Assembly (NCBI RefSeq): GCF_024502345.1
Contig: NZ_JALDNN010000001.1
Strand: one strand, 5' to 3'
Length of the DNA: 64,000 nucleotides
DNA from: Escherichia coli
GTDB lineage: Bacteria > Pseudomonadota > Gammaproteobacteria > Enterobacterales > Enterobacteriaceae
In this document: positions 1-64,000 of the stretch, one piece after another
How the letters are laid out: each line of letters opens with the position of its first letter
How positions within the stretch are numbered: position 1 is the first letter of the stretch
Notes under the pieces: generated by a model
The model's database searches: none
What the model was told of the DNA's origin: nothing
What the model saw: the letters and a program-made list of their open reading frames with translations, nothing else
Translations under genes and position numbers: made by a program

Positions 1-15433: not shown

Positions 15434-15449
15434 TTTCTTTATTGGCACA
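15434..15449 (+). promoter_or_regulatory. Sigma54 (-24/-12) promoter of glmY
   Basis: TGGCAC-agtta-CTGCA matches TGGCAC-N5-TTGCA; positioned ~12 nt upstream of the glmY 5' end. Confidence 0.7.
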
Positions 15450-15460
15450 GTTACTGCATA

Positions 15461-15652
15461 ATAGTAAGCAGTGGCTCATTCACCGACTTATGTCAGCCCC
15501 TTCGGGACGTGCTACATAAAATTCGAATGACGCACAACAAGGTGCCTGCCGTCCAACTTCTGATATCAGCGTAGCTATATCAACCATCGGGCGAAACGTC
15601 GAGTTAGGCACCGCCTTATTCCATAACAAAGCCGGGTAATTCCCGGCTTTGT
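15461..15652 (+). ncRNA. glmY: Small RNA GlmY
   Basis: Sequence agtggctcattcaccgacttatgtcagcccc... recognised as GlmY; ends in hairpin gccggg-taatt-cccggc plus U-tract (15631-15653); lies between purL and glrK on the same strand. Confidence 0.8.
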
Positions 15653-15711
15653 TGTATCTGAACTTCCCCTCGGTTAGCATCAGGCTATTCGCGTCTGACG
15701 AGAGTAACACC

Positions 15712-17139
15712 TTGAAACGCTGGCCCGTTTTTCCCCGCTCATTACGACAACTGGTAATGCTGGCATTTTTGCTAATTCTACTACCCCTGTTGGTGCTGGC
15801 ATGGCAAGCCTGGCAAAGCCTGAATGCGCTTAGCGATCAGGCGGCGCTGGTTAACCGCACTACGCTTATTGATGCCCGGCGTAGTGAAGCGATGACCAAC
15901 GCGGCGCTGGAGATGGAGCGTAGCTACCGTCAGTATTGCGTGCTGGACGACCCTACGCTTGCGAAGGTTTATCAAAGCCAGCGCAAGCGTTACAGCGAAA
16001 TGCTCGATGCCCACGCAGGCGTACTGCCAGACGATAAACTTTACCAGGCATTGCGTCAGGATTTGAACAATCTGGCCCAACTTCAGTGTAACAACAGTGG
16101 TCCCGATGCTGCCGCCGCCGCGCGTCTTGAAGCCTTTGCCAGTGCCAATACCGAAATGGTGCAGGCCACGCGCACAGTGGTGTTCTCTCGTGGGCAGCAA
16201 CTTCAGCGTGAAATCGCCGAACGTGGGCAATATTTTGGTTGGCAATCGCTGGTGCTATTTCTGGTGAGTCTGGTGATGGTGCTACTTTTCACGCGGATGA
16301 TTATCGGGCCGGTGAAAAATATCGAGCGCATGATCAACCGTCTGGGGGAAGGGCGTTCTCTGGGCAATAGCGTTTCGTTCAGTGGACCGAGCGAGTTACG
16401 CTCGGTTGGGCAACGTATTCTTTGGTTAAGTGAGCGCCTGTCATGGCTGGAATCCCAACGCCATCAATTTTTAAGACATTTATCTCATGAATTAAAAACG
16501 CCACTGGCGAGTATGCGCGAGGGCACTGAATTACTGGCTGACCAGGTTGTCGGGCCGCTTACGCCAGAGCAAAAAGAGGTGGTGAGCATTCTTGATAGCA
16601 GCAGCCGCAATTTGCAAAAACTGATCGAACAACTGCTTGATTACAACCGTAAACAGGCGGACAGTGCGGTGGAACTGGAGAATGTTGAATTAGCACCGCT
16701 GGTGGAGACAGTGGTTTCTGCTCATAGCCTGCCCGCACGGGCTAAAATGATGCATACCGACGTCGATCTCAAAGCAACAGCTTGCCTGGCGGAGCCAATG
16801 CTGCTGATGAGCGTACTGGATAATCTTTACTCCAATGCGGTGCACTACGGGGCTGAATCCGGTAACATTTGCCTTCGCAGCAGTTCACATGGTGCGCGGG
16901 TTTATATTGATGTCATCAATACAGGCACGCCCATTCCGCAAGAGGAACGCGCCATGATCTTCGAACCCTTTTTTCAGGGAAGCCACCAGCGAAAAGGGGC
17001 GGTGAAGGGCAGCGGTCTGGGATTAAGCATTGCCAGGGATTGTATTCGCCGTATGCAAGGGGAACTGTATCTGGTCGACGAGAGCGGGCAAGACGTTTGT
17101 TTCCGCATTGAATTACCGTCGTCGAAAAACACGAAATAA
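15712..17139 (+). CDS. glrK: Sensor histidine kinase GlrK (QseE)
   Basis: Start set at TTG 15712 (MKRWPVFPRSLRQL..., 475 aa) because the track ORF start overlaps the glmY terminator; TM segments, HAMP, H-box HELKTP, ATPase domain. Confidence 0.85.
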   Translation: MKRWPVFPRSLRQLVMLAFLLILLPLLVLAWQAWQSLNALSDQAALVNRTTLIDARRSEAMTNAALEMERSYRQYCVLDDPTLAKVYQSQRKRYSEMLDAHAGVLPDDKLYQALRQDLNNLAQLQCNNSGPDAAAAARLEAFASANTEMVQATRTVVFSRGQQLQREIAERGQYFGWQSLVLFLVSLVMVLLFTRMIIGPVKNIERMINRLGEGRSLGNSVSFSGPSELRSVGQRILWLSERLSWLESQRHQFLRHLSHELKTPLASMREGTELLADQVVGPLTPEQKEVVSILDSSSRNLQKLIEQLLDYNRKQADSAVELENVELAPLVETVVSAHSLPARAKMMHTDVDLKATACLAEPMLLMSVLDNLYSNAVHYGAESGNICLRSSSHGARVYIDVINTGTPIPQEERAMIFEPFFQGSHQRKGAVKGSGLGLSIARDCIRRMQGELYLVDESGQDVCFRIELPSSKNTK

Positions 17140-17303
17140 TGCTAACAGCCTATCCTATCAGGCTATTTTATTTGTCAGTTCGGCCCCGGGCAGTGCTCGA
17201 AATCTTCACGTACGATATGTACGCTCCGGTTTCTCCGCGCTGTCCATGTCCAGACTGTCTGCAACAATTACGCCCACTGGGATAGGCTTTAAGTCTGGTG
17301 AAT

Positions 17304-18017
17304 ATGCGACACATTTTTCAACGATTATTGCCCCGACGGCTGTGGCTGGCAGGGCTGCCATGTCTGGCATTGCTGGGTTGCGTGCAGAATCACAATAAGC
17401 CAGCCATTGATACGCCAGCAGAAGAAAAAATTCCGGTTTATCAACTGGCTGACTATCTTTCTACTGAATGTAGCGACATCTGGGCGCTGCAAGGTAAATC
17501 AACCGAAACCAATCCGCTTTACTGGCTGCGGGCGATGGATTGTGCTGATCGTTTAATGCCTGCGCAGTCGCGTCAGCAAGCTCGCCAATATGACGACGGC
17601 AGCTGGCAAAATACCTTTAAACAAGGGATTTTGCTCGCCGACGCCAAAATTACGCCGTATGAGCGCCGCCAGCTGGTCGCGCGTATTGAAGCGTTAAGTA
17701 CCGAGATCCCGGCACAGGTTCGCCCACTGTATCAACTCTGGCGCGACGGTCAGGCGCTGCAACTGCAACTGGCGGAAGAGCGCCAACGTTACAGTAAACT
17801 CCAGCAGTCCAGCGACAGCGAGCTGGATACATTGCGCCAGCAACATCACGTTCTACAGCAGCAACTGGAACTCACCACCCGCAAGCTGGAAAACCTGACC
17901 GATATTGAACGCCAGCTCTCGACCCGCAAACCGGCTGGAAATTTCTCGCCGGATACGCCGCACGAGAGTGAAAAGCCCGCGCCATCCACCCATGAGGTCA
18001 CTCCTGATGAGCCATAA
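17304..18017 (+). CDS. qseG: Outer-membrane lipoprotein QseG (YfhG)
   Basis: 237 aa from ATG 17304; lipobox LLGC; Gln-rich coiled-coil C-terminus; overlaps glrR start by 11 nt. Confidence 0.85.
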   Translation: MRHIFQRLLPRRLWLAGLPCLALLGCVQNHNKPAIDTPAEEKIPVYQLADYLSTECSDIWALQGKSTETNPLYWLRAMDCADRLMPAQSRQQARQYDDGSWQNTFKQGILLADAKITPYERRQLVARIEALSTEIPAQVRPLYQLWRDGQALQLQLAEERQRYSKLQQSSDSELDTLRQQHHVLQQQLELTTRKLENLTDIERQLSTRKPAGNFSPDTPHESEKPAPSTHEVTPDEP

Positions 18018-19341
18018 ACCTGCGCATTTATTATTGGTCGATGACGATCCGGGATTGCTGAAACTGCTTGGCCTGCGCCTGACCAGCGAAGGCTACAGTG
18101 TGGTCACGGCGGAAAGTGGCGCTGAAGGATTACGGGTACTGAATCGCGAAAAAGTAGATTTAGTTATCAGCGACCTGCGGATGGATGAAATGGACGGTAT
18201 GCAGCTGTTTGCTGAAATCCAGAAAGTGCAGCCGGGAATGCCGGTAATTATTCTTACCGCGCATGGTTCTATTCCCGATGCCGTTGCTGCAACACAGCAG
18301 GGCGTTTTTAGTTTCCTCACCAAGCCTGTCGATAAAGACGCGCTATATCAGGCAATTGATGATGCGCTGGAACAATCCGCGCCAGCCACCGACGAACGCT
18401 GGCGCGAGGCGATTGTCACCCGCAGCCCGCTGATGCTGCGTTTGCTGGAACAGGCGCGGCTGGTGGCGCAATCAGACGTCAGCGTTTTGATTAATGGCCA
18501 GAGCGGCACCGGGAAAGAGATTTTCGCCCAGGCTATCCACAACGCCAGCCCGCGCAATAGCAAACCATTTATTGCTATTAACTGTGGTGCATTGCCTGAG
18601 CAATTGCTGGAGTCGGAGCTGTTTGGTCATGCGCGTGGCGCGTTTACTGGCGCTGTCAGCAATCGCGAAGGTTTATTCCAGGCGGCGGAAGGCGGAACGC
18701 TATTTCTCGATGAGATTGGCGATATGCCTGCGCCGTTGCAGGTTAAACTGTTGCGCGTGTTGCAGGAGCGTAAAGTGCGCCCGCTGGGCAGTAACCGCGA
18801 TATTGATATCAATGTGCGGATTATTTCTGCCACTCACCGTGATCTGCCAAAAGCGATGGCGCGCGGGGAATTCCGCGAAGATCTCTATTACCGCCTCAAC
18901 GTTGTCAGCCTGAAAATTCCGGCACTGGCGGAGCGCACAGAAGACATTCCGCTACTGGCAAATCACCTGTTGCGCCAGGCGGCAGAGCGGCATAAACCGT
19001 TTGTCCGCGCGTTCTCTACCGATGCGATGAAACGCCTGATGACCGCGAGCTGGCCGGGTAATGTGCGCCAGTTGGTCAACGTGATTGAACAGTGCGTGGC
19101 ACTGACCTCATCTCCGGTGATTAGTGATGCATTAGTAGAGCAGGCGCTGGAGGGCGAAAATACGGCGCTGCCAACCTTTGTTGAGGCACGTAATCAGTTT
19201 GAACTCAACTATTTGCGTAAGCTGCTGCAAATTACCAAAGGCAACGTCACCCACGCGGCGAGAATGGCGGGGCGCAACCGGACAGAATTTTATAAACTGC
19301 TTTCCCGACACGAGCTGGATGCAAACGATTTCAAGGAATGA
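18007..19341 (+). CDS. glrR: Sigma54-dependent response regulator GlrR (QseF)
   Basis: Start set at ATG 18007 ([14 protein letters not shown], 444 aa); receiver domain, AAA+ sigma54-activator domain with GAFTGA, C-terminal HTH. Confidence 0.9.
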
Positions 19342-19365
19342 ATTGGCGTTATGTGTTACGTTTAG

Positions 19366-19740
<375 letters not shown>

Positions 19741-19753
19741 ACCGCGTCAAGGG

Positions 19754-19777
19754 TTGCCGGATGTTTCCATCCGGCAA
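19754..19777. terminator. Bidirectional hairpin terminator between convergent glnB and hmp
   Basis: ttgccggatg / catccggcaa perfect 10-bp stem with tttc loop. Confidence 0.6.
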
Positions 19778-19784
19778 CATCAAA

Positions 19785-20975
19785 TCACAGCACCTTATGC
19801 GGGCCAAAGCATTCGTAATGAATGTTTTCCTGCTTCACGCCCAGATCCACTAACTGTTTCGCGGCAAACTGCATGAAGCCAACCGGGCCGCAGAGATAGA
19901 ACTGCATTGTCGGATCGCTGAACGCACCTTCCAGTTTGCTCAAATCCATCAGACCTTCGCTATCAAACTGACCTTTAGCGCGATCGGCTTCGCTCGGCTG
20001 ACGATACCAGGTGTGCGCGGTAAAGCGCGGCAGTGACTGCCCCAGTTCCTTAACTTCATCGGCAAAGGCGTGAACATCGCCATTTTCTGCCGCATGGAAC
20101 CAGTTCACTTGTGCTGTGTGGCCTGCTTTTGCCAGCGTGTCGAGCATTGCCAGCATTGGCGTTTGACCAACACCGGCAGAGATTAACGTCACTGGTGTGT
20201 CATCTGCGACAGCCATAAAGAAATCACCTGCCGGAGCGACCAGTTTCACGACATCGCCAACATTGGCGTGATTGTGCAACCAGTTGGATACCTGCCCACC
20301 CTCTTCGCGTTTCACCGCAATACGATAGCCTTTGCCATCCGGTTTGCGAGTCAAAGAGTACTGACGAATTTCCTGATGCGGGAAACCTTCCGGCTTCAGC
20401 CAGACGCCGAGATATTGCCCCGGACGGTATTCTGCCACTGCGCCACCGTCGACCGGCTCCAGTTCGAAGCTGGTGATAAGCGCGCTGCGCGGTGTTTTAG
20501 CCACAATGCGGAAATCGCGAGTACCTTCCCAACCACCGGCTTTGCTGGCGTTTTCGTTATAGATTTCCGCCTCGCGATTGATAAATACATTAGCCAGTAC
20601 ACCATAGGCTTTACCCCACGCGTCCAGCACTTCCTGCCCCGGGCTGAACATTTCGTCCAGCGTTGCCAACAGGTGTTCACCGACGATGTTGTACTGTTCC
20701 GGTTTGATCTGGAAGCTGGTGTGCTTCTGCGCGATTTTTTCTACCGCTGGCAGCAGCGCAGGCAGGTTTTCAATATTACTGGCGTAGGCGGCAATAGCGT
20801 TAAACAGGGCTTCACGTTGATCGCCATTACGCTGGTTACTCATGTTAAAAATTTCTTTGAGTTCTGGGTTATGAGTAAACATACGGTCGTAGAAATGGGC
20901 GGTTAACTTTGGCCCCGTTTCCACCAGTAAAGGGATGGTGGCTTTTACTGTAGCGATGGTTTGAGCGTCAAGCAT
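19785..20975 (-). CDS. hmp: Flavohemoprotein (NO dioxygenase)
   Basis: Start set at ATG 20975 ([17 protein letters not shown], 396 aa) with AAGGAAG SD; globin domain plus FAD/NAD reductase domain. Confidence 0.92.
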
Positions 20976-20999
20976 ATGGTCTTCCTTTTTTTGCATCTT

Positions 21000-21024
21000 A
21001 ATTGATGTATCTCAAATGCATCTT
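21000..21024 (-). promoter_or_regulatory. NsrR-type operator in hmp promoter
   Basis: Minus-strand reading AAGATGCATTTGAGATACATCAATT resembles the NsrR inverted-repeat consensus; located just upstream of hmp. Confidence 0.5.
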
Positions 21025-21302
21025 ATAAAAAATAGCCCTGCAATGTAAATGGTTCTTTGGTGTTTTTCAGAAAGAATGTGATGAAGTGAAAAATTTGCAT
21101 CACAAACCTGAAAAGAAATCCGTTTCCGGTTGCAAGCTCTTTATTCTCCAAAGCCTTGCGTAGCCTGAAGGTAATCGTTTGCGTAAATTCCTTTGTCAAG
21201 ACCTGTTATCGCACAATGATTCGGTTATACTGTTCGCCGTTGTCCAACAGGACCGCCTATAAAGGCCAAAAATTTTATTGTTAGCTGAGTCAGGAGATGC
21301 GG

Positions 21303-22556
21303 ATGTTAAAGCGTGAAATGAACATTGCCGATTATGATGCCGAACTGTGGCAGGCTATGGAGCAGGAAAAAGTACGTCAGGAAGAGCACATCGAACTGAT
21401 CGCCTCCGAAAACTACACCAGCCCGCGCGTAATGCAGGCGCAGGGTTCTCAGCTGACCAACAAATATGCTGAAGGTTATCCGGGCAAACGCTACTACGGC
21501 GGTTGCGAGTATGTTGATATCGTTGAACAACTGGCGATCGATCGTGCGAAAGAACTGTTCGGCGCTGACTACGCTAACGTCCAGCCGCACTCCGGCTCCC
21601 AGGCTAACTTTGCGGTCTACACCGCGCTGCTGGAACCAGGTGATACCGTTCTGGGTATGAACCTGGCGCATGGCGGTCACCTGACTCACGGTTCTCCGGT
21701 TAACTTCTCCGGTAAACTGTACAACATCGTTCCTTACGGTATCGATGCTACCGGTCATATCGACTACGCCGATCTGGAAAAACAAGCCAAAGAACACAAG
21801 CCGAAAATGATTATCGGTGGTTTCTCTGCATATTCCGGCGTGGTTGACTGGGCGAAAATGCGTGAAATCGCTGACAGCATCGGTGCTTACCTGTTCGTTG
21901 ATATGGCGCACGTTGCGGGCCTGGTTGCTGCTGGCGTCTACCCGAACCCGGTTCCTCATGCTCACGTTGTTACTACCACCACTCACAAAACCCTGGCGGG
22001 TCCGCGCGGCGGCCTGATCCTGGCGAAAGGTGGTAGCGAAGAGCTGTACAAAAAACTGAACTCTGCCGTTTTCCCTGGTGGTCAGGGCGGTCCGTTGATG
22101 CACGTAATCGCCGGTAAAGCGGTTGCTCTGAAAGAAGCGATGGAGCCTGAGTTCAAAACTTACCAGCAGCAGGTCGCGAAAAACGCTAAAGCGATGGTAG
22201 AAGTGTTCCTCGAGCGCGGCTACAAAGTGGTTTCCGGCGGCACTGATAACCACCTGTTCCTGGTTGATCTGGTTGATAAAAACCTGACCGGTAAAGAAGC
22301 AGACGCCGCTCTGGGCCGTGCTAACATCACCGTCAACAAAAACAGCGTACCGAACGATCCGAAGAGCCCGTTTGTGACCTCCGGTATTCGCGTGGGTACT
22401 CCGGCGATTACGCGTCGCGGCTTCAAAGAAGCAGAAGCGAAAGAACTGGCTGGCTGGATGTGTGACGTGCTGGACAGCATCAATGATGAAGCCGTTATCG
22501 AGCGCATCAAAGGTAAAGTTCTCGACATCTGCGCACGTTTCCCGGTTTACGCATAA
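21303..22556 (+). CDS. glyA: Serine hydroxymethyltransferase
   Basis: Start set at ATG 21303 ([16 protein letters not shown], 417 aa); PLP-lysine motif region [14 protein letters not shown]. Confidence 0.96.
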
Positions 22557-22595
22557 GCGAAACGGTGATTTGCTGTCAATGTGCTCGTTGTTCAT

Positions 22596-22694
22596 GCCGG
22601 ATGCGGCGTGAACGCCTTATCCGGCCTACAAAACTTTGCAAATTCAATATATTGCAATATCCGTGTAGGCCTGATAAGCGTAGCGCATCAGGCA
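22596..22694. repeat. REP doublet (BIME-like) downstream of glyA
   Basis: gccggatgcggcgtgaacgccttatccggcctaca (22596-22630) and gtaggcctgataagcgtagcgcatcaggca (22665-22694), palindromic REP units. Confidence 0.7.
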
Positions 22695-22714
22695 ATCTTA
22701 GGTATGTGATCATC

Positions 22715-22740
22715 AAGGCTTCCTTCGGGAAGCCTTTCTA
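22715..22740 (+). terminator. Hairpin downstream of REP doublet (possible glyA terminator)
   Basis: aaggcttcc-ttcg-ggaagcctt perfect stem-loop followed by tctacgtt. Confidence 0.35.
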
Positions 22741-22753
22741 CGTTATTGCGCCA

Positions 22754-23947
22754 TCAAATCTGTCGTAACTGCGCCTCAACATACAAATAGCCAATCCCCA
22801 ACACCTGTTGTGCGCGGCTTAATTGCCCAAAGCCAATTTGCGTTGCTTTCACGCTCGGCCCTTCGTCGCGGTCGAACGGGTTAAATCCCGTCTGGCGAAT
22901 AATGGTATTAAGCCAGTGCTCACCAAAGGCACAACTGCGACCGTACAACCAAATCTGATTAATATTGAGGATGTTGAGGAAGTTATACAGACTCAAACCA
23001 ATGGCATTGGCACTGCGATCAACCCAGCTGGTGATCCACGGTTCTCCACTCTGCCAGGCAGCGATTAACTGCGCGGTTGTCAGTTTTTCAGGATCAAGCT
23101 GAGTATTAACCGGTTGTGATTTTAGCCATACCCGCGCCTGTTTTTTTAATGCACTTAACGAGGCGACGGTTTCCAGGCAGCCGTAACGTCCACAGTCGCA
23201 GACGACGCCATCCGGATTAACGATGGTGTGACCAATCTGTCCGCTACCATACAAACTGCCGCGATAAATTTGCTCGTTAATCACGAACGACGAGCCAATG
23301 CCGTAATCAACGTTGATCACGCAGAAATCCCGTTCCTGCGAATTATTTTGCCATTTCTCCGCCAGCGCCAGCATCACGCAGTCATTATCGACCATCACCC
23401 GAATGCCCAGCTTCTCTTCCAGCAGATACTTCACCTCAACCGGCGTTGTCCACGGCGCTTGCGGCATGGTTTGCGACACGCCGGTCACCGGATCAACCTG
23501 ACCGTGGATTGCCAGCGCCAGATTGATGGTGCGGTCCGGCCACAATTTACGGTGGCGATGCCAGCATTTTTCGATTTCGGACAGCAGCGCCTGCGGCGTC
23601 GGTGCATCAATCTGTAAATACTCAAATTCACCTTTCGGACTTAAACAAGCATTAGCAACCTGACACTCAATACTGGTGGGCGTCACGTTCAGGCACAGCG
23701 TCCAGTCACCTTCCGGCGCAATCAGCCATGTACCGCTACTATGCCCGCGCGTCTGGCTTTCATCGTCGATATTCACCACCCGTTTTTCGCTTTCCAGTTC
23801 CTGCAAAATATTACTGACTGCCGGAATCGAAATTTGCGCCAGCCGGGCCAGCGTTGATTTATTGGCGCGCTTTTGCCGGTACAGCAGTTCCAGAATCACG
23901 CATTTGTTATGGTGGCGAATCTGTTGATTGTTAATGCAGGCTCTCAT
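22754..23947 (-). CDS. yphH: ROK (NagC/XylR)-family transcriptional regulator YphH
   Basis: 397 aa from ATG 23947; N-terminal HTH and ROK sugar-kinase-like fold with CxCGxxGC zinc motif. Confidence 0.85.
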   Translation of the reverse strand: MRACINNQQIRHHNKCVILELLYRQKRANKSTLARLAQISIPAVSNILQELESEKRVVNIDDESQTRGHSSGTWLIAPEGDWTLCLNVTPTSIECQVANACLSPKGEFEYLQIDAPTPQALLSEIEKCWHRHRKLWPDRTINLALAIHGQVDPVTGVSQTMPQAPWTTPVEVKYLLEEKLGIRVMVDNDCVMLALAEKWQNNSQERDFCVINVDYGIGSSFVINEQIYRGSLYGSGQIGHTIVNPDGVVCDCGRYGCLETVASLSALKKQARVWLKSQPVNTQLDPEKLTTAQLIAAWQSGEPWITSWVDRSANAIGLSLYNFLNILNINQIWLYGRSCAFGEHWLNTIIRQTGFNPFDRDEGPSVKATQIGFGQLSRAQQVLGIGYLYVEAQLRQI

Positions 23948-24064
23948 CTTCACTAAACCTTGTTTAGTTAATTGCGTGATTATTCCGCGAAAACATTGCC
24001 AGATTGTTCAATACACTGCCACAAATCTTTTAATTCAGTATGTCTTGTTAATATTGAGGGCACC

Positions 24065-27000
24065 ATGACTCCAGTAAAAGTGTGGCAAGAGCGCGTTGAG
24101 ATCCCGACCTATGAAACCGGGCCGCAGGATATACATCCCATGTTCCTGGAAAATCGCGTTTATCAGGGATCGTCCGGCGCGGTTTATCCCTACGGCGTGA
24201 CCGATACGCTGAGCGAGCAGAAAACCCCGAAATCCTGGCAGGCGGTGTGGCTGGAAAACGACTACATCAAAGTGATGATCCTGCCGGAACTGGGCGGTCG
24301 GGTGCATCGCGCATGGGATAAAGTGAAACAACGCGATTTTGTCTATCACAATGAAGTCATTAAACCTGCGCTGGTGGGGCTGCTGGGACCGTGGATCTCT
24401 GGCGGGATTGAGTTTAACTGGCCGCAACACCATCGCCCGACCACCTTTATGCCCGTTGATTTCACCCTCGAAGCCCATGAAGACGGCGCACAGACGGTGT
24501 GGGTCGGCGAAACGGAGCCGATGCACGGTTTACAGGTGATGACAGGTTTCACCCTGCGCCCTGACCGGGCGGCGCTGGAAATCGCCAGCCGCGTCTATAA
24601 CGGCAACGCCACGCCGCGTCATTTCTTGTGGTGGGCCAACCCGGCAGTGAAAGGGGGGGAAGGGCATCAGAGCGTTTTCCCGCCGGATGTGACTGCGGTG
24701 TTTGATCACGGCAAACGGGCCGTCTCCGCTTTCCCCATCGCCACCGGCACTTACTACAAAGTGGACTACTCCGCTGGAGTGGACATTTCTCGCTATAAAA
24801 ATGTGCCCGTTCCAACCTCATATATGGCCGAAAAATCGCAGTACGATTTTGTTGGCGCGTGGTGTCACGATGAAGATGGCGGTTTGCTACACGTTGCCAA
24901 CCACCATATTGCGCCAGGTAAAAAGCAGTGGAGCTGGGGACACAGTGAATTTGGCCAGGCGTGGGATAAGAGCCTAACTGATAATAACGGCCCGTATATC
25001 GAACTGATGACCGGTATTTTTGCCGATAACCAGCCCGATTTTACCTGGCTTGATGCTTACGAAGAGAAGCGTTTTGAGCAGTATTTCCTGCCTTATCATT
25101 CTTTGGGCATGGTGCAAAATGCCTCCCGCGATGCGGTGATAAAACTCCAGCGTAGTGAGCGGGGGATTGAGTGGGGGCTGTATGCCATCTCTCCGTTGAA
25201 CGGATACCGCCTGGCGATCCGCGAAATCGGCAAATGCAACGCGTTACTTGATGATGCCGTGGCACTGATGCCTGCGACCGCCATCCAGGGCGTGTTGCAC
25301 GGTATCAATCCTGAAAGGCTGACCATTGAGCTCTCCGATGCCGACGGCAATATTGTACTGAGTTATCAGGAACATCAGCCGCAAGAGTTGCCGTTGCCGG
25401 ACGTCGCCAAAGCGCCACTGGCAGCACAAGACATTACCAGTACAGATGAAGCCTGGTTTATCGGTCAGCATCTGGAGCAATATCATCACGCCAGCCGTTC
25501 ACCGTTCGATTACTACCTGCGCGGCGTGGCGCTGGATCCGCTGGATTACCGCTGTAACCTGGCGCTGGCGATGCTGGAATATAACCGCGCAGATTTCCCG
25601 CAAGCGGTGGCGTATGCCACTCAGGCTCTGAAACGCGCACATGGGCTGAACAAAAATCCGCAGTGCGGACAGGCGAGTTTGATTCGCGCCAGTGCTTACG
25701 AACGTCAGGGACAATATCAACAAGCCGAAGAGGATTTCTGGCGTGCGGTCTGGAGCGGCAACAGTAAAGCCGGAGGCTATTATGGTCTGGCACGACTGGC
25801 GGCGCGTAATGGTAACTTCGACGCGGGTCTGGATTTTTGCCAACAAAGTCTTCGCGCCAGCCCAACCAATCAGGAAGTGCTTTGCCTGCATAATCTGCTG
25901 CTGGTGTTAAGTGGTCGTCAGGACAACGCGCGTTTGCAGCGCGAGAAACTGCTGCGCGATTATCCGCTGAACGCCACTCTGTGGTGGCTGAACTGGTTCG
26001 ATGGTCGTAGCGAATCAGCTCTCGCGCAGTGGCGCGGTCTGTGTCAGGGACGCGACGTTAACGCCCTGATGACCGCCGGGCAACTGATTAACTGGGGAAT
26101 GCCCACCCTGGCGGCAGAGATGCTGAACGCACTGGACTGCCAGCGCACGCTGCCGCTTTACCTGCAAGCCAGCTTGCTGCCGAAAGCCGAACGTGGCGAA
26201 CTGGTCGCAAAAGCCATTGATGTCTTTCCGCAGTTTGTCCGTTTCCCGAATACGCTGGAAGAAGTGGCGGCGCTGGAGAGTATTGAAGAGTGCTGGTTTG
26301 CTCGCCATTTACTGGCCTGCTTCTACTACAACAAACGTAGCTACAACAAAGCCATTGCCTTATGGCAACGTTGCGTAGAGATGTCGCCGGAGTTTGCCGA
26401 CGGCTGGCGCGGGTTAGCGATCCATGCGTGGAATAAGCAACACGATTATGAGCTGGCCGCGCGTTATCTTGATAATGCTTATCAGCTTGCGCCGCAGGAT
26501 GCACGTCTGCTTTTCGAACGGGATTTGCTTGATAAGTTAAGTGGAGCCACACCGGAGAAACGACTGGCGCGTCTGGAAAATAATCTGGAAATTGCGCTGA
26601 AACGCGACGACATGACCGCAGAACTGCTCAATTTATGGCATCTCACGGGGCAGGCAGACAAAGCGGCGGACATTCTCGCCACGCGCAAATTCCACCCGTG
26701 GGAAGGCGGGGAAGGGAAGGTCACCAGTCAGTTTATCCTCAACCAGTTATTACGCGCCTGGCAGCATCTTGATGCCAGACAGCCGCAGCAGGCCAGCGAA
26801 CTGCTTCATGCCGCGCTGCATTATCCGGAGAATTTAAGCGAAGGCCGTTTACCGGGGCAAACTGATAACGACATCTGGTTCTGGCAGGCGATATGCGCCA
26901 ACGCGCAGGGCGATGAAACTGAAGCGACGCGTTGTTTACGTCTGGCGGTGACCGGCGATCGCACCATTAACATCCACAGTTATTACAACGATCAGCCGGT

Positions 27001-27346
27001 TGATTATCTCTTCTGGCAAGGAATGGCGCTGCGACTGCTGGGCGAACAACACACCGCACAGCAACTGTTTAGTGAAATGAAACAGTGGGCGCAAGAGATG
27101 GCGAAAACCAGTATTGAGGCGGATTTCTTTGCTGTTTCACAACCTGATCTGTTGTCGCTGTATGGCGATTTACAACAGCAGCATAAAGAAAAATGCCTGA
27201 TGGTGGCGATGCTGGCGTCCGCGGGACTCGGGGAGGTTGCGCAATATGAGTCTGCTCGCGCTGAATTGACGGCGATTAATCCGGCCTGGCCGAAAGCGGC
27301 ATTATTCACCACCGTGATGCCTTTTATTTTTAACCGCGTTCACTAA
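24065..27346 (+). CDS. yphG: Large TPR-repeat protein YphG (function unknown)
   Basis: Start set at ATG 24065 (MTPVKVWQERVEIPTYE, 1093 aa); multiple TPR-like repeats in the C-terminal half. Confidence 0.85.
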   Translation: MTPVKVWQERVEIPTYETGPQDIHPMFLENRVYQGSSGAVYPYGVTDTLSEQKTPKSWQAVWLENDYIKVMILPELGGRVHRAWDKVKQRDFVYHNEVIKPALVGLLGPWISGGIEFNWPQHHRPTTFMPVDFTLEAHEDGAQTVWVGETEPMHGLQVMTGFTLRPDRAALEIASRVYNGNATPRHFLWWANPAVKGGEGHQSVFPPDVTAVFDHGKRAVSAFPIATGTYYKVDYSAGVDISRYKNVPVPTSYMAEKSQYDFVGAWCHDEDGGLLHVANHHIAPGKKQWSWGHSEFGQAWDKSLTDNNGPYIELMTGIFADNQPDFTWLDAYEEKRFEQYFLPYHSLGMVQNASRDAVIKLQRSERGIEWGLYAISPLNGYRLAIREIGKCNALLDDAVALMPATAIQGVLHGINPERLTIELSDADGNIVLSYQEHQPQELPLPDVAKAPLAAQDITSTDEAWFIGQHLEQYHHASRSPFDYYLRGVALDPLDYRCNLALAMLEYNRADFPQAVAYATQALKRAHGLNKNPQCGQASLIRASAYERQGQYQQAEEDFWRAVWSGNSKAGGYYGLARLAARNGNFDAGLDFCQQSLRASPTNQEVLCLHNLLLVLSGRQDNARLQREKLLRDYPLNATLWWLNWFDGRSESALAQWRGLCQGRDVNALMTAGQLINWGMPTLAAEMLNALDCQRTLPLYLQASLLPKAERGELVAKAIDVFPQFVRFPNTLEEVAALESIEECWFARHLLACFYYNKRSYNKAIALWQRCVEMSPEFADGWRGLAIHAWNKQHDYELAARYLDNAYQLAPQDARLLFERDLLDKLSGATPEKRLARLENNLEIALKRDDMTAELLNLWHLTGQADKAADILATRKFHPWEGGEGKVTSQFILNQLLRAWQHLDARQPQQASELLHAALHYPENLSEGRLPGQTDNDIWFWQAICANAQGDETEATRCLRLAVTGDRTINIHSYYNDQPVDYLFWQGMALRLLGEQHTAQQLFSEMKQWAQEMAKTSIEADFFAVSQPDLLSLYGDLQQQHKEKCLMVAMLASAGLGEVAQYESARAELTAINPAWPKAALFTTVMPFIFNRVH

Positions 27347-27722
27347 ATCTTATTAACTGTAATATTTGAGCGGCACGCGCTGCCGCTCATCACAAAATAA
27401 TTAGAATAAGCCGTTGTAAATAAAAACCCTACAGGAGGCACTATGCCTAAAAAAATGAGAACAACCCGTAATTTATTATTAATGGCTACGCTATTGGGTA
27501 GCGCACTATTTGCCAACGCTGCGGATAAAGAAATGACCATTGGCGCAATATACCTTGATACCCAGGGATATTACGCTGGAGTGCGTCAGGGCGTTCAGGA
27601 TGCGGCAAAAGATTCTTCAGTACAGGTACAGTTAATTGAAACTAACGCCCAGGGTGATATTTCGAAAGAAAGTACCTTTGTTGATACCCTCGTGGCGCGT
27701 AATGTCGATGCCATTATTTTAT

Positions 27723-27731
27723 CGGCAGTGT
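27723..27731. repeat. Target-site duplication, left copy (CGGCAGTGT)
   Basis: Identical 9-mer immediately flanks both IS ends. Confidence 0.9.
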
Positions 27732-28788
27732 GGCTTTGTTGAATAAATCGAACTTTTGCTGAGTTGAAGGATCAGATCACGTATCTTCCCGACAACGCAG
27801 ACCGTTCCGTGGCAAAGCAAAAGTTCAAAATCACCAACTGGCCCACCTACAATAAAGCCCTCATCAACCGTGGCTCCATAACTTTCTGGCTGGATGATGA
27901 AGCTATTCAGGCCTGGTATGAGTCAGCAACACCTTCTTCACGAGGCAGACCTCAGCGCTATTCTGACCTTGCCATCACGACTGTGCTGGTCATTAAACGC
28001 GTATTCAGGCTGACCCTGCGCGCTGCGCAGGGCTTTATTGATTCCATTTTTTCTCTGATGAACGTTCCGCTACGCTGCCCGGATTACAGCTGTGTCAGCA
28101 GGCGGGCAAAGTCGGTTAATGTCAGTTTCAAAACGCCCACCCGGGGTGAAATCGCACACCTGGTAATTGATTCCACCGGGCTGAAGGTCTTCGGTGAAGG
28201 CGAGTGGAAAGTCAAAAAGCATGGCCAGGAACGCCGCCGTATCTGGCGTAAGCTGCATCTCGCCGTTGACAGTAAAACACATGAAATCATCTGCGCTGAC
28301 CTGTCGCTGAACAACGTTACGGACTCAGAGGCCTTCCCCGGGTTAATCCGGCAAACCCACCGGAAAATCAGGTCAGCCGCCGCCGATGGCGCTTACGATA
28401 CCCGGCTATGTCACGATGAACTGCGGCGTAAGAAAATCAGCGCGCTTATCCCTCCCCGAAAAGGTGCGGGTTACTGGCCCGGTGAATATGCAGACCGTAA
28501 CCGTGCAGTGGCTAATCAGCGAATGACCGGGAGTAATGCGCGGTGGAAATGGACAACAGATTACAACCGTCGCTCGATAGCGGAAACGGCGATGTACCGG
28601 GTAAAACAGCTGTTCGGGGGTTCACTGACACTGCGTGACTACGATGGTCAGGTTGCAGAGGCTATGGCCCTGGTACGAGCGCTGAACAAAATGACGAAAG
28701 CAGGTATGCCTGAAAGCGTGCGTATTGCCTGAAAACACAACCCGCTACGGGGGAGACTTACCCGAAATCTGATTTATTCAACAAAGCC
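27732..28788 (+). mobile_element. IS903-group insertion sequence (IS5 family), 1057 bp
   Basis: 18-bp perfect terminal inverted repeats ggctttgttgaataaatc at 27732-27749 and reverse-complemented at 28771-28788; single DDE transposase ORF; flanked by 9-bp direct repeats. Confidence 0.9.
27809..28732 (+). CDS. IS903-type transposase
   Basis: Frame open from 27764; GTG at 27809 gives 307 aa, matching the remembered IS903 transposase length; true start codon uncertain. Confidence 0.8.
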   Translation: MAKQKFKITNWPTYNKALINRGSITFWLDDEAIQAWYESATPSSRGRPQRYSDLAITTVLVIKRVFRLTLRAAQGFIDSIFSLMNVPLRCPDYSCVSRRAKSVNVSFKTPTRGEIAHLVIDSTGLKVFGEGEWKVKKHGQERRRIWRKLHLAVDSKTHEIICADLSLNNVTDSEAFPGLIRQTHRKIRSAAADGAYDTRLCHDELRRKKISALIPPRKGAGYWPGEYADRNRAVANQRMTGSNARWKWTTDYNRRSIAETAMYRVKQLFGGSLTLRDYDGQVAEAMALVRALNKMTKAGMPESVRIA

Positions 28789-28797
28789 CGGCAGTGT
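28789..28797. repeat. Target-site duplication, right copy (CGGCAGTGT)
   Basis: Identical to 27723-27731. Confidence 0.9.
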
Positions 28798-29514
28798 CTG
28801 AAAATGGCAGTAGCCGTACCGTTCGTCGCGCCAGTGAAGCGGGTATTCCGGTGATTTGCTACAACACCTGTATTAATCAAAAGGGGGTCGATAAATATGT
28901 CTCGGCGTATCTGGTCGGCGATCCGCTGGAATTTGGTAAAAAACTGGGTAACGCTGCCGCCGATTATTTTATTGCCAATAAAATTGACCAGCCGAAAATT
29001 GCCGTCATCAATTGCGAAGCCTTTGAAGTTTGTGTGCAGCGACGTAAAGGATTTGAAGAAGTATTAAAATCCCGCGTTCCCGGCGCGCAAATTGTCGCTA
29101 ATCAGGAAGGGACTGTTTTAGATAAAGCGATTTCCGTTGGTGAAAAACTGATTATCTCCACGCCGGATCTCAACGCCATTATGGGGGAGTCGGGCGGTGC
29201 GACACTCGGCGCGGTAAAAGCGGTACGTAATCAAAATCAGGCCGGAAAAATTGCTGTTTTCGGTTCGGATATGACAACCGAAATTGCTCAGGAGCTGGAA
29301 AACAATCAGGTGCTGAAAGCGGTAGTGGATATTTCCGGTAAGAAAATGGGCAATGCTGTTTTCGCGCAAACATTGAAGGTTATCAATAAACAAGCCGACG
29401 GTGAAAAAGTGATTCAGGTGCCAATCGATCTCTATACCAAAACGGAAGATGGTAAACAGTGGCTGGCAACGCACGTTGATGGTCTGCCCTAATCGCTGAT
29501 TCGCAGAGGTCCCT

Positions 29515-31026
29515 ATGTTCACGGCAACAGAGGCAGTCCCGGTAGCAAAAGTGGTGGCAGGAAATAAGCGTTACCCCGGCGTCGTTGCGCTGGATAACGT
29601 TAACTTCACGCTCAATAAAGGCGAAGTTCGTGCGCTGTTAGGTAAAAACGGCGCGGGCAAATCGACTCTCATTCGAATGCTTACCGGCAGCGAACGCCCG
29701 GATAGCGGTGATATCTGGATTGGCGAGACGCGACTGGAAGGTGACGAAGCTACGTTGACTCGCCGTGCCGCTGAACTGGGGGTTCGTGCGGTTTATCAGG
29801 AGTTAAGTCTGGTGGAGGGACTGACGGTGGCGGAAAACCTCTGCCTCGGTCAGTGGCCCCGCCGCAACGGCATGATTGATTACCTGCAAATGGCGCAGGA
29901 TGCCCAACGTTGCTTACAGGCGCTGGGCGTTGACGTTAGCCCTGAACAACTTGTTTCAACGCTAAGCCCGGCGCAAAAGCAACTGGTGGAAATTGCGCGG
30001 GTGATGAAGGGCGAGCCGCGCGTGGTCATTCTTGATGAACCTACCAGTTCGCTTGCCAGTGCGGAAGTTGAACTGGTGATCAGCGCGGTGAAAAAGATGT
30101 CGGCACTGGGCGTGGCGGTAATTTATGTCAGCCACCGGATGGAAGAAATTCGCCGCATTGCCTCCTGTGCCACTGTTATGCGCGATGGTCAGGTGGCGGG
30201 CGATGTGATGCTCGAAAACACCTCCACGCATCATATTGTGTCGCTAATGCTAGGGCGTGATCACGTTGATATTGCGCCGGTAGCCCCTCAGGAAATTGTG
30301 GATCAGGCCGTGCTGGAAGTCCGTGCATTACGCCATAAGCCCAAGCTGGAGGATATCAGCTTTACGTTACGTCGCGGCGAAGTGCTTGGCATTGCTGGCC
30401 TGCTGGGGGCAGGGCGCAGTGAATTGCTGAAGGCGATTGTTGGGCTGGAGACGTATGAACAGGGCGAAATTGTTATCAACGGCGAGAAAATCACGCGCCC
30501 CGATTACGGCGACATGCTGAAACGCGGCATTGGCTATACGCCAGAAAACCGCAAAGAAGTGGGGATCATTCCCTGGTTGGGCGTTGACGAAAATACAGTG
30601 CTGACCAATCGGCAAAAAATCAGCGCCAACGGAGTGCTGCAATGGTCCACCATCCGCCGCCTGACCGAAGAGGTGATGCAGCGGATGACGGTCAAGGCCG
30701 CCAGTAGCGAAACGCCCATCGGCACGCTTTCTGGTGGCAATCAGCAAAAAGTGGTGATCGGTCGTTGGGTCTATGCCGCCAGCCAGATTTTGTTGCTCGA
30801 CGAGCCAACGCGCGGCGTCGATATCGAAGCCAAACAGCAGATTTACCGTATTGTCCGTGAGCTGGCTGCCGAAGGAAAAAGCGTGGTGTTTATCTCCAGT
30901 GAAGTGGAGGAGTTGCCGCTGGTGTGCGACCGCATCCTGTTGTTACAGCACGGTACGTTCTCGCAGGAGTTTCACTCGCCGGTCAATGTGGATGAGCTGA
31001 TGTCCGCCATTCTGTCTGTGCACTGA
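29515..31026 (+). CDS. yphE: Sugar ABC transporter ATP-binding protein (duplicated ATPase domains)
   Basis: 503 aa; two Walker A/ABC signature (LSGGNQQK) modules typical of ribose/xylose-type importer ATPases. Confidence 0.9.
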   Translation: MFTATEAVPVAKVVAGNKRYPGVVALDNVNFTLNKGEVRALLGKNGAGKSTLIRMLTGSERPDSGDIWIGETRLEGDEATLTRRAAELGVRAVYQELSLVEGLTVAENLCLGQWPRRNGMIDYLQMAQDAQRCLQALGVDVSPEQLVSTLSPAQKQLVEIARVMKGEPRVVILDEPTSSLASAEVELVISAVKKMSALGVAVIYVSHRMEEIRRIASCATVMRDGQVAGDVMLENTSTHHIVSLMLGRDHVDIAPVAPQEIVDQAVLEVRALRHKPKLEDISFTLRRGEVLGIAGLLGAGRSELLKAIVGLETYEQGEIVINGEKITRPDYGDMLKRGIGYTPENRKEVGIIPWLGVDENTVLTNRQKISANGVLQWSTIRRLTEEVMQRMTVKAASSETPIGTLSGGNQQKVVIGRWVYAASQILLLDEPTRGVDIEAKQQIYRIVRELAAEGKSVVFISSEVEELPLVCDRILLLQHGTFSQEFHSPVNVDELMSAILSVH

Positions 31027-31050
31027 TGAATTTTACCGAGGAACCTGAAG

Positions 31051-32049
31051 ATGTCTGCTTCGTCATTATCATTGCCGCAGGGCAAGAGCGTCTCGCTCAA
31101 ACAATTTGTCAGTCGCCATATTAATGAGATCGGTTTGCTGGTGGTAATCGCCATTCTTTATCTGGTCTTCTCCCTGAACGCGCCTGGCTTTATCTCATTG
31201 AATAACCAGATGAACGTGCTGCGCGATGCCGCCACCATTGGGATTGCCGCCTGGGCGATGACGCTGATTATTATCTCCGGTGAAATTGATGTCAGCGTTG
31301 GGCCGATGGTGGCTTTTGTCTCGGTGTGCCTGGCATTTTTGCTGCAATTTGAAGTTCCGCTGGCGGTGGCGTGTCTGCTGGTGTTGCTGTTAGGCGCGCT
31401 GATGGGAACGCTCGCCGGGGTGCTGCGCGGCGTGTTTAACGTACCAAGTTTCGTTGCCACACTGGGGCTGTGGAGCGCCCTGCGCGGAATGGGGCTGTTT
31501 ATGACCAACGCACTGCCAGTGCCGATTGACGAAAACGAGGTGCTGGACTGGCTGGGCGGACAATTTCTCGGTGTGCCAGTATCCGCGCTGATCATGATGG
31601 TGTTGTTTGCGCTGTTTGTGTTCATTAGCCGAAAAACCGCCTTCGGGCGCTCGGTTTTTGCCGTTGGCGGTAATGCCACGGCGGCGCAGTTGTGCGGTAT
31701 TAACGTTCGTCGGGTGCGCATTCTTATCTTTACCCTTTCGGGATTATTAGCGGCGGTGACCGGCATTTTGCTGGCGGCACGCCTCGGTTCCGGTAACGCA
31801 GGTGCCGCAAACGGTCTGGAGTTTGACGTCATCGCTGCGGTCGTGGTCGGCGGTACGGCACTTTCCGGCGGTCGCGGTTCCCTGTTCGGTACATTGCTTG
31901 GTGTGCTGGTGATTACGCTAATCGGTAACGGTCTGGTGCTGCTCGGTATTAACTCCTTTTTCCAGCAGGTGGTACGCGGCGTCATCATCGTGGTGGCGGT
32001 GCTGGCGAATATCTTGCTGACCCAGCGAAGCAGTAAAGCGAAACGCTAA
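31051..32049 (+). CDS. yphD: Sugar ABC transporter permease
   Basis: 332 aa, multi-span hydrophobic protein of RbsC/AraH type. Confidence 0.9.
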   Translation: MSASSLSLPQGKSVSLKQFVSRHINEIGLLVVIAILYLVFSLNAPGFISLNNQMNVLRDAATIGIAAWAMTLIIISGEIDVSVGPMVAFVSVCLAFLLQFEVPLAVACLLVLLLGALMGTLAGVLRGVFNVPSFVATLGLWSALRGMGLFMTNALPVPIDENEVLDWLGGQFLGVPVSALIMMVLFALFVFISRKTAFGRSVFAVGGNATAAQLCGINVRRVRILIFTLSGLLAAVTGILLAARLGSGNAGAANGLEFDVIAAVVVGGTALSGGRGSLFGTLLGVLVITLIGNGLVLLGINSFFQQVVRGVIIVVAVLANILLTQRSSKAKR

Positions 32050-32114
32050 ACCTTAACGCCCCTGGCGCGGGTGCGGCAGGGATGAAAATTAATCGTATTG
32101 TTAATGAGGGATTT

Positions 32115-33176
32115 ATGAAAACGATGCTGGCAGCTTATTTACCAGGAAATTCAACCGTCGATCTGCGGGAAGTTGCGGTGCCGACGCCGGGGATTAACCA
32201 GGTACTGATCAAAATGAAATCCTCCGGGATTTGCGGAAGCGATGTCCACTATATCTATCATCAACACCGTGCCACGGCGGCGGCACCCGATAAACCGTTA
32301 TACCAGGGATTTATCAACGGTCATGAACCGTGCGGGCAGATTGTGGCGATGGGGCAAGGCTGCCGCCATTTTAAAGAGGGCGACCGCGTGCTGGTGTATC
32401 ACATTTCTGGCTGTGGTTTTTGCCCGAACTGCCGCCGCGGCTTTCCTATCTCTTGTACTGGCAAAGGAAAAGCGGCTTACGGCTGGCAGCGTGACGGCGG
32501 TCATGCCGAATATCTGCTGGCGGAAGAAAAAGATCTGATCCTCCTGCCGGATGCGCTGAGCTACGAAGATGGTGCGTTTATCAGTTGCGGCGTTGGCACG
32601 GCCTATGAAGGGATTTTGCGCGGCGAAGTTTCCGGCAGCGATAACGTGCTGGTGGTCGGTCTGGGGCCGGTCGGCATGATGGCGATGATGCTGGCGAAAG
32701 GTCGCGGTGCAAAACGGATCATCGGCGTTGATATGCTGCCGGAACGTCTGGCGATGGCAAAACAGTTAGGGGTGATGGATCACGGCTATTTAGCAACCAC
32801 CGAAGGTCTGCCGCAGATTATCGCCGAACTCACCCACGGTGGCGCGGATGTTGCGCTCGATTGTTCTGGTAATGCCGCAGGTCGCTTGCTGGCACTGCAA
32901 TCCACCGCTGACTGGGGACGGGTGGTTTACATTGGTGAAACCGGAAAAGTGGAATTCGAGGTCAGCGCCGATCTGATGCACCATCAACGGCGGATTATCG
33001 GCTCCTGGGTGACCAGTCTGTTCCATATGGAAAAATGCGCCCACGATTTGACTGACTGGAAGCTGTGGCCGCGTAACGCCATTACCCATCGCTTCTCGCT
33101 GGAACAGGCAGGTGATGCCTATGCGCTGATGGCGAGCGGCAAATGCGGGAAAGTTGTGATTAACTTCCCGGATTAA
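32115..33176 (+). CDS. yphC: Zinc-dependent alcohol/polyol dehydrogenase
   Basis: Start set at ATG 32115 (MKTMLAAY..., 353 aa); GHEPCG zinc motif and GLGPVG NAD-binding motif. Confidence 0.85.
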   Translation: MKTMLAAYLPGNSTVDLREVAVPTPGINQVLIKMKSSGICGSDVHYIYHQHRATAAAPDKPLYQGFINGHEPCGQIVAMGQGCRHFKEGDRVLVYHISGCGFCPNCRRGFPISCTGKGKAAYGWQRDGGHAEYLLAEEKDLILLPDALSYEDGAFISCGVGTAYEGILRGEVSGSDNVLVVGLGPVGMMAMMLAKGRGAKRIIGVDMLPERLAMAKQLGVMDHGYLATTEGLPQIIAELTHGGADVALDCSGNAAGRLLALQSTADWGRVVYIGETGKVEFEVSADLMHHQRRIIGSWVTSLFHMEKCAHDLTDWKLWPRNAITHRFSLEQAGDAYALMASGKCGKVVINFPD

Positions 33177-33187
33177 GGAGTTAGCGG

Positions 33188-34060
33188 ATGACCATCTATA
33201 CCTTATCCCACGGGTCGCTAAAGCTGGACGTTTCTGACCAGGGCGGCGTAATCGAAGGCTTCTGGCGCGATACGACGCCGCTCTTACGTCCTGGTAAAAA
33301 AAGCGGTGTGGCAACCGATGCCTCATGTTTTCCGCTGGTGCCATTTGCAAACCGGGTGAGCGGCAACCGTTTTGTCTGGCAGGGGCGTGAGTATCAACTG
33401 CAACCGAATGTTGAGTGGGATGCGCACTATCTACACGGCGATGGCTGGCTGGGCGAGTGGCAATGTGTCTCGCACAGCGATGATAGTTTGTGTCTGGTGT
33501 ATGAACATCGCAGCGGTGTCTATCACTATCGGGTAAGTCAGGCGTTTCATTTAACGGCGGATACGCTGACGGTGACGCTCTCTGTCACCAATCAAGGAGC
33601 AGAGACGCTGCCATTTGGTACCGGCTGGCATCCTTATTTTCCGTTGTCACCACAAACGCGGATTCAGGCGTAGGCGAGCGGTTACTGGCTGGAACGGGAG
33701 CAGTGGCTGGCGGGTGAGTTTTGCGAGCAGCTACCGCAGGAACTGGATTTTAACCAGCTCGCGCCGTTGCCGCGCCAGTGGGTGAACAATGGTTTTGCCG
33801 GATGGAATGGTCAGGCCCGCATCGAGCAGCCGCAGGAAGGTTATGCCATCATCATGGAAACGACGCCACCTGCACCGTGTTATTTCATCTTTGTTTCCGA
33901 CCCTGCGTTTGATAAAGGATATGCGTTTGATTTCTTCTGTCTGGAACCGATGAGCCATGCGCCGGATGATCATCATCGCCCGGAAGGGGGTGATCTCATT
34001 GCGCTAGCACCAGGGGAATCAACAACTTCAGAGATGTCGTTGCGGGTAGAGTGGCTGTAA
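33188..34060 (+). pseudogene. yphB: yphB (aldose 1-epimerase family) interrupted by in-frame amber codon
   Basis: Single frame 33188-34060 (290 codons) broken only by TAG at 33671-33673; both segments (161 aa and downstream) read as one mutarotase-like protein. Confidence 0.8.
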
Positions 34061-34069
34061 TTTATTAAA

Positions 34070-34101
34070 TGCCGGATAAGGCGTTCACGCCGCATCCGGC
34101 A
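34070..34101. repeat. REP element
   Basis: tgccggataaggcgttcacgccgcatccggca palindromic unit between convergent yphB and yphA. Confidence 0.6.
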
Positions 34102-34107
34102 TCTTTC

Positions 34108-34530
34108 CTAACGCCGATCGAGAGAAATTGCCCCCGGCCCGGTAATTGCCAATAGCAAGAACGCGCCAGCGATACTGACATTCTTCCAGAAATTAATCAT
34201 ATTTGGCCCAACCGCATCGCCGGTCATATCCCAGTAATGGTGACCAATCACCGCCGTACCCAGCGTGTAGAAAATAAACAGCACTGCCAGCGGACGGGTG
34301 AAAAAGCCAAGCACGATTAATATCGCGGCGGGCACTTCCATAACTACCGCAATAATCGCTGCCAGCATCGGCATTGGCGCGCCCAACGAGGCCATATATT
34401 GGACCGTACCGTCAAAGCCCATCATTTTGGGAAAACCAAAAATAATGAAAATTAAGACCACGGCGATACGGGCAATTAATAACAAAACGGGGCGGGCAGC
34501 TCCAAAATCAAAATAACGTAGTGTGTTCAT
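34108..34530 (-). CDS. yphA: DoxX-family inner membrane protein YphA
   Basis: Start set at ATG 34530 (MNTLRYFDF..., 140 aa); four hydrophobic segments. Confidence 0.85.
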
Positions 34531-34626
34531 AACCAATCCCTTTGCAAGATAATGTGATTTAAACGTAATACACACTCTTGCACCTCGCCACGCCCCAGGC
34601 GTTGAGATATTCGCTAATTATCCTGG

Positions 34627-35838
<1,212 letters not shown>

Positions 35839-36651
35839 TTAAAGATCCAGCCCAGCCGCTACGTGGCGAATGCCGCGAATCGCTAAACCCGCATCAGCGT
35901 TGATCATCACACCGCTTAATGCGCGATTATTGCGCCGCGATGCCAACATCACATACGGCCCCGTAAAATCCGCCGGTTGCGGGAAAAATTGCAGCGGTAA
36001 AATGGCGGCAATTTTCTCCGGCGTCAGAGACTGCATTATCGAGGTTTCACTTTGCCCGAGCGCCTGTGGGCCGCGCAGGTCGCTGGCCATACCACACGGG
36101 CCGACGCCATTCACCCGCACTTTCGGTGCCAGTTCATAAGCCAGTTGGCGAATAAGTCCGGTTGCGGCATGTTTACTGGCGGTGTACAGCGGGCCACCGC
36201 CGCCAGGATACCAGGCGGCATTTGACAGTGTGAAAATCATGCTGCCTTCACTGGCGATTAACGCCGGAGCGCAGGCTTTTGCGCCCAGCAGGTAACCGAG
36301 AACATTGACGTTAAACAGCTCGTGGAAGCCGGTTTCGAGCGTCTCTGCGGGAGTATTAACCAGTGAGGCATTGTGATCCCAGATGCCTGCATTGCCGATA
36401 AAACAATCCAGCTTGCCGGAACGAGTCAGGATCTGATCGACCGCGCGTTGATAATCGGCATAACAGGTCACGTTACCTTCCACCGCCAGAATATGTTCGC
36501 CAAATCGCTGACGCAGACTGGCGACTTTTGCCGCCGACAGTTCCAGCGTGGCAACCTGCGCGCCTTCTTCGATAAATCGCTCGACCAGCGCCAGCCCTAA
36601 TCCCGATCCGCCGCCGGTAATAAAAATGGACTCGTTATGCAGATCGCTCAT
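35839..36651 (-). CDS. hcaB: 2,3-dihydroxy-2,3-dihydrophenylpropionate dehydrogenase (SDR)
   Basis: 270 aa short-chain dehydrogenase, TGGGSGLG motif. Confidence 0.92.
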
Positions 36652-36967
36652 GGCTGCGCCTCCGGTAAGTCGATGAAAATGTCACCACCTTCAACGTGTA
36701 CTGGATAAGTGGTGAGCGGATCGGTGGCGGGCAGGCATAACGCTTTCCCCGTTTTCAGGCAAAAACTGGCGGCGTGTAGCGGGCACTCCACCGTGGCGTC
36801 ATCTTCCAGATACCCTTCTGACATTGACGCATTACCATGGCTGCAACGATCGTTAATGGCATAAAACTCGCCGCCAACGTTGAACAGGGCGATGACGGGC
36901 GAGGTATCGATCCGGAGAGCCTCACCCTCCGGCACATCCGCAACGGGACACGCATAAATTCGATTCA

Positions 36968-36968
<1 letters not shown>
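36648..36968 (-). CDS. hcaC: Rieske ferredoxin component
   Basis: 106 aa with CxH...CxxH Rieske motif. Confidence 0.92.
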
Positions 36969-38880
<1,912 letters not shown>

Positions 38881-38979
38881 CTATTTTTGTGCCATAAGGA
38901 TGTTGCTGGTTGGTTGCTAATATGTGAAATAGTTAATTTCTACCAGCTGAGACGTTTTTTCGATAACAAGGGGAAGGTG

Positions 38980-39870
38980 ATGGAACTACGGCATTTACGC
39001 TATTTCGTCGCAGTGGCGCAGGCACTGAACTTTACCCGTGCGGCGGAAAAACTGCATACCTCACAGCCTTCGTTAAGCAGCCAGATCCGCGATCTTGAAA
39101 ACTGTGTCGGTGTTCCGTTACTGGTGAGGGATAAGCGCAAAGTCGCGTTGACGGCGGCGGGAGAATGTTTTCTCCAGGACGCGCTGGCAATCCTCGAACA
39201 AGCGGAAAATGCCAAATTACGGGCGCGGAAAATTGTTCAGGAAGACAGACAATTAACCATTGGCTTTGTGCCATCGGCGGAAGTGAATTTACTGCCAAAA
39301 GTATTACCGATGTTTCGTCTCAGACAGCCAGACACCTTGATTGAGCTGGTGAGTTTAATCACCACGCAACAGGAGGAAAAAATTCGCCGTGGTGAACTCG
39401 ACGTCGGCTTAATGCGCTATCCTGTTTATAGCCCGGAGATTGATTATCTGGAGCTTTTTGACGAACCATTAGTGGTTGTGTTACCGGTTGATCACCCTTT
39501 AGCACATGAAAAAGAGATCACCGCCGCGCAACTGGATGGCGTGAATTTCGTCAGTACCGATCCGGCGTATTCCGGTTCGCTTGCGCCGATCGTTAAAGCG
39601 TGGTTTGCGCAAGAAAACAGCCAGCCAAATATCGTCCAGGTGGCAACGAATATTCTGGTGACCATGAATCTGGTGGGCATGGGGCTGGGCGTCACTTTGA
39701 TACCCGGTTATATGAATAATTTTAATACCGGACAGGTTGTTTTTCGTCCCATTGCCGGAAATGTGCCTTCCATTGCTTTACTGATGGCGTGGAAGAAAGG
39801 GGAGATGAAGCCGGCATTACGCGATTTCATCGCCATTGTGCAGGAACGTTTGGCAAGCGTAACGGCATAA
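38980..39870 (+). CDS. hcaR: LysR-family activator of the hca operon
   Basis: Start set at ATG 38980 (MELRHLRYFVAVAQ, 296 aa); divergent from hcaE. Confidence 0.88.
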   Translation: MELRHLRYFVAVAQALNFTRAAEKLHTSQPSLSSQIRDLENCVGVPLLVRDKRKVALTAAGECFLQDALAILEQAENAKLRARKIVQEDRQLTIGFVPSAEVNLLPKVLPMFRLRQPDTLIELVSLITTQQEEKIRRGELDVGLMRYPVYSPEIDYLELFDEPLVVVLPVDHPLAHEKEITAAQLDGVNFVSTDPAYSGSLAPIVKAWFAQENSQPNIVQVATNILVTMNLVGMGLGVTLIPGYMNNFNTGQVVFRPIAGNVPSIALLMAWKKGEMKPALRDFIAIVQERLASVTA

Positions 39871-40029
39871 TTACGCATTATTTTTGCAACATGCGTCGCG
39901 GATCGCAGTTTTTTAGTGCTTGTGAACTGGCGTTACAGACATCGGGAAGCAGGCTCGAATATTCTTATTTTTCAACTTGCACCAACATTCGATTAACCCC
40001 AGACTAACGCCTCCTGACGGGAGGGACTC

Positions 40030-41169
40030 ATGGTTTTGCAATCCACGCGCTGGTTGGCGCTCGGCTATTTCACATACTTTTTTAGTTACGGCATTTTTCT
40101 ACCTTTCTGGAGCGTCTGGCTTAAAGGGATTGGTTTAACGCCAGAAACCATCGGCCTGTTATTGGGGGCAGGTCTGGTTGCCCGTTTTCTCGGGAGTTTG
40201 CTCATCGCGCCCCGCGTCAGCGATCCTTCTCGCCTGATTTCCGCCTTGCGCGTGCTGGCAATGATGACACTTCTCTTTGCTGTCGCCTTCTGGGCGGGGG
40301 CGCACGTAGCGTGGCTGATGCTGGTGATGATTGGCTTTAACCTCTTTTTCTCACCGCTGGTACCGTTGACCGATGCACTGGCGAATACGTGGCAAAAGCA
40401 GTTCCCGCTTGATTACGGCAAAGTGCGACTGTGGGGCTCGGTGGCGTTTGTCATTGGCTCGGCGCTGACGGGCAAACTGGTCACTATGTTTGATTATCAG
40501 GTGATCCTCGCGCTGTTAACATTGGGCGTGGCATCCATGCTGCTCGGCTTTCTCATCCGTCCGACGATTCAGCCACAAGGGGCAAGCCGCCAGCAGGAGA
40601 GCACCGGTTGGTCAGCGTGGTTGGCGCTGGTTCTCCAGAACTGGCGCTTTCTGGCCTGCGTTTGTTTATTGCAGGGGGCACATGCGGCCTATTACGGTTT
40701 TAGCGCCATTTACTGGCAGGCAGCTGGCTACTCGGCCTCGGCGGTGGGGTATTTGTGGTCGCTGGGCGTGGTGGCGGAAGTCATTATCTTTGCACTGAGT
40801 AATAAACTTTTCTGCCGTTGTAGTGCACGCGATATGCTGTTGATCTCGGCGATTTGCGGCGTAGTGCGCTGGGGCATTATGGGAGCAACTACGGCGTTGC
40901 CGTGGTTGATAGTGGTGCAAATTCTGCATTGCGGCACCTTCACGGTCTGCCACCTGGCCGCCATGCGCTATATTGCCGCTCGCCAGGGTAGCGAAGTCAT
41001 CCGTTTACAGGCGGTTTACTCTGCCGTCGCGATGGGCGGCAGTATCGCTATCATGACCGTTTTCGCCGGTTTCCTGTATCAATATCTGGGCCACGGCGTG
41101 TTCTGGGTGATGGCGCTGGTGGCGCTTCCGGCAATGTTTTTGCGCCCGAAAGTTGTTCCCTCATGCTGA
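40030..41169 (+). CDS. hcaT: MFS transporter (putative phenylpropionate permease)
   Basis: 379 aa, 12-TM-like hydrophobic profile. Confidence 0.9.
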   Translation: MVLQSTRWLALGYFTYFFSYGIFLPFWSVWLKGIGLTPETIGLLLGAGLVARFLGSLLIAPRVSDPSRLISALRVLAMMTLLFAVAFWAGAHVAWLMLVMIGFNLFFSPLVPLTDALANTWQKQFPLDYGKVRLWGSVAFVIGSALTGKLVTMFDYQVILALLTLGVASMLLGFLIRPTIQPQGASRQQESTGWSAWLALVLQNWRFLACVCLLQGAHAAYYGFSAIYWQAAGYSASAVGYLWSLGVVAEVIIFALSNKLFCRCSARDMLLISAICGVVRWGIMGATTALPWLIVVQILHCGTFTVCHLAAMRYIAARQGSEVIRLQAVYSAVAMGGSIAIMTVFAGFLYQYLGHGVFWVMALVALPAMFLRPKVVPSC

Positions 41170-42441
41170 TTCGAGCATTTTGCGGATCTGCTCCTGTTGA
41201 TGTGTTGTCAGCGTCAGGTCCGTATAGATCAGCGGTGGTGAAAAGAGCGGTAACGGCATGGTATAAGGAGCAATAATCAGTGCTGCGCCACGCGGAGCGC
41301 CTGTCTGCAAAAATGCCTTTACCGACATATGTTTAATGTTGAGCGGCAGTAACGTTAGTTCGCGTAACTGCTGCTCAATCTGCGCTTCTCGCTCGCTATC
41401 ATTCCCGGTCAGTAGAATAATCTGTTTTTCATGCAGATCGTTTTCCTGCATTAGCCAGGCACCGAAAATCACCGCGACCAGACCACTTTCCTCATCAGAA
41501 AGATGGACGCCGTATTCACTTTCAAATCCGGCCAGCGCCGCGCGGGTGGTGCGTACCAGGCGTGGATACAGTCTGGCGAACTCTTCCGGCAGGGTATTAT
41601 CAATACCGATAGCAAACAAACTGCGATTTAACGCCTGGGCGAGGTGGGTATAAAGCTGATCACATAACCCCTGTTCATCATAAAAACGAACATTTCCCAG
41701 CTCACGAAAATGGTTTACCAGACGTTTGATAGACTGACGCAATTGTCTGTCCCGCTGATGCGCATCCCGCAATGGATCGGGAACCCGCAACATGGAAAAA
41801 AGTAGTGCCATAAACAGTGGTTCATCAGGTGGTACAGGCTGGAGCGCCCGACGCTGCCAGTGGCGTCCAATTTCCTGCGCTACCTGAAATTCAAGGCAGG
41901 ATTCCGCCCAGCGACGTTGGAGCGGATTAAACTGAGGCGTAATTCCAGCGTGGTGCTGCAGCAAACAATATTGCAGATACAGACACAGGAAATGAATATC
42001 GCGCGATTCAAAGCGTTTTTGCAGCCGTCGGGAGCAGAGATTCACTAACGCTTGTAGATTGGTATCGTCGTAAAAGTTACGCGCAATTCCGCGCCGCTTC
42101 AGTTCACTCTTCAGGGCGGGGGTGAATTGGCTGGTAATAAATGACGGACACAGACGGAAACCACGTCGTAGCCAGTGAAATAAACACAAACGTTGGTTAA
42201 GCACTGTACCTTCAACCCGGTAGCTACCGTCATAACCAGTCGTCAGTGTGAGTTGATGATAGCGCAGGATCTCCCGTTCTGTTTCGCTGATATCAAGACT
42301 GGCAATATCATCATCCACACCATTAAGCTCGCTGAAGGTTGCCATGGTGGCGGTCAACCCCGGCTGAAAGAGCGTCAGCAAGATCTGGCAGCGGCGCTGG
42401 GGAGCCGAAAGGACAGATGGTGGAGCAAGCGTAGGCATCAT
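41161..42441 (-). CDS. csiE: Stationary-phase inducible protein CsiE
   Basis: Start set at ATG 42441 (MMPTLAPPSVL, 426 aa); 3' end overlaps hcaT by 9 nt (convergent). Confidence 0.85.
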   Translation of the reverse strand: MMPTLAPPSVLSAPQRRCQILLTLFQPGLTATMATFSELNGVDDDIASLDISETEREILRYHQLTLTTGYDGSYRVEGTVLNQRLCLFHWLRRGFRLCPSFITSQFTPALKSELKRRGIARNFYDDTNLQALVNLCSRRLQKRFESRDIHFLCLYLQYCLLQHHAGITPQFNPLQRRWAESCLEFQVAQEIGRHWQRRALQPVPPDEPLFMALLFSMLRVPDPLRDAHQRDRQLRQSIKRLVNHFRELGNVRFYDEQGLCDQLYTHLAQALNRSLFAIGIDNTLPEEFARLYPRLVRTTRAALAGFESEYGVHLSDEESGLVAVIFGAWLMQENDLHEKQIILLTGNDSEREAQIEQQLRELTLLPLNIKHMSVKAFLQTGAPRGAALIIAPYTMPLPLFSPPLIYTDLTLTTHQQEQIRKMLESA

Positions 42442-42631
42442 CTGTAGATCTCCCATAAGCATAATTGATAAGAATAGCTAAAGTTTGCTCAGGGAAATGG
42501 CGAAGGGAATGCTAATCATCAGAAATGTTGGCAAGCGTCACAGAATTTTTCTCATCTTAAATTGTTCTGACCAGTGGATTAGCATGTCTTAAGGTGGTTT
42601 TGTGAATGATTATCGTGCTAGCGATCATGGG

Positions 42632-43486
42632 TTAGTTCTGCGGATTCAACGCGCTAAGGATAAAGTCCACCATCTGTTCGCGATAAACATCGCCGTGACG
42701 ATCGGAAAAAGCATCAATGTGTTCGCCATCCGGGATTAGGATCAACCGTTTTGGCTCTTTTGCCAGGCTATACAACTTTTCGCTGTGCTGCCATGGGATA
42801 ACGTGATCGGCTTTACCGTGAATGAGTAAAAGCGGGATCGGGCTGACGCTGGCGATGTAATTTTCGCCGCTGTAACTCTCATCAAGTAAGTAGCCACTGC
42901 CGGGGATCATCTGGTTGGCGATGGTTGCATAAGAGGCAAATGTGGAGTCGAGGATCACCGCACGTATGCCTTCACGATCACCCTGACCAATAACAGCAAG
43001 AATATTCGCCCCGCCAATACTCTGCCCGAACAGCACCAGCCGTTGTGGGTTTACATCACTGCGATGGCGCACCACATTGATGGCGCTTTGCGTATCGTCC
43101 AGCAATCCGGCCTGGGACGGCGTGCCTTTTGATTTACCAAACCCGCGATAATCAAACATAAAAACGTTGAAATTACGCTCGGGTAACCAACTGACCAGCG
43201 GCCAGTGGGCGGACATATTTCCGGCATTGCCGTGAGCATGAATGATGGTTGCGATGGCGTTGTCAGCAGGGCCCGTCGAAGAAGGGATAAACCAGCCTTG
43301 CAGACGAGTACCGTCCTTAGCCGTAAATTCGACGGATTCCGCCGACCAGGGGTCGGGACCGTAAATTTTATCGTCAGGATAATAGAAGAAGTTGATAGCA
43401 ACGCGCGGCACTAAATAAACGCAGAAGGCAACAACAAAGAGAATAAACAGAATTTTGGGAACGCGTTTGTTCACTGGCAGTGCCAT
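42632..43486 (-). CDS. yfhR: Alpha/beta-hydrolase (S9-like peptidase) YfhR
   Basis: Start set at ATG 43486 with AAGGAAAGG SD (284 aa); N-terminal TM anchor; GQSIGG nucleophile elbow. Confidence 0.82.
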   Translation of the reverse strand: MALPVNKRVPKILFILFVVAFCVYLVPRVAINFFYYPDDKIYGPDPWSAESVEFTAKDGTRLQGWFIPSSTGPADNAIATIIHAHGNAGNMSAHWPLVSWLPERNFNVFMFDYRGFGKSKGTPSQAGLLDDTQSAINVVRHRSDVNPQRLVLFGQSIGGANILAVIGQGDREGIRAVILDSTFASYATIANQMIPGSGYLLDESYSGENYIASVSPIPLLLIHGKADHVIPWQHSEKLYSLAKEPKRLILIPDGEHIDAFSDRHGDVYREQMVDFILSALNPQN

Positions 43487-43630
43487 AACCTTTCCTTGCG
43501 ACTTCTTTATCATCCATTAATCGGGGAAAGATGGTGGGAGAGTGACGAAAGAAAGTAAAGCGGTGAGGAAGTATTTCGGAATAGCGCCTGAAAGGCGAGG
43601 GCGGGTGAGTGATATCACCCGCCTGAGTCA

Positions 43631-44434
43631 TTAACGCTTCAGAGCGTCGCTTAACTCGTCACGCATGTTCGCCAGCATGGCTTTAACAACACGCGGGTTA
43701 CCAGCAACGATGTTACCGGTCAGCATATAGTTATGACCACCGGTGAAGTCGCTGACGATGCCGCCCGCTTCACGAACCAGCAGCTCGCCTGCAGCGAAGT
43801 CCCACGGGCGCAGACCGATTTCAAAGAAACCGTCAACACGACCCGCAGCGACGTAAGCCAGATCCAGCGCCGCAGAACCGGTACGACGGAAGTCTGCACA
43901 TTCGTTGAACAGTTTGCCGACGATGTTGATGTAGGTAGTGGCGTACTGTTTTGCTTTGAACGGGAAGCCGGTCGCCAGAATAGTACCGTCGAGATCGCGA
44001 GCGGTGCTGCCGCGCAGACGGTAGCCGTTCAGCTGTGCGCCCTGACCCCGAGTGGCGGTGAACAGTTCGTTACGCATAGGATCGTATACCACAGTAACTT
44101 CGGTGCGGCCTTTGATACGAACGGCGATAGATACCGCGAAGTGCGGCAGACGTTTGATAAAGTTGGTAGTGCCATCCAGTGGATCGATAACCCATTGAAC
44201 ATCCTGATCGGTACCTTCAAGTTCACCGCTTTCTTCGGTGATGATGGTGTGCTGTGGGTAAGATTTACGAATCGTGTCGATAATCACCGCTTCGGCAGCT
44301 TTATCTACGTTGGTCACGAAATCGTTACTGCCTTTCTGGCTCGCTTCTACAGCGTCCGGGGTTTCATAGTTTTTGGCAATTAAATTACCCGCCTTGCGCG
44401 CTGCGCGCACGGCGATGTTCAGCATCGGATGCAT
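43631..44434 (-). CDS. suhB: Inositol monophosphatase family protein SuhB
   Basis: 267 aa MHPMLNIAVRAARKAG...; IMPase motifs. Confidence 0.95.
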   Translation of the reverse strand: MHPMLNIAVRAARKAGNLIAKNYETPDAVEASQKGSNDFVTNVDKAAEAVIIDTIRKSYPQHTIITEESGELEGTDQDVQWVIDPLDGTTNFIKRLPHFAVSIAVRIKGRTEVTVVYDPMRNELFTATRGQGAQLNGYRLRGSTARDLDGTILATGFPFKAKQYATTYINIVGKLFNECADFRRTGSAALDLAYVAAGRVDGFFEIGLRPWDFAAGELLVREAGGIVSDFTGGHNYMLTGNIVAGNPRVVKAMLANMRDELSDALKR

Positions 44435-44552
44435 CGGTCTCTCTCACTGGATGTTAAAGAACGGGAAAACGGCGCAGAGTATAGCAGCGAGATCGGCATC
44501 TGTCTTCGTTTTATGATAAGATGCGTGAATAATCTTTAGATGAAGAAAGACA

Positions 44553-45293
44553 ATGCTGCAAAATATTCGAATTGTGCTGGTGGAGACGTCACACACCGGC
44601 AATATGGGTTCTGTTGCCCGTGCCATGAAAACAATGGGATTAACCAATCTGTGGCTGGTTAATCCACTGGTGAAACCCGACTCCCAGGCGATTGCCCTGG
44701 CGGCGGGGGCCAGCGATGTGATTGGTAATGCTCACATCGTCGATACGCTCGACGAAGCGTTAGCCGGTTGTAGCCTGGTGGTGGGCACCAGCGCACGCTC
44801 CCGCACGCTGCCGTGGCCGATGCTCGACCCGCGCGAATGCGGTCTGAAAAGCGTCGCTGAAGCGGCAAATACCCCGGTGGCGCTGGTGTTTGGTCGCGAA
44901 CGTGTCGGCCTGACCAATGAAGAGTTGCAGAAGTGTCATTATCATGTCGCGATTGCCGCTAACCCTGAATACAGCTCGCTGAACCTGGCGATGGCGGTTC
45001 AGGTTATTGCCTATGAAGTGCGTATGGCCTGGCTGGCAACTCAGGAAAATGGCGAGCAGGTCGAGCATGAAGAGACGCCGTATCCGCTGGTCGATGATCT
45101 GGAGCGTTTTTATGGTCATCTGGAACAAACGCTGTTGGCAACCGGTTTTATCCGTGAAAACCATCCGGGGCAGGTGATGAATAAATTGCGCCGTCTGTTT
45201 ACCCGTGCGCGCCCGGAAAGCCAGGAATTGAATATCCTGCGCGGGATTCTGGCTTCTATAGAGCAGCAGAATAAAGGTAATAAGGCCGAATAA
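44553..45293 (+). CDS. trmJ: tRNA (cytidine/uridine-2'-O)-methyltransferase TrmJ
   Basis: 246 aa SpoU-class methyltransferase. Confidence 0.92.
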
Positions 45294-45300
45294 CAGTGGT

Positions 45301-45383
45301 TGCCTGATGCGACGCGTAACGCGTCTTATCAGGCCTACAGTGCACAGAGTCCCAGGGCGGATATGGCGTTCACGCCGCATCCG
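45301..45383. repeat. REP elements downstream of trmJ
   Basis: tgcctgatgcgacgcgtaacgcgtcttatcaggcctac and ggcggatatggcgttcacgccgcatccg palindromic units. Confidence 0.6.
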
Positions 45384-45449
45384 ACAACAGGTACAAACAC
45401 CACGATAAAAAAATGGCACTGAAGGTTAAATACCCGACTAAATCAGTCA

Positions 45450-45520
45450 AGTAAATAGTTGACCAATTTACTCGGGAATGTCAGACTTGACCCTGCTATG
45501 CAATACCCCCACTTTTACAA
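45450..45520 (+). promoter_or_regulatory. iscR promoter region with candidate IscR operators
   Basis: aaatagttgaccaatttactcgggaatgtcagacttgaccctgc contains two TTGACC -35-like hexamers and the sequence remembered for IscR type-1 sites; exact boundaries not verified. Confidence 0.45.
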
Positions 45521-45562
45521 TAAAAAACCCCGGGCAGGGGCGAGTTTGAGGTGAAGTAAGAC

Positions 45563-46051
45563 ATGAGACTGACATCTAAAGGGCGCTATGCCGTGACCGC
45601 AATGCTTGACGTTGCGCTCAACTCTGAAGCGGGCCCGGTACCGTTGGCTGATATTTCCGAACGTCAGGGAATTTCCCTTTCTTATCTGGAACAACTGTTT
45701 TCCCGTCTGCGTAAAAATGGTCTGGTTTCCAGCGTACGTGGACCAGGCGGTGGTTATCTGTTAGGCAAAGATGCCAGCAGCATCGCCGTTGGCGAAGTGA
45801 TTAGCGCCGTTGACGAATCTGTAGATGCCACCCGTTGTCAGGGTAAAGGCGGCTGCCAGGGCGGCGATAAATGCCTGACCCACGCGCTGTGGCGTGATTT
45901 GAGCGACCGTCTCACCGGTTTTCTCAACAACATTACTTTAGGCGAACTGGTTAATAACCAGGAAGTGCTGGATGTGTCTGGTCGTCAGCATACTCACGAC
46001 GCGCCACGCACCCGCATACAAGACGCGATCGACGTTAAGTTACGCGCTTAA
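45563..46051 (+). CDS. iscR: Fe-S cluster assembly transcriptional regulator IscR
   Basis: 162 aa Rrf2-family, [19 protein letters not shown]. Confidence 0.96.
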
Positions 46052-46291
46052 TTTAACCGTCCTGTTTCGTGTTGCATCTGCGTTGACTGCACATACTCAC
46101 TCCGGTCACTTACTTATGTAAGCTCCCGGAGATTCGTAAGTTTGTCAACTTGCTGAAACCCGAAACAGTTAGGTTAAAGATAACAAGATATTAGAATCAG
46201 GCCGGGGCGTATCGCGCTCCGTAAACACGGTCGTACATCCAGCCGGTAGCCTGGTTCCTTGCATTGAGTGATGTACGGAGTTTATAGAGCA

Positions 46292-47506
46292 ATGAAATTA
46301 CCGATTTATCTCGACTACTCCGCAACCACGCCGGTGGACCCGCGTGTTGCCGAGAAAATGATGCAGTTTATGACGATGGACGGAACCTTTGGTAACCCGG
46401 CCTCCCGTTCTCACCGTTTCGGCTGGCAGGCTGAAGAAGCGGTAGATATCGCCCGTAATCAGATTGCCGATCTGGTCGGCGCTGATCCGCGTGAAATCGT
46501 CTTTACCTCTGGTGCAACCGAATCTGACAACCTGGCGATCAAAGGTGCAGCCAACTTTTATCAGAAAAAAGGCAAGCACATCATCACCAGCAAAACCGAA
46601 CACAAAGCGGTACTGGATACCTGCCGTCAGCTGGAGCGCGAAGGTTTCGAAGTCACCTACCTGGCACCGCAGCGTAACGGTATTATCGACCTGAAAGAAC
46701 TCGAAGCGGCGATGCGTGATGACACCATCCTCGTTTCTATCATGCACGTGAATAACGAAATCGGCGTGGTGCAGGATATCGCGGCTATCGGCGAAATGTG
46801 CCGTGCTCGTGGCATTATCTATCACGTTGATGCAACCCAGAGCGTGGGCAAACTGCCTATCGATCTGAGCCAGTTGAAAGTTGACCTGATGTCTTTCTCC
46901 GGTCACAAAATCTATGGCCCGAAAGGTATTGGTGCGCTGTATGTGCGTCGTAAACCGCGCGTACGCATCGAAGCGCAAATGCACGGCGGCGGTCACGAAC
47001 GCGGTATGCGTTCCGGCACTCTGCCTGTTCACCAGATCGTCGGAATGGGCGAAGCCTATCGCATCGCAAAAGAAGAGATGGCGACCGAGATGGAGCGTCT
47101 GCGCGGACTGCGTAACCGTCTGTGGAACGGCATCAAAGATATCGAAGAAGTTTACCTGAACGGTGACCTGGAACACGGTGCGCCGAACATTCTCAACGTC
47201 AGCTTCAACTACGTTGAAGGTGAGTCGCTGATTATGGCGCTGAAAGACCTCGCGGTTTCTTCCGGTTCCGCCTGTACGTCAGCAAGCCTCGAACCGTCCT
47301 ACGTGCTGCGCGCGCTGGGGCTGAACGACGAGCTGGCACATAGCTCTATCCGTTTCTCTTTAGGTCGTTTTACTACTGAAGAAGAGATCGACTACACCAT
47401 CGAGTTAGTTCGTAAATCCATCGGTCGTCTGCGTGACCTTTCTCCGCTGTGGGAAATGTACAAGCAGGGCGTGGATCTGAACAGCATCGAATGGGCTCAT
47501 CATTAA
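46292..47506 (+). CDS. iscS: Cysteine desulfurase IscS
   Basis: Start set at ATG 46292 ([14 protein letters not shown], 404 aa); PLP Lys motif [12 protein letters not shown]; active-site loop SSGSACTS. Confidence 0.96.
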
Positions 47507-47533
47507 TCGGTATCGGAATCAGGAGAATTTATA

Positions 47534-47920
47534 ATGGCTTACAGCGAAAAAGTTATCGACCATTACGAGAATCCGCGTAACGTGGGTTCCTTTGACAACA
47601 ACGACGAGAACGTCGGCAGCGGCATGGTGGGTGCACCGGCCTGTGGCGACGTGATGAAGTTGCAGATTAAAGTCAACGATGAAGGTATCATTGAAGACGC
47701 GCGTTTTAAAACTTACGGCTGCGGTTCTGCTATCGCTTCCAGCTCCCTGGTCACCGAATGGGTGAAAGGGAAGTCTCTCGACGAAGCGCAGGCGATCAAA
47801 AATACCGATATTGCTGAAGAACTTGAACTGCCGCCGGTGAAAATTCACTGTTCTATTCTGGCAGAAGACGCGATCAAAGCCGCCATTGCGGACTATAAAA
47901 GCAAACGTGAAGCAAAATAA
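47534..47920 (+). CDS. iscU: Fe-S cluster scaffold IscU
   Basis: 128 aa with conserved Cys residues and LPPVK motif. Confidence 0.96.
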   Translation: MAYSEKVIDHYENPRNVGSFDNNDENVGSGMVGAPACGDVMKLQIKVNDEGIIEDARFKTYGCGSAIASSSLVTEWVKGKSLDEAQAIKNTDIAEELELPPVKIHCSILAEDAIKAAIADYKSKREAK

Positions 47921-47936
47921 GAGTTGAGGTTTGGTT

Positions 47937-48260
47937 ATGTCGATTACACTGAGCGACAGTGCAGCAGCGCGAGTAAATACCTTTCTGGCTAACCGCGGCA
48001 AAGGGTTTGGCCTGCGTCTGGGCGTGAGAACCTCCGGATGTTCAGGTATGGCTTATGTACTGGAATTTGTTGACGAACCGACGCCGGAAGACATCGTGTT
48101 TGAAGACAAAGGCGTGAAAGTCGTGGTCGATGGCAAAAGCCTGCAATTTCTGGACGGTACGCAGCTGGACTTCGTAAAAGAAGGCCTGAACGAAGGGTTT
48201 AAATTCACCAACCCGAACGTCAAAGATGAGTGTGGTTGCGGCGAAAGCTTCCACGTTTGA
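47937..48260 (+). CDS. iscA: Fe-S cluster insertion protein IscA
   Basis: Start set at ATG 47937 ([10 protein letters not shown], 107 aa); C-terminal CGCGESF motif. Confidence 0.95.
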
Positions 48261-48355
48261 TGCGCATACCGATAACCCCACCGTGGTCGCCTGCGCGTGG
48301 GGTTTGTTTTACCTGATTCGCCGTTATCGCGGCGGATCGCAGCCCTGAGAATGTT

Positions 48356-48871
48356 ATGGATTACTTCACCCTCTTTGGCTTGCCTGCCCGTTATCAACTC
48401 GATACCCAGGCGCTGAGCCTGCGTTTTCAGGATCTACAACGTCAGTATCATCCTGATAAATTCGCCAGCGGAAGCCAGGCGGAACAACTCGCCGCCGTAC
48501 AGCAATCTGCAACCATTAACCAGGCCTGGCAAACGCTGCGTCATCCGTTAATGCGCGCGGAATATTTGCTTTCTTTACACGGTTTTGATCTCGCCAGCGA
48601 GCAGCATACTGTGCGCGACACCGCGTTCCTGATGGAACAGTTGGAGCTGCGCGAAGAGCTGGACGAGATCGAACAGGCGAAAGATGAAGCGCGGCTGGAA
48701 AGCTTTATCAAACGTGTGAAAAAGATGTTTGATACCCGCCATCAGTTGATGGTTGAACAGTTAGACAACGAGGCGTGGGACGCGGCGGCGGATACCGTGC
48801 GTAAGCTGCGTTTTCTCGATAAACTGCGGAGCAGTGCCGAACAACTCGAAGAAAAACTGCTCGATTTTTAA
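48356..48871 (+). CDS. hscB: Co-chaperone HscB
   Basis: 171 aa J-domain protein (HPD motif). Confidence 0.95.
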
Positions 48872-48887
48872 TTTCTGGAAGCTAAAC

Positions 48888-50738
48888 ATGGCCTTATTAC
48901 AAATTAGTGAACCTGGTTTGAGTGCTGCGCCGCATCAGCGTCGTCTGGCGGCTGGTATTGACCTGGGCACAACCAACTCGCTGGTGGCGACAGTGCGCAG
49001 CGGTCAGGCCGAAACGTTAGCCGACCATGAAGGCCGTCACCTGCTGCCATCTGTTGTTCACTATCAACAGCAAGGGCATTCGGTGGGTTATGACGCGCGT
49101 ACTAACGCAGCGCTTGACACCGCCAACACCATTAGTTCTGTTAAACGCCTGATGGGGCGCTCGCTGGCTGATATCCAGCAACGCTATCCGCATCTGCCTT
49201 ATCAATTCCAGGCCAGCGAAAACGGCCTGCCGATGATTGAAACGGCGGCGGGGCTACTGAACCCGGTGCGCGTTTCTGCGGACATCCTCAAAGCACTGGC
49301 GGCGCGGGCAACTGAAGCCCTGGCAGGCGAGCTGGATGGTGTAGTTATCACCGTTCCGGCGTACTTTGACGATGCCCAGCGTCAGGGCACCAAAGACGCG
49401 GCGCGTCTGGCGGGCCTTCACGTCCTGCGCTTACTTAACGAACCGACCGCTGCGGCTATCGCCTACGGGCTGGATTCCGGTCAGGAAGGCGTGATCGCTG
49501 TTTATGACCTCGGTGGCGGGACGTTTGATATTTCCATTCTGCGCTTAAGTCGCGGCGTGTTTGAAGTGCTGGCAACCGGCGGTGATTCCGCGCTCGGCGG
49601 CGATGATTTCGACCATCTACTGGCGGATTACATTCGCGAGCAGGCGGACATTCCTGATCGTAGCGATAACCGCGTTCAGCGTGAACTGCTGGATGCCGCC
49701 ATTGCAGCCAAAATCACGCTGAGCGATGCGGACTCCGTGACCGTTAACGTTGCGGGCTGGCAGGGCGAAATCAGCCGTGAACAATTCAATGAACTGATCG
49801 CGCCACTGGTAAAACGAACCTTACTGGCTTGTCGTCGTGCGCTGAAAGACGCGGGCGTAGAAGCTGATGAAGTGCTGGAAGTGGTGATGGTTGGCGGTTC
49901 TACTCGCGTGCCGCTGGTGCGTGAACGGGTAGGCGAATTTTTCGGTCGTCCACCGCTGACTTCCATCGACCCGGATAAAGTCGTCGCTATTGGCGCGGCG
50001 ATTCAGGCGGATATTCTGGTGGGTAACAAGCCGGACAGCGAAATGCTGCTGCTTGATGTGATCCCGCTGTCGCTGGGCCTCGAAACGATGGGCGGCCTGG
50101 TGGAGAAAGTGATCCCGCGTAATACCACGATTCCGGTGGCCCGCGCCCAGGATTTCACCACCTTTAAAGATGGTCAGACGGCGATGTCTATCCATGTGAT
50201 GCAGGGTGAGCGCGAACTGGTGCAGGACTGCCGCTCACTGGCGCGTTTTGCGCTGCGTGGTATTCCGGCGCTACCGGCTGGCGGCGCGCATATTCGCGTG
50301 ACGTTCCAGGTCGATGCCGACGGTCTTTTGAGCGTGACGGCGATGGAGAAATCCACCGGCGTTGAGGCGTCTATTCAGGTCAAACCTTCTTACGGTCTGA
50401 CTGACAGCGAAATCGCTTCGATGATCAAAGACTCAATGAGCTATGCCGAGCAGGACGTAAAAGCCCGAATGCTGGCAGAACAAAAAGTAGAAGCGGCGCG
50501 TGTGCTGGAAAGTCTGCACGGCGCGCTGGCTGCTGATGCCGCGCTGTTAAGCGCCGCAGAACGTCAGGTCATTGACGATGCTGCCGCTCACCTGAGTGAA
50601 GTGGCGCAGGGCGATGATGTTGACGCCATCGAACAAGCGATTAAAAACGTAGACAAACAAACCCAGGATTTCGCCGCTCGCCGCATGGACCAGTCGGTTC
50701 GTCGTGCGCTGAAAGGCCATTCCGTGGACGAGGTTTAA
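48888..50738 (+). CDS. hscA: Chaperone HscA (Hsp70 family)
   Basis: Start set at ATG 48888 ([10 protein letters not shown], 616 aa); Hsp70 ATPase motifs [16 protein letters not shown]. Confidence 0.95.
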
Positions 50739-50739
50739 T

Positions 50740-51075
50740 ATGCCAAAGATTGTTATTTTGCCTCATCAGGATCTCTGCCCTGATGGCGCTGTTCTGGAAG
50801 CTAATAGCGGTGAAACCATTCTCGACGCAGCTCTGCGTAACGGTATCGAGATTGAACACGCCTGTGAAAAATCCTGTGCTTGTACCACCTGCCACTGCAT
50901 CGTTCGTGAAGGTTTTGACTCACTGCCGGAAAGCTCAGAGCAGGAAGACGACATGCTGGACAAAGCCTGGGGACTGGAGCCGGAAAGCCGTTTAAGCTGC
51001 CAGGCGCGCGTCACCGACGAAGATTTAGTGGTCGAAATCCCGCGTTACACTATCAACCATGCGCGTGAGCATTAA
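50740..51075 (+). CDS. fdx: [2Fe-2S] ferredoxin
   Basis: 111 aa adrenodoxin-type, Cys ligands CxxxxxCxxC...C. Confidence 0.95.
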
Positions 51076-51086
51076 CAGAGGTTAGT

Positions 51087-51287
51087 ATGGGACTTAAGTG
51101 GACCGATAGCCGCGAAATTGGCGAAGCACTGTACGATGCGTATCCCGATCTTGATCCGAAAACGGTTCGATTCACCGATATGCATCAGTGGATTTGCGAT
51201 CTGGAAGATTTCGACGACGACCCGCAGGCATCCAACGAGAAAATCCTCGAAGCGATTTTGTTAGTCTGGCTGGACGAGGCCGAATAA
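51087..51287 (+). CDS. iscX: Fe-S assembly protein IscX
   Basis: 66 aa acidic protein [17 protein letters not shown]. Confidence 0.9.
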
Positions 51288-51464
51288 TTTCCGCGTCATG
51301 CTTCACGCCGCAGGTGCGTTGGCTGCGCTCGTTCACCCCAGTCACATAGTTATCTATGCTCCTGGGGCTTCACTCACTTGCCGCCTTCCTGCAACGCGAA
51401 TCATTTAGCGGAAAAATCCTGGGGCTGCCAACTGGCGGCCCTTTTACAAAGAAGGATAACTAAA

Positions 51465-52748
51465 ATGACAGAAGCGATGAAGATTACCCTTTCTACCCAA
51501 CCTGCCGACGCGCGCTGGGGAGAAAAAGCAACTTACAGCATTAATAATGACGGCATTACCCTGCATTTGAACGGGGCAGACGATCTAGGGCTGATCCAGC
51601 GTGCGGCGCGCAAGATTGACGGTCTGGGCATCAAGCATGTTCAGTTAAGCGGTGAAGGCTGGGATGCGGATCGCTGCTGGGCATTCTGGCAAGGTTACAA
51701 AGCCCCGAAAGGCACGCGTAAAGTGGAGTGGCCGGATCTGGACGATGCCCAGCGCCAGGAACTGGATAACCGCCTGATGATCATCGACTGGGTGCGTGAC
51801 ACCATCAACGCACCGGCAGAAGAATTGGGACCATCGCAACTGGCACAGCGTGCTGTTGATCTGATCAGCAACGTCGCGGGCGATCGTGTGACTTATCGGA
51901 TCACCAAAGGCGAAGATCTGCGTGAGCAAGGTTATATGGGGCTGCACACCGTCGGACGCGGTTCAGAACGTTCTCCGGTATTGCTGGCGCTGGATTACAA
52001 CCCAACTGGCGATAAAGAAGCGCCAGTGTACGCGTGCCTGGTAGGTAAAGGTATCACTTTTGACTCCGGCGGCTACAGCATCAAACAGACTGCGTTTATG
52101 GACTCGATGAAGTCGGACATGGGCGGCGCGGCAACGGTTACCGGGGCGCTGGCATTTGCCATTACGCGCGGACTGAACAAGCGCGTGAAGCTGTTCCTCT
52201 GCTGTGCGGATAACCTGATTAGCGGCAATGCGTTCAAGCTGGGCGATATCATCACCTATCGCAACGGTAAAAAAGTTGAAGTGATGAACACTGATGCCGA
52301 AGGGCGTCTGGTGCTTGCCGATGGTCTGATTGATGCCAGTGCGCAGAAACCGGAAATGATCATTGATGCGGCGACCCTCACCGGGGCGGCGAAAACTGCG
52401 CTGGGTAATGATTATCACGCGCTGTTCAGTTTTGACGATGCGCTTGCCGGTCGTTTGCTGGCGAGTGCCTCACAAGAGAACGAACCATTCTGGCGTCTGC
52501 CGCTGGCGGAATTCCACCGCAGCCAGCTGCCGTCTAACTTTGCCGAACTGAACAATACCGGAAGCGCGGCGTATCCGGCAGGCGCGAGCACGGCGGCGGG
52601 CTTCCTGTCGCACTTTGTTGAGAACTATCAGCAAGGCTGGCTGCATATCGACTGCTCGGCGACTTACCGTAAAGCGCCGGTTGAACAGTGGTCTGCGGGC
52701 GCTACGGGACTTGGTGTGCGCACGATAGCTAATCTGTTAACGGCGTAA
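51465..52748 (+). CDS. pepB: Peptidase B (M17 aminopeptidase)
   Basis: Start set at ATG 51465 ([10 protein letters not shown], 427 aa); M17 signature NTDAEGRL. Confidence 0.9.
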
Positions 52749-52756
52749 ACTAATAT

Positions 52757-52854
<98 letters not shown>

Positions 52855-52889
52855 TTTGCGCCCCGAACGTTGAATGAATTGTGGTTCTT

Positions 52890-53666
52890 ATGTCCGAAAC
52901 AAAAAACGAACTTGAAGACCTGCTGGAAAAAGCAGCAACCGAACCGGCGCACCGCCCGGCCTTTTTCCGTACTCTACTGGAATCCACCGTCTGGGTGCCA
53001 GGTACGGCGGCGCAGGGCGAGGCTGTGGTTGAAGATAGCGCGCTTGATTTACAGCACTGGGAAAAAGAAGACGGCACCAGCGTTATTCCTTTTTTCACCT
53101 CGTTAGAAGCACTTCAACAGGCGGTTGAAGACGAACAGGCATTTGTCGTAATGCCCGTTCGCACATTGTTTGAGATGACCCTTGGCGAAACGCTCTTCCT
53201 TAATGCCAAACTGCCGACCAGTAAAGAATTTATGCCGCGTGAAATCAGTTTGTTGATTGGTGAAGAGGGAAATCCGCTGAGCAGCCAGGAAATCCTGGAA
53301 GGCGGTGAATCGCTGATATTATCGGAAGTCGCAGAGCCGCCAGCACAAATGATTGATTCACTCACCACCTTATTTAAAACTATTAAGCCGGTGAAGCGTG
53401 CTTTTATATGTTCAATTAAAGAGAACGAAGAGGCACAGCCTAATTTACTTATTGGCATTGAAGCCGATGGTGATGTCGAAGAAATTATTCAGGCGGCGGG
53501 AAGTGTAGCGACCGATACATTACCTGGCGATGAACCAATCGATATTTGTCAGGTGAAAAAAGGGGAAAAAGGAATTAGCCACTTTATTACCGAACATATT
53601 GCGCCATTCTATGAACGTCGTTGGGGTGGTTTTTTGCGTGACTTTAAACAGAACCGGATAATCTAA
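52890..53666 (+). CDS. sseB: SseB family protein (serine sensitivity enhancing B)
   Basis: 258 aa from ATG 52890 (MSETKNELEDLL); alternative GTG 52881 would add 3 aa. Confidence 0.85.
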   Translation: MSETKNELEDLLEKAATEPAHRPAFFRTLLESTVWVPGTAAQGEAVVEDSALDLQHWEKEDGTSVIPFFTSLEALQQAVEDEQAFVVMPVRTLFEMTLGETLFLNAKLPTSKEFMPREISLLIGEEGNPLSSQEILEGGESLILSEVAEPPAQMIDSLTTLFKTIKPVKRAFICSIKENEEAQPNLLIGIEADGDVEEIIQAAGSVATDTLPGDEPIDICQVKKGEKGISHFITEHIAPFYERRWGGFLRDFKQNRII

Positions 53667-53697
53667 AATATGCCGCCCCAAAGGGCGGCATTCGGGC

Positions 53698-53823
53698 TTA
53701 CCTGCTGTTCTGAAGGTTGTTAACCACCAGTAAATTGTTGCCGGAGAGACTCAGGTTATTATTTACCTCGGTTAACAGCGCACCAGAAACAATAAGTACG
53801 ATACAAAAGCACCGTATCTTCAT
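53698..53823 (-). CDS. Candidate small hydrophobic protein (41 aa), TimP-like type I toxin
   Basis: ATG at 53823 (minus) to TAA 53700-53698; translation MKIRCFCIVLIVSGALLTEVNNNLSLSGNNLLVVNNLQNSR; basic N-terminus then hydrophobic stretch; weak GGA SD; in-frame upstream ATG at 53835 also possible. Confidence 0.4.
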   Translation of the reverse strand: MKIRCFCIVLIVSGALLTEVNNNLSLSGNNLLVVNNLQNSR

Positions 53824-53886
53824 TGTGCGGTCCATGCGAAGACCGCATCACGACAGCACCACTGGCGATATTGCCGCGATAGCAAG

Positions 53887-53903
53887 CGCTGAGACGCGCT
53901 TGC
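53887..53903. repeat. 17-nt direct repeat copy A (cgctgagacgcgcttgc) within ryfA leader, embedded in palindrome agcaagcgc-tgagac-gcgcttgct
   Basis: Exact 17-mer recurs at 54047-54063. Confidence 0.85.
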
Positions 53904-54011
53904 TCTAACGGTCGCGGAACATCCTTTCCTTAAGCCAGCGCCCGCTTGCGAGACGGCGGAAAGGGCCGCAGTGGATAATACACTAACAGAACAATAATAA
54001 CTCTCTTTTGC

Positions 54012-54040
54012 TTGACAAAAAGAGAGTTACTGGCGAGTAT
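54012..54040 (+). promoter_or_regulatory. Candidate sigma70 promoter for a plus-strand small RNA
   Basis: Perfect -35 TTGACA (54012-54017), 17-nt spacer, weak -10 GAGTAT (54035-54040); sits in an 11-bp perfect palindrome aactctctttt / aaaagagagtt (53999-54029). Confidence 0.3.
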
Positions 54041-54046
54041 TGTCTC

Positions 54047-54063
54047 CGCTGAGACGCGCTTGC
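54047..54063. repeat. 17-nt direct repeat copy B (cgctgagacgcgcttgc)
   Basis: Exact match to 53887-53903. Confidence 0.85.
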
Positions 54064-54114
54064 ATTACTACGGTAATACAACCTGCTGGAAAGGCCGCGA
54101 ACCAGACCAGCAAT

Positions 54115-54142
54115 AAAAAACCGCCAAATTCGGCGGTTTTTT
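54115..54142. terminator. Bidirectional rho-independent terminator (sseA 3' end / plus-strand sRNA)
   Basis: aaaaaa-ccgcc-aaattc-ggcgg-tttttt: A-run and T-run flank the stem so it terminates in either direction. Confidence 0.7.
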
Positions 54143-54158
54143 ATTGCCTGTAAAATAC

Positions 54159-55004
54159 TTATTTCACTGGCTCAACCGGTAAATCTGCCCGCGCGCCCCA
54201 TTCACTCCATGCGCCGTCGTACAGTTTCACGTTTGGCACATCCAGCGTCGCGAGTGCTAACAAAACCACGGCTGCCGTTACACCAGAGCCGCAGCTGACG
54301 ATAATTGGTTTGTCGTAGCTGACGCCGCGACCAAAAAATATCGCATCCAGTTCATCGGTCGTTTTTAGTTCGCCTTCGCGCACCAGTTCCGTCCACGGAA
54401 CATTCAGTGCTCCGGGAATATGTCCGCGACGTAAACCTGGGCGAGGTTCATCAACTTCTGCGTTAAAACGTGCAGCCGGGCGGGCATCAATAATTTGCGC
54501 CGTATTTTCATGGCTTGCCAATAATACATCGGTTACTTTCACCACGGCTTCAGGATTAAACGCGGCGTTAAACTCTCCTTCCGGCAGCTCTACTGCACCT
54601 TCTTCTAACAACAGATCATCGCGCTGCCAGCCTGCAAGTCCACCCCCTAGAATCGACACTTTCTCTACACCAAAGGTGCGCAGCATCCACCATGCTCGTG
54701 GGGCTGAGAAAAGATTACCTTCGTCATAGACAATCAGGTGCTTATCCTGGTTAACGCCTAATTCACGCATCGCCACGGCGAACGTTTCCGGGCGCGGCAG
54801 CATGTGCGGAAGCGGGGAAGTGTGATCAGAAAGCGCTTCGATATCAAAAAACACTGCGCCGGGAATATGTCCATTCAGATACTCCTGAGCAACGTTACGA
54901 TCCTCCTGTCCAGGCGACGCCATGCGGGCATCGATAATCTGAATTTCCGGGTCATCAATATGTTCGGCGAGCCAGTCGGCTCCTACAAACCATGTCGTGG
55001 ACAT
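54159..55004 (-). CDS. sseA: 3-mercaptopyruvate sulfurtransferase
   Basis: Start set at ATG 55004 (MSTTWFVGADWL, 281 aa); two rhodanese domains, active-site CGSGVTA. Confidence 0.9.
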   Translation of the reverse strand: MSTTWFVGADWLAEHIDDPEIQIIDARMASPGQEDRNVAQEYLNGHIPGAVFFDIEALSDHTSPLPHMLPRPETFAVAMRELGVNQDKHLIVYDEGNLFSAPRAWWMLRTFGVEKVSILGGGLAGWQRDDLLLEEGAVELPEGEFNAAFNPEAVVKVTDVLLASHENTAQIIDARPAARFNAEVDEPRPGLRRGHIPGALNVPWTELVREGELKTTDELDAIFFGRGVSYDKPIIVSCGSGVTAAVVLLALATLDVPNVKLYDGAWSEWGARADLPVEPVK

Positions 55005-55210
55005 AGGCATCTCCATTTTTGCCGGGGTTAGGCTAAATTGTCGGATGTTTAGTGAAAAGCGACAAGCAAAAGAGGCTGATTTGGCTGTCTGAGCCACAAT
55101 TCTCACTAAAATTCGGATTGTATGGGCGTGATACTGAATTACATAACGTAAATTCTCACGCATAATAATTATTCGACGTTGCTAACGGGCCATTGTGGCA
55201 GGGATGAAAA

Positions 55211-58200
55211 ATGAAAAAGTTACGCGTAGCCGCCTGCATGCTAATGCTGGCGCTGGCAGGGTGCGACAACAACGATAACGCGCCAACAGCGGTGAAAAAA
55301 GATGCGCCTTCTGAAGTTACTAAAGCGGCCTCTTCAGAAAACGCGAGTTCAGCAAAACTCTCCGCGCCAGAGCGACAAAAACTGGCACAACAGAGTGCCG
55401 GTAAGGCGCTGACATTGCTGGATCTCTCTGAAGTCCAACTTGATGGTGCAGCCACGCTGGTGCTGACGTTCTCCATCCCTCTCGACCCGGATCAGGATTT
55501 CTCACGCGTTATTCATGTCGTCGATAAAAAAAGCGGCAAAGTGGATGGTGCCTGGGAGCTATCAGATAATCTTAAAGAGCTGCGTTTACGCCACCTCGAA
55601 CCGAAACGTGATTTGATCGTTACTATTGGCAAGGAGGTCAAAGCACTCAACAACGCAACCTTCAGTAAAGATTACGAAAAAACTATAACTACCCGCGACA
55701 TCCAACCCAGCGTCGGTTTTGCCAGCCGTGGTTCGCTGCTGCCTGGTAAAGTCGTTGAAGGGCTGCCGGTAATGGCGCTCAACGTTAATAATGTCGATGT
55801 TAACTTCTTCCGCGTTAAGCCAGAATCTCTGCCAGCATTCATTAGCCAATGGGAATACCGCAATTCGCTGGCGAACTGGCAGTCAGACAAACTGCTGCAG
55901 ATGGCGGATCTGGTCTACACCGGACGGTTTGATCTCAATCCTGCGCGTAACACCCGTGAAAAATTATTGCTGCCGCTGGGCGATATCAAACCGCTTCAGC
56001 AGGCGGGCGTGTATCTGGCTGTGATGAATCAGGCTGGACGTTACGATTACAGTAATCCCGCGACGCTGTTTACGTTAAGTGATATCGGCGTTTCAGCTCA
56101 CCGTTATCACAATCGTCTGGATATCTTTACCCAAAGTCTGGAAAACGGCGCGGCCCAGCAAGGAATTGAAGTCTCTTTATTAAATGAGAAAGGGCAGACT
56201 CTGACTCAGGCAACCAGTGACGCTCAGGGGCATGTGCAGCTGGAAAATGATAAAAATGCGGCATTACTGCTGGCACGTAAAGACGGTCAGACAACGCTAC
56301 TCGATTTAAAACTTCCGGCGCTGGACTTAGCAGAATTTAACATTGCTGGCGCGCCAGGCTATAGCAAACAGTTTTTCATGTTTGGCCCGCGCGATCTTTA
56401 TCGCCCGGGTGAAACGGTCATCCTCAATGGTTTGCTGCGTGATGCAGACGGTAAAGCGTTGCCCGATCAACCCATCAAGTTAGACGTGATTAAACCCGAC
56501 GGGCAGGTTCTCAGGAGCGTCGTTAGTCAGCCGGAGAATGGCCTCTACCACTTAACCTGGCCACTCGATAGCAATGCGGCAACCGGTATGTGGCATATCC
56601 GAGCCAACACTGGGGATAACCAATATCGGATGTGGGATTTCCACGTCGAAGATTTTATGCCGGAGCGCATGGCGTTGAATCTGACCGGCGAGAAAACGCC
56701 ATTAACGCCAAAAGATGAAGTGAAATTCTCGGTGGTGGGGTACTACCTGTACGGTGCACCTGCTAATGGTAATACCTTGCAGGGACAGCTTTTCCTGCGG
56801 CCGCTGCGTGAAGCGGTTTCTGCATTGCCTGGTTTTGAATTCGGCGATATAGCTGCCGAAAACCTTTCCCGCACGCTGGATGAAGTTCAGTTGACGCTGG
56901 ATGATAAAGGGCGCGGCGAAGTTTCTACAGAAAGCCAGTGGAAGGAAACGCATTCCCCATTGCAGGTTATTTTCCAGGGCAGTTTGCTGGAATCGGGCGG
57001 TCGCCCGGTGACGCGCCGCGCTGAGCAGGCTATCTGGCCTGCCGATGCATTGCCGGGGATCCGTCCGCAGTTCGCCTCGAAATCGGTTTACGATTATCGT
57101 ACTGACAGCACGGTGAAACAGCCCATTGTTGATGAAGGCAGTAACGCCGCTTTTGACATCGTTTATAGCGATGCGCAAGGCGTGAAAAAAGCCGTGTCGG
57201 GCTTGCAGGTGCGCCTGATTCGCGAACGCCGCGATTACTACTGGAACTGGTCAGAAGATGAAGGCTGGCAGTCACAGTTTGATCAAAAAGATCTGATCGA
57301 AAATGAACAAACTCTGGATCTGAAAGCGGACGAAACCGGCAAGGTCAGTTTTCCGGTAGAGTGGGGCGCTTATCGTCTGGAAGTCAAAGCGCCGAATGAA
57401 GCGGTCAGTAGTGTTCGTTTCTGGGCTGGCTATAGCTGGCAGGACAACAGCGACGGTAGCGGCGCAGTGCGACCCGACCGTGTCACGCTGAAACTGGATA
57501 AAGCCAGTTATCGCCCTGGCGACACCATTAAGTTGCATATCGCCGCGCCAACGGCGGGTAAAGGTTATGCGATGGTCGAGTCCAGTGAAGGGCCGCTGTG
57601 GTGGCAAGAGATTGATGTTCGGGCTCAAGGGCTGGATCTGACGATTCCGGTCGATAAAACCTGGAATCGTCATGATCTGTATTTAAGTACGCTGGTGGTA
57701 CGTCCTGGCGATAAATCTCGCTCCGCGACGCCAAAACGCGCGGTTGGTGTGTTGCATCTGCCGCTTGGCGATGAAAACCGTCGCCTCGATCTGGCGCTGG
57801 AAACACCAGCAAAAATGCGTCCCAATCAACCATTAACCGTGAAAATTAAAGCCAGCACTAAAAATGGCGAGAAGCCTAAACAGGTGAATGTGCTGGTGTC
57901 TGCCGTTGATAGTGGTGTGCTGAATATTACTGACTACGTCACGCCAGATCCGTGGCAGGCGTTCTTTGGTCAGAAACGCTATGGCGCAGACATTTACGAT
58001 ATTTACGGTCAGGTTATTGAAGGTCAGGGGCGTCTGGCAGCTCTGCGTTTCGGTGGCGATGGTGATGAGCTGAAACGTGGTGGTAAACCGCCGGTCAATC
58101 ACGTCAATATTGTCGCGCAGCAGGCGCTGCCGGTAACGCTCAACGAACAGGGCGAAGGCTCGGTTACACTGCCGATTGGCGATTTTAACGGTGAATTGCG

Positions 58201-60169
58201 CGTCATGGCGCAAGCCTGGACGGCAGATGATTTCGGTAGCAACGAAAGCAAAGTGATAGTTGCCGCACCGGTGATTGCTGAACTGAACATGCCGCGCTTT
58301 ATGGCGAGTGGCGATACCTCGCGTCTGACGCTGGATATCACTAATCTTACCGATAAACCGCAAAAACTGAACGTTGCCCTGACCGCCAGTGGTTTGCTTG
58401 AACTGGTCAGCGATTCACCCGCAGCCGTTGAATTAGCGCCAGGTGTGCGTACTACGCTGTTTATCCCGGTGCGAGCATTGCCGGGTTATGGCGATGGAGA
58501 AATTCAGGCCACCATTAGCGGGTTAGCGTTACCGGGTGAAACCGTTGCCGATCAGCATAAGCAGTGGAAAATCGGCGTCCGTCCGGCGTTCCCGGCACAA
58601 ACGGTTAATTACGGTACGGCGTTACAGCCTGGTGAGACATGGGCGATTCCGGCGGATGGATTGCAAAACTTCTCGCCTGTTACGCTGGAAGGGCAATTGT
58701 TGTTGAGCGGCAAACCACCGCTGAACATTGCACGTTATATCAAAGAGTTAAAAGCGTATCCGTACGGCTGTCTTGAGCAAACCGCCAGCGGCCTGTTCCC
58801 GTCACTTTATACCAACGCAGCCCAACTGCAGGCGTTGGGCATCAAAGGCGACAGTGATGAGAAACGCCGTGCATCGGTCGATATCGGCATTTCCCGTTTG
58901 CTGCAAATGCAACGTGATAACGGCGGCTTTGCGCTGTGGGATAAAAACGGTGACGAAGAGTACTGGCTGACGGCTTACGTGCTGGATTTCCTGGTCCGCG
59001 CAGGCGAACAGGGTTACAGCGTGCCGACAGACGCCATTAACCGGGGTAATGAGCGTCTGCTGCGCTATTTACAAGATCCGGGCATGATGTCGATCCCGTA
59101 CGCGGATAATCTCAAAGCCAGTAAATTCGCCGTACAGTCTTACGCTGCGCTGGTGCTGGCCCGTCAGCAAAAAGCACCACTGGGTGCGCTGCGTGAAATC
59201 TGGGAGCATCGTGCAGATGCCGCTTCTGGTTTACCGCTGCTGCAACTTGGCGTTGCGCTGAAAACCATGGGTGATGCGACGCGTGGTGAAGAATCGATTG
59301 CGCTGGCGCTGAAAACGCCGCGTAATGATGAGCTGAAATGGCTGGGTGATTACGGTAGCCCACTGCGCGACAACGCGTTAATGCTCTCCTTGCTGGAAGA
59401 AAATAAACTGCTACCCGATGAGCAGAACACTTTGCTGAACACGCTTTCGCAGCAGGCATTTGGTGAACGCTGGCTATCGACGCAGGAAAGTAACGCGTTG
59501 TTCCTGGCTGCCCGTACGATTCAGGATTTACCGGGTAAATGGCAGGCGCAAACCTCTTTCTCAGCTGAGCCGCTGACAGGCGAGAAAACGCTAAACAGCA
59601 ATCTGAATAGCGATCAACTTGCCACCTTGCAGGTGAGAAACAGTGGCGATCAGCCGTTATGGCTGCGTGTGGATGCCAGCGGTTATCCGCAATCCGCACC
59701 TTTACCGGCGAACAATGTGCTGCAAATCGAGCGTCATATTCTTGGTACTGATGGTAAGAGCAAATCGCTGGACTCGTTACGTAGCGGCGATCTGGTGCTG
59801 GTCTGGTTGCAGGTAAAAGCCAGTAACAGCGTGCCGGATGCGTTAGTCGTGGATCTGCTGCCTGCGGGTCTGGAACTGGAAAACCAGAATCTGGCGAACG
59901 GTAGCGCCAGCCTGGAGCAAAGTGGTGGCGAAGTGCAGAACTTACTGAACCAGATGCAGCAGGCGAGTATTAAGCACATTGAGTTCCGTGACGATCGCTT
60001 TGTGGCGGCGGTTGCCGTTGATGAATACCAACCGGTAACGCTGGTGTATCTGGCGCGGGCGGTGACGCCGGGAACGTATCAGGTACCGCAACCGATGGTG
60101 GAATCAATGTATGTTCCCCAATGGCGGGCGACCGGCGCGGCTGAAGATTTGCTGATTGTCAGACCGTAA
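55211..60169 (+). CDS. yfhM: Alpha-2-macroglobulin family lipoprotein (ECAM)
   Basis: 1652-aa ORF; lipobox LALAGC at N-terminus; thioester motif CLEQ (GCLEQTA) and MG domains. Confidence 0.9.
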   Translation: MKKLRVAACMLMLALAGCDNNDNAPTAVKKDAPSEVTKAASSENASSAKLSAPERQKLAQQSAGKALTLLDLSEVQLDGAATLVLTFSIPLDPDQDFSRVIHVVDKKSGKVDGAWELSDNLKELRLRHLEPKRDLIVTIGKEVKALNNATFSKDYEKTITTRDIQPSVGFASRGSLLPGKVVEGLPVMALNVNNVDVNFFRVKPESLPAFISQWEYRNSLANWQSDKLLQMADLVYTGRFDLNPARNTREKLLLPLGDIKPLQQAGVYLAVMNQAGRYDYSNPATLFTLSDIGVSAHRYHNRLDIFTQSLENGAAQQGIEVSLLNEKGQTLTQATSDAQGHVQLENDKNAALLLARKDGQTTLLDLKLPALDLAEFNIAGAPGYSKQFFMFGPRDLYRPGETVILNGLLRDADGKALPDQPIKLDVIKPDGQVLRSVVSQPENGLYHLTWPLDSNAATGMWHIRANTGDNQYRMWDFHVEDFMPERMALNLTGEKTPLTPKDEVKFSVVGYYLYGAPANGNTLQGQLFLRPLREAVSALPGFEFGDIAAENLSRTLDEVQLTLDDKGRGEVSTESQWKETHSPLQVIFQGSLLESGGRPVTRRAEQAIWPADALPGIRPQFASKSVYDYRTDSTVKQPIVDEGSNAAFDIVYSDAQGVKKAVSGLQVRLIRERRDYYWNWSEDEGWQSQFDQKDLIENEQTLDLKADETGKVSFPVEWGAYRLEVKAPNEAVSSVRFWAGYSWQDNSDGSGAVRPDRVTLKLDKASYRPGDTIKLHIAAPTAGKGYAMVESSEGPLWWQEIDVRAQGLDLTIPVDKTWNRHDLYLSTLVVRPGDKSRSATPKRAVGVLHLPLGDENRRLDLALETPAKMRPNQPLTVKIKASTKNGEKPKQVNVLVSAVDSGVLNITDYVTPDPWQAFFGQKRYGADIYDIYGQVIEGQGRLAALRFGGDGDELKRGGKPPVNHVNIVAQQALPVTLNEQGEGSVTLPIGDFNGELRVMAQAWTADDFGSNESKVIVAAPVIAELNMPRFMASGDTSRLTLDITNLTDKPQKLNVALTASGLLELVSDSPAAVELAPGVRTTLFIPVRALPGYGDGEIQATISGLALPGETVADQHKQWKIGVRPAFPAQTVNYGTALQPGETWAIPADGLQNFSPVTLEGQLLLSGKPPLNIARYIKELKAYPYGCLEQTASGLFPSLYTNAAQLQALGIKGDSDEKRRASVDIGISRLLQMQRDNGGFALWDKNGDEEYWLTAYVLDFLVRAGEQGYSVPTDAINRGNERLLRYLQDPGMMSIPYADNLKASKFAVQSYAALVLARQQKAPLGALREIWEHRADAASGLPLLQLGVALKTMGDATRGEESIALALKTPRNDELKWLGDYGSPLRDNALMLSLLEENKLLPDEQNTLLNTLSQQAFGERWLSTQESNALFLAARTIQDLPGKWQAQTSFSAEPLTGEKTLNSNLNSDQLATLQVRNSGDQPLWLRVDASGYPQSAPLPANNVLQIERHILGTDGKSKSLDSLRSGDLVLVWLQVKASNSVPDALVVDLLPAGLELENQNLANGSASLEQSGGEVQNLLNQMQQASIKHIEFRDDRFVAAVAVDEYQPVTLVYLARAVTPGTYQVPQPMVESMYVPQWRATGAAEDLLIVRP

Positions 60170-62482
60170 ATGCCTCGCTTGTTAACCAAACGCGGCTGCT
60201 GGATAACGCTGGCAGCTGCGCCATTTCTCCTTTTTCTTGCAGCGTGGGGAGCAGATAAACTCTGGCCTCTACCGCTGCATGAAGTCAATCCCGCACGAGT
60301 GGTCGTGGCGCAGGATGGTACGCCGCTCTGGCGCTTCGCCGATGCTGACGGCATCTGGCGTTATCCTGTAACAATCGAAGATGTTTCTCCTCGTTACCTT
60401 GAAGCGCTGATCAATTATGAAGATCGCTGGTTCTGGAAGCATCCTGGGGTGAATCCATTCTCGGTGGCGCGCGCAGCATGGCAAGATTTCACTTCGGGAC
60501 GGGTTATTTCCGGTGGCAGCACGCTCACTATGCAGGTTGCTCGTCTGCTTGATCCTCACCCCAAAACATTTGGCGGCAAAATTCGCCAGCTCTGGCGCGC
60601 GTTGCAACTGGAGTGGCATTTGTCTAAGCGTGAAATTCTGACCTTGTATCTTAACCGCGCTCCGTTTGGCGGTACGTTGCAGGGGATCGGTGCGGCAAGT
60701 TGGGCTTATCTCGGAAAGTCGCCTGCGAATTTAAGCTATTCCGAGGCGGCAATGCTGGCGGTTTTGCCGCAAGCGCCCAGCCGTCTTCGCCCGGATCGTT
60801 GGCCGGAGCGTGCCGAAGCCGCGCGTAATAAAGTGCTCGAACGGATGGCCGTGCAAGGTGTGTGGTCCCGTGAGCAGGTAAAAGAGTCAAGGGAAGAACC
60901 CATCTGGCTGGCACCCCGACAAATGCCGCAACTTGCACCGCTGTTTTCGCGCATGATGCTCGGTAAAAGCAAAAGCGACAAAATCGTTACTACGCTGGAT
61001 GCCGGTCTTCAACGACGTCTGGAAGAACTGGCGCAAAACTGGAAAGGACGTTTACCACCGCGCAGCTCACTGGCGATGATCGTGGTTGATCATACCGATA
61101 TACGTGTTCGCGGCTGGGTGGGATCGGTAGATCTCAACGATGATTCACGCTTTGGTCATGTTGATATGGTCAATGCGATCCGATCGCCAGGATCGGTGCT
61201 CAAACCGTTTGTTTATGGTCTGGCGCTGGATGAAGGCTTGATCCACCCGGCATCACTGCTGCAAGACGTCCCCCGGCGCACCGGTGATTATCGACCAGGT
61301 AACTTTGATAGCGGTTTTCATGGCCCGATCAGCATGAGCGAGGCGCTGGTGCGCTCGCTGAACTTACCTGCTGTGCAGGTGCTGGAAGCCTATGGACCGA
61401 AACGGTTTGCGGCAAAGTTACGCAATGTTGGATTGCCGTTATATTTGCCCAACGGTGCGGCGCCGAATCTTTCGCTCATTCTCGGCGGCGCTGGTGCAAA
61501 ACTGGAAGATATGGCGGCAGCGTATACCGCGTTTGCTCGCCACGGCAAGGCAGGCAAATTGCGCTTACAGCCTGACGATCCGCTGCTTGAACGGCCTTTA
61601 ATGTCGTCGGGGGCTGCGTGGATCATTCGCCGGATTATGGCTGATGAAGCGCAACCCTTGCCGGATGGTGCCTTGCCGCGCGTCGCCCCACTGGCATGGA
61701 AAACGGGCACCAGCTATGGCTATCGTGACGCCTGGGCGATTGGGGTTAACGCTCGCTATGTCATTGGGATCTGGACTGGCAGACCGGACGGCACGCCCGT
61801 TGTTGGTCAGTTTGGCTTTGCCAGTGCCGTACCATTGTTGAATCAGGTCAATAATATCTTACTGTCGCGCAGTGCTAATCTGCCGGAAGACCCGCGCCCG
61901 AACTCAGTCACTCGTGGCGTTATTTGCTGGCCGGGCGGACAGTCTTTGCCGGAAGGTGACGGTAACTGTCGCCGCCGCCTGGCAACCTGGCTGCTGGACG
62001 GGAGTCAGCCGCCAACTCTATTACTGCCGGAGCAGGAAGGCATTAATGGCATTCGTTTCCCCATCTGGCTGGATGAAAATGGCAAACGTGTTGCCGCTGA
62101 TTGCCCGCAAGCGCGACATGAAATGATAAATGTCTGGCCGCTACCGCTGGAACCCTGGTTGCCCGCATCAGAACGTCGCGCTGTGCGCTTACCACCGGCC
62201 TCGACAAGTTGCCCGCCATACGGTCACGATGCCCAGCTCCCGCTGCAGCTGACAGGCGTTCGCGATGGCGCGATTATTAAACGTTTACCGGGCGCAGCGG
62301 AAGCGACTTTGCCGTTGCAATCAAGTGGAGGGGCAGGTGAACGCTGGTGGTTTCTGAATGGCGAACCGTTAACTGAACGCGGGCGCAACGTGACCCTGCA
62401 TTTGACGGATAAAGGTGATTATCAATTGCTGGTGATGGATGACGTGGGGCAAATCGCGACAGTGAAATTTGTCATGCAATAG
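60170..62482 (+). CDS. pbpC: Penicillin-binding protein 1C (transglycosylase)
   Basis: 770 aa; ATG immediately follows yfhM stop; GT51 glycosyltransferase motifs and transpeptidase-like domain. Confidence 0.9.
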   Translation: MPRLLTKRGCWITLAAAPFLLFLAAWGADKLWPLPLHEVNPARVVVAQDGTPLWRFADADGIWRYPVTIEDVSPRYLEALINYEDRWFWKHPGVNPFSVARAAWQDFTSGRVISGGSTLTMQVARLLDPHPKTFGGKIRQLWRALQLEWHLSKREILTLYLNRAPFGGTLQGIGAASWAYLGKSPANLSYSEAAMLAVLPQAPSRLRPDRWPERAEAARNKVLERMAVQGVWSREQVKESREEPIWLAPRQMPQLAPLFSRMMLGKSKSDKIVTTLDAGLQRRLEELAQNWKGRLPPRSSLAMIVVDHTDIRVRGWVGSVDLNDDSRFGHVDMVNAIRSPGSVLKPFVYGLALDEGLIHPASLLQDVPRRTGDYRPGNFDSGFHGPISMSEALVRSLNLPAVQVLEAYGPKRFAAKLRNVGLPLYLPNGAAPNLSLILGGAGAKLEDMAAAYTAFARHGKAGKLRLQPDDPLLERPLMSSGAAWIIRRIMADEAQPLPDGALPRVAPLAWKTGTSYGYRDAWAIGVNARYVIGIWTGRPDGTPVVGQFGFASAVPLLNQVNNILLSRSANLPEDPRPNSVTRGVICWPGGQSLPEGDGNCRRRLATWLLDGSQPPTLLLPEQEGINGIRFPIWLDENGKRVAADCPQARHEMINVWPLPLEPWLPASERRAVRLPPASTSCPPYGHDAQLPLQLTGVRDGAIIKRLPGAAEATLPLQSSGGAGERWWFLNGEPLTERGRNVTLHLTDKGDYQLLVMDDVGQIATVKFVMQ

Positions 62483-62568
62483 TCTGTTTTGTCCCTGATT
62501 GTTGCTAAAACTCATTTTATTTTAAAAAAATGTTACCTTCATCAATAGTCAACGGCCCTGTTGCTCAT

Positions 62569-62574
62569 TATAAT
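62569..62574 (+). promoter_or_regulatory. Candidate ndk -10 hexamer
   Basis: Perfect TATAAT 57 nt upstream of ndk ATG; -35 weak (tagtca). Confidence 0.35.
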
Positions 62575-62630
62575 CCGCGCCATCTCGTACGCTGGTACAG
62601 ACAACAACAGAACAATTTACAGAGGTAAAA

Positions 62631-63062
62631 ATGGCTATTGAACGTACTTTTTCCATCATCAAACCGAACGCGGTAGCAAAAAACGTCATTGGTAATATCT
62701 TTGCGCGCTTTGAAGCTGCAGGGTTCAAAATTGTCGGCACCAAAATGCTGCACCTGACCGTTGAACAGGCACGTGGCTTTTATGCTGAACACGATGGAAA
62801 ACCGTTCTTTGATGGTCTGGTTGAATTCATGACCTCTGGCCCGATCGTGGTTTCCGTGCTGGAAGGTGAAAACGCCGTTCAGCGTCACCGCGATCTGCTG
62901 GGCGCGACCAATCCGGCAAACGCACTGGCTGGTACTCTGCGCGCTGATTACGCTGACAGCCTGACCGAAAACGGTACCCACGGTTCTGATTCCGTCGAAT
63001 CTGCCGCTCGCGAAATCGCTTATTTCTTTGGCGAAGGCGAAGTGTGCCCGCGCACCCGTTAA
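62631..63062 (+). CDS. ndk: Nucleoside diphosphate kinase
   Basis: 143 aa [15 protein letters not shown]; active-site His region NGTHGSDS. Confidence 0.96.
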
Positions 63063-63122
63063 TAATTTCGTAAATGCCGCGTGCAAACGTGGCATCCGTG
63101 CGCCAGAATTTGTACAATGCAG

Positions 63123-63165
63123 CGCCCCCGGACGAGCAGCCGCTCACCGGGGCGTTTCTTTTTTC
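63123..63165 (+). terminator. Possible attenuating hairpin/terminator between ndk and rlmN
   Basis: GC-rich imperfect stem (cccccgg ... ccgggg) followed by tttcttttttc; long loop lowers confidence. Confidence 0.35.
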
Positions 63166-63211
63166 AACCCTCCAGGGGCCATAACGTGTAATAACGAGGC
63201 CGGAATAGCAT

Positions 63212-64000
63212 ATGTCTGAACAATTAGTCACACCTGAAAACGTCACCACGAAAGATGGAAAAATCAACCTGCTGGATCTCAACCGTCAGCAGATGCGGGA
63301 GTTTTTTAAAGATTTAGGTGAAAAACCCTTCCGCGCCGATCAGGTGATGAAGTGGATGTATCACTATTGCTGCGACAACTTTGATGAGATGACCGACATC
63401 AACAAAGTGTTGCGCGGCAAACTGAAAGAGGTGGCGGAAATCCGCGCACCGGAAGTGGTTGAAGAACAGCGTTCATCCGACGGCACCATTAAATGGGCGA
63501 TCGCCGTTGGCGATCAGCGCGTCGAAACGGTGTATATCCCGGAAGACGACCGTGCCACGCTCTGCGTCTCTTCGCAGGTGGGGTGTGCGCTGGAGTGTAA
63601 ATTCTGTTCCACCGCCCAGCAGGGCTTTAACCGCAACCTGCGGGTGTCGGAAATTATCGGCCAGGTGTGGCGTGCGGCGAAAATCGTCGGCGCAGCAAAA
63701 GTCACCGGTCAGCGCCCAATCACTAACGTAGTGATGATGGGCATGGGCGAGCCGCTGCTCAACCTGAACAACGTCGTTCCGGCGATGGAAATCATGCTTG
63801 ATGATTTCGGTTTTGGCCTGTCTAAACGTCGCGTCACGCTTTCTACTTCCGGTGTAGTTCCGGCGCTGGATAAACTGGGCGATATGATCGACGTTGCACT
63901 GGCAATTTCCCTGCACGCGCCGAACGACGAAATTCGTGACGAAATTGTGCCGATCAACAAAAAGTACAATATCGAAACGTTCCTTGCTGCGGTGCGCCGT
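63212..64000 (+). CDS. rlmN: Dual-specificity rRNA/tRNA methyltransferase RlmN (radical SAM); 3' end outside window
   Basis: ATG 63212 ([23 protein letters not shown]); radical SAM CxxxCxxC motif (CALECKFC) in frame; open to window end. Confidence 0.9.

Follow-up and report, generated by a model that had tools for sequence, protein, structure and literature searches.

RESULTS

The divergent hmp and glyA genes

The hmp and glyA genes lie back to back in the DNA that we have analysed, a 64-kb stretch of Escherichia coli (64,000 nucleotides) referred to below as the window. The coding sequence of hmp (hmpA), which encodes the NO dioxygenase/flavohaemoglobin, occupies 19785-20975 on the minus strand and was assigned from its open reading frame (ORF) and from the RefSeq annotation of identical DNA, with the annotated ATG at 20975 and a protein beginning with MLDAQ. 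The glyA coding sequence (serine hydroxymethyltransferase) occupies 21303-22556 on the plus strand according to its ORF and the RefSeq annotation, and the annotated protein begins with MLKREMN. In window coordinates, the interval between the two genes is 20976-21302. Its 327 bp, the same length as in E. coli K-12 MG1655, are those given in a preliminary description of the region, which had its coordinates right.

A species survey with one genome each provided 80 enterobacterial Hmp loci. Enough upstream DNA was present in 78 of them, and these loci and the window made up the 79 sequences that were compared. glyA was divergent from hmp in 78/78 loci, with a spacer of 272-346 bp. This comparison also bore on the gene starts, given that longer mechanical ORFs of 403 aa (hmp) and 419 aa (glyA) begin at in-frame ATGs further upstream. 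The ATG at 20996, with which the 403-aa ORF of hmp starts, is not conserved across the 79 sequences, and the upstream in-frame ATG of glyA adjoins the Shine-Dalgarno sequence. The hmp Shine-Dalgarno sequence was read as AGGAAG at 20981-20986 (minus strand), within an AAGGAAG block that is 0.8-0.9 conserved in the 79 sequences. The conserved glyA leader with its Shine-Dalgarno sequence spans 21280-21298 on the plus strand (AGGAG at 21292-21296) and showed a mean conservation of 0.99 in the same alignment.

The DNA between 20700 and 21600 was 100% identical to that of MG1655, where the flanking genes are glyA (b2551) and hmp (b2552). Among 5426 complete E. coli genomes, 5425 carried the control region as a single copy, with an identity of at least 99% in 5401 of them and with neighbours annotated as glyA and hmpA; the hmp-proximal 155 bp followed the same single-copy pattern. 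The full 64-kb window is not K-12, being 98.4-99% identical to MG1655, with indels. When it was aligned to MG1655 by BLAST, interruptions or overlaps occurred at 45293-46180 (upstream of iscR) and at 53953-54142 (by ryfA), which indicates small indels or repeat differences relative to K-12. At 27732-28788, yphF is split by an IS5-family (IS903-like) insertion sequence that is absent from MG1655. This 1057-bp element carries terminal inverted repeats beginning with GGCTTTGTTGAATAAATC and encodes a 322-aa DDE transposase, and it is flanked by the 9-bp target duplication CGGCAGTGT (27723-27731 and 28789-28797). Five Rfam elements reached the gathering score in the window, namely rncO (2586-2800), ohsC (6213-6289), GlmY (15470-15617), the iscRS stability element (46181-46290) and ryfA (53665-53969).

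The Rfam scan of the control region revealed no known RNA element, its sole match being miRNA-like and attributable to chance (E = 0.36), and the scan of the region for terminator-like sites found none. Regarding base composition, the glyA side had been described as AT-rich. This was at best loosely true. The region has 38.8% GC compared with 52.8% in the window, but GC content is lower in the hmp half (34%) than in the glyA half (44%). Taken together with the results presented below, we are confident that the interval is the well-studied divergent hmp/glyA control region, with an NsrR operator over the hmp promoter and a MetR/PurR module for glyA.

An NsrR operator upstream of hmp

The NsrR regulon includes hmp, ytfE, hcp-hcr and ygbA. 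The element brought forward in the preliminary description as resembling the NsrR operator was a 25-mer, AAGATGCATTTGAGATACATCAATT, whose sequence was confirmed as the reverse complement of 21000-21024. It stops 24 nt before the hmp ATG and includes the operator proper, a 23-bp element with an 11-1-11 layout, AAGATGCATTT-G-AGATACATCAA, at 21002-21024 on the minus strand, which stops 26 nt before the ATG.

We have scored the window with a 23-mer matrix built from 25 published NsrR sites (Table 4 of Mehta et al. 2015, PMC5320621), from which hmp was omitted and which was symmetrised. The best score over both strands of the 64 kb, 18.1 bits, fell at 21002-21024. A scan with an NsrR matrix was the test on which the preliminary description had staked its claim, and the best site was found at exactly this position and nowhere else in the region. 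When the intergenic region was shuffled by dinucleotides, 4 of 2000 shuffles attained this score, as did 5 of 100 window shuffles. The match thus goes beyond chance, and on motif score alone its significance over 64 kb is modest. The second-best 23-mer match in the window, TCATTTTATTTTAAAAAAATGTT (62512-62534, 15.8 bits), is an AT-rich sequence where ndk and rlmN meet; its score is inside the range of the window shuffles, and we have judged it to be probably a chance match.

The two arms of the operator contribute very unequally to its fit to the 23-bp NsrR motif, AAGATGCATTT-N-AAATGCATCTT. The left arm is a perfect AAGATGCATTT and ranked first among 127,980 half-site positions, and the right arm is poor (2.4 bits). 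The element had also been presented as an inverted repeat. In this respect the likeness to the NsrR motif stood, but the symmetry is imperfect, with agreement at 7 of 11 arm positions, and a de novo inverted-repeat search of the region reported none. The operator was missed by that search because it is too imperfect to be picked up without the NsrR motif as a guide.

The published record left little room for doubt on the identity of the element. The literature describes NsrR as an Fe-S protein that represses hmp and is sensitive to NO. Mehta et al. 2015 (PMC5320621) gave TTGATGTATCTCAAATGCATCTT as the 11-1-11 NsrR site of hmp, with a ChIP-seq peak between glyA and hmp that comes from strain CFT073, and TTGATGTATCTCAAATGCATCTT is the plus-strand sequence of window positions 21002-21024. 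The same study listed the half-sites "hmp (44)", AAGATGCATTT, and "hmp (19)", AAGATGCAAAA; with these numbers read as distances of the centres from the ATG, the half-sites map exactly to window positions 21019 and 20994. Earlier, Rodionov et al. 2005 (PMC1274295) had predicted an NsrR site, GATGCATTTgAgATaCATC, at -48 of E. coli hmp. In Salmonella, an nsrR mutant showed constitutive Hmp that was complemented in trans, and NsrR shifted a Salmonella hmp probe in EMSA. The flagged element is therefore the already documented NsrR binding site of hmp, a correct but ordinary identification. We have noticed an inconsistency in PMC5320621 between the centre of the predicted hmp site (2948634) and the ChIP peak (2948718, "34 bp upstream of hmp"), which are 84 bp apart; the sequences themselves are unambiguous.

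The second of these published half-sites, AAGATGCAAAA, is located in the hmp 5' UTR at 20989-20999 (minus strand). It was found independently here as a direct repeat of TGCATCTTA, and with the half-site matrix it scored 7.7 bits (rank 94 of 127,980 positions). Among the 79 sequences this weak extra half-site was not conserved outside Escherichia. Neither the half-site nor the FNR box described below had been reported in the preliminary description.

Across the 79 sequences, the best NsrR site was found at the same place in every one, 17-38 nt before the ATG. The median score was 27.1 bits and the highest 31.6 bits, the maximum of the matrix being 32.5, and the lowest value, 18.1 bits, belonged to E. 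coli and its closest relatives. In the alignment, the operator arms were 0.8-1.0 conserved and the central spacer base (21013) only 0.3, and the base at position 21011 was specific to E. coli. The Klebsiella-type operator has the sequence AAGATGCATTTAATATGCATCAT.

Overlap of the operator with the hmp promoter

The hmp -35 hexamer was identified in a promoter scan as TTTACA at 21044-21049 (minus strand), which was invariant in 79/79 sequences. The same scan placed the -10 hexamer, TAAGAT, at 21020-21025 (minus strand), under the left arm of the operator, and TATAAGAT was present in 74/79 sequences. The spacer between the two hexamers measures 18 nt in the window and 17 or 18 nt across species. 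The alternative -10 reading TATAAG was disfavoured, since its spacer would be 15 or 16 nt across species, and TAAGAT was preferred for its 17/18-nt spacing. The probable transcript start is a G at 21013 on the minus strand, 7 nt downstream of TAAGAT. The same base is obtained as +1 from the described extent of the FNR site at hmp, -2 to +11 with its centre at +5.5. Judging from the hexamer geometry and from this layout of the FNR site, the operator probably covers the hmp +1 as well. Overlap with the hmp promoter about 25 nt upstream of the start codon, as originally proposed, was thus borne out, with the conserved -10 lying inside the overlap.

The position of the promoter raised the alternative that there is no operator at all. 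In that case, an AT-rich sigma-70 promoter (-10, discriminator and start) would be what is conserved and what the matrix recognises, and its similarity to NsrR sites would be coincidental. The top-scoring half of the element does overlap the -10, the region is AT-rich, the matrix score is within reach of window shuffles, and the inverted repeat escaped de novo detection. Against this, the right arm is conserved as far as 21003, well beyond what a -10 and a transcript start need, with a single spacer base free to vary, and the scores of the orthologous sites come close to the maximum of the matrix. The ChIP-seq peak and the EMSA represent published occupancy that already contradicts this explanation, which we regard as scarcely credible. 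An NsrR operator laid over the hmp promoter accounts for the observations.

An FNR box nested in the operator

The right half of the operator contains a 14-bp FNR box, TTGAGATACATCAA, at 21002-21015 (minus strand), with one mismatch to the consensus TTGAT-N4-ATCAA. Scanning the window with the FNR consensus returned 5 such matches, with 2.4 expected, a count that is not significant alone. Myers 2013 listed the hmp FNR site as predicted and "silent", without an FNR ChIP-seq peak, and cited Cruz-Ramos 2002 as prior evidence for FNR binding at hmp.

A box with at most one mismatch was present in just 11 of the 79 sequences, from Escherichia and some Citrobacter. The quality of the FNR box increased as the NsrR score decreased (Spearman 0.47 over the 79 sequences, with no phylogenetic correction). 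Part of this trend is inherent in the two motifs, which make conflicting demands at three operator positions. At these three positions, E. coli follows FNR at two and neither motif at one. Two changes in favour of the FNR box leave E. coli with the weakest NsrR match among the 79 sequences. The FNR-specific bases are the terminal AA (21002-21003) and the G at 21013.

These observations led us to weigh whether the element could be primarily an FNR operator, with FNR as the repressor and the likeness to NsrR sites as a by-product of motif similarity. The single mismatch of TTGAGATACATCAA and the binding attributed to Cruz-Ramos 2002 by Myers 2013 are compatible with such a reading, and when the two consensus sequences were compared, with FNR aligned at operator positions 10-23, the NsrR consensus agreed with FNR at 6 of the 10 positions that the FNR motif specifies. 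On the other hand, NsrR ChIP-seq gives a peak at hmp whereas FNR ChIP-seq does not, and a good FNR box is restricted to the 11 sequences mentioned above, whereas the left arm of the NsrR site, which lies outside the box, is near-invariant in all. Furthermore, the number of FNR motifs in the window is within chance and hmp is derepressed in nsrR mutants. A primarily FNR operator is, in our view, very improbable, and the element is best described as an NsrR operator that includes an FNR box. Masking of the box by NsrR may plausibly account for the absent FNR ChIP signal.

A tandem MetR-like pair

The glyA side had been considered able to hold the MetR- and PurR-regulated promoter of glyA, and this agreed with what was found, namely a MetR-like pair of sites and a PurR box, neither of which the preliminary description had confidently located. 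The reported MetR consensus is ATGAA-N5-TTCAT. Two MetR sites have been reported for the hmp-glyA region, and the hmp-proximal one has been reported to influence hmp too. A scan with the 13-mer TGAA-N5-TTCA allowing one mismatch was uninformative, since it returned 29 matches in the window with 26 expected. We have therefore placed the MetR sites with the 15-mer consensus, conservation and spacing in place of the 13-mer. Site A, the hmp-proximal one (GTGAAAAATTTGCAT, 21086-21100), has two mismatches to the consensus, and at most two mismatches were found in 71/79 sequences. The glyA-proximal site B (CTGAAAAGAAATCCG, 21108-21122) is more divergent (4/10 mismatches) and 0.8-1.0 conserved. The centres of the two sites are 22 bp apart and the gap between them is 7 nt in 78/79 sequences. 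We infer that sites A and B are the two reported MetR sites, the coordinates being those assigned here.

The pair might instead bind another factor, e.g., NarP, with the true MetR sites located elsewhere, for instance at 21043-21057 over the hmp -35, where there is a further MetR-like match with two mismatches (ATGTAAATGGTTCTT). The divergence of site B would be compatible with such an assignment, and a NarP candidate is marked in the alignment of Figure S3 in Rodionov 2005 (PMC1274295). The conservation of site A and the fixed 22-bp distance between centres, which is the usual LysR-type tandem layout and has a counterpart in the -63/-41 sites of metE, point to MetR, as does the rigid spacing of the pair from the glyA promoter, expected for glyA activation. 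The match at 21043-21057 has at least three mismatches in 63/79 sequences and was rejected as a MetR site, its conservation being better explained by the invariant TTTACA of the -35. A different factor at 21086-21122 thus seems unlikely, and assignment of the pair to MetR is the reading that we retain.

The PurR box and the glyA promoter

The PurR operator of glyA, AGGTAATCGTTTGCGT, was located at 21169-21184. With a PurR matrix built from the sites of Cho et al. 2011, glyA and purL omitted, it obtained the top score of the window (21.5 bits), which was reached by none of 2000 and none of 100 shuffles. The box fits the 16-bp palindrome ACGCAAACGTTTGCGT, lies upstream of a gene of the regulon and was conserved in 79/79 sequences. 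In Cho 2011, where ChIP-chip showed that PurR binds the glyA site in vivo, the motif has exactly the same sequence and likewise lies 119-134 nt before the glyA ATG. 

The second PurR matrix score in the window (20.8 bits) was that of ACGCAAACGGTTTCGT at 11175-11190, upstream of purL, which when read on the opposite strand gives the purL site of Cho 2011. A third PurR-like box, ATGCAAACGATTTCAA (19319-19334, 14.2 bits), is situated within glrR at its 3' end, and the glnB ATG (19402) follows it at a distance of 68-83 nt. PurR control of glnB has been reported in the literature, and binding there was not detected by Cho 2011.

Downstream of the PurR box, a conserved block (TTGTCAAGACCTGTTATCG, 21193-21211, plus strand), recognised by promoter scan and conservation, includes the glyA -35 region. 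The -35 could be either CTGTTA (21203-21208), with TATACT as its -10, or TTGTCA (21193-21198), with AATGAT as its -10. TATACT at 21226-21231 (plus strand) is the probable glyA -10, being present in 72/79 sequences with each position conserved to at least 0.9, and glyA transcription would then start near 21238. AATGAT (21215-21220), which the promoter scan had paired with TTGTCA, was disfavoured as a -10 given its conservation of 0.4-0.9. The distances that separate the block from the PurR box (8 nt) and from TATACT (14 nt) are fixed in 79/79 sequences.

From site A to TATACT the whole layout is rigid, the successive distances of 7, 46, 8 and 14 nt being kept in 77-79 of the 79 sequences. On the other side, the poorly conserved stretch between site A and the hmp -35 (21050-21085) falls into two length classes of about 36 nt or about 14 nt, the latter with 23 sequences. 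The two classes differ by 22 nt, i.e., two helical turns, and thus preserve the phase of the helix with respect to the hmp promoter. The rigid spacing to TATACT argues that the MetR/PurR module belongs architecturally to glyA, with its helical phase to hmp retained.

DISCUSSION

The essentials of the region analysed here are already known from published work, and the current understanding of hmp or glyA regulation is unchanged. The value of the analysis is mainly that of a quality check, in which a reading of the sequence alone recognised a textbook element and the published NsrR and PurR sites were reproduced to single-base precision. What is mildly new is the weak, FNR-compromised operator of E. 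coli compared with those of other enterobacteria, together with a spacing map of the region. The latter comes from the 79-sequence comparison and combines a fixed spacing of the glyA module with a variable, but helically phased, spacing towards hmp.

The operator overlaps the -10 and the probable start of hmp, an NO-stress gene, and repression by promoter occlusion, relieved by NO, follows from this arrangement as the most likely mode, inferred from the layout. Holo-NsrR, an Rrf2-family dimer with an iron-sulfur cluster, would occupy the operator and exclude RNA polymerase sterically. Nitric oxide damages the NsrR cluster, and departure of the protein then allows hmp transcription. From the same DNA, FNR could add an anaerobic, NO-sensitive repression through the box inside the operator. 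MetR with homocysteine activates glyA, probably through the tandem pair, and PurR with hypoxanthine or guanine represses it modestly.

As a tentative suggestion, which we hold to be possible without favouring it, the hmp operator of Escherichia may have lost some NsrR affinity in being re-tuned to serve NsrR and FNR alike, a loss for which the Escherichia-only half-site might compensate. If this were true, hmp would be leakier and more oxygen-dependent in E. coli than in Klebsiella or Enterobacter, and occupancy by NsrR would explain an FNR site without a ChIP signal.

Comparison with known systems

The operator does not differ from the published E. coli hmp NsrR site, with which it shares the sequence, the 11-1-11 layout, the promoter overlap and in vivo NsrR binding. 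The hmp site of Salmonella Typhimurium, AAGATGCATTTGATATACATCAT, differs from it at two bases, and other enterobacterial hmp operators are stronger NsrR matches. The ytfE NsrR site is a perfect palindrome, whereas the operator in the window matches weakly and its right arm is degenerate. The 14-bp box that we have found inside the operator is the one known as a site of FNR repression at hmp (Cruz-Ramos et al. 2002; Poole et al. 1996). However, it has no ChIP-seq peak in vivo and is limited, among the 79 sequences, to Escherichia and some Citrobacter.

On the glyA side, the PurR box is identical in its 16-bp sequence and in its offset to the known PurR operator of glyA (Steiert et al. 1990, 1992; Cho et al. 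2011). Many operators of the pur regulon are located between the -35 and the -10 (14/32, Cho 2011), whereas the glyA box lies upstream of the -35 block, and therefore PurR cannot act here by plain occlusion of the -10 or -35. The MetR-like pair resembles the tandem MetR sites of glyA (Lorenz and Stauffer 1995, 1996) and those of metE-metR, which likewise consist of two sites about two turns apart, one good and one weak. It differs from metE in its distance to the promoter, the metE sites being at -63 and -41 and the centres of the pair, with the coordinates assigned here, about 110-135 nt upstream of TATACT.

Follow-up and report, generated by a model that had tools for sequence, protein, structure and literature searches.

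REPs are mRNA-stabilizing barriers to 3′ exonucleases. In BIME-2, Y and Z2 units are joined by short linkers, iterated in tandem and bind gyrase, and REPINs are thought to be mobilized by Y1 transposases of the RAYT (TnpA-REP) kind; y, z1 and z2 units are all substrates for in vitro cleavage by the TnpA-REP of Escherichia coli. For BIME-1, we know of no demonstration of mobility in vivo. A BIME-1 element has a Y and a Z1 palindromic unit, inverted with respect to each other, on either side of a long conserved L linker that has been reported to carry an IHF site. It occurs as a single pair per locus, outside genes and 3′-terminal in its transcription unit. Its size has been given as around 140 bp (PMC1187871), and the same paper reports presence or absence of the whole element with reference to Bachellier 1997. 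RIB (reiterative IHF BIME; Boccard & Prentki 1993) and RIP (repetitive IHF-binding palindromic element; Oppenheim et al. 1993) are equivalent names for the same element.

Here we analysed a window of 64,000 nucleotides from an E. coli contig (NZ_JALDNN010000001.1), in which a first-pass annotation had singled out two near-identical REP doublets, one after glyA and one after pepB, in direct orientation and about 30 kb apart. We find that both doublets are ordinary, already catalogued members of BIME-1 (RIP/RIB). The best explanation, in which we have high confidence, is that they are independent members that resemble one another by way of the family consensus, with no copying from one to the other and no demonstrable functional link between the two sites.

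Two doublets in unrelated surroundings

The position and arrangement given by the first-pass annotation were borne out. Both doublets are on the plus strand with the Y unit ahead of the Z1 unit and are therefore direct repeats, and their starts are 30,161 bp apart (Table 1). They are extragenic, each on the 3′ side of a stop codon, that of glyA at 22554–22556 and that of pepB at 52746–52748. Global alignment of the 101 and 100 nt gives about 90 identical positions and two or three single-base indels; the identity of the cores in the family alignment described below is 89%. Stretches of uninterrupted identity are of 16, 22 and 31 bp, the longest of which (22664–22694 on the glyA side) contains the counterpart of the pepB Z1 unit, and the two Y units differ at one base. 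The 100-nt flanks on either side, compared without gaps, match at 29/100 and 23/100 positions and are thus unrelated, so the similarity begins and ends at the doublet.

Taken alone, the spacer is 71% identical between the two copies: its centre (TGCAAATTCAA.A.ATTGC) is conserved, and its edges have diverged. The first-pass annotation had called the spacers similar, and had named identity substantially below about 80% outside the palindromes as a reason to give up its view. Pairwise alignment upholds the similarity for the centre but not for the spacer as a whole. A 32-nt pattern that spans linker sequence and GTAGGCC occurs twice in the window and in none of 100 dinucleotide-preserving shuffles; chance or a low-complexity artefact as the source of the likeness is ruled out by these shuffles and the flank comparison.

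Both doublets are present at the equivalent loci of K-12 MG1655, in the glyA–yphH and pepB–sseB spacers, where the K-12 RefSeq annotation has no REP or repeat features. Neither doublet is covered by Rfam, the matches of which in the window are limited to ryfA, rncO, GlmY, iscRS and ohsC, and no promoter or terminator near either doublet was picked up by strict scans.

Table 1 Positions of the REP units, linkers and associated motifs in the window
Feature	Position	Strand	Description
glyA doublet	22594–22694	+	101 nt; given as 22596–22694 in the first-pass annotation
Left outer motif ('A'-type flank), glyA BIME-1	22570–22594	+	20/25 match to family consensus TTGCTGACAAAGTGCGCTTTGTTC
Y-type REP, glyA copy	22595–22629	+	35/35 against Y consensus; 3′ end CTAC
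L linker, glyA copy	22630–22664	+	Conserved core common to all sampled family members
IHF-consensus-like 13-mer ATTCAATATATTG, glyA linker	22642–22654		8/9 specified positions of WATCAANNNNTTR
Z1-type REP, glyA copy, inverted	22665–22694	−	30/30 against Z1 consensus; GTAG at 22665–22668 on the plus strand
Right outer motif ('B'-type flank), glyA copy, diverged	22695–22716	+	13/22 against consensus AATGTTGCGTTTGTCATCAGTCT
GC-rich hairpin AAGGCTTCC-TTCG-GGAAGCCTT with T-rich tail	22715–22741	+	Stem-loop 22715–22736; abuts the glyA element
Solitary Y-type REP	34071–34101	−	31/31 against Y positions 1–31; no CTAC tail; inverted relative to the doublets
BIME-2-type pair between trmJ and iscR	45301–45386		Z2 at 45301–45338 (+); partial Y at 45358–45386 (−)
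pepB doublet	52755–52854	+	100 nt; given as 52757–52854 in the first-pass annotation
Y-type REP, pepB copy	52756–52790	+	34/35 against Y consensus; hairpin −21.3 kcal/mol
L linker, pepB copy	52791–52824	+	71% identical to the glyA linker
IHF-consensus-like 13-mer ATTCAACAAATTG, pepB linker	52802–52814		8/9 specified positions of WATCAANNNNTTR
Z1-type REP, pepB copy	52825–52854	−	30/30 against Z1 consensus; 100% identical to the glyA Z1

At glyA the doublet is the core of a complete unit of around 147 bp (about 22570–22716) that occupies the stretch between the glyA stop codon and a terminator-type hairpin, with the stem of the Y unit starting 39 nt past the stop. The Y and Z1 hairpins have predicted energies of −21.3 kcal/mol (z = −5.4) and −12.9 kcal/mol, respectively. 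The adjoining hairpin at 22715–22736 (−14.8 kcal/mol, z = −5.1), which is kept in alleles with and without the element, is likely to be the terminator of glyA and, on the other strand, that of yphH; it was missed by the strict scan because its tail has only 4 T in 8 nt.

At pepB, a core-only unit fills most of the pepB–sseB spacer and its Y stem starts 8 nt past the stop codon. The outer motifs are absent (7/29 and 5/22 matches to the family consensus) and, as they are present in most sampled copies, the pepB copy is an incomplete member of BIME-1. The sequence CGGCGTAAAC occurs twice within 52740–52780, at a distance of 24 nt, with the first copy spanning the pepB stop codon and the second lying in the loop of the Y unit. 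In a rare variant (strains Ch1 and GPEC1258; L006, 260–420), the 24 nt between these direct repeats are deleted, which removes half of the Y unit and leaves the pepB stop codon inside the remnant.

Membership of the BIME-1 family

REP units in the window were located by blastn-short against Y, Z1 and Z2 consensus units taken to represent the three types. The description in PMC3333891 is consistent with them. Both doublets share the described architecture of BIME-1: one Y and one Z1 unit, inverted; a long conserved L linker, here of 34–35 nt and with an IHF-like site; exactly two units at each site and no tandem array; a location outside genes, 3′-terminal in a transcription unit; and a core of around 100 bp, extended at glyA to around 147 bp by the outer motifs. 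Presence/absence polymorphism, another property of BIME-1, is found at the glyA site. The differences are that the pepB copy has no recognizable outer motifs and is nearly fixed, and that the IHF consensus is matched at 8/9 positions; we found no others. The similar spacer of the first-pass annotation is thus the conserved L linker of BIME-1 and, for the purposes of annotation, the spacers at glyA and pepB should be read as such.

Other described systems are less close. Like the REPINs of Bertels & Rainey, the doublets comprise two inverted REPs and a spacer, are able to form a single long hairpin and occur as dispersed copies, but they differ in having a long conserved linker with a predicted protein-binding site, together with outer motifs. 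With BIME-2, an example of which is present in the window at 45301–45386, they share the Y unit and the general REP architecture, whereas they contain Z1 and not Z2, a long L linker and not a short S linker, and are not iterated in tandem. Complete BIME-1 copies also resemble miniature elements of the MITE kind (Correia, ERIC/IRU) in their inverted outer motifs (13/16 positions) and in the direct target duplications found at many loci. In contrast to the short duplications of fixed length that are produced by DDE transposases, those of BIME-1 are variable (17–37 bp) and centred on a hairpin, and neither copy in the window is flanked by one.

The family is large. Of 5,426 complete E. coli genomes, 5,425 had matches to the 101-bp doublet used as a query, with a median of at least 40 sites in each, and the linker alone matched a median of 10 places (range of 4–25; E ≤ 1). 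A linker pattern retrieved 25 further copies from genomes of Escherichia and Pseudocitrobacter, all of which contain the core TGCAAATTCAA.A.ATTGC, and a search with a 20-mer found at least 120 metagenome contigs with the conserved linker core. Most copies carry the left motif TTGCTGACAAAGTGCGCTTTGTTC and the right motif AATGTTGCGTTTGTCATCAGTCT, which are imperfect inverted repeats of each other, so that the complete repeated unit in the family alignment is around 150 bp in length and longer than the doublet, in agreement with the published 140 bp.

Against this background the pair is unremarkable. In an alignment of 27 copies, the glyA and pepB cores are 89% identical, where the family median is 90% and 57% of all pairs show at least this similarity; their linkers are 71% identical compared with a median of 80%, a figure inflated by the retrieval of the sample with patterns from the two window copies, a bias that does not favour the conclusion that the pair is not special. 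For each window copy, numerous members of the family at other loci, and in other genera, are closer to it than its counterpart in the window. The first-pass annotation had treated the likeness, spacer included, as particular to these two sites; it is instead that of the family consensus, at or below the family median, and dozens of equally good partners exist in each E. coli genome. As posed, the finding of two matching doublets is of very little import, as these are textbook repeats at loci that are occupied in K-12 too.

Near-consensus BIME-1 units with intact outer motifs and flank duplications were found at multiple loci (L007–L018 and L027–L029) in Pseudocitrobacter faecalis, Pseudocitrobacter vendiensis and one Pseudocitrobacter metagenome-assembled genome, which suggests a recent expansion of BIME-1 outside Escherichia. 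A 261-bp contig in an assembly of Methylobacterium frigidaeris (NZ_BPQJ01000238.1) holds an Escherichia-type BIME-1 that adjoins a Z2 REP and has a core 99% identical to the glyA copy; this contig is almost certainly a contaminant of the assembly.

Presence and absence in E. coli

The glyA copy was found in 1,932 of the 5,426 complete E. coli genomes (36%) and is absent from 64%. In the empty alleles (L003–L005), compared with 22568–22714 of the window, the 14 nt TAATCTGTTGAAAA stand in place of 147 nt, a net difference of 133 nt; the missing stretch includes both outer motifs, and the terminator hairpin is intact. This is the presence/absence behaviour that is typical of BIME-1. The pepB copy, found in 5,424 of the 5,426 genomes (99.96%), is nearly fixed and is also present in Escherichia whittamii (L022). 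The two natural lengths of the glyA 3′ untranslated region, in 36% and 64% of genomes, respectively, provide a natural test of the effect of BIME-1 on an abundant mRNA.

The 14-nt stretch that the empty glyA allele has instead of the element (given at 22730–22741) and the end of pepB (TAATCTGTTAA, 52730–52741) have TAATCTGTT in common, located where the left outer motif would be. A coincidence, a remnant of the motif and a preference for certain targets are all conceivable reasons; as regards a remnant, the similarity of TAATCTGTTGAAAA and TAATCTGTTAA to the left outer motif is weak, at about 10/18 positions.

Relationship between the two sites

We weighed independent membership of BIME-1 against three readings in which the two sites are connected. 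In one of them, the doublets are a recombination pair, and unequal exchange by RecA recurrently deletes or duplicates the 30-kb block from yphH to pepB and so matters for variation. The doublets are direct, around 100 bp in length and around 89% identical with a perfect run of 31 bp, REP elements have been reported to facilitate duplications of 18–49 kb on F′128 (PMC8763031), and BIMEs are listed among the sequences involved in genomic rearrangements (PMC1187871); nonetheless, we consider this very unlikely. We built one chimeric 800-bp query per predicted junction: for a deletion, the glyA 3′ end was joined through a hybrid doublet to the sseB side, and for a tandem duplication, the pepB 3′ end was joined in the same way to the yphH side. 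A junction was called where a single place covered at least 80% of the query. Neither junction was detected in the complete E. coli genomes (0/5,426 for each), in which every best match covered one half only (56%). The glyA partner is missing from 64% of these genomes, and each genome has dozens of equivalent partners elsewhere. Divergence of around 10% with short perfect runs also makes for a poor RecA substrate. The interval between the doublets holds pepB, iscX–fdx–hscAB–iscAUSR, trmJ, suhB, yfhR, csiE, the hca genes and yphA–H; with iscRSUA–hscBA–fdx–iscX, trmJ and suhB among these genes, deletion of the block should be strongly counter-selected. A duplication would be transient. The first-pass proposal that the doublets serve RecA-mediated deletion or duplication of a yph–hca–isc block therefore retains mechanistic precedent only: recombination between glyA and pepB is mechanistically plausible but finds no support in the 5,426 genomes. 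Occasional unequal exchange between the doublets may take place, at no better odds than for dozens of other copies of the family, and has left no trace in sequenced genomes.

A recent origin of one doublet from the other, by local transposition or gene conversion, is hardly credible. Identical Z1 units and Y units one base apart would be expected of such a copy, but the overall identity is that of the family median, the linkers are less similar than those of most family pairs, and the outer motifs present at glyA are absent at pepB. The nearest relative of the pepB copy is the orthologous copy of E. whittamii (96%), and those of the glyA copy are orthologous copies at the glyA locus (94–95%) and a copy with different flanks (99%); population frequencies of 36% and 99.96% also argue against a donor and a recipient. 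Segmental duplication, or any direct donor–recipient relation, was rejected on the basis of the unrelated flanks and the median identity. We give equally little credence to a model in which paired, IHF-bound sites bracket the isc–hca–yph block as a chromosomal loop or supercoiling domain. Both copies have the L linker, for which IHF binding has been reported in BIME-1, and they have the same orientation at the ends of the 30-kb block; however, 64% of genomes lack the glyA copy with the block otherwise unchanged, comparable elements are scattered through the genome, no sequence feature couples the two sites, and our literature search found no IHF binding data for either site.

Folding and likely function

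Compared with shuffled sequences, far more stable folds are predicted for the 3′ region of glyA (−75.4 kcal/mol, z = −6.6) and for the pepB–sseB spacer (−57.1 kcal/mol, z = −5.2). In the minimum-free-energy structures of both sites, Y pairs with Z1 and the linker is held in the loop, and the units can also form their own hairpins. These predicted folds fit the mRNA-stabilizing role of REPs, and experimental work on the 3′ structure of glyA has reportedly been carried out by Plamann and Stauffer. We propose that both elements are transcribed as part of the mRNA of the upstream gene, in which the REP hairpins would block 3′-to-5′ exonucleases.

The same elements may act in other ways. REPs are reported to depress translation when they are less than 16 nt from a stop codon (PMC12306157). 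With a Y stem that starts 8 nt after the stop, the pepB copy lies inside this zone, compared with 39 nt for the glyA copy, and may be near enough to interfere with terminating ribosomes. As duplex DNA, the L linker would offer a site for IHF. The exact IHF consensus was absent from both linkers in our scan; the IHF-like 13-mers match 8/9 specified positions. We found no locus-specific IHF binding at glyA or pepB in the literature, and neither gene features in Prieto 2012 or Kasho 2021. Copies would arise and be lost through a putative mobility of the family that is linked to the RAYT/TnpA-REP transposase; no RAYT gene is present within the window.

Duplicated terminator hairpins beside complete copies

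In 15 of the 37 sampled copies that have both outer motifs, sequence particular to the locus and containing a GC-rich hairpin is directly duplicated on the two sides of the element; loci with such flanks include L008–L010, L015, L017, L025, L028, L034, L044, L048, L053, L058 and L124. By-eye inspection puts the length of the duplications at 17–37 bp. Alignment of left with right flanks gave scores of 12–24 for cognate pairs, with a maximum of 25.5 in a copy that lacks the right outer motif; for non-cognate pairs, the mean is 5.4 and the 99.9th percentile 11. At 23 of 33 distinct loci, the left boundary of the element coincides with the end of a strong hairpin (≤−8 kcal/mol in 30 nt), compared with 10% of shuffles, and the left flank ends in CT or TT in 19 of the 33.

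Filled and empty alleles could be compared at two loci. Between lpdA and yacH, the lpdA terminator hairpin AAGCGGCTAACCACGCCGCTT is found once in empty alleles and on both sides of the element in filled alleles. Between fbaA and mscS, empty alleles have one copy of a 37-bp stretch that includes the fbaA terminator and filled alleles, found in 3,719 genomes, have two; the extra copy differs by changes that preserve the stem. (The allele pairs are L034 versus L156 and L157, and L048 versus L153 and L154.) The katE–chbG spacer was considered as a third pair and rejected, as the alternative allele is a replacement and offers no clean empty site. The two copies in the window are without a target duplication; the glyA copy merely abuts a terminator on its right.

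These patterns raise the possibility, which we put forward tentatively and hold to be rather less than even, that complete BIME-1 is a MITE-like mobile element that inserts directly 3′ of GC-rich, terminator-type hairpins, usually after C-T or T-T, and duplicates 17–37 bp of its target. Such an element would come to be bracketed by duplicate terminator stem-loops, and the direct flank repeats would allow later precise excision, which would explain the presence/absence polymorphism. The glyA copy would then be an insertion beside the glyA terminator from which the left duplicate has since been lost. A target of a hairpin followed by CT would, moreover, mimic the REP substrate of the RAYT transposase.

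We found no description of a hairpin target rule in the accessible literature, although the older primary papers on BIMEs may contain one. If it is new, the link to duplicated hairpins could matter more than the doublets themselves: filled and empty alleles in which a long duplication is centred on a hairpin would be a concrete and testable signature of how REPs and BIMEs move in vivo. This family-level association with duplicated terminator hairpins is the single lead worth following.

Other REPs and insertions in the window

The census of the window gave seven REP units: the two doublets, a solitary Y unit and a pair consisting of a Z2 and a partial Y unit. The first-pass annotation had listed single units at 34070–34101 and 45301–45383. 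The former is indeed a solitary Y unit, which takes part in repeat families D1/D2 and inverted pairs I1/I2, but the latter comprises a Z2 unit and an inverted partial Y unit (35/38 and 25/26 positions, respectively, against consensus). At this trmJ–iscR locus, K-12 has one extra tandem unit of around 95 bp, to which the window stretch aligns twice, 95 bp apart; this difference is copy-number variation of the kind that is typical of BIME-2.

Two further insertions distinguish the window from K-12. A 1,057-bp insertion sequence at 27732–28788, inside a homologue of yphF, has imperfect terminal inverted repeats of 33 nt (GGCTTTGTTGAATAAATCG...), a 9-bp target duplication (CGGCAGTGT at 27723–27731 and 28789–28797) and a 322-amino-acid open reading frame with DDE_Tnp_1_5 and DDE_Tnp_1 domains; it looks like a member of the IS903 group of the IS5 family. 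The other, of 127 bp (46053–46179), lies directly after the iscR stop codon and just upstream of the Rfam iscRS stability element (46181–46290), and is present in around 489 of the 5,426 E. coli genomes. Its core, cactccggtcacttacttatgtaagctcccggagattc, resembles the ERIC/IRU repeat.

Follow-up and report, generated by a model that had tools for sequence, protein, structure and literature searches.

Why an operon that most strains keep should be broken twice in a single genome is the question raised by a group of eight genes at positions 22754–34530 of a 64,000-nucleotide stretch of Escherichia coli DNA (contig NZ_JALDNN010000001.1 of assembly GCF_024502345.1), referred to here as the window. 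On sequence comparison the region is the known E. coli yph locus, arranged as yphH / yphGFEDCB / yphA. Its neighbours are glyA and hcaD, its genes follow the order and orientations of b2543–b2550 of K-12 MG1655, and K-12 genes from lepA through rlmN are colinear with the window by blastn. Nucleotide identity to K-12 MG1655 is 97.7–99.8% per gene across all eight yph genes (blastn), and the gene lengths equal those of K-12 after an insertion sequence (IS) and one copy of a short duplication are removed. The gene content and coordinates given in a preliminary description of this DNA proved right when compared with the open reading frames and, by blastn, with the K-12 MG1655 genes. The features of the locus are as follows.

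22754–23947, minus strand: yphH, divergent ROK-family regulator, 397 aa, intact; free of gaps and stops against K-12 b2550, at 97.7% nucleotide identity
24065–27346, plus strand: yphG, 1093-aa cytoplasmic protein with DUF5107 and TPR regions, intact; 98.2% identity to K-12 b2549
27443–27731, plus strand: yphF 5′ fragment, signal peptide and residues up to 96 of a 327-aa periplasmic binding protein
27723–27731: left copy of the 9-bp target-site duplication, CGGCAGTGT
27732–28788, plus strand: IS903B, an IS5-family element of 1057 bp whose 18-bp terminal inverted repeats match perfectly
27764–28732, same orientation as the operon: IS903B transposase open reading frame, 322 codons
28789–28797: right copy of the 9-bp target-site duplication, CGGCAGTGT
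28798–29492, plus strand: yphF 3′ fragment, residues 97–327, without signal peptide
29515–31026, plus strand: yphE, double ABC ATPase, 503 aa, intact
31051–32049, plus strand: yphD, CUT2-type permease, 332 aa, intact
32115–33176, plus strand: yphC, Zn-dependent medium-chain dehydrogenase, 353 aa, intact; 364 aa if translation starts at 32082 instead
33188–34060, plus strand: yphB, aldose-1-epimerase-family gene, 290 codons, with an in-frame amber codon
33671–33673, plus strand: yphB amber codon, TAG for CAG (Gln162), leaving a 161-aa product
34108–34530, minus strand: yphA, intact; its 140-aa DoxX-family membrane protein matches K-12 YphA exactly

Read from a clone-mate contig that carries identical genes, the Pfam families are from yphH to yphA ROK, DUF5107 with TPR, Peripla_BP_4, two copies of ABC_tran, BPD_transp_2, ADH_N/ADH_zinc_N, Aldose_epim and DoxX. 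Besides yphF and yphB there is no stop or length change in any yph gene, nor any stop or indel among the other 52 compared K-12 genes that lie fully within the window; the 64 kb contain a single IS and no other broken gene. In K-12 MG1655, unlike here, yphF and yphB are unbroken, and all of its yph genes are still annotated as “putative”.

The IS splits yphF after nucleotide 289 (codon 97), and the 5′ reading frame runs into the element for three codons before a stop at 27742. The ends of the element, GGCTTTGTTGAATAAATC, form the 18-bp inverted repeats with 0 mismatches (2 matches, where 0.04 are expected by chance), and its transposase scores 357 bits against the IS5-family DDE model NF033579, for which the cut-off is 140. 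The whole element is 100% identical to annotated IS903B on plasmids and chromosomes of Klebsiella, Escherichia, Salmonella and Citrobacter. In size, inverted repeats, target duplication and transposase it is thus the known IS903B, and only the insertion site at codon 97 of yphF is new. The flanking direct 9-bp repeats are present as a single copy, without an IS, in five related loci (L001–L005). Since an exact 9-bp target duplication and a single-copy empty site are the signature of transposition, the insertion is real rather than a mis-join, and the preliminary description was correct in stating that the first gene of the transporter is disrupted by an IS. The insertion is private to this isolate: none of 5,426 complete E. 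coli genomes spans the junction between IS903B and yphF, and no record matches the 99-aa YphF::IS fusion product exactly. Counts from a promoter and terminator scan around the element were at chance level.

The other lesion, the amber codon, replaces a CAG that is present in intact relatives, including L031, a near relative with an identical YphE. It had been assigned to the last gene of the cluster, which holds for yphB as the end of the co-directional yphGFEDCB run but not for yphA. The truncated YphB is without 22 family-invariant residues, including the C251-x-E253-P254 and H257 motif. The same TAG is found in at least 10 further contigs of isolates and metagenomes from independent projects. 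L017, which also yields a 161-aa YphB, was rejected as an amber carrier because its contig ends after “CA”. A Dcm hot spot was rejected as the cause of the C-to-T change, as the context is GCGCAGG or GCACAGG and not CCWGG. Past the stop there is a single missense change, P191L, and this was rejected as post-stop decay because the intact relative L002 carries the same Leu.

Both lesions are therefore real loss-of-function mutations within one operon. That they might be artefacts, with IS903B a mis-join and TAG a base-calling error, had been allowed for in the preliminary description; against the exact target duplication, the empty sites in relatives and the recurrence of TAG in independent isolate and metagenome assemblies from different projects, we regard this as vanishingly improbable.

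The order in which the two lesions arose can be read from clone-mates. Over 11,667 + 7,624 nt (19.3 kb), GCA_050022275.1 matches the window at 100.000% identity; it has the TAG with yphF intact, and the same combination is found in GCA_001484235.1. Because a 100.000%-identical clone-mate has the amber codon without the IS, the amber came first and IS903B is recent. Most of the amber carriers seen have an intact yphF (L003, L004, L026–L030). A further clone-mate with the same TAG, GCA_050023715.1, has an IS1 end joined to yphF at nucleotide 765, with zero SNPs over 5.2 kb and one side of the junction seen. We consider it likely that the known yph locus has been caught here early in pseudogenisation, with the yphB amber followed by IS903B in yphF and constraint lost after the first hit.

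What the two lesions would abolish depends on what the operon does. The earlier statement that neither the substrate nor the role of YphG is established is borne out by the K-12 annotations and by our literature searches, which returned mainly annotations and no functional study of the yph genes, DUF5107 or yphFED. They did return a proteomics study in which YphF is induced with levoglucosan, a Klebsiella PCR marker, and a paper that lists YphH, still uncharacterised, as the third of the ROK repressors in E. coli (PMC4288165). YphH contains PF00480 (ROK) but scores 112 of 650 bits against NagC and 109 of 530 bits against Mlc, and is no equivalog of either because these scores are far below the cut-offs.

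The architecture of YphFED is that of a CUT2 sugar ABC importer. Like the rbsACB, alsBAC, araFGH, xylFGH and ytfQRT-yjfF operons, yph encodes a Peripla_BP_4 protein, a fused double ATPase and a BPD_transp_2 permease, but unlike them it also encodes a DUF5107/TPR protein, and other genera have an MFS transporter in place of the ABC one. YphF, YphE and YphD fall below every substrate-specific NCBIfam equivalog cut-off (ribose, allose, arabinose, xylose, galactose, galactofuranose and AI-2); YphF reaches 64 of 335 bits against AlsB and YphE 454 of 689 bits against AraG, with the XylG, AlsA and RbsA models likewise below their cut-offs for YphE. Among named families YphC best matches threonine, scyllo-inosose, xylitol and sorbitol dehydrogenases, and it reaches the equivalog cut-off of none of them.

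YphB belongs to PF01263 (Aldose_epim), and the K-12 protein has a structure, PDB 3nre, named “aldose 1-epimerase”; its score against the NCBIfam aldose-1-epimerase equivalog is 40 of 251 bits, below the cut-off. YphG in this isolate is identical to WP_060659609.1 from E. coli and consists of an N-terminal all-beta DUF5107 domain (about residues 1–440) followed by a TPR superhelix (about 460–1093). An AlphaFold2 (AF2) model built from a 68-sequence alignment has a pLDDT of 94.9; it replaced an earlier model from 30 close homologues in which the pLDDT of the N-terminal domain was below 50. Foldseek matched the model to 5cd6 (E 5e-24), to the galactose mutarotases 3mwx and 4bze (E 5e-9 and 1.6e-8, TM 0.60) and to 3k25 (TM 0.68), with OGT-type TPRs also among the matches. 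The DUF5107 domain is thus predicted to have a mutarotase fold. Relative to the galactose mutarotase/aldose 1-epimerase family (GalM; 3mwx, 4bze, 3k25), YphB is a member at the level of sequence, whereas the YphG domain shares the beta-sandwich fold in its model and is followed, in the same polypeptide, by some 630 residues of TPR helices. Aligned by hhalign, the YphG and YphB family profiles show no significant similarity (probability 0.1%, E 0.58). A ROK regulator, a DUF5107/TPR protein, an Aldose_epim protein and a sugar transporter are kept together in Klebsiella, Serratia, Aeromonas and Limnobaculum; the pair YphG and YphB stays constant from genus to genus, and the type of transporter and the dehydrogenase vary.

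From what is known of these families, YphH would normally repress the operon until a sugar is present, YphFED would import the sugar, cytoplasmic YphG and YphB would convert it and YphC would oxidise or reduce the product. The losses began in a minor E. coli lineage, where a C-to-T transition made the Gln162 codon of yphB an amber; YphB would thereby lack the C-terminal half that bears the conserved Glu/His motif. IS903B, which is plasmid-borne and common in Enterobacteriaceae, later entered codon 97 of yphF in this isolate only, duplicating 9 bp. The importer would be left without its binding protein, and the element may be polar on yphEDCB. With the binding protein gone and YphB truncated the pathway would be dead, though six of the eight genes are intact; the remainder of the operon would have had no selective value after the first hit, and so the second hit would have been tolerated.

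Is constraint on the locus really relaxed, as the preliminary description suggested? Across the species the cluster, present in 5,367 of the 5,426 complete genomes (98.9%), is under strong purifying selection. In comparison with K-12, pN/pS is 0.053 for the yph genes and 0.045 for 44 flanking genes (Fisher p = 0.52), giving no excess of amino-acid changes in the surviving yph genes over their neighbours, and YphG retains every family-invariant residue. The lesions therefore look like a recent knock-out and not long-term decay. Relaxed selection stands insofar as the lesions are sequential, with indirect support from an independent IS in yphF of a clone-mate and from clusters with several lesions elsewhere; it does not stand as a long-standing state of the locus, since pN/pS of the surviving genes is flat, the YphG invariants are kept and the cluster is near universal. 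Within the amber haplotype the private yph changes are 4 nonsynonymous and 4 synonymous (binomial p about 0.02 against the long-term ratio), although some of the contigs are metagenomic and an excess of nonsynonymous changes is usual in very recent polymorphism. The pattern is consistent with constraint falling away after the first hit. Because there are only two events in this genome, relaxed constraint is inferred rather than measured, and two events do not separate it from chance or from selection for loss.

Chance would mean that yph is conditionally dispensable in all E. coli and that unrelated, slightly deleterious lesions coincided by drift in a small clone, later to be purged, with the standing of the locus in this lineage unchanged. 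The amber is indeed rare, with its 161-aa product on 83 contigs against at least 1,000 for one intact allele and in none of the 5,426 complete genomes, and this, like the strong purifying selection across the species, is what such a coincidence would predict. Sporadic single lesions also occur elsewhere, as in ET670, where the one lesion is an IS903-like element in yphE that is 93.9% identical to the IS903B described here, and the collection is so deep that independent knock-outs of any non-essential gene are expected. Two observations speak against coincidence and lead us to think it rather unlikely: the independent IS1 in the same 984-bp yphF of a clone-mate with no SNPs, and the existence of several unrelated lineages in which the cluster has two or three lesions instead of one. 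In 2013C-4974 an IS3-family element in yphD accompanies an annotated yphG frameshift; L035 has a 1-nt deletion and L93* in yphF and a 1-nt deletion in yphE; and L038 and L039 combine a 1-nt deletion in yphF with Q64* in yphC. What looked like a truncated yphD in L010 is a run of N's at a scaffold gap and no lesion. In its decay the yph operon behaves as a unit, hit more than once in several lineages. The same mixture of nonsense mutations, 1-nt deletions and IS insertions with intact neighbours is seen where catabolic operons of E. coli lineages turn into pseudogenes step by step, but nothing in the present 64 kb points to genome-wide decay.

The two insertions in yphF admit a further reading, which we rate as improbable, in which uptake through YphFED becomes harmful once YphB is lost (for instance by an unprocessed intermediate, compare galactose in gal mutants) and yphF knock-outs are positively selected. 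IS903B at nucleotide 289 and IS1 at nucleotide 765 lie in amber-sharing isolates that are otherwise identical across the sequenced stretch, and the invariance of yphB and yphG across genera points to a central catalytic step. However, the amber alone is tolerated, because most amber carriers keep an intact yphF, and the IS1 junction, seen from one side, could be a rearrangement. If loss was selected, YphG and YphB, two mutarotase-fold proteins that occur together in genera as far apart as Aeromonas and Escherichia, would mark a new step of sugar conversion whose intermediate is toxic, and suppressor genetics could be used to find the substrate.

Under the preferred reading of early pseudogenisation, both the locus and the types of mutation are already known, and what is seen is ordinary strain-level gene loss in a cluster that is mostly intact in E. 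coli. Its value is modest, as a natural experiment on an E. coli operon of unknown function. The unit-like decay, the invariance of YphG and YphB and the predicted mutarotase fold of DUF5107 together narrow the search for a substrate, and a direct comparison could be made between natural yphB-null clones that keep the importer and those in which it is broken. A Shigella origin of the DNA was considered because, among complete E. coli genomes, none exceeds 99.0% identity; it is unlikely, as the 64 kb contain one IS and no further pseudogene and NCBI labels the proteins E. coli. H2 (23AR0151) was rejected as a candidate yph insertion since its yph cluster is intact; in that genome IS903B sits in hmp.

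The block at 22754-34530 corresponds to the K-12 genes yphH (b2550) to yphA (b2543), flanked by glyA and hcaD in blastn comparisons, and the entire 64-kb window is colinear with K-12 MG1655 from lepA to rlmN, as judged from the ORF map and from blastn of every K-12 gene of the region. Each yph gene shows 97.7-99.8% identity to its K-12 counterpart, with equal lengths. For these genes, identical in sequence on a contig from a clone-mate, the recorded Pfam families are ROK, DUF5107 plus TPR, Peripla_BP_4, two ABC_tran, BPD_transp_2, ADH_N/ADH_zinc_N, Aldose_epim and DoxX. The gene list of the preliminary description was correct. The locus is the already known yph operon of E. coli, whose function is uncharacterised, and it has suffered two ordinary, recent and sequential knock-outs:

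27732-28788, IS903B (1057 bp), interrupting yphF after nucleotide 289 (codon 97)
33671-33673, plus strand, TAG at yphB codon 162, in frame with the remainder of the gene; intact relatives have CAG

The disruption of yphF by an insertion sequence, as first described, is borne out. IS903B has perfect 18-bp inverted repeats at its ends (0.04 matches expected by chance), its ORF product is an IS5-family transposase (357 bits against a cut-off of 140), and it is bordered on both sides by a 9-bp direct repeat, CGGCAGTGT. The same 9-mer is present as a single copy at the same position in five related loci that do not carry the element; the repeat together with these empty sites is a signature of transposition and not of mis-assembly, which rules out an assembly artefact. 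The truncated YphF retains 96 of its 327 residues, and no record of a YphF::IS fusion product was found on look-up. Many chromosomes, and plasmids of Klebsiella, Escherichia, Salmonella and Citrobacter, carry IS903B copies that match the element at 100% identity. Its junction with yphF was absent from all 5,426 complete E. coli genomes. In an unrelated clinical isolate, E. coli 23AR0151 (L022), IS903B interrupts hmp, which lies two genes upstream of yph.

The amber codon had been assigned to the last gene of the cluster, which is true of yphB, the terminal gene of the co-directional yphGFEDCB run, but not of yphA, which is intact and encodes a protein identical to K-12 YphA. The 161-residue YphB product is without 22 residues that are invariant among homologues of E. 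coli, Klebsiella, Serratia, Aeromonas and Limnobaculum. The loss takes in the C-x-E-P and His motif around residue 253, which we take, by analogy with galactose mutarotase, to be the place of the catalytic glutamate. The TAG is shared by many contigs of this haplotype, from isolates as well as gut metagenomes, and the 161-residue product was found in 83 contigs of the protein collection. No complete E. coli genome on either common flanking haplotype has the TAG. A Dcm site was considered as the cause of the C to T change and rejected, as codon 162 does not lie in one. The same change (Q162*) was also seen on another yphB allele (L016 3455-3515, from Logan ERR9384523, equivalent to window 33642-33702), where it reads GCA-TAG as against GCG-TAG. 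This allele has flanking differences 1 nt upstream and 23 nt downstream and lies 2 nt from the allele of E. coli ET670, and its Q162* has most likely arisen a second time, independently.

The order of the two lesions could be read from near-identical assemblies. The contig of GCA_050022275.1 encodes the exact YphG of the window and is 100.000% identical to it over 11,667 + 7,624 nt; it carries the TAG with an intact yphF and no IS, as GCA_001484235.1 also carries the TAG with an intact yphF. In a near relative with identical YphE (L031), codon 162 of yphB is still CAG. Since the clone-mates have the TAG with intact yphF, this relative has CAG and the IS903B junction is absent from the complete genomes, the comparison places the amber first, within a minor natural lineage, and the IS903B insertion later, as a recent event that as far as could be seen is private to this isolate. 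The nearest complete E. coli genome is at most 99.0% identical, both over the yph block and over 24 kb of flanking sequence, and divergence from K-12 forms a mosaic along the window (hcaF, hcaC and iscX 100% identical, pdxJ 95.6% and yfhL 93.9%). It seems that the lineage is unrepresented among complete genomes and that the region is recombinant.

Relaxed selection on the locus had been proposed from the two lesions, a proposal that is partly supported. Both knock-outs are real, but the surviving sequence is without a signature of prolonged relaxation. From Nei-Gojobori counts of the window against K-12, the eight yph genes have a pN/pS of 0.053 (157 synonymous and 27 nonsynonymous differences) and the 44 flanking genes that were scored have one of 0.045 (393 and 57), with no significant difference between the two sets (Fisher p = 0.52); with the closest intact complete genome as reference, the yph genes give 0.098. 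All invariant residues of a 30-sequence family alignment are kept in the YphG of the window, and none of the 52 further K-12 genes compared whose full length falls within the window contains a stop, the sole length change being a 3-nt in-frame one in yfhM. A pN/pS near the flanking level, an unchanged set of YphG invariants and otherwise unbroken genes thus leave no mark of prolonged relaxed selection, and the decay seen here consists of the two knock-outs themselves. Across the species the yph query is held to at least 80% in one place by 5,367 of 5,426 complete genomes, and on such sequence comparisons the locus is not decaying species-wide. The private yph changes of the amber haplotype comprise 4 nonsynonymous and 4 synonymous differences (p ~0.02 against the long-term ratio), although the counts are very small and an excess of nonsynonymous changes is usual in very recent polymorphism. 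Elsewhere in the window, the alpha-2-macroglobulin gene yfhM (55211-60169) keeps an open reading frame despite its 3-nt difference from K-12, and the small toxic-protein gene timP (53698-53823) has four differences from K-12, all nonsynonymous and none synonymous.

What does speak, indirectly, for the earlier proposal is that the operon has been hit repeatedly. The clone-mate GCA_050023715.1 (L034, contig JBAOMP010000006.1) is 100% identical to the window over 5,254 nt from yphF to yphA, TAG included, and its first 130 nt (1-130) are the end of an IS1 abutting yphF nucleotide 765 (window 29273), with one junction seen; this would be a second, independent IS hit on yphF within the same clone. 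A YphF fragment of 232 C-terminal residues occurs in 73 blocks of the collection because other E. coli lineages have lost a single nucleotide early in yphF; four such 1-nt deletions were distinguished, all before nt 260 of the gene (near nt 70, 226, 231 and 256). These were found in six loci (L035-L040: Logan SRR33896516, SRR19450129, SRR2187221 and SRR2187192; GCA_015673325.1 and GCA_015672855.1), several of which have extra lesions, among them a shortened yphG, yphF L93* with a yphE frameshift in L035, and yphC Q64* in L038 and L039. Two complete E. coli genomes have independent lesions in the cluster: in 2013C-4974 (L023) yphD holds an IS3-family element and yphG is annotated as frameshifted, and in ET670 (L001) yphE holds an IS903-like element with 93.9% identity to the IS903B of the window. 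Such a multi-hit pattern is as expected if the operon acts as a unit that is worthless after one part is lost, but is not proof of this, as independent null alleles are expected for any dispensable gene in a very deep collection. Parallel IS hits on yphF in a yphB-null clone remain a modest lead.

The preliminary statement that neither the substrate nor the role of YphG is established still holds: all eight yph genes are annotated as putative in K-12, no functional study of them was found in the literature, and every score against the substrate-specific NCBIfam models fell under its cut-off. YphH has been described as a third, uncharacterised ROK repressor (PMC4288165), yphFED is listed among putative sugar transporters (PMC10305011), and YphF was induced in a proteomics study of levoglucosan (PMC8753852). 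In the proposed scheme YphH would repress the operon, YphFED would import a sugar, the two mutarotase-fold proteins YphG and YphB would convert it, and YphC would oxidise or reduce the product.

An AlphaFold model of YphG built on 68 diverse homologues was confident (pLDDT 94.9, pTM 0.93), with residues 1 to ~440 all-beta and ~460 to 1093 forming TPR-like helices. Foldseek matched it to the structural-genomics entry 5cd6 (E 5e-24), the N-domain to the galactose mutarotases 3mwx and 4bze (E ~1e-8, TM 0.60) and 3k25 (TM 0.68), and the helical part to OGT-type TPR superhelices. His, Glu, Asp and Lys residues that are almost invariant are concentrated in the N-domain; profile-level similarity between the YphG and YphB families is absent. 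An 8-bp G+C-rich hairpin (GAGCGGCA-CGCGC-TGCCGCTC, 27368-27388) lies in the yphG-yphF spacer, 22 nt past the yphG stop, and is not followed by a T-run.

The YphG family comprises 3,934 representatives at 50% clustering, and the conserved core of its neighbourhoods consists of a divergent ROK gene together with genes for the DUF5107/TPR protein, for an Aldose_epim protein and for a sugar transporter. Klebsiella has the same arrangement as E. coli, whereas in Aeromonas, Serratia and Limnobaculum (L018, L019 and L021) an MFS sugar porter takes the place of the ABC importer and the Zn-dehydrogenase is absent. Remoter homologues adjoin a PfkB kinase or sit within a Firmicute-type sugar ABC locus. 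The conserved partnership of YphG and YphB is the second modest lead that remains. A DoxX gene is found near the YphG-YphB locus in Klebsiella and Limnobaculum.

Follow-up and report, generated by a model that had tools for sequence, protein, structure and literature searches.

The yph operon of the Escherichia coli strain analysed here is interrupted by a mobile element, and the locus raises the question of which element this is, how and when it arrived, and what is left of the gene in which it lies. The DNA studied, referred to below as the window, is a stretch of 64,000 nucleotides (RefSeq assembly GCF_024502345.1, contig NZ_JALDNN010000001.1). In a first-pass annotation, a 1057-bp element with perfect 18-bp terminal inverted repeats, one transposase open reading frame (ORF) and identical flanking 9-mers had been described; the measurements agreed (1057 bp, 18 of 18 repeat positions, one long ORF, and the same 9-mer on both sides). 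Almost certainly, an IS903B copy transposed into codon 96/97 of chromosomal yphF and produced a null allele, very recently and probably with neutral effect. The parts of the element and its direct repeats are listed here.

27732..28788, + strand: complete IS903B-type insertion sequence, with the transposase co-oriented with the yph operon and 100% identity to annotated plasmid copies
27732..27749, + strand: left terminal inverted repeat GGCTTTGTTGAATAAATC, located by pattern search
28771..28788, - strand: right terminal inverted repeat, 18/18 against the left one, located by pattern search
27809..28732, + strand: transposase gene, 307 aa from GTG 27809, with NCBIfam and Pfam matches and residues D121, D193 and E259
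27723..27731, no strand: left 9-bp target-site duplication CGGCAGTGT, one copy of which is present at the empty site of relatives
28789..28797, no strand: right 9-bp target-site duplication CGGCAGTGT, likewise present once at the empty site of relatives

The two inverted repeats are identical at all 18 positions and mismatch from base 19. With up to two mismatches tolerated, GGCTTTGTTGAATAAATC was matched in the 64-kb window at just the two element ends (chance expectation 0.04), and the element is present as a single copy within the window. The direct repeat CGGCAGTGT adjoins both ends, is exactly 9 bp long and cannot be extended by one base in either direction. The 9-mer by itself is not rare (three occurrences in the window against 0.54 expected), and its evidential weight comes from its placement against both element ends, not from rarity. 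The only long ORF of the element is on the + strand and measures 322 aa from TTG 27764 or 307 aa from GTG 27809; the TTG 27764 start, giving 322 aa, is the one used in the NCBI annotation of this frame.

Over its full length (1057/1057 nt), the element is identical to many plasmid copies from E. coli, Salmonella, Citrobacter and Klebsiella. These are labelled by NCBI as 'IS5-like element IS903B family transposase', and copies at an identity of at least 90% are found in more than 5000 plasmid records. The transposase was matched by the NCBIfam model for IS5-family transposases (NF033579, 357.6 bits against a cutoff of 140) and contains the Pfam domains DDE_Tnp_1_5 (PF13737) and DDE_Tnp_1 (PF01609). 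Residues 121, 193 and 259 (307-aa numbering) are D, D and E, which we take to be the IS903 catalytic triad of the Derbyshire laboratory papers. The transposase frame was open in 27/27 distinct full-length sampled copies (92.7-99.9% identity to the window copy), and the same ends and length were seen in these 27 distinct copies of the group. On these matches, the assignment to the IS903 group of the IS5 family can be regarded as secure. The isoform name IS903B would follow from identity to the NCBI-labelled copies, and the label is broad, covering 95.5-100% identity and not separating isoforms. The element had earlier been named as IS903; the group and family stood (100% identity to labelled copies, NF033579 and Pfam), and the name was adjusted to IS903B, the label of the identical copies. 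No other family was indicated. The element is intact, and its ORF, its ends, the widespread identical copies and the isogenic empty sites described below suggest that it is transposition-competent. One sampled copy, beside aph(3') (H54), was considered as a Tn903 context and rejected; in that case an IS903B had inserted into the resistance gene.

Deletion of the element and one 9-mer restored an open yphF of 327 codons (984 nt), as had been predicted, and the restored gene matches the intact yphF of two of the relatives listed below, L012 and L020, at 100% identity. E. coli RefSeq genomes (AH04, ET670 and CFSAN004176) name the interrupted gene yphF and describe its product as a substrate-binding protein; the gene lies there between yphG and yphE in the order yphG-yphF-yphE-yphD-yphC-yphB. 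The similarity of restored YphF to binding-protein models of the AlsB/MglB/RbsB type was weak and below the cutoff. An 800-mer containing the reconstructed empty site aligned without a break in 5393 of the 5426 complete E. coli genomes. Isogenic relatives were found by look-up of the exact YphG and YphE proteins of the window. Four independent assemblies aligned with 100.000% identity and 0 gaps to the window from which the element and one repeat had been deleted, over 13282 bp in L012 (GCA_050022275.1), 9677 bp in L013 (SRR24000611), 5907 bp in L014 (ERR14375843) and 11512 bp in L020 (GCA_001484235.1), and an intact 327-aa yphF is present in all four. The empty site is proven by these isogenic assemblies. 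A clean single CGGCAGTGT, which had been proposed as a check, was found at the exact site in AH04 and ET670 as well as in the four relatives. Because the flanks are 100% identical to those of the empty-site relatives, the insertion is younger than any substitution in the ~13 kb flank. There are zero substitutions in the flanks against the isogenic relatives and zero differences between the element and other IS903B copies; the insertion is very recent, as the first-pass annotation had it.

The same insertion was found in none of the complete E. coli genomes searched, and the 99-aa junction ORF had no record in public collections. As short-read assemblies usually break at IS copies, the missing junction ORF is weak evidence of uniqueness. 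Two candidates for the same event were rejected. The sole record that spanned the whole query, ET670, carries a different IS903-group copy, which is located in yphE. The 232-aa C-terminal ORF (see below) was tried as a marker, and the contigs retrieved with it were relatives at 97.6-98.6% identity with a frameshifted yphF.

Among the 5426 complete E. coli genomes, the yphG-yphF region has an identity of at most 99.0% to any one genome, and the adjacent yphE-hca region reaches 99.5% (window 23000-40000); loci with 100% identity are present in draft and metagenome assemblies. The best complete-genome matches to the empty-site 800-mer (99.0%) were AH04, AH02 and CT01 (NZ_CP081706/701/791). The plasmids of these three strains (NZ_CP081707/702/792, ~94.8 kb; that of CT01 is IncFIB) carry an IS903B copy that is 100% identical to the one in the window. 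This match is probably a coincidence, because over 11 kb of the yph region the identity is only 98.5%.

For IS903, table 1 of PMC2577343 gives the target motif WTTYA-N9-TRAAW, with reference to Hu & Derbyshire (1998) and Hu et al. (2001). The register used here was derived from 23 independent IS903-group insertions with perfect 9-bp duplications, found in viral contigs and at other loci; such duplications were present in 23/32 sampled copies of the group. The symmetrised flanks of the 23 insertions read W T T Y A N adjoining the duplication, and half-sites placed one base off the duplication fitted best (mean 5.91/10 against 4.43 when adjacent). The half-site spacing is thus N9 in the table of PMC2577343, whereas N11 was better in the 23-site sample. 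In the window, the site is TTTTA-T-CGGCAGTGT-C-TGAAA, with the following halves.

27717..27722, no strand: left half of the palindromic target motif (TTTTA + T), directly 5' of the duplication; motif from PMC2577343
28798..28803, no strand: right half of the palindromic target motif (C + TGAAA), directly 3' of the duplication; motif from PMC2577343

The yphF site scores 10/10 in the best-supported register, above all 23 sampled sites. When the IS was removed, 10/10 was reached at 5 of ~62,900 positions in the window, and at a mean of 1.18 positions in simulated windows. The element landed in a consensus target, as is expected for the IS903 family, and yphF offers a tidy natural case of this target being used. 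Nine of the 32 sampled full-length IS903-group copies were without a matching 9-bp duplication (L011, L028, L036, L043, L048, L049, L058, L064 and L071), a pattern consistent with inter-copy recombination, or with intramolecular transposition, in the plasmids and phages that carry them.

Identical copies are overwhelmingly plasmid-borne, and the donor would therefore most likely have been a resident plasmid. The DDE transposase is expected to have made cuts staggered by 9 bp at the 21-bp palindrome that the element prefers as a target, and gap repair would have given the CGGCAGTGT duplication. A possible, if rather unlikely, course of events is replicative transposition, in which a cointegrate with the donor plasmid is formed and then resolved by homologous recombination. 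IS903B is presumed to be replicative and to be without a resolvase, and where direct repeats flank a copy, it may have come from intermolecular transposition followed by resolution or from a simple insertion (PMC4471558); for IS903, the replicative mode has been given as the one mainly used (PMC3003695). Copies without a matching duplication, such as the nine in the sample, are expected if the family also rearranges DNA. Against this, wild-type IS903 reportedly gives mostly simple insertions (Weinert et al.; Tavakoli & Derbyshire 2001). The flanks in the window are colinear with those of the relatives and there is no second copy, which fits either pathway; the end product is identical under both, and the sequence cannot decide between them. 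Of the earlier reading, a recent and simple transposition, the first half holds; a simple event is possible, but a flanked single copy also fits a resolved cointegrate (PMC4471558).

By either pathway, the preferred reading is a very recent IS903B insertion that broke yphF into two pieces. These, and the genes downstream, are as follows.

27443..27742, + strand: yphF 5' fragment, signal peptide and 96 native codons, then WLC-stop, with AGGAGG upstream of ATG 27443
28798..29492, + strand: yphF 3' fragment, native codons 97-327, called as an ORF from GTG 28794 in the right duplication
29515..33176, + strand: yphE, yphD and yphC, all intact, downstream of the insertion and candidates for a polar effect
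33188..34060, + strand: yphB (aldose 1-epimerase) pseudogene, CAG>TAG at codon 162 (33671-33673), in comparison with CFSAN004176 and AH04

Truncation of the signal-peptide-bearing N-terminus at about residue 96 had been noted before, and it was traced to the stop codon TGA 27740-27742, which follows the 96 native codons and lies within the left inverted repeat. By inspection, the signal peptide has a basic n-region, a hydrophobic core and then ANA|A. The GTG at 28794 does reopen the yphF frame, as had been observed; this codon is Val96 of the native gene, and a 232-aa ORF starts there. No Shine-Dalgarno sequence was found upstream of it (ttattcaacaaagcccggca), for which reason the fragment is unlikely to be made. 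The 232-aa product would be without the signal peptide and ~70 residues of the mature N-terminal lobe, and its synthesis and function both appear unlikely. Where this 232-aa ORF appears among the gene calls of other genomes, it does so because 1-bp yphF deletions leave it as the longest remaining ORF. The insertion is a null allele of yphF, and only the 96-residue signal-peptide fragment is translatable from the native start. The product lost would be the periplasmic sugar-binding protein of the YphDEF ABC transporter.

Polarity on yphE-D-C is plausible. The element points the same way as the operon, however, and transcription might in part continue into yphE. In the interval 27300-29600, promoter-like and terminator-like matches were at the level of shuffled sequence. 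No outward promoter-like site was found at the right end at the scan threshold, and the best hybrid outward promoter by inspection, TTCAAC-17-GAAAAT, matches at 7/12 positions. Inside the element, the sole terminator-like hairpin on the + strand is followed by a T-run (28014-28032, -17.6 kcal/mol, z -2.26); it was rejected as a functional terminator, being degraded in about half of the sampled copies.

These results bear on an adaptive or regulatory insertion, in which an outward promoter would drive yphE-D-C or a signal-less 232-aa YphF fragment would be functional. The co-orientation of the element with the operon, the in-frame GTG 28794 and the 232-aa product reported by gene callers in genomes with a frameshifted yphF would suit it. 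However, no promoter-like site faces outward at the right end at the scan threshold and the overall counts are at shuffle level, GTG 28794 is without a Shine-Dalgarno sequence and the fragment is without its signal peptide and part of its mature lobe, the downstream yphB is already a nonsense pseudogene, and the calls elsewhere are merely of the longest ORF left after a frameshift. Such an insertion is considered extremely improbable.

Other signals were seen around the junctions. A perfect 11-nt inverted repeat (27750-27760 / 27816-27826) surrounds the transposase start GTG 27809. The stem is present in the minimum-energy RNA fold (z -1.78), and its arms are invariant in the copy sample; one arm is inside the search pattern, and covariation is therefore uninformative. 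The stem could be a candidate for sequestering the transposase start on read-through transcripts. Sequestering of this kind is known for IS10 and IS50. Between the yphG stop and yphF, at 27367-27389, there is a 9-bp GC-rich hairpin (GAGCGGCAG...CTGCCGCTC, -16 kcal/mol, z -3.87, no T-run), which may be a terminator or an mRNA-stabilising element. On the minus strand, from 27742 to 27713, a promoter-like hybrid TCAACA-18-AATAAT (9/12) spans the junction, with a -35 supplied by the left inverted repeat and a -10 by the flanking yphF sequence, and it is directed antisense into the yphF 5' fragment; the scan overall was at chance level. That the insertion alters transposase expression (raised by yph read-through, or blocked by the 11-bp stem) or rewires yphE-D-C, and so behaves unlike plasmid copies, is very unlikely.

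The yph operon had begun to decay before the element arrived. Among the empty-site relatives, L015-L020 and L022 have the same TAG in yphB, and one of these, L020, is 100% identical; the codon is CAG in L021 and L004. Because the TAG is shared by empty-site relatives, the nonsense mutation in yphB is older than the insertion. With yphB already a pseudogene, the polar effect matters less than the first-pass annotation had assumed. Independent 1-bp deletions in yphF, at nt 71, 227 and 232/257, were found in other E. coli lineages (L005-L010 [yphF 3717-4699]). In EH10-18-47, an IS1A is located in yphF, and the IS903-group copy in yphE of ET670 is 992/1057 identical to that of the window and has the 9-bp duplication GCGAAGTTC. 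Literature searches on yphF/E/D returned matches only to unrelated uses of the names. These patterns suggest that many lineages can do without the operon. Since yphB already carried the nonsense mutation and yphF has repeatedly been lost elsewhere, the insertion is probably selectively neutral, a judgement based on pseudogene patterns.

An assembly artefact with a misplaced repeat, which the absence of the window genome from the complete genomes searched and of the junction from any other assembly might suggest, is next to inconceivable, as a misjoin would not yield an exact 9-bp target duplication abutting both ends, would not hit a perfect target motif, of which 63 kb contain only five, and both junctions are base-perfect against four relatives.

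The IS903B insertion into yphF is thus a known element in an ordinary insertion with typical family behaviour, and only the insertion site is unrecorded. The annotation should list yphF and yphB as pseudogenes and give the 1057-bp element the name IS903B. Because isogenic relatives have the empty site, the insertion is usable as a clean strain-specific marker, and it could serve typing or the dating of IS903B activity in the lineage. It also adds one more case of the yph sugar-uptake operon being dispensable and repeatedly decaying in E. coli. Elsewhere in the window, Rfam matches above the gathering score were obtained for ryfA (53665-53969, -), rncO (2586-2800, +), GlmY (15470-15617, +), the iscRS stability element (46181-46290, +) and ohsC, the antitoxin sRNA of shoB (6213-6289, -), all of which are expected in this E. 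coli chromosomal region.

Compared with other known cases, the inactivations in ET670, EH10-18-47 and L005-L010 are different events at different positions, and none is common to the window. Against the IS903B copies annotated by NCBI in enterobacteria, on plasmids as well as chromosomes, the element itself shows no difference: the 18-bp ends, the 9-bp duplication, the one DDE transposase and the preferred target all agree, and its sole novelty is the insertion site at yphF codon 96/97, unrecorded in the collections searched. IS903 of Tn903 and IS102 of pSC101 are the classic members of the group, and are isoforms a few percent apart in sequence. The features of these classic members are also found in the window element, namely the length of 1057 bp, the 18-bp inverted repeats, the 9-bp duplication and the 307-aa transposase with D121/D193/E259. 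The palindromic, AT-rich flanking target motif is likewise common to IS903 (PMC2577343, table 1) and the copy in the window.

Follow-up and report, generated by a model that had tools for sequence, protein, structure and literature searches.

An amber codon interrupts yphB in an Escherichia coli yph cluster that also carries IS903B in yphF

In the 64-kb window (the whole stretch of Escherichia coli DNA that was analyzed), yphB was identified with high confidence as a nonsense pseudogene that arose by a CAG → TAG change, in a cluster that would be undergoing neutral decay and in which IS903B later entered yphF. By descent the locus belongs to the aldose 1-epimerase family, and by its broken frame it is a pseudogene, which is real but ordinary; no new mechanism is involved. 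For annotation, this means that yphB (33188-34060) and yphF should both be marked as pseudogenes and that the yph system is to be regarded as non-functional in this strain.

Translation of 33188-34060 on the + strand resulted in 290 codons before the terminal TAA, and codon 162 is an internal stop. Around this stop the peptide reads ...SPQTRIQA*ASGYWLEREQW..., and in the program-made list of open reading frames yphB appears as 33188-33673 (161 aa) and a leftover ORF at 33767-34060. The features of the locus are:

33188..34060, + strand: yphB pseudogene (aldose 1-epimerase/mutarotase family) with 1 internal stop, from translation, allele comparison, PDB 3nre and PF01263
33671..33673, + strand: amber TAG in place of CAG (Gln162), mutated base T33671, from comparison with intact alleles
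33188..33673, + strand: truncated product of 161 aa, with His83 and His148 kept and the invariant Glu253 missing, from the ORF list and the 62-sequence alignment
33674..34060, + strand: untranslated 3' remainder of yphB, codons 163-290 and TAA, encoding Glu253 (CLEP motif), with the frame open and identical to intact alleles

When yphB of the window was compared base by base with the two closest intact alleles, those of JNEC-KY175 (NZ_AP045171) and NCTC9064, T33671 instead of C was the sole difference, and the wild-type codon 162 was identified as CAG (Gln). No gaps were observed in the comparison with intact alleles. A single C → T difference with zero gaps indicates that a transition created the amber codon and that the lesion is not a frameshift. 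The 128 codons 3' of the stop are still open and still homologous, showing that the pattern is neither that of a chance ORF nor that of a gene boundary. A preliminary description of the locus, made from the letters alone, had proposed that the frame of 290 codons is continuous except for one in-frame amber codon, caused by a point nonsense lesion. Translation confirmed the former, and the finding that CAG → TAG is the only change from the nearest intact alleles supports the latter; the sense codon at this position, which had been left to be read from orthologs, is CAG (Gln). A Dcm hotspot was considered separately as the origin of the mutation and was rejected, as the mutated C lies in GCAGG and not in CC(A/T)GG.

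With the 873 bases as query, a megablast search of 5,426 complete RefSeq E. coli genomes identified yphB, annotated as "aldose 1-epimerase", in 5,389 genomes, with a query coverage of at least 80% in 5,379 of these and a best identity of 99.9%; no genome among the 5,426 contained a yphB identical to that of the window. In this collection yphB is a near-core gene. The gene was assigned as the ortholog of yphB by its 99.9% identity to annotated yphB and by its flanking genes, which are the same. When Gln was put in place of the stop, residues 1-290 of the protein aligned with the K-12 YphB structure 3nre at E 1e-208, and L190 against P was the only substitution. With codon 162 again taken as Gln, the Pfam domain Aldose_epim (PF01263) covered residues 3-285, corresponding to positions 2-298 of the 299 in the model (E 1.9e-54). 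This single domain, together with the full-length match to 3nre, bears out the earlier proposal that the sequences on both sides of the stop belong to one aldose-1-epimerase. Among 1.84 billion representative proteins, 3,461 relatives of YphB were found, of which the full-length ones are about 285-305 aa long. The length of these distant homologs and the coverage in the 5,379 genomes both speak against a naturally short gene, the possibility against which the preliminary description had asked its reading to be checked.

The stop codon interrupts the only Aldose_epim domain of the protein, and 161 of the 290 residues remain. In an alignment of YphB with 61 relatives (62 sequences, 31-51% identity), H83 and E253 were invariant and H148 was conserved in at least 90% of the sequences, while column 162 was variable. 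These three residues correspond to His92, His162 and Glu254 of HsSQM, and the His/His/Glu residues of mutarotases serve as general acid/base and in substrate binding (PMC5902678). All three are encoded in the yphB frame of the window, with the codon for E253 lying 3' of the stop. As the 161-residue fragment is devoid of the catalytic Glu253, the truncated YphB is, judging from the alignment, almost certainly inactive. The galactose mutarotases GalM of E. coli and L. lactis, the SQ mutarotase of H. seropedicae and yeast YMR099C share the galactose-mutarotase-like fold, PF01263 and the His/His/Glu residues with YphB, which is itself a putative mutarotase; in contrast to these characterized enzymes, the catalytic Glu of YphB in the window is encoded downstream of a stop. 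K-12 YphB (b2544, PDB 3nre) is the product of the same gene in the same context, yphGFEDCB with a convergent yphA. The K-12 gene is full length, as in 5,379 other genomes, whereas the copy in the window has TAG at codon 162 and encodes residues 1-161 only. Function as a split gene, with a restart downstream of the stop, was considered for the candidate start codons TTG 33767, GTG 33782 and ATG 33854, for which no evident ribosome-binding site could be seen by eye. No more than 97 residues of the single-domain fold would result from such a restart, which was rejected by inference.

The distribution of the allele was determined with a 41-mer centered on T33671, in a search in which every 28-base seed was forced to contain the T. 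No match was identified in the 5,426 complete RefSeq E. coli genomes, and a T on a divergent background could be missed in this search. The control 41-mer with C matched 931 genomes, and the null result for T is therefore meaningful on this allele background. Among public assemblies, the exact 161-aa product had index entries in 136 blocks. Eight contigs were retrieved, each from a different human-gut metagenome sample, and all of them carried TAG at the same position of yphB; in seven of the eight, yphB was identical to that of the window. The 161-aa product was seen on 83 contigs and is found under the NCBI accessions HAY7439915.1 and HCN6884420.1, while its counterpart from the same allele with Gln162 was present on at least 1000 contigs. 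The truncated allele is already public, deposited as a "partial" protein.

Pairs of carriers showed 3-81 differences per 16.5 kb, and these formed clustered patches typical of recombination, with a yphC-yphB-yphA core that was almost invariant; this comparison was based on carrier-to-carrier pairs, and JNEC-KY175 served as reference only from yphB onwards as its yphC carries a 3' deletion. With differences of this size, the carriers are not copies of one clone. One of the contigs (ENA ERZ27263756, contig k141_94019, human-gut metagenome) differed from the window at 3 of 16,486 positions. For positions 34061-58000 of the window, the nearest of the 5,426 complete genomes was 99.0% identical over 24 kb, and the lineage of the window is poorly represented in this collection. 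As a lineage marker T33671 is convenient, being present in many human-gut metagenome assemblies and in 0 of the 5,426 complete RefSeq E. coli genomes. The 161-aa product HCN6884420.1 is labeled Shigella flexneri, and the context of the allele, with long contigs and few IS elements, is unlike Shigella. An origin from Shigella, suggested by this label, the IS and the pseudogenes, was rejected, as only one IS and two lesions are present in 64 kb and the carrier contigs reach 146-193 kb.

The genes surrounding yphB in the yph cluster are:

22754..23947, - strand: yphH, ROK-family putative regulator, intact, divergent from yphG (gene audit)
24065..27346, + strand: yphG, DUF5107/TPR protein, intact, upstream gene of the cluster (gene audit)
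29515-31026, + strand: yphE, ABC ATPase, intact (ORF list, gene audit)
31051-32049, + strand: yphD, permease, intact (ORF list, gene audit)
32082-33176, + strand: yphC, Zn-dependent dehydrogenase, intact (ORF list, gene audit)
34108..34530, - strand: yphA, DoxX family, intact, convergent with yphB (gene audit)

On the + strand the gene order is yphF, E, D, C, and B, with intergenic distances of 22, 24, 32, and 11 bp; yphG is located upstream, at a distance of 96 bp from yphF. As yphA is convergent, the transcription unit ends with yphB, and there is no gene downstream that the nonsense codon could affect. A scan for promoter and terminator consensus sequences yielded sites that were no more numerous than in shuffled sequence. 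According to their annotations, YphF, YphE, and YphD would form a putative sugar ABC importer, with YphC as a putative dehydrogenase, YphB as a putative mutarotase, YphG as a DUF5107/TPR protein and YphH as a presumed ROK-family regulator. Searches of the accessible literature on the substrate, activity or role of yphB or the yph cluster retrieved nothing beyond the use of 3nre as a structural template in an alignment.

The second lesion of the cluster is an insertion sequence in yphF, which consists of the following elements:

27443..27731, + strand: yphF 5' fragment, codons 1-96, periplasmic sugar-binding protein (gene audit, translation into the IS)
27723..27731, no strand: left 9-bp target-site duplication CGGCAGTGT (repeat analysis, 9-bp overlap of the flanking alignments)
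27732..28788, + strand: IS903B, 1057 bp, in yphF (terminal inverted repeats, transposase name, identical annotated copies)
27764-28732, + strand: IS903B transposase ORF, 322 aa (named IS903B family)
28789..28797, no strand: right 9-bp target-site duplication CGGCAGTGT (repeat analysis, flanking alignments)
28789..29492, + strand: yphF 3' fragment (gene audit)

A length of ~1057 bp, inverted repeats (33 nt, 79%), one transposase ORF and a 9-bp duplication identify the element as IS903B of the IS5 family, and in many E. coli genomes 100% identical annotated copies of IS903B are found, both chromosomal and on plasmids. The intact yphE, yphD, and yphC (29515..33176) separate the insertion from the amber codon within the same operon. 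All eight amber-carrying contigs contained an intact yphF of 327 aa and thus an empty IS site, which indicates that the insertion of IS903B was a separate and later event. The chimeric ORF of yphF' and the IS (99 aa) was searched for on the public record and none was found. In view of the empty site in the amber-carrying contigs, the insertion can be regarded as recent and specific to the strain of the window. The most parsimonious order would be that the amber mutation occurred first, in the ancestor of the carriers, and that IS903B was acquired later in or near the strain of the window. The insertion in yphF deprives the system of its periplasmic binding protein and is probably polar on yphEDCB. 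Both parts of the earlier proposal, that the amber is the second inactivating lesion of the cluster and that it is independent of the IS in yphF, are in agreement with these results.

To place the two lesions in a wider context, 47 reference genes were checked against the 64-kb window. Those present were, except for yphF and yphB, full length without internal stop; rlmN runs past the end of the window. In yfhM (alpha2-macroglobulin, 55211-60169) a 3-base in-frame indel was observed relative to the reference, with the frame of 1653 codons open. The window thus contains two lesions, both within the ~11-kb yph cluster, and one IS in total. Given the first lesion, the chance that the second would also fall in the yph cluster is ~0.17, which is not significant. 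The yph cluster was additionally surveyed in 13 genomes sampled at regular intervals along the ranking. Three of these had yph lesions of their own and 10 had an intact cluster, a frequency that is rough since two of the three positives were extreme rows of the ranking. In JNEC-KY175 (NZ_AP045171) yphC carried a 3' deletion, in strain 140 (NZ_CP028617) yphH was truncated beside IS1203 and yphC had an internal stop, and in 14EC047 (NZ_CP024155) IS1A and a deletion affected the region from yphF to most of yphB. These cases suggest that the yph operon decays recurrently across E. coli lineages, and such repeated independent decay supports the dispensability of this uncharacterized operon in many E. 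coli niches.

In the explanation that fits these data best, a spontaneous C → T transition on a common E. coli yphB allele would have converted CAG (Gln162) to the amber codon TAG, at which release factor 1 would stop translation with 161 of the 290 residues made. This product would be half of a single-domain beta-sandwich mutarotase, with the two conserved histidines and without Glu253, and would be inactive and probably unstable. The amber allele would by now be present in a modestly diverse set of human-gut E. coli. IS903B would later have entered yphF, the binding-protein gene that heads the same ABC-transporter operon, and would have disabled the pathway further. Both lesions fit neutral decay of a dispensable, uncharacterized sugar-utilization cluster. 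In this explanation we infer the loss of enzyme activity, the order of the events, the polarity of the IS and the neutrality of the decay.

It is considered very unlikely that loss of yph was advantageous in the human-gut E. coli lineage or that YphB is conditionally expressed through a natural Gln suppressor or read-through. If true, selected loss or a conditional YphB would provide the first functional handle on an operon without a known substrate. Under the first of these possibilities, two hits in one operon together with hits elsewhere would represent convergent adaptive inactivation in host-associated E. coli. The location of both lesions of the 64-kb window inside the roughly 11-kb yph cluster, the separate yph lesions in strain 140, JNEC-KY175, and 14EC047, and the spread of the amber allele to many gut samples would all fit this. 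However, a second lesion in the cluster is expected by chance with a probability of ~0.17, and neutral decay itself predicts secondary hits in an operon that is already dead. Moreover, the cluster is intact in 10 of the 13 sampled genomes, yphB is retained in 99% of genomes, and the sample is small, with extreme ranking rows accounting for two of its three hits. Selected loss is therefore very unlikely.

Suppression of the amber codon, either by a natural suppressor tRNA (e.g., of the glnV/supE type, inserting Gln) or by near-cognate read-through, would give a functional full-length YphB. The supE (glnV) suppressor inserts Gln at UAG, and as residue 162 of the wild type is Gln, exactly the wild-type YphB would result; other inserted residues would probably be tolerated as well, given the variable column 162. 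The earlier proposal that the lesion would be silent in an amber-suppressor host is in principle correct, and more strongly so than it was put, as supE supplies the original residue. No damage was seen in the 128 codons 3' of the stop in any of the nine carrier sequences, as read-through would also predict, but this intact 3' half carries no weight, as less than one difference is expected in 387 bp between carriers that are at most 0.5% divergent. The cost of strong suppressors and their rarity outside laboratory strains count against suppression of the yphB amber. A search for tRNA genes in the 64-kb window identified none, glnV and the further candidate loci being located in other parts of the chromosome, and a literature search on natural amber suppressors gave nothing relevant. 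In the strain of the window yphF is disrupted as well, so that a restored YphB would not restore the pathway, and suppression is regarded as very unlikely. Recoding of UAG of the pyrrolysine type was rejected, as E. coli is not known to have such a system.

That T33671 is a sequencing or assembly error in a yphB that is really intact has practically no likelihood: the alleles are otherwise identical and differ in this one base, and no complete RefSeq E. coli genome shares the T, but the same T was found in eight independently assembled metagenome contigs on backgrounds that differ elsewhere, the truncated product is recorded under two NCBI accessions and on 83 contigs, a C → T substitution is unlike the homopolymer indels typical of long-read errors, and the SNP differences among the carriers disfavor a common contaminated dataset. 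The check for such an error that had been suggested at the outset can for practical purposes be considered as passed, with the same TAG in eight independent assemblies and in the NCBI records.

The lesions of the yph cluster can be compared with known cases. The CAG/TAG polymorphism at codon 33 of rpoS in K-12 lineages is a natural amber allele, and rpoS encodes a global regulator; there are conditions under which its loss is known to be selected. The yphB amber resembles it as a circulating CAG → TAG change of a Gln codon that in principle could be exactly restored by supE. Unlike rpoS, yphB is the last gene of an uncharacterized sugar operon and has no known phenotype. The combination of an IS with target duplication and a nonsense mutation in one dispensable operon also resembles the way in which accessory catabolic operons of E. 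coli and Shigella decay through IS insertion and point mutation. In contrast to the genome-wide erosion in Shigella, decay in the window is confined to the yph cluster, with about 45 other genes intact and a single IS.

Several minor observations were made along the window and in the compared genomes. The 47-bp spacer between yphB and yphA contains, at ~34066-34103, a GC-rich palindrome, tgccggataaggcgttcacgccgcatccggca, that is REP-like in look, and in strain UID2309220031 IS1397 was found in the same spacer. In Ecol_732, E2348/69, and AH19D088, whose yphB alleles diverge most (about 95-96% identity), hcaREFCBD is absent and hcaT directly follows yphA. The divergence of the window from JNEC-KY175 was strongly mosaic: qseG, hcaF, iscR, hscB, and ndk were 100% identical, and divergence was seen in purL (11267-15154), glrR/glnB (18007-19740), yphG (24065-27346), and yfhM (55211-60169), ~2%. 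This pattern fits patches of recombination.

The small toxin gene timP (53698-53823, - strand), which lies inside the ryfA sRNA locus (53665-53969, - strand; Rfam RF00126, 314 bits), differed from the reference at 9 of 126 bases (only 92.9% identity), with the neighboring sseB and sseA being far less divergent. The Rfam elements rncO (2586-2800), the ohsC antitoxin sRNA (6213-6289), the GlmY sRNA (15470-15617), and the iscRS stability element (46181-46290) were all complete.

Follow-up and report, generated by a model that had tools for sequence, protein, structure and literature searches.

An ERIC element between iscR and the iscRS stability element of Escherichia coli

The iscR-iscS spacer and its stability element

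The spacer between iscR and iscS is 111 nt long in O157:H7 and most other Escherichia coli, and in the 64,000-nt stretch of E. coli DNA analysed here (the window) it is 240 nt, which raises the question of what the additional DNA is and whether it belongs to the structure on which RyhB-dependent decay of the isc message relies. In the window iscR (45563..46051, plus strand) encodes 162 aa and ends in a TAA stop codon at 46049-46051, as given by the ORF list and by the iscR annotation in a 100% identical E. coli record; iscS, the cysteine desulfurase gene (46292..47506, plus strand), is placed by the ORF list and by annotation in matching E. coli records. Measured from the iscR TAA to the iscS ATG at 46292, the spacer spans 46052-46291, which confirms the extent given by an earlier reading of the letters made without database searches (the sequence-only reading). 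That reading had also suggested, correctly, a shorter spacer in K-12: it is 111 nt in the K-12-like allele L001, and likewise in L003, L004, L005 and L007. Alignment with these alleles, proposed there as the way to find any inserted segment, located 129 nt of added DNA, so that the spacer is not identical to that of the reference strains. The added DNA is placed at 46052-46180, straight after the iscR stop codon, because a complete RF01517 element starts at 46181.

The IscR encoded in the window carries isoleucine at codon 152 (ATA, 46016-46018, variant position 46017), in the C-terminal tail, where K-12-type strains have threonine (ACA). The Ile152 protein (WP_001241356.1; the Thr152 version is WP_001241357.1) occurs in the window and in strain S1, and is absent from the ERIC-bearing strains O139:H1 and O158:H23. 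Upstream, between trmJ, which ends at 45293, and the iscR promoter region, REP-type palindromes at 45300-45400 gave three matches to the Rfam family naRNA4 (RF02564) that fall below threshold, at about 32 bits where the gathering score is 59.5.

The 3' 110 nt of the spacer (46181..46290, plus strand) are a full-length, high-scoring member of RF01517, the iscRS or 'iscR stability element', which is said to go back to Desnoyers et al. in 2009, and include a RyhB-complementary Shine-Dalgarno (SD) and start-codon region; cmscan scored the match at 118.3 bits (E 1.5e-31, gathering score 40) over model positions 1-110 of 110. From 46201 to 46291 the sequence is 100% identical to that of the empty allele L003, and the iscRS module, with the RyhB target, the SD and the iscS start codon, is by its sequence intact and essentially unchanged beside the inserted block. 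Unlike the usual iscRS element, it is separated from the iscR stop codon by an ERIC copy, described below, and it has four allele-specific substitutions within its first 12 nt that weaken the outermost Rfam helix, where they are marked as non-canonical. The suggestion that the spacer holds the structure behind RyhB-dependent differential stability stood as far as RF01517 goes (118 bits, 46181-46290), but the first of the two hairpins described in the sequence-only reading is not part of that element. In the known mechanism RyhB pairs at iscS, the iscSUA part of the message is degraded, and strong intergenic structure lets the iscR part accumulate (PMC12533949).

Duplex scans placed a RyhB-complementary region over the iscS SD and start codon (46264..46294, plus strand), where a search for such complementarity had been proposed. 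The best duplexes of 25-nt windows with RyhB nt 31-62 have targets starting at 46260-46261 (-19.1 kcal/mol) and lie over the SD, while GAGCAATG at 46287-46294, over the start codon, is an exact complement of a RyhB 8-mer. The predicted region is the same in the empty alleles, and the RyhB sequence was confirmed in one ERIC-bearing strain (RF00057, 83 bits). Pairing of RyhB to ERIC itself was considered and rejected: the unrestricted duplexes were long and meaningless, and the restricted scan put the best sites only at the SD and start codon.

A second inverted repeat, of 9 nt, had been described just upstream of the SD. A repeat does exist there, found by repeat search as the perfect 8-bp inverted repeat CGTACATC / GATGTACG at 46232-46239 / 46270-46277 (plus strand); the ninth base pair did not stand, 'ccgtacatc' being a misreading of 'tcgtacatc'. 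The 3' arm (46270-46277) adjoins the SD GGAG at 46277-46280, and the two arms are not mutually paired in the Rfam consensus structure. Taken alone the repeat is only marginally unusual, since 274 of 5000 mononucleotide shuffles of the 111-nt element also contain an 8-mer inverted repeat, and it is not special to the window because it belongs to the conserved iscRS element and reads the same in insert-free strains. As RNA, the two arms could form an 8-bp duplex, CGUACAUC/GAUGUACG (-9.6 kcal/mol), joining the loop of a conserved iscRS hairpin to the segment just 5' of the SD; both arms are invariant in all loci and genera compared, and the 3' arm overlaps the best RyhB-complementary stretch. This complementarity could represent a pseudoknot, or an alternative fold that competes with binding of RyhB or the ribosome. 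The first iscRS hairpin (46203-46222) is hypervariable among E. coli strains (including L001, L005, L013 and L014), with pairing always kept; its alleles GGGGCGTATCGCGCTCC (window and O157), GGAGTGCTAAATACTCC (K-12), GGAGTGTTTAACACTCC and GGAGTGTTTAGCGCTCC are shuffled relative to the presence of ERIC.

The inserted ERIC copy and its distribution

Enterobacterial repetitive intergenic consensus (ERIC) elements are also known as IRU or RU-1 (Sharples & Lloyd 1990, Hulton et al. 1991, Wilson & Sharp 2006). The block at 46052..46178 (plus strand) is identified as a 127-bp copy of this miniature inverted-repeat element by consensus alignment, primer cores and dispersed paralogues. The E. coli 127-nt ERIC/RU-1 consensus, taken from Table 1a of Delihas 2007 (PMC2759123), aligned with it without gaps at 90/123 positions locally and at 92/127 over the full length (about 73% and 72%), consensus positions 1-127 having been placed on 46052-46178 by extending the 123-position local alignment to both ends. 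The first base of the copy, 46052, is the base right after the iscR stop codon, and the copy reads in the direction of the isc operon, which is the orientation of the consensus in that table.

The ends of the copy form a perfect 7-bp inverted repeat, TTTAACC/GGTTAAA, inside 25-nt arms that are 80% complementary: the left terminal arm (46052..46076, plus strand), with TTTAACC outermost, was found by repeat search and in the minimum free energy structure, and the right arm (46154..46178, plus strand) by repeat search. Members of the ERIC family are 127 bp long, with a 7-bp terminal inverted repeat and a long stem-loop (PMC2229807; PMC2267715). Between the arms lies the central palindrome CTCCGG-TCA-CTTAC-TTAT-GTAAG-CTC-CCGGAG (46100..46131, plus strand), seen both by repeat search and in primer matches. 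The standard ERIC-PCR primers ERIC1R and ERIC2, which appear side by side in 233 papers, match this core with 2 mismatches in 20 each, at 46096-46115 (minus strand) and 46116-46135 (plus strand), against a chance expectation of 0.00-0.01. The first hairpin of the sequence-only reading is present exactly as described in sequence and position, and since the added block is identified as ERIC, this hairpin is the ERIC central palindrome.

The block behaves as a dispersed repeat, with blastn matches of 60-80% identity at a median of 7 sites per E. coli genome and at no more than 12. The iscR-site copy thus resembles the ERIC family in its length of 127 bp, its gapless identity of about 73%, its primer-targeted central palindrome, terminal inverted repeats and long stem-loop, and in being an intergenic element within an operon with several diverged copies per genome. 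It differs from a typical ERIC in its distance from the consensus (72% identity, against 83% for the copy between iscX and pepB), in termini that read TT...AA rather than TA...TA, and in being present in only 9% of E. coli, with its closest relative a same-site copy in another genus. REP/BIME elements and the Correia elements of Neisseria are likewise small operon repeats whose hairpins can alter segmental mRNA stability, but their sequences are unrelated to ERIC; REPs are 35-40 bp long, and Correia elements are RNase III substrates that can contain promoters. Since it sits in the intergenic DNA between two co-oriented genes of iscRSUA, the ERIC copy would, from its position, be co-transcribed with them. 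The sole ORF running into it, 45972-46121 (49 aa), shares part of its length with iscR in a different frame.

A second ERIC in the window, at 51288-51414 between iscX and pepB, starts right after the iscX stop codon (51285-51287), so that, the two being placed alike, both ERICs of the window adjoin stop codons in one orientation. It matches the E. coli consensus at 105/127 by position and at 98/113 (87%) locally, and is also present in K-12-like strains (239/240 identical over 51241-51480). The Rfam family V_AS5 (RF02818), a Vibrio antisense RNA, gave sub-threshold end-to-end matches to the iscR-site ERIC (20.7 bits) and the canonical iscX-site ERIC (47 bits, at 51289-51413); V_AS5 and CssrA (RF02798), a Shigella sRNA, both match the two copies below threshold, at 46007-46178 and 51236-51413 on the minus strand. 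These 'sRNA' families appear to have been built on ERIC-containing sequence.

The distribution of the iscR-site copy was assessed by megablast of 45900-46450 against 5426 complete E. coli genomes. The locus was matched in 5424 of the 5426; the whole query was covered in 490, and in the remainder the match came in two pieces missing 129 nt. ERIC is carried by 489/5426 genomes (9%) and is absent from 4935/5424. Nearly all carriers (485/489) are at least 99% identical over 186 nt, and they include O26, O103, O111 and O139 strains and ATCC 8739. Compared with the closest empty allele, L003, the filled allele differs by the ERIC itself, four substitutions at most 14 nt from its right end, and one iscR codon. 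Among the three filled E. coli alleles that were aligned (the window, O139:H1 and O158:H23), the right-flank substitutions go with ERIC in 3/3, and the iscR codon and the hairpin-1 allele do not; at least three iscRS hairpin-1 alleles were found together with ERIC in E. coli. This pattern, in which the flank substitutions track ERIC and the hairpin-1 and iscR codon variants do not, shows that recombination has reached right up to the insert.

ERIC and the iscRS element are each well known; what appears to be new is a copy of ERIC at a notable address, between iscR and iscS. A literature search found no paper linking ERIC with iscR-iscS, the strain-specific ERIC tables of Wilson & Sharp 2006 lying outside that search. 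We favour with considerable confidence the overall explanation in which the spacer consists of two independent modules, ERIC (46052-46178, plus two junction bases) and the iscRS element (46181-46290), the former most likely a tolerated passenger that probably did not arise by fresh transposition.

Junctions and origin of the iscR-site copy

With boundaries marked by slashes, the empty junction reads TAA/TAAAAAG and the filled junction TAA/TTTAACC...GGTTAAA/GA/TAACAAG. The right junction (46179..46198, plus strand), defined from variable columns and alignments, has an extra GA followed by the start of the iscRS element with four substitutions (46184, 46189, 46190 and 46192), and the net length gap to the empty alleles is 129 rather than 127. 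All three aligned ERIC-bearing E. coli alleles have these four substitutions and no empty allele does; 46189T and 46192T are common to the E. coli filled allele and Citrobacter amalonaticus. The cluster is left unexplained by simple insertion. TA termini with a TA target-site duplication were not recognisable in the comparison of filled and empty alleles, the ends being TT (46052-46053) and AA (46177-46178); such TT...AA termini are compatible with an old, mutated ERIC copy.

A further allele was seen in strain 33E (L006 250-262), which belongs to a divergent lineage (93.7% identity). It is ERIC-less, with a 115-nt spacer that has an extra AAGA right after the stop codon, identical to the bases at 46177-46180 that separate the ERIC stem from the conserved flank where the element is present. 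The AAGA could be a deletion footprint, a pre-insertion state or a small tandem duplication, and because it complicates the junction, a TA duplication is harder to define.

Beyond E. coli, a scan of one genome per species showed an ERIC with this same placement and orientation in C. amalonaticus, Phytobacter ursingii and P. diazotrophicus. Scanned metagenomes contributed a C. amalonaticus-like contig, another enterobacterial contig (L016) and the E. coli allele itself. On L016 (Ga0308166_1000149, 2116-2243, minus strand) the ERIC follows the iscR stop codon with a 1-nt indel, and the iscRS element is diverged (GGCCGTACATCC). The E. coli iscR-site copy is 86% (85.8%) identical to that of C. amalonaticus, the figure being 72% for the E. 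coli consensus and 66% for the iscX copy, so that its nearest relative is the same-site copy of another genus, its paralogues in E. coli reaching 60-80%. Eight positions are common only to the four iscR-site copies from named species. Between E. coli and C. amalonaticus the third codon positions are 70% identical in iscR and 85% in iscS, comparable to the 85.8% of the ERIC.

On these comparisons, the E. coli iscR-site ERIC probably did not reach its place by recent transposition of another ERIC in the species. In E. coli the empty junction looks ancestral, because TAA/TAAAAAGAATTCAG matches the start of the Rfam family consensus. The filled allele may be an old one; alternatively, homologous recombination may have brought in a short patch from a relative in which ERIC had been retained, the patch being trimmed later by recombination within E. 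coli. Either origin fits, because only ERIC and about 14 nt of right flank differ from the empty alleles. We regard as quite improbable the alternative that ERIC transposed recently within E. coli to a TA site, with the same-site copies of other genera being independent insertions at a hot spot. ERICs are described as mobile with TA duplication (PMC2229807), the E. coli allele is nearly invariant, as the 485/489 carriers show, and the Phytobacter copies, at 94-97/127, are no closer to the E. coli copy than is the consensus at 92/127. Against this, a source copy is missing, the E. coli paralogues being at most 80% identical; at the same site C. amalonaticus has a copy that reaches 86%; the eight derived positions and near-identical termini are found only in iscR-site copies; and a clean TA duplication is absent, while flank substitutions are held in common with C. 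amalonaticus.

Folding and possible effect on the isc operon

For the 131-nt stretch around the first hairpin the folding energy is -45.8 kcal/mol, where shuffles average -25.6 (z -5.65) and none of 200 does as well, which bears out the description of the spacer as structured. The ERIC RNA is predicted to fold on itself as an imperfect stem-loop of about 125 nt. Across six same-site copies, 91% of the cells in a 44-pair stem are standard pairs, and 10 of the 44 pairs have changed on both sides, a number reached by 0/500 shuffles, slid controls giving 0-2. Because the compensatory changes exceed both shuffles and slid controls, the stem has evidently been maintained. The antisense strand was as stable as the sense strand or more so in 6/6 copies, so the covariation is not proof of selection on the isc-sense RNA; G-U pairs and strand asymmetry, considered as a sign of a selected sense RNA, were likewise uninformative, the antisense being no less stable.

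The neighbouring element is predicted to be untouched. The iscRS dot-bracket structure is identical with and without ERIC, the outcome of the folding check that the sequence-only reading had proposed, and the mean unpaired probability of the RyhB/SD segment is 0.41 in the filled allele, 0.39 with ERIC removed and 0.37 in the natural empty allele. The idea that ERIC alters the fold of the iscRS element or the accessibility of the RyhB site was rejected on these grounds, the predicted fold and the unpaired probabilities being unchanged. A sequence scan of the spacer found neither a sigma-70-like promoter nor an intrinsic-terminator-like site.

On balance we favour, with fair rather than strong confidence, the reading that ERIC is a tolerated, self-contained passenger hairpin beside which RyhB and IscR control stays in working order; it is suggested by the self-contained fold and by the 91% of E. 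coli genomes that do without ERIC. ERIC would be transcribed with iscRSUA and fold alone beside the unchanged iscRS module, the RyhB target, SD and iscS start would keep their usual fold next to the ERIC hairpin, and at most ERIC would change the degradation of the 3' end of the iscR message. The small effect so predicted rests on thermodynamic prediction together with population frequency. As a counterpoint to the passenger reading, retention at the same site in several genera, with compensatory changes, points to a hairpin that has not been decaying freely and may be selected.

ERICs next to stop codons in Yersinia, said to have been described by De Gregorio et al. in 2005 as 'B-oriented', offer a precedent for an effect. 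According to reports on Yersinia enterocolitica, stop-adjacent ERICs lower the level of upstream transcripts, terminating ribosomes holding the hairpin open and so exposing an RNase E site, and orientation is crucial (PMC2229807, PMC10969869, PMC3184786). The iscR-site copy is like these in adjoining the upstream stop codon, in lying within a polycistronic unit and in its predicted RNA hairpin, and unlike them in its E. coli host and in having a second, independent stability element downstream, which is missing in the Yersinia cases. By analogy, ribosomes ending at the iscR stop codon would keep the arms unpaired, leaving an RNase E site accessible within the AU-rich right arm or flank, which predicts lower iscR mRNA relative to iscSUA in ERIC-bearing strains. 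We consider this possible but rather unlikely. The ERIC starts on the base after the iscR stop codon, with its left arm adjoining that codon, the iscX-site copy (51288-51414) likewise follows a stop codon in the same orientation, and the stem has been kept across genera with compensatory changes; the orientation is also the one seen in Erwinia (Delihas 2007, PMC2759123), where ERICs are joined in frame to the 3' ends of genes. On the other side, RNase E motifs are too degenerate for scoring, and 91% of E. coli genomes do without ERIC. The assignment of the 'B' orientation to the iscR-site copy is also our own and tentative; a literature search for the orientation rule yielded nothing pertinent.

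A related proposal, to which we give a similarly small chance, is that selection has maintained the ERIC next to the iscR stop codon as a module that retunes iscR:iscSUA output in lineages of the O26/O103/O111 STEC type. It draws on ERIC having been kept there, with compensatory changes in the stem, by Escherichia, Citrobacter, Phytobacter and a further enterobacterium, and such a module would act through ribosome-dependent RNase E access or through 3'-end protection.

Protection by itself seems distinctly doubtful. The ERIC hairpin would then be an extra barrier to 3' exonucleases, guarding the iscR fragment after RyhB-triggered cleavage of iscSUA and leading to more apo-IscR under iron starvation. 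There is a stable stem-loop directly 3' of iscR, and REP-type hairpins are classic intercistronic stabilisers; the known accumulation of iscR depends on strong intergenic structure (PMC12533949). However, the native iscRS structure is already sufficient in K-12, and because it lies 3' of ERIC, an ERIC barrier would matter only with cleavage between the two modules.

Highly improbable is a new iscSUA promoter supplied by ERIC that would escape IscR autorepression: ERIC does contain the -35-like hexamers TTGACT (46083-46088) and TTGTCA (46142-46147), but neither has an acceptable -10 hexamer 16-18 nt away, and a scan of both strands of 45400-46400 returned no site, with 1.1 expected in shuffles. 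That both hairpins belong to one native RyhB-decay structure, the length gap being lineage variation of that structure, may be practically discounted and is refuted by alignment with the empty alleles, for although the spacer contains both hairpins, the second of them within RF01517, the first belongs to a 129-nt block that 91% of E. coli genomes lack, that shares homology with a family of dispersed repeats and that lies outside an Rfam model matching end to end without it.

The iscRSUA operon is the classic example of how an sRNA induces differential decay within a polycistronic mRNA, and the mechanistic work on it is, as far as is known, confined to K-12, which is ERIC-less. About one in eleven complete E. 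coli genomes, including those of major non-O157 STEC serogroups and of ATCC 8739, a common laboratory strain, has a further 127-nt hairpin separating iscR from the protective structure. The insertion calls for caution in ERIC-PCR typing and in length-based comparison of the iscR-iscS spacer. If it has no effect, the locus is another example of operon spacers tolerating insertion of a miniature inverted-repeat element. If the hairpin does alter the stability of the iscR message, the ERIC-bearing lineages would differ from others in the tuning of Fe-S cluster homeostasis and of IscR-regulated traits, and if ERIC is a maintained module, it would constitute a natural on/off allele of a model differential-decay operon. 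Because they differ little otherwise, the natural ERIC-bearing and ERIC-less alleles offer a clean test, in E. coli, of the ribosome-unmasking model from Yersinia.

Follow-up and report, generated by a model that had tools for sequence, protein, structure and literature searches.

The sseA–sseB interval and the timP coding sequence

The stretch of DNA analysed, here called the window, comprises 64,000 nucleotides of Escherichia coli contig NZ_JALDNN010000001.1. Between sseA and sseB it carries a minus-strand ORF of 41 codons plus TAA (53698..53823). The reverse complement of this 126-nt segment runs from ATG to TAA and specifies MKIRCFCIVLIVSGALLTEVNNNLSLSGNNLLVVNNLQNSR, precisely the ORF and translation given by an earlier sequence-only reading. 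The longest mechanically called ORF has four codons more and begins at an in-frame ATG at 53835 (MDRT-MKIR...). The size of the ORF alone is unremarkable, the window containing 248 ATG-initiated ORFs of 41 or more codons (3.9 per kb).

The product matches NCBIfam family NF040796 (toxic_TimP) with 77.7 bits against a cutoff of 45 (E = 5.7e-22), passing the family threshold; residues 1–39 of the 41-residue form align with positions 1–39 of the 40-position profile, which starts at the downstream Met. RefSeq/PGAP annotates a timP CDS (WP_001491247.1) whose coordinates, mapped onto the window, are 53823..53698. The ORF had been described as unannotated, which is true of the size-filtered ORF track only and does not hold for RefSeq. 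A 601-bp region around it is 100% identical to E. coli FDAARGOS_943 and has matches in 5,425 of 5,426 complete E. coli genomes; RefSeq annotates timP in 25/25 records among the matches listed from those 5,425 genomes. The gene order sseA – timP – sseB was taken from the RefSeq features of the 100%-identical genome, with which the ORFs of the window are concordant. Since NCBIfam, Rfam (below) and RefSeq agree, membership of the timP family is settled, and the 41-codon ORF is, judged by sequence, the E. coli copy of timP, a small membrane-toxin gene on the RyfA RNA. The earlier suggestion of a TimP-like type I toxin encoded on RyfA is thus borne out as to identity by the ryfA match, NF040796 and the RefSeq name. 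The locus is already known: it was published in 2020 (PMC7667032) and its CDS is annotated in RefSeq.

Homologous loci were collected by scanning contigs with a pattern, GCGGTCNNNGCANNGACCGCAC, based on a hairpin of the 5′UTR (SL4, see below). The pattern was too loose and returned at least 120 loci; among the matches listed, 105 belonged to other phyla and were unrelated GC-rich hairpins, and 15, all from Enterobacterales, could be used; none was a Salmonella locus. The comparisons below are based on 18 ryfA loci, namely the window, the K-12 and O157 alleles and these 15 further enterobacterial loci, from the six genera Escherichia, Citrobacter, Superficieibacter, Yersinia, Rahnella and Erwinia.

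In TimP two basic residues, K2 and R4, precede a hydrophobic run, as had been noted from the translation; the mean Kyte-Doolittle value is 2.61 for residues 5–18 and -0.47 for residues 19–41. The hydrophobic segment is the best-conserved stretch of the 18-locus TimP alignment, and the N-terminal segment is probably Sec-signal-like.

The timP mRNA and its 5′UTR

The ORF lies inside a full-length match to Rfam family RF00126, ryfA (314.2 bits against a gathering threshold of 80; model positions 1–296 of 296), in agreement with the location within RyfA, between sseA and sseB, that had been proposed for it. The timP mRNA, formerly the RyfA sRNA, would extend over 53665..53969 (-), with a 5′UTR, the ORF at +147 to +272 and a 3′ terminator. 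Because the Rfam 5′ end is 53969, the leader comes to 146 nt (ATG = +147) and the transcript to ~305 nt, which replace the ~135 and ~290 nt estimated in the sequence-only reading. The transcript ends and promoters given here and below, for TimR as well as timP, are predicted ones.

The same reading had placed a TATTAT -10 hexamer at 53965–53970, where the reverse complement is TGCGGC. Minus-strand TATTAT occurs instead some 10 nt away, at 53980–53975, and again at 53999–53994. The former (53975..53980, (-)) ends 5 nt before the Rfam 5′ end and is the probable -10 element of timP; GTATTAT is kept in the K-12 and O157 alleles. A consensus promoter scanner called neither this promoter nor the one proposed below for TimR. 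Its lone match, TTGTCA-16-TATTGT at 54018..53991 (-), implies a timP start ~15 nt further upstream, and a start at that distance from the 5′ end of Rfam and K-12 ryfA is less likely.

An intrinsic terminator hairpin was located by terminator scan at 53670..53691 (-), followed by AUUUUAGAUU. Its stem (53691–53670) has nine pairs, seven of them G-C, and a loop of 4, continues into ATTTTAGATT, and encloses the hairpin recognised earlier at 53672–53689. The helix shows four compensatory pairs in the 18-sequence alignment.

Four stem-loops occupy the 5′UTR, all on the minus strand. SL1 (53924..53963), taken from the Rfam structure line, has in its upper part pseudoknot site 1, CGCUGGC (53940..53934); SL2 (53883..53902) holds the predicted TimR-binding site; SL3 (53847..53880) contains pseudoknot site 3, GCCAGUG (53866..53860); and SL4 (53827..53846; GCGGUC UUCGCAUG GACCGC) again follows the Rfam structure. 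SL4 encloses a Shine-Dalgarno-like GGA (53833..53831) 7 nt before the AUG. Its 5′ flank is site 4, GCGGUC (+124 to +129; 53841..53846), which is complementary to site 2, GACCGU (+57 to +62; 53908..53913), the latter being identified by its sequence match to site 4. Sequestration of the Shine-Dalgarno sequence in SL4 has been shown for Salmonella timP (PMC11228461), and the site 2–site 4 pairing belongs to the structural-switch model of 2026 (PMC13000454).

Across the 18 sequences the nested Rfam structure is 94.7% paired, as against 38–49% in slid controls, with 12 pairs showing compensatory changes. The SL1–SL3 pseudoknot helix is 94.1% paired (slid controls, 17–78%) and three of its seven pairs are compensatory. 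The site 2 columns are invariant or almost so. All seven SL4 pairs are invariant too, which is no independent evidence because the retrieval pattern selects for SL4.

A candidate TimR antitoxin RNA

A partner antitoxin on the plus strand does not figure in the sequence-only reading. A candidate TimR sRNA of ~96 nt, divergent from timP, is predicted at 54047..54142 (+) from complementarity, fold and terminator. Its putative promoter (54012..54040, (+)) consists of a -35 TTGACA (54012–54017), a 17-nt spacer and a -10 GAGTAT (54035–54040), and scores under the hexamer threshold of the scanner. The 17-nt sequence CGCTGAGACGCGCTTGC stands on the plus strand both at 53887–53903 and at 54047–54063; because of this repeat, a plus-strand RNA through 54047–54063 is perfectly complementary to timP +67 to +83, in SL2. 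Given the position of the promoter, the complementarity would therefore lie at the extreme 5′ end of TimR. The predicted TimR-binding site, GCAAGCGCGUCUCAGCG (53887..53903, (-)), was assigned from the repeat, the duplex energy and the co-variation described below. At the other end of TimR a CCGCC/GGCGG hairpin (54121–54136) precedes a T-run (54137–54142), and the predicted fold includes this 3′ hairpin. It is shared with sseA, which reads into it from the other strand.

The first 30 nt of TimR and the timP 5′UTR form a predicted duplex of -43.7 kcal/mol compared with -22.4 +/- 3.0 for shuffled sequences (z = -7.2). The full-length RNA gives -75.7 kcal/mol, and since full-length shuffles already average -55, only the result for the 5′ 30 nt is relied upon. 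Thirteen of the 18 loci have a lineage-specific match of 10–17 nt between UTR positions +66 to +87 and a site 64–97 nt upstream. The matched sequence differs between lineages, so that the two pairing sites co-vary. A TTGACA-17-nAnnAT element stands 5–14 nt before the complementary stretch in 10/18 loci (from Escherichia, Yersinia and Rahnella), and a terminator follows that stretch by 92–100 nt in 10/18.

With a relaxed E-value, Rfam offered no family for TimR and gave only sub-threshold matches to AgrB (29.8 bits against a threshold of 40), RNAI and IS128 fragments, all of which appear to be driven by the terminator. The RefSeq records examined carry no annotated feature for TimR. The published TimR gene lies upstream, on the strand opposite to timP, and is followed by a terminator; the RNA pairs by way of its 5′ end (PMC7667032), its site in Salmonella being SL2 (PMC11228461). 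The candidate at 54047–54142 (+) matches in sequence layout both this description and the ~100-nt RyfB of Shigella (PMC5333039). TimR has been seen on Northern blots in UPEC and APEC (PMC13188913).

Allelic variation of the pairing sites

At least three types of timP/TimR site were distinguished, represented by the window (GCAAGCGCGUCUCAGCG), K-12 (GCAGGUGUUUCACAGCG) and O157 (CAGGCACCCCACAGUG). Each of these alleles has a matched site/TimR pair, and cognate duplexes have energies of -38 to -44 kcal/mol, against -25 to -33 kcal/mol for non-cognate ones.

In K-12 the interval from sseA to timP is longer by 326 bp. This stretch, which bears the Rfam label IS128, contains a second TimR-like module, the promoter palindrome and the start (~20 nt) of a timP copy that has decayed. 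The adjacent TimR module of K-12 is identical to the TimR of the window; for the K-12 timP site, pairing with this module is weaker (-33.1) than with the distal one (-40.4). Of 5,426 genomes, 2,908 contain the timP site of the window type and 4,543 the window-type 5′ end of TimR.

We suggest, tentatively, that E. coli may harbour several co-evolved and poorly cross-reacting timP/TimR specificity alleles, together with a second TimR derived from a decayed tandem timPR in K-12-like genomes. If so, the cognate antitoxin of K-12 timP would be the distal module and not the adjacent one, and this, taken with the fast-changing tail of Escherichia TimP, would speak for ongoing toxin–antitoxin diversification and not for a static housekeeping locus. 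The observation of allele specificity is only partly new, since Fris et al. noted both a 'variable region' and partner specificity in Shigella.

Coding conservation and the role of RyfA

An ATG-initiated ORF of 38–42 codons, starting at +123 to +149, is kept in all 18 ryfA loci. The sequence-only reading had held that loss of frame or start among ryfA homologues would speak against it; both are retained throughout. In-frame stops number 0 in this frame and 49 and 29 in the other two, and differences in length among the homologues are of whole codons. Pooled pN/pS is 0.54, the value being 0.33 over the first 20 columns at the N-terminus and 0.69 in the tail; on these ratios, purifying selection acts across genera on the N-terminal half of TimP. 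Escherichia by itself shows no such signal, with a pN/pS of ~1.2 on small counts; between the window and K-12 timP there are four nonsynonymous and no synonymous changes, likewise small counts and all in the C-terminal tail. That the ORF goes beyond chance follows from its conservation in 18/18 homologous loci and not from its size.

The locus in E. coli and Shigella has been studied mostly as the RyfA sRNA (PMC8205139, PMC13188913, PMC5333039), and RyfA might act in E. coli mainly or additionally as a regulator, affecting stress, fimbrial, motility and ompC functions by base pairing or ProQ binding, the ORF being dispensable or weakly selected. We consider this possible, if somewhat doubtful. 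Three ORF-disrupting alleles fully restore the phenotypes of a UPEC delta-ryfA mutant (PMC8205139); an APEC delta-ryfA mutant is attenuated and delta-timR has minimal effect (PMC13188913); overproduction of Shigella RyfA1 eliminates ompC mRNA, and the peptide was not detected (PMC5333039); and ProQ is reported to bind RyfA in APEC (PMC10664665). According to the APEC deletion study, it 'remains to be determined' whether E. coli makes a toxic peptide (PMC13188913). The pN/pS of ~1.2 within Escherichia points in the same direction. On the other side stand the retention of ORF, start and frame in every homologue, with the stops confined to the other two frames, and the purifying selection on the N-terminal half across genera. 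Moreover, the conserved 5′UTR elements are those that control translation of the ORF (PMC11228461, PMC13000454), and a dedicated antisense RNA co-varying with the 5′UTR is typical of a toxin mRNA. A regulatory role is compatible with a toxin and does not exclude one. A dual-function RNA is plausible, given complementation by ORF-dead alleles, the minimal effects of delta-timR and the effect on ompC without the peptide, and it does not contradict the toxin assignment.

It is very improbable that the protein begins at the upstream ATG (53835..53833) to give the 45-residue form MDRTMKIRC.... This is the longest ATG-initiated ORF, and a 45-aa ORF at +135 to +270 in CFT073 was used by the UPEC study (PMC8205139). 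However, Rahnella, Erwinia and Y. similis have AAG in place of the upstream ATG, and the downstream ATG is invariant; because of this the 41-codon start is favoured. Within SL4 the upstream ATG falls in the loop and the 3′ arm; it overlaps the Shine-Dalgarno-like GGA of the downstream ATG and lacks a Shine-Dalgarno sequence of its own. Residue 5 of the 45-aa form is where the NCBIfam alignment begins, and RefSeq takes the 41-codon start. When the homologous downstream ATG is mutated in Salmonella, the protein and its toxicity are both lost (PMC7667032). The 45-aa start was rejected on the variable upstream ATG, the missing Shine-Dalgarno sequence and the downstream start of both profile and RefSeq CDS.

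That the frame is open by chance within a structured noncoding RNA, a reading for which one could cite the abundance of ORFs of this size in the window and the 7–20% probability per sequence that a shuffled frame is stop-free (7.5% for the window ORF), is effectively refuted by conservation across the 18 divergent ryfA loci, which are open in the timP frame only and have an invariant start, whole-codon length differences and an N-terminus under purifying selection, and by the experimental demonstration of the protein in Salmonella (PMC7667032).

Proposed mechanism

The locus is very probably the E. coli orthologue of the timPR type I toxin–antitoxin system. In Salmonella, translation from the homologous ATG gives TimP as a 38-aa inner-membrane protein, overexpression of which leads to leakage and loss of viability; TimR blocks timP translation by pairing with the 5′UTR, as established with compensatory mutations and in vitro translation (PMC7667032). 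Translation of Salmonella timP requires the pseudoknot (PMC11228461), and the site 2–site 4 interaction frees the Shine-Dalgarno sequence without RNA processing (PMC13000454). Since all the sequence elements that it needs are present in the window and co-vary, the same mechanism is assigned to this allele by analogy.

Transcription of the minus strand from ~53969 to ~53665 would yield the ~305-nt mRNA, from which translation starting at ATG 53823 would give the 41-aa protein. With its basic and hydrophobic N-terminus TimP would be expected to enter the inner membrane and, in large amounts, to cause leakage. Translation would be blocked firstly by locking the Shine-Dalgarno sequence in SL4, from which it would be freed only by an active 5′UTR fold needing both the SL1–SL3 pseudoknot and the site 2–site 4 pairing. 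The second block would be TimR, the 5′ end of which would pair with SL2, destabilise the active fold and prevent initiation. For the allele in the window the complementarity and co-variation on which such repression would depend are observed; repression itself, like membrane targeting, toxicity and the switch, is expected from the Salmonella system.

Beyond the RyfA findings and the Escherichia pN/pS given above, further points count against the toxin reading. Our literature search found no published demonstration that the native E. coli timP ORF is translated or toxic, and no E. coli ribosome-profiling report specific to timP. E. coli TimP also lacks the LHA-D(R/Q) motif after the hydrophobic segment. 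In favour of the toxin reading, E. coli fails to form colonies when Salmonella timP is expressed from its chromosome (PMC13000454).

As a discovery the locus carries little weight, gene, antitoxin and translational switch having been published between 2020 and 2026. Its value is that of a positive control, in which a genuine toxin gene of fewer than 50 codons was recovered from raw sequence, and it illustrates how known small proteins escape annotation tracks that apply a size cutoff.

Comparison with known systems

The closest counterpart is Salmonella TimP/TimR (Andresen et al. 2020; Eleftheraki & Holmqvist 2024; Eleftheraki et al. 2026), with which the locus shares its Rfam and NCBIfam families. 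The ORF starts at +147 in the window and at +145 in Salmonella, where it spans +145 to +261 from the mapped TSS (PMC7667032). Also common to both are the N-terminal MKIR-x-x-CIVL-x-VSG hydrophobic segment, the SD-sequestering SL4, the SL1–SL3 pseudoknot, the site 2–4 pairing and a divergent, non-overlapping antisense RNA whose 5′ end pairs with SL2 over ~17–18 nt. The proteins differ in length (41 aa in the window, 38 aa in Salmonella) and in their tails, that of the window being Asn-rich (NNN...NN...NN) and without the LHA-DR context that follows the hydrophobic segment in Salmonella; the LHA-D(R/Q) motif belongs to the 38-aa forms of Salmonella and Citrobacter. The TimR-binding sequence is allele-specific, and unlike Salmonella (PMC7667032) the window has no STM2534-like gene between sseA and timP.

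Shigella dysenteriae RyfA1/RyfA2 and RyfB1/RyfB2 (Fris et al. 2017) likewise involve an RNA of ~305 nt at a matching chromosomal position. RNA-seq revealed ~100-nt divergent partner transcripts, with 16–17 nt of complementarity overlapping the 'variable region' (PMC5333039). The system was described as an sRNA regulating an sRNA, with ompC affected and no peptide detected (PMC5333039). The alleles of the window, K-12 and O157 are likewise set apart by the Shigella 'variable region'. The window has one pair, Shigella two complete copies in tandem.

Among the enterobacterial type I systems, TisB/IstR-1, ShoB/OhsC, ZorO/OrzO and DinQ/AgrB have divergent, trans-like antitoxins. Like timPR, they combine a small hydrophobic inner-membrane toxin with a long structured 5′UTR, and their antitoxins, like TimR, are encoded upstream on the opposite strand and pair through a short repeat without full overlap. 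We know of no sequence homology between timPR and these four systems. Their toxin mRNAs require 5′ processing to become translatable. The switch used by timP is purely structural (PMC11228461, PMC13000454).

Predicted pairing of TimR with the timP leader

The stretch of the timP 5'UTR that would bind the candidate antitoxin sRNA TimR (53887–53903, in stem-loop SL2) varies among the alleles of the window, E. coli K-12 and O157, and in each of them a matching TimR 5' end is present (54047–54063 in the window). The calculated duplex energies lie between -38 and -44 kcal/mol for cognate pairs and between -25 and -33 kcal/mol for non-cognate pairs of these three alleles. Of 5,426 genomes, 2,908 carry the window-type binding site and 4,543 carry a TimR 5' end of the window type.

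The TimR candidate itself (54047–54142, plus strand) carries no annotated feature in RefSeq among the matches listed, and no Rfam family reached threshold; its top match there, at a sub-threshold 29.8 bits against 40, is AgrB, the antitoxin of dinQ. At the ryfA loci of Yersinia similis and Y. aleksiciae, the 5'UTR of which is divergent and shorter, no TimR-like complementarity was found by exact matching. In Y. similis a member of the Rfam family Ysr224 (L072 4361–4467; 134 bits) lies directly upstream of the shortened ryfA on the same strand.

Leader and promoter region

Between stem-loops SL1 and SL2 the timP 5'UTR holds a five-codon upstream open reading frame (mRNA +48 to +65), with its AUG at +48 (window 53920–53922), which specifies MFRDR followed by a stop codon. 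A Salmonella uORF of comparable kind (AUG +53–55) is dispensable for timP translation (PMC11228461).

The divergent timP and TimR promoters are separated by a perfect 12-nt inverted repeat, TAACTCTCTTTT / AAAAGAGAGTTA, at 53998–54029, the 8-nt loop of which holds the TimR -35 element TTGACA. Both TimR-like modules of K-12 have this repeat, and the O157 allele lacks it. The repeat may be an operator or a remnant of a timPR duplication.

TimP tail and 3' end of the transcript

Within Escherichia the C-terminal half of TimP (window 53698–53760) has undergone replacement-only amino-acid change. The window and K-12 proteins differ by L24R, N29D, N39S and R41K, with no synonymous changes between the two genes. 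For timP within Escherichia pN/pS was approximately 1.2 (six sequences), and for the N-terminal half across genera it was 0.33, both values resting on small counts and being computed without a tree.

At window 53664–53669 the 3' end of the timP transcript (Rfam end 53665) adjoins the stop codon of the convergent sseB gene (CDS 52890–53666, plus strand). There is essentially no spacer between the two genes, the timP terminator hairpin starting 4 nt past sseB.

A second TimR-like module in K-12

The interval between sseA and timP is 326 bp longer in E. coli K-12 (L002 860–1374) than in the window (53970–54158). The additional DNA, which matches the Rfam 'IS128' sRNA candidate (RF00125; 261 bits), contains another TimR-like module, a further copy of the promoter palindrome and the initial ~20 nt of a 5' end resembling that of timP (GGCCCTTTCCGCCGT), after which come an unrelated AT-rich stretch and a second terminator. 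By computed pairing, the best TimR partner of K-12 timP is the distal module on the sseA side and not the adjacent one. The extra stretch looks like a relic of a tandem timPR duplication, a presumed origin for which the tandem arrangement of ryfA1 and ryfA2 in Shigella offers a likeness.

Follow-up and report, generated by a model that had tools for sequence, protein, structure and literature searches.

The question raised by this locus of Escherichia coli is which function, if any, is served by a short direct repeat. In the window, that is the whole stretch of 64,000 nucleotides (64 kb) of DNA that was analysed, the sequence CGCTGAGACGCGCTTGC occurs exactly twice, at positions 53887-53903 (copy A) and 54047-54063 (copy B), both times on the plus strand. 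Both copies had been pointed out in an earlier note and were recovered at these coordinates by an exact-match search; a third copy is absent from the window, even if three mismatches are allowed. The earlier note had taken the repeat as a sign that the leader of ryfA, which is transcribed from the minus strand, pairs with a divergent small RNA in the manner of a type I antitoxin. Every single element on which this reading was built was found, either exactly where it had been placed or no more than 1-2 nt away.

It is very likely that the locus represents a timPR type I toxin-antitoxin module, in which the small RNA TimR opens stem-loop 2 (SL2) of the timP leader and thereby destabilises the SL1-SL3 pseudoknot needed for translation. 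This system is already known, published and annotated in E. coli K-12, and was rediscovered independently in the earlier note. The proposed pairing with the hairpin of the ryfA leader is supported by covariation, the literature and the annotation, but the system is not new.

The timPR locus and its features

The segment 53660-54160 is 100% identical to the corresponding region of E. coli strain FDAARGOS_943, and the gene order is pepB-sseB-timP-sseA-yfhM. The coding sequence of timP is annotated here by RefSeq in the identical genome. In the RefSeq annotation of E. coli K-12, ryfA (b4440), timP (b4812) and timR (b4811) are present; the latter is a 100-nt ncRNA ("putative small regulatory RNA TimR") on the strand opposite to ryfA and beside sseA. 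The ncRNA b4440 is homologous to the timP mRNA of the window, which belongs over its full length to the RNA family ryfA/timP. The timP reading frame is intact and matches the family NF040796 (toxic_TimP) of NCBIfam with 77.7 bits (cut-off 45). On the toxin side, the following features were located:

53665-53969, minus strand: timP mRNA (formerly sRNA RyfA), 305 nt; Rfam RF00126 (ryfA), 314.2 bits at a gathering score of 80, model positions 1-296
53698-53823, minus strand: timP coding sequence, 41 amino acids (MKIRCFCIVLIVSGALLTEVNNNLSLSGNNLLVVNNLQNSR), start codon at mRNA position +147
53670-53691, minus strand: intrinsic terminator of the timP mRNA, 9-pair stem (7 G-C) with T-rich tail (terminator scan); terminal hairpin of the Rfam model
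53975-53980, minus strand: probable -10 region of timP, TATTAT, read from the sequence; the alignment of the intergenic regions shows a conserved ATAATAC/GTAC motif

A consensus scan called a second candidate for the timP promoter (TTGTCA/TATTGT, minus strand), from which transcription would begin 15 nt ahead of the ryfA 5' end as annotated; this candidate was not relied on.

In the minimum free energy (MFE) fold of the leader, all four stem-loops (SL1-SL4) were reproduced, and copy A forms SL2. The earlier note had described copy A as part of a nearly perfect palindrome, agcaagcgc-tgagac-gcgcttgct; this palindrome turned out to be perfect, and both the MFE fold and the Rfam consensus predict a hairpin in the minus-strand RNA. 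Copy A covers 8 nt of the 5' arm of SL2, the entire loop and 3 nt of the 3' arm. The leader comprises these elements:

53934-53940, minus strand: SL1 half of the pseudoknot, CGCUGGC (mRNA 30-36), with 7-bp complementarity to mRNA 104-110
53881-53904, minus strand: SL2 of the timP 5'UTR, 9-bp stem and 6-nt loop (mRNA 66-89)
53887-53903, minus strand: repeat copy A, TimR-binding site (mRNA 67-83), exact 17-mer covarying with the TimR 5' end in 15 modules
53860-53866, minus strand: SL3 half of the pseudoknot, GCCAGUG (mRNA 104-110), mostly in the SL3 loop
53827-53846, minus strand: SL4 (mRNA 124-143), from the MFE fold; most conserved part of the Rfam model

According to the MFE fold, the likely Shine-Dalgarno (SD) sequence GGA (mRNA 137-139) is located in the 3' arm of SL4. 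In Salmonella, the SD is sequestered by SL4, and TimR binds within SL2 (PMC11228461). The predicted pseudoknot 30-36/104-110 was recovered by a register-free search at the same positions and with compensatory changes in 13 loci, with variants such as CAUCGGU/GCCGAUG and CACCGGU/ACCGGUG in different genera.

On the plus strand, a complete set of features of a small RNA gene was found:

54012-54017, plus strand: timR -35 region, perfect TTGACA hexamer
54035-54040, plus strand: timR -10 region, GAGTAT, after a 17-nt spacer; agrees with the consensus at 3 of 6 positions, among them A2 and T6
54047-54063, plus strand: repeat copy B, TimR 5' seed complementary to SL2; exact 17-mer, supported by covariation
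54047-54142, plus strand: antitoxin sRNA TimR, 95-96 nt; homology to K-12 timR, conservation across genera, and fold
54113-54144, both strands: bidirectional intrinsic terminator of timR (plus) and sseA (minus); 13-pair hairpin of 5 G-C flanked by A-U pairs

The -35 hexamer, as the earlier note had observed, lies upstream of copy B, at a distance of 30 nt. Its CTTGAC is invariant in 13/13 intact loci from Escherichia to Erwinia, Rahnella and Yersinia, and nAnTAT is kept at the -10 position 17 nt further downstream, likewise in 13/13. The complementarity to the timP leader begins 6-8 nt after this -10 region. Judged by the conserved -10 and the annotation of K-12, the transcript probably starts at position 54047 or 54048. 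By homology to the 5' end of b4811 (G54048), an RNA of 95 nt (54048-54142) is obtained, and 16 of the 17 repeat bases would thus be part of TimR. An RNA of about 95 nt had also been expected in the earlier note.

The body and terminator of TimR (54064-54142) align with K-12 timR b4811 (CUGCUGGAAAGGCCGCGAACCAGAC up to the terminator). Homologues of the body occur in six genera, and their terminator is always located 150-180 nt upstream of the timP 5' end. In the predicted fold (z = -4.17), the 5' end is almost entirely unpaired and is followed by two internal hairpins and then by the terminator hairpin. The gene is divergent from timP, does not overlap with it and is separated from the timP 5' end by 78 nt; judged by its sequence features, it is an sRNA gene adjacent to timP with a predicted promoter and terminator of its own.

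The terminator hairpin, which lies about 65 nt downstream of copy B, is preceded by an A-run and followed by a T-run. The earlier note had placed it at 54115-54142 and called it bidirectional; it can be regarded as such since it is located 15 nt beyond the stop of the convergent sseA (54159). The consensus scan, which requires 4 of 6 positions, called neither the timR promoter nor this terminator on the plus strand, and the terminator was probably missed because the A/U extension of the stem consumes the T-tail. No family of Rfam 15 matches the TimR region, where only sub-threshold matches were obtained: those to AgrB (29.8 bits), RNAI, IS128 and others stay below the gathering scores and are driven by the terminator hairpin. 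Ysr224 (RF02770), which is found beside ryfA in Y. similis, was rejected as a TimR family; it is encoded on the wrong strand and missing from other Yersinia loci.

Covariation between TimR and SL2

TimR and the timP leader form 17/17 perfect pairs at mRNA positions 67-83. The duplex prediction proposed in the earlier note yielded -35.1 kcal/mol for the 17-mer duplex alone, and the pairing can be extended beyond the 17-mer to 19 Watson-Crick and 2 G-U pairs over 23 positions. RNAduplex gave unrealistically long duplexes with long segments; the core helix and cofolding in comparison to controls with shuffled seeds were used instead. Cofolding of TimR and the leader resulted in a ddG of -15.8 kcal/mol, in comparison to -8.8 +/- 1.7 kcal/mol with shuffled TimR 5' ends.

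Conservation of the pairing was analysed with 15 loci of Enterobacterales possessing a full-length ryfA. A scan of contigs with the degenerate pattern GCGGTCNNNGCANNGACCGCAC was too permissive: of the 120 loci, about 105 were GC-rich palindromes without relation to ryfA, and none came from Salmonella. For a register-free test, the initial 150 nt of the mRNA were compared with the 400 nt upstream on the same DNA strand for their longest common substring. In 12/16 loci the best match was located at mRNA positions of about 66-87 and at about 64-97 nt upstream of the timP 5' end, with match lengths of 10-17 nt in comparison to 6-11 nt in the controls. If G-U pairs are allowed, 13/16 loci pair. The shared sequences (in mRNA sense) differ between the taxa:

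This window: GCAAGCGCGTCTCAGCG
Citrobacter sp.: CAGGCACACCTCAGTG
Y. aldovae: GCACACTCTCGTGCT
Erwinia phyllosphaerae: AAGCACGACCTCGTGC
Rahnella (R. victoriana, R. bruchi): GCGCAGACTAGCG

Additionally, SL2 was joined to the TimR 5' end of the same module and aligned in a fixed register (15 modules). Standard pairs were present in 96% of the cells, but only in 26-46% if the register was slid. Half of the pairs (10/20) were changed on both sides. The number of compensatory cells amounted to 52 (shuffles 14.1 +/- 3.0), which was reached by 0/500 shuffles. All four types of Watson-Crick pairs were seen at positions of the SL2 loop. These positions are outside of the stem of SL2 itself, and the covariation at the loop is therefore specifically intermolecular.

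Proposed regulation by TimR and alternative explanations

Andresen et al. 2020 (PMC7667032) gave Salmonella ryfA the new name timP and the divergent sRNA STnc2070 the name TimR. In that study, TimP proved to be toxic and located in the inner membrane, and the 5' end of TimR was seen to share 18 nt of continuous complementarity with the timP 5'UTR; pairing was proved by the compensatory mutants M6, and TimR also inhibited translation of timP in vitro (PMC7667032). According to the same study, complementary sequences followed by terminators occur upstream of timP in all enterobacteria analysed, and TimR is less stable than the timP mRNA in a rifampicin chase (PMC7667032). Eleftheraki and Holmqvist 2024 (PMC11228461) resolved the Salmonella 5'UTR into SL1-SL4, with TimR protecting the loop of SL2, and found a 7-bp SL1-SL3 pseudoknot that is essential for timP translation and disrupted by TimR binding (PMC11228461). 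A long-range interaction freeing the SD was described in a further article (Eleftheraki et al. 2026, NAR). TimR was detected by Northern blot in Salmonella (PMC7667032) as well as in E. coli CFT073 and APEC CH138 (PMC13188913). Toxicity of TimP and repression by TimR pairing have so far been shown only for Salmonella (PMC7667032), not yet for E. coli (PMC13188913).

The window and Salmonella timP/TimR have much in common: an mRNA of family RF00126, a protein of the TimP family, a divergent non-overlapping layout, a stretch of 17-18 nt at which the sRNA 5' end is complementary to SL2, at a distance of more than 60 nt ahead of the ribosome binding site (RBS), and a leader of four stem-loops with a 7-bp SL1-SL3 pseudoknot. 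They differ in the seed and SL2, which represent another allele in Salmonella, and the mechanistic experiments were made with that allele. In addition, TimP consists of 41 amino acids in E. coli and of 38 in Salmonella, and Salmonella has the extra gene STM2534 between sseA and timP, whereas in the window the TimR terminator is common with sseA.

To the complementarity, covariation, conserved promoter and terminator and covarying pseudoknot observed in this study, the Salmonella experiments add a mechanism, which by analogy most probably also operates with this seed allele in E. coli. The unstructured 5' end of TimR would base-pair with SL2 of the timP leader (mRNA 67-83), and this pairing would probably begin at the 6-nt SL2 loop and then invade the 5' arm. 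The opened SL2 would destabilise the neighbouring SL1-SL3 pseudoknot, which the ribosome may need for initiation at the RBS sequestered by SL4. If initiation at this sequestered RBS fails, no TimP would be formed as long as TimR is present.

It is possible, but on the whole rather unlikely, that the pairing is real and mainly serves the control of one sRNA by another in E. coli instead of toxin control. RyfA would then be a trans-acting regulatory RNA with effects on stress responses, fimbriae and ompC. It would be titrated or made unstable by TimR (RyfB), or would itself sponge TimR. Studies in Shigella, UPEC and APEC regard RyfA as a regulatory RNA that TimR keeps in balance, in level or in activity, and found no peptide. 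In Shigella, Fris et al. 2017 (PMC5333039) identified by RNA-seq the divergent transcripts RyfB1 and RyfB2 of about 100 nt, which possess 16-17 nt of complementarity overlapping the variable region of RyfA1; overproduction of RyfB1 specifically lowered RyfA1 RNA, and a RyfA1 protein was not detected (PMC5333039). Deletion of ryfA causes broad stress and virulence phenotypes in UPEC (PMC8205139), and in APEC the phenotypes of a ryfA deletion vanish once timR is also deleted (PMC13188913). In the APEC study, deletion of timR itself had little phenotype, and RyfA was argued to be a regulatory RNA independent of the peptide (PMC13188913). However, the timP reading frame of the window is intact and matches a curated TimP family, and a conserved and covarying architecture for translation control (SL4/SD and the SL1-SL3 pseudoknot) is hard to explain for a non-coding RNA. 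Furthermore, translation, toxicity and repression by TimR were directly demonstrated in Salmonella (PMC7667032). The two roles are compatible and not mutually exclusive; this main alternative concerns the purpose of the pairing, not the pairing itself.

A classical antitoxin, whose duplex with the timP mRNA either leads to cleavage by RNase III and decay of this mRNA or directly blocks a standby site or the RBS, without any remodelling of a pseudoknot, is improbable. This is the usual mode of most type I systems (PMC11228461), a perfect duplex of at least 17 bp (-35.1 kcal/mol) is a plausible substrate of RNase III, and the reduced RyfA1 level after RyfB1 overexpression in Shigella (PMC5333039) would fit. 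The pairs shoB/ohsC, zorO/orzO, tisB/istR-1 and dinQ/agrB also resemble timPR: their genes are divergent and non-overlapping, and a short sRNA is complementary to the toxin 5'UTR over about 18-20 nt, a complementarity that appears on one strand of the DNA as a direct repeat. In contrast to timPR, the antitoxins of this type block a standby site or the RBS and trigger cleavage by RNase III, and the toxin mRNAs need nucleolytic processing, whereas the timP mRNA is unprocessed and regulated by a structural switch (PMC11228461, PMC13000454). In the window, the TimR site is located 64 nt upstream of the timP start codon, with SL3 and SL4 in between, and overlaps neither the RBS nor a standby site or leader ORF. 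[quoted passage not shown] Since the site is remote from the AUG and timP of Salmonella is unprocessed, TimR would be a type I antitoxin that acts by a non-canonical, structural route.

For an exact 17-mer repeat within 300 nt anywhere in the 64 kb, the analytic expectation is about 1.1e-3; for a 17-mer match between a leader of 150 nt and a divergent upstream region of 400 nt it is about 3.5e-6. A shuffle statistic that tolerated up to three mismatches has no bearing on an exact 17-mer and was set aside. That the repeat arose by chance, or remained from a local duplication without having a function, is effectively refuted by the covariation. In favour of it one could quote the duplication history of the locus in E. 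coli and the 2 of 200 first-order Markov simulations of the window that contained some close direct repeat of at least 17 nt. Against it, the repeat differs between species and between E. coli alleles and nevertheless stays complementary (10/20 pairs compensatory), keeps a constant distance to the conserved promoter wherever the locus is intact, and has a low expectation for its placement.

Seed alleles in E. coli and the repeat as a signature

In E. coli, at least three, perhaps four, cognate and mutually distinct "specificity alleles" of seed and SL2 occur:

Allele A (K-12, ATCC 8739, ETEC4068): SL2 GCAGGUGUUUCACAGC, TimR 5' end GCUGUGAAGCACCUGC
Allele B (window, IAI1, EC10; E. whittamii with one G-U pair): SL2 GCAAGCGCGUCUCAGCG, TimR 5' end CGCUGAGACGCGCUUGC
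Allele C (O157:H7, E. coli SCPM-O-B-8794, Escherichia sp. E1V33): SL2 CAGGCACCCCACAGUG, TimR 5' end CACUGUGGGGUGCCUG; SCPM-O-B-8794 and E1V33 each show 1-2 base differences in SL2

The segment 53860-54150 of the window was found with at least 99% identity in 1565/5425 genomes.

E. coli K-12 possesses a homologous TimR body and terminator, a ryfA that is 96% identical to that of the window, and the same flanking genes sseA and sseB. In contrast to the window, the annotated K-12 timR carries another seed (GCUGUGAAGCACCUGCG), which matches the SL2 allele of K-12, and is located 400 nt from ryfA. A 5' remnant of ryfA and a second TimR-like gene, whose seed is identical to that of the window, lie between timR and ryfA in K-12, whereas the window contains a single module with cognate neighbours 78 nt apart. 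In K-12-type mosaics the order is sseA, timR (A), ryfA 5' remnant, TimR-like gene (B seed), ryfA (A-type SL2) and sseB. The remnant comprises about 25 nt and is accompanied by AT-rich filler; the cognate K-12 timR lies beside it, and the TimR-like gene proximal to timP, at about 2653681-2653777 on the minus strand of NC_000913.3, is unannotated. About a third of the complete genomes (types K-12, B and ATCC 8739) are such mosaics. The 399-nt K-12 spacer was covered to at least 80% in 1862/5426 genomes, and in the eight example genomes listed no annotated feature was present under the match. Outside of K-12, timR is rarely annotated.

With the non-cognate SL2 of K-12, the proximal TimR-like copy with the B seed can form 15 Watson-Crick and 4 G-U pairs, with 2 mismatches. 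An antitoxin network, in which extra or orphan TimR paralogues are expressed and cross-talk with timP or have other targets and in which specificity is set by the SL2 loop, appears doubtful to us. Part of this is already published for Shigella, namely the variable region and the specificities of RyfB1 and RyfB2 (PMC5333039). The pairs RyfB1/RyfA1 and RyfB2/RyfA2 of Shigella dysenteriae resemble the module of the window with regard to the divergent transcripts of about 100 nt upstream of each ryfA and to the 16-17 nt of complementarity over a variable region that provides specificity. Unlike the window, Shigella contains two full tandem modules, which were read as sRNA/sRNA regulation, with the peptide not being detected (PMC5333039).

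Only one other direct repeat of at least 17 nt within 300 nt is present in the window. It comprises 19 nt (6270-6288 and 6518-6536) and belongs to shoB/ohsC, a classic divergent type I pair:

6213-6289, minus strand: ohsC (Rfam RF02495, 106.8 bits), which contains one copy of the 19-nt repeat
6594-6692: ORF that includes shoB (MTDCRYLIKRVIKIIIAVLQLILLFL), with the second copy of the 19-nt repeat upstream

Because shoB/ohsC is likewise detected by this signature, a long direct repeat common to a leader and the divergent region upstream of it, such repeats could serve as a simple and specific way to search for divergent type I systems.

As a discovery, the analysis adds nothing to the known timPR system; with the seed alleles and the extra TimR-like gene it goes slightly beyond what has been published. 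Its value lies in validation: a divergent type I antitoxin could be deduced from the raw sequence alone, together with its promoter, its terminator, the hairpin it targets and, roughly, its length. The comparative detail gained for E. coli is modest: the seed alleles of TimR vary while the complementarity stays.

Direct repeats and RNA elements in the window

Beside the repeat of the timPR locus, only one direct repeat of at least 17 nt with copies within 300 nt of each other is present in the window. This repeat, GTGCAGCATGCACCCTCAA, is exact over 19 nt and occurs at 6270-6288 and 6518-6536. The first copy is located inside the 5' part of a match to the Rfam ohsC antitoxin, and the second lies upstream of the ShoB ORF. 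The region 6213-6692 is the known shoB/ohsC divergent type I toxin-antitoxin pair. Further matches, all well above the Rfam gathering scores, belong to ordinary, known RNA elements (rncO leader, GlmY sRNA and iscRS stability element).

RNA elements and ORF in the window
2586-2800, rncO leader (Rfam)
6213-6289, minus strand, ohsC antitoxin (Rfam, 106.8 bits)
within 6594-6692, plus strand, ShoB ORF (MTDCRYLIKRVIKIIIAVLQLILLFL)
15470-15617, GlmY sRNA (Rfam)
46181-46290, iscRS stability element (Rfam)

The 3' part of the antitoxin RNA TimR (54064-54145, plus strand) also matched AgrB, the antitoxin sRNA of dinQ. Homology to AgrB was rejected, since the score of 29.8 bits is below the gathering score of 40 and apparently results mainly from the terminator hairpin together with the stem before it.

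Divergent promoter region and TimP start codon

At 53996-54031, an inverted repeat of 14 bp (AATAACTCTCTTTT / AAAAGAGAGTTACT) extends across the region of the divergent promoters. Because its centre is near-palindromic, with TTGACA on the plus and TTGTCA on the minus strand, the -35 hexamer of timR overlaps a possible minus-strand -35 hexamer. The full repeat was found only in the lineages with the window-type (B) allele and in the K-12 lineages. At this place, other E. coli have a shorter inverted repeat, TACTCT/AGAGTA, and Citrobacter has TCCCT/AGGGA. The 14-bp repeat could be a regulator site or the trace of a promoter duplication.

The start of the toxin TimP is annotated in RefSeq at an ATG at mRNA position +147. 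An in-frame ATG upstream of it (window 53824-53835, minus strand), located inside stem-loop SL4 at mRNA positions 135-137, would lengthen the ORF from 41 to 45 amino acids (MDRT-MKIR...).

Degenerate loci in relatives

Three loci are degenerate, namely those of C. amalonaticus (L078), Y. aleksiciae (L114) and Y. similis (L069:4361-4467). In the first two, TimR is reduced to its terminator, which precedes a 5'-shortened ryfA (timP) at a distance of 26-45 nt; this suggests a deletion across both promoters. The Y. similis locus has a TimR-like terminator and, between it and ryfA, an Rfam match to Ysr224 (133.9 bits, ryfA strand); no seed complementarity remains at this locus.

A second TimR-like gene and seed alleles in E. 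coli

In K-12-type strains, a second, unannotated TimR-like gene adjoins ryfA (L122:482-578, minus strand, corresponding to about 2653681-2653777 of NC_000913.3); ATCC 8739 (L124) also possesses it. Its seed is identical to that of the window, and the gene combines a promoter of its own with the conserved body and a terminator. The annotated K-12 timR (b4811) is located 400 nt away, next to a ryfA 5' remnant of about 25 nt, and it is this distal copy, not the adjacent one, that fits stem-loop SL2 of K-12 ryfA. The K-12-type spacer was covered to at least 80% in 1862 of the 5426 complete genomes.

Comparison of the window (53887-53903 and 54047-54063) with loci L122, L125, L126, L127, L016 and L056 revealed three or more SL2/TimR seed alleles with internal complementarity in E. 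coli, namely B in the window and IAI1, A in K-12 and ETEC4068, and C in O157 and SCPM. A fourth seed occurs in strain EC10, in a further, distal TimR-like copy. These alleles extend the 'variable region' noted for RyfA1 and RyfA2 of Shigella.
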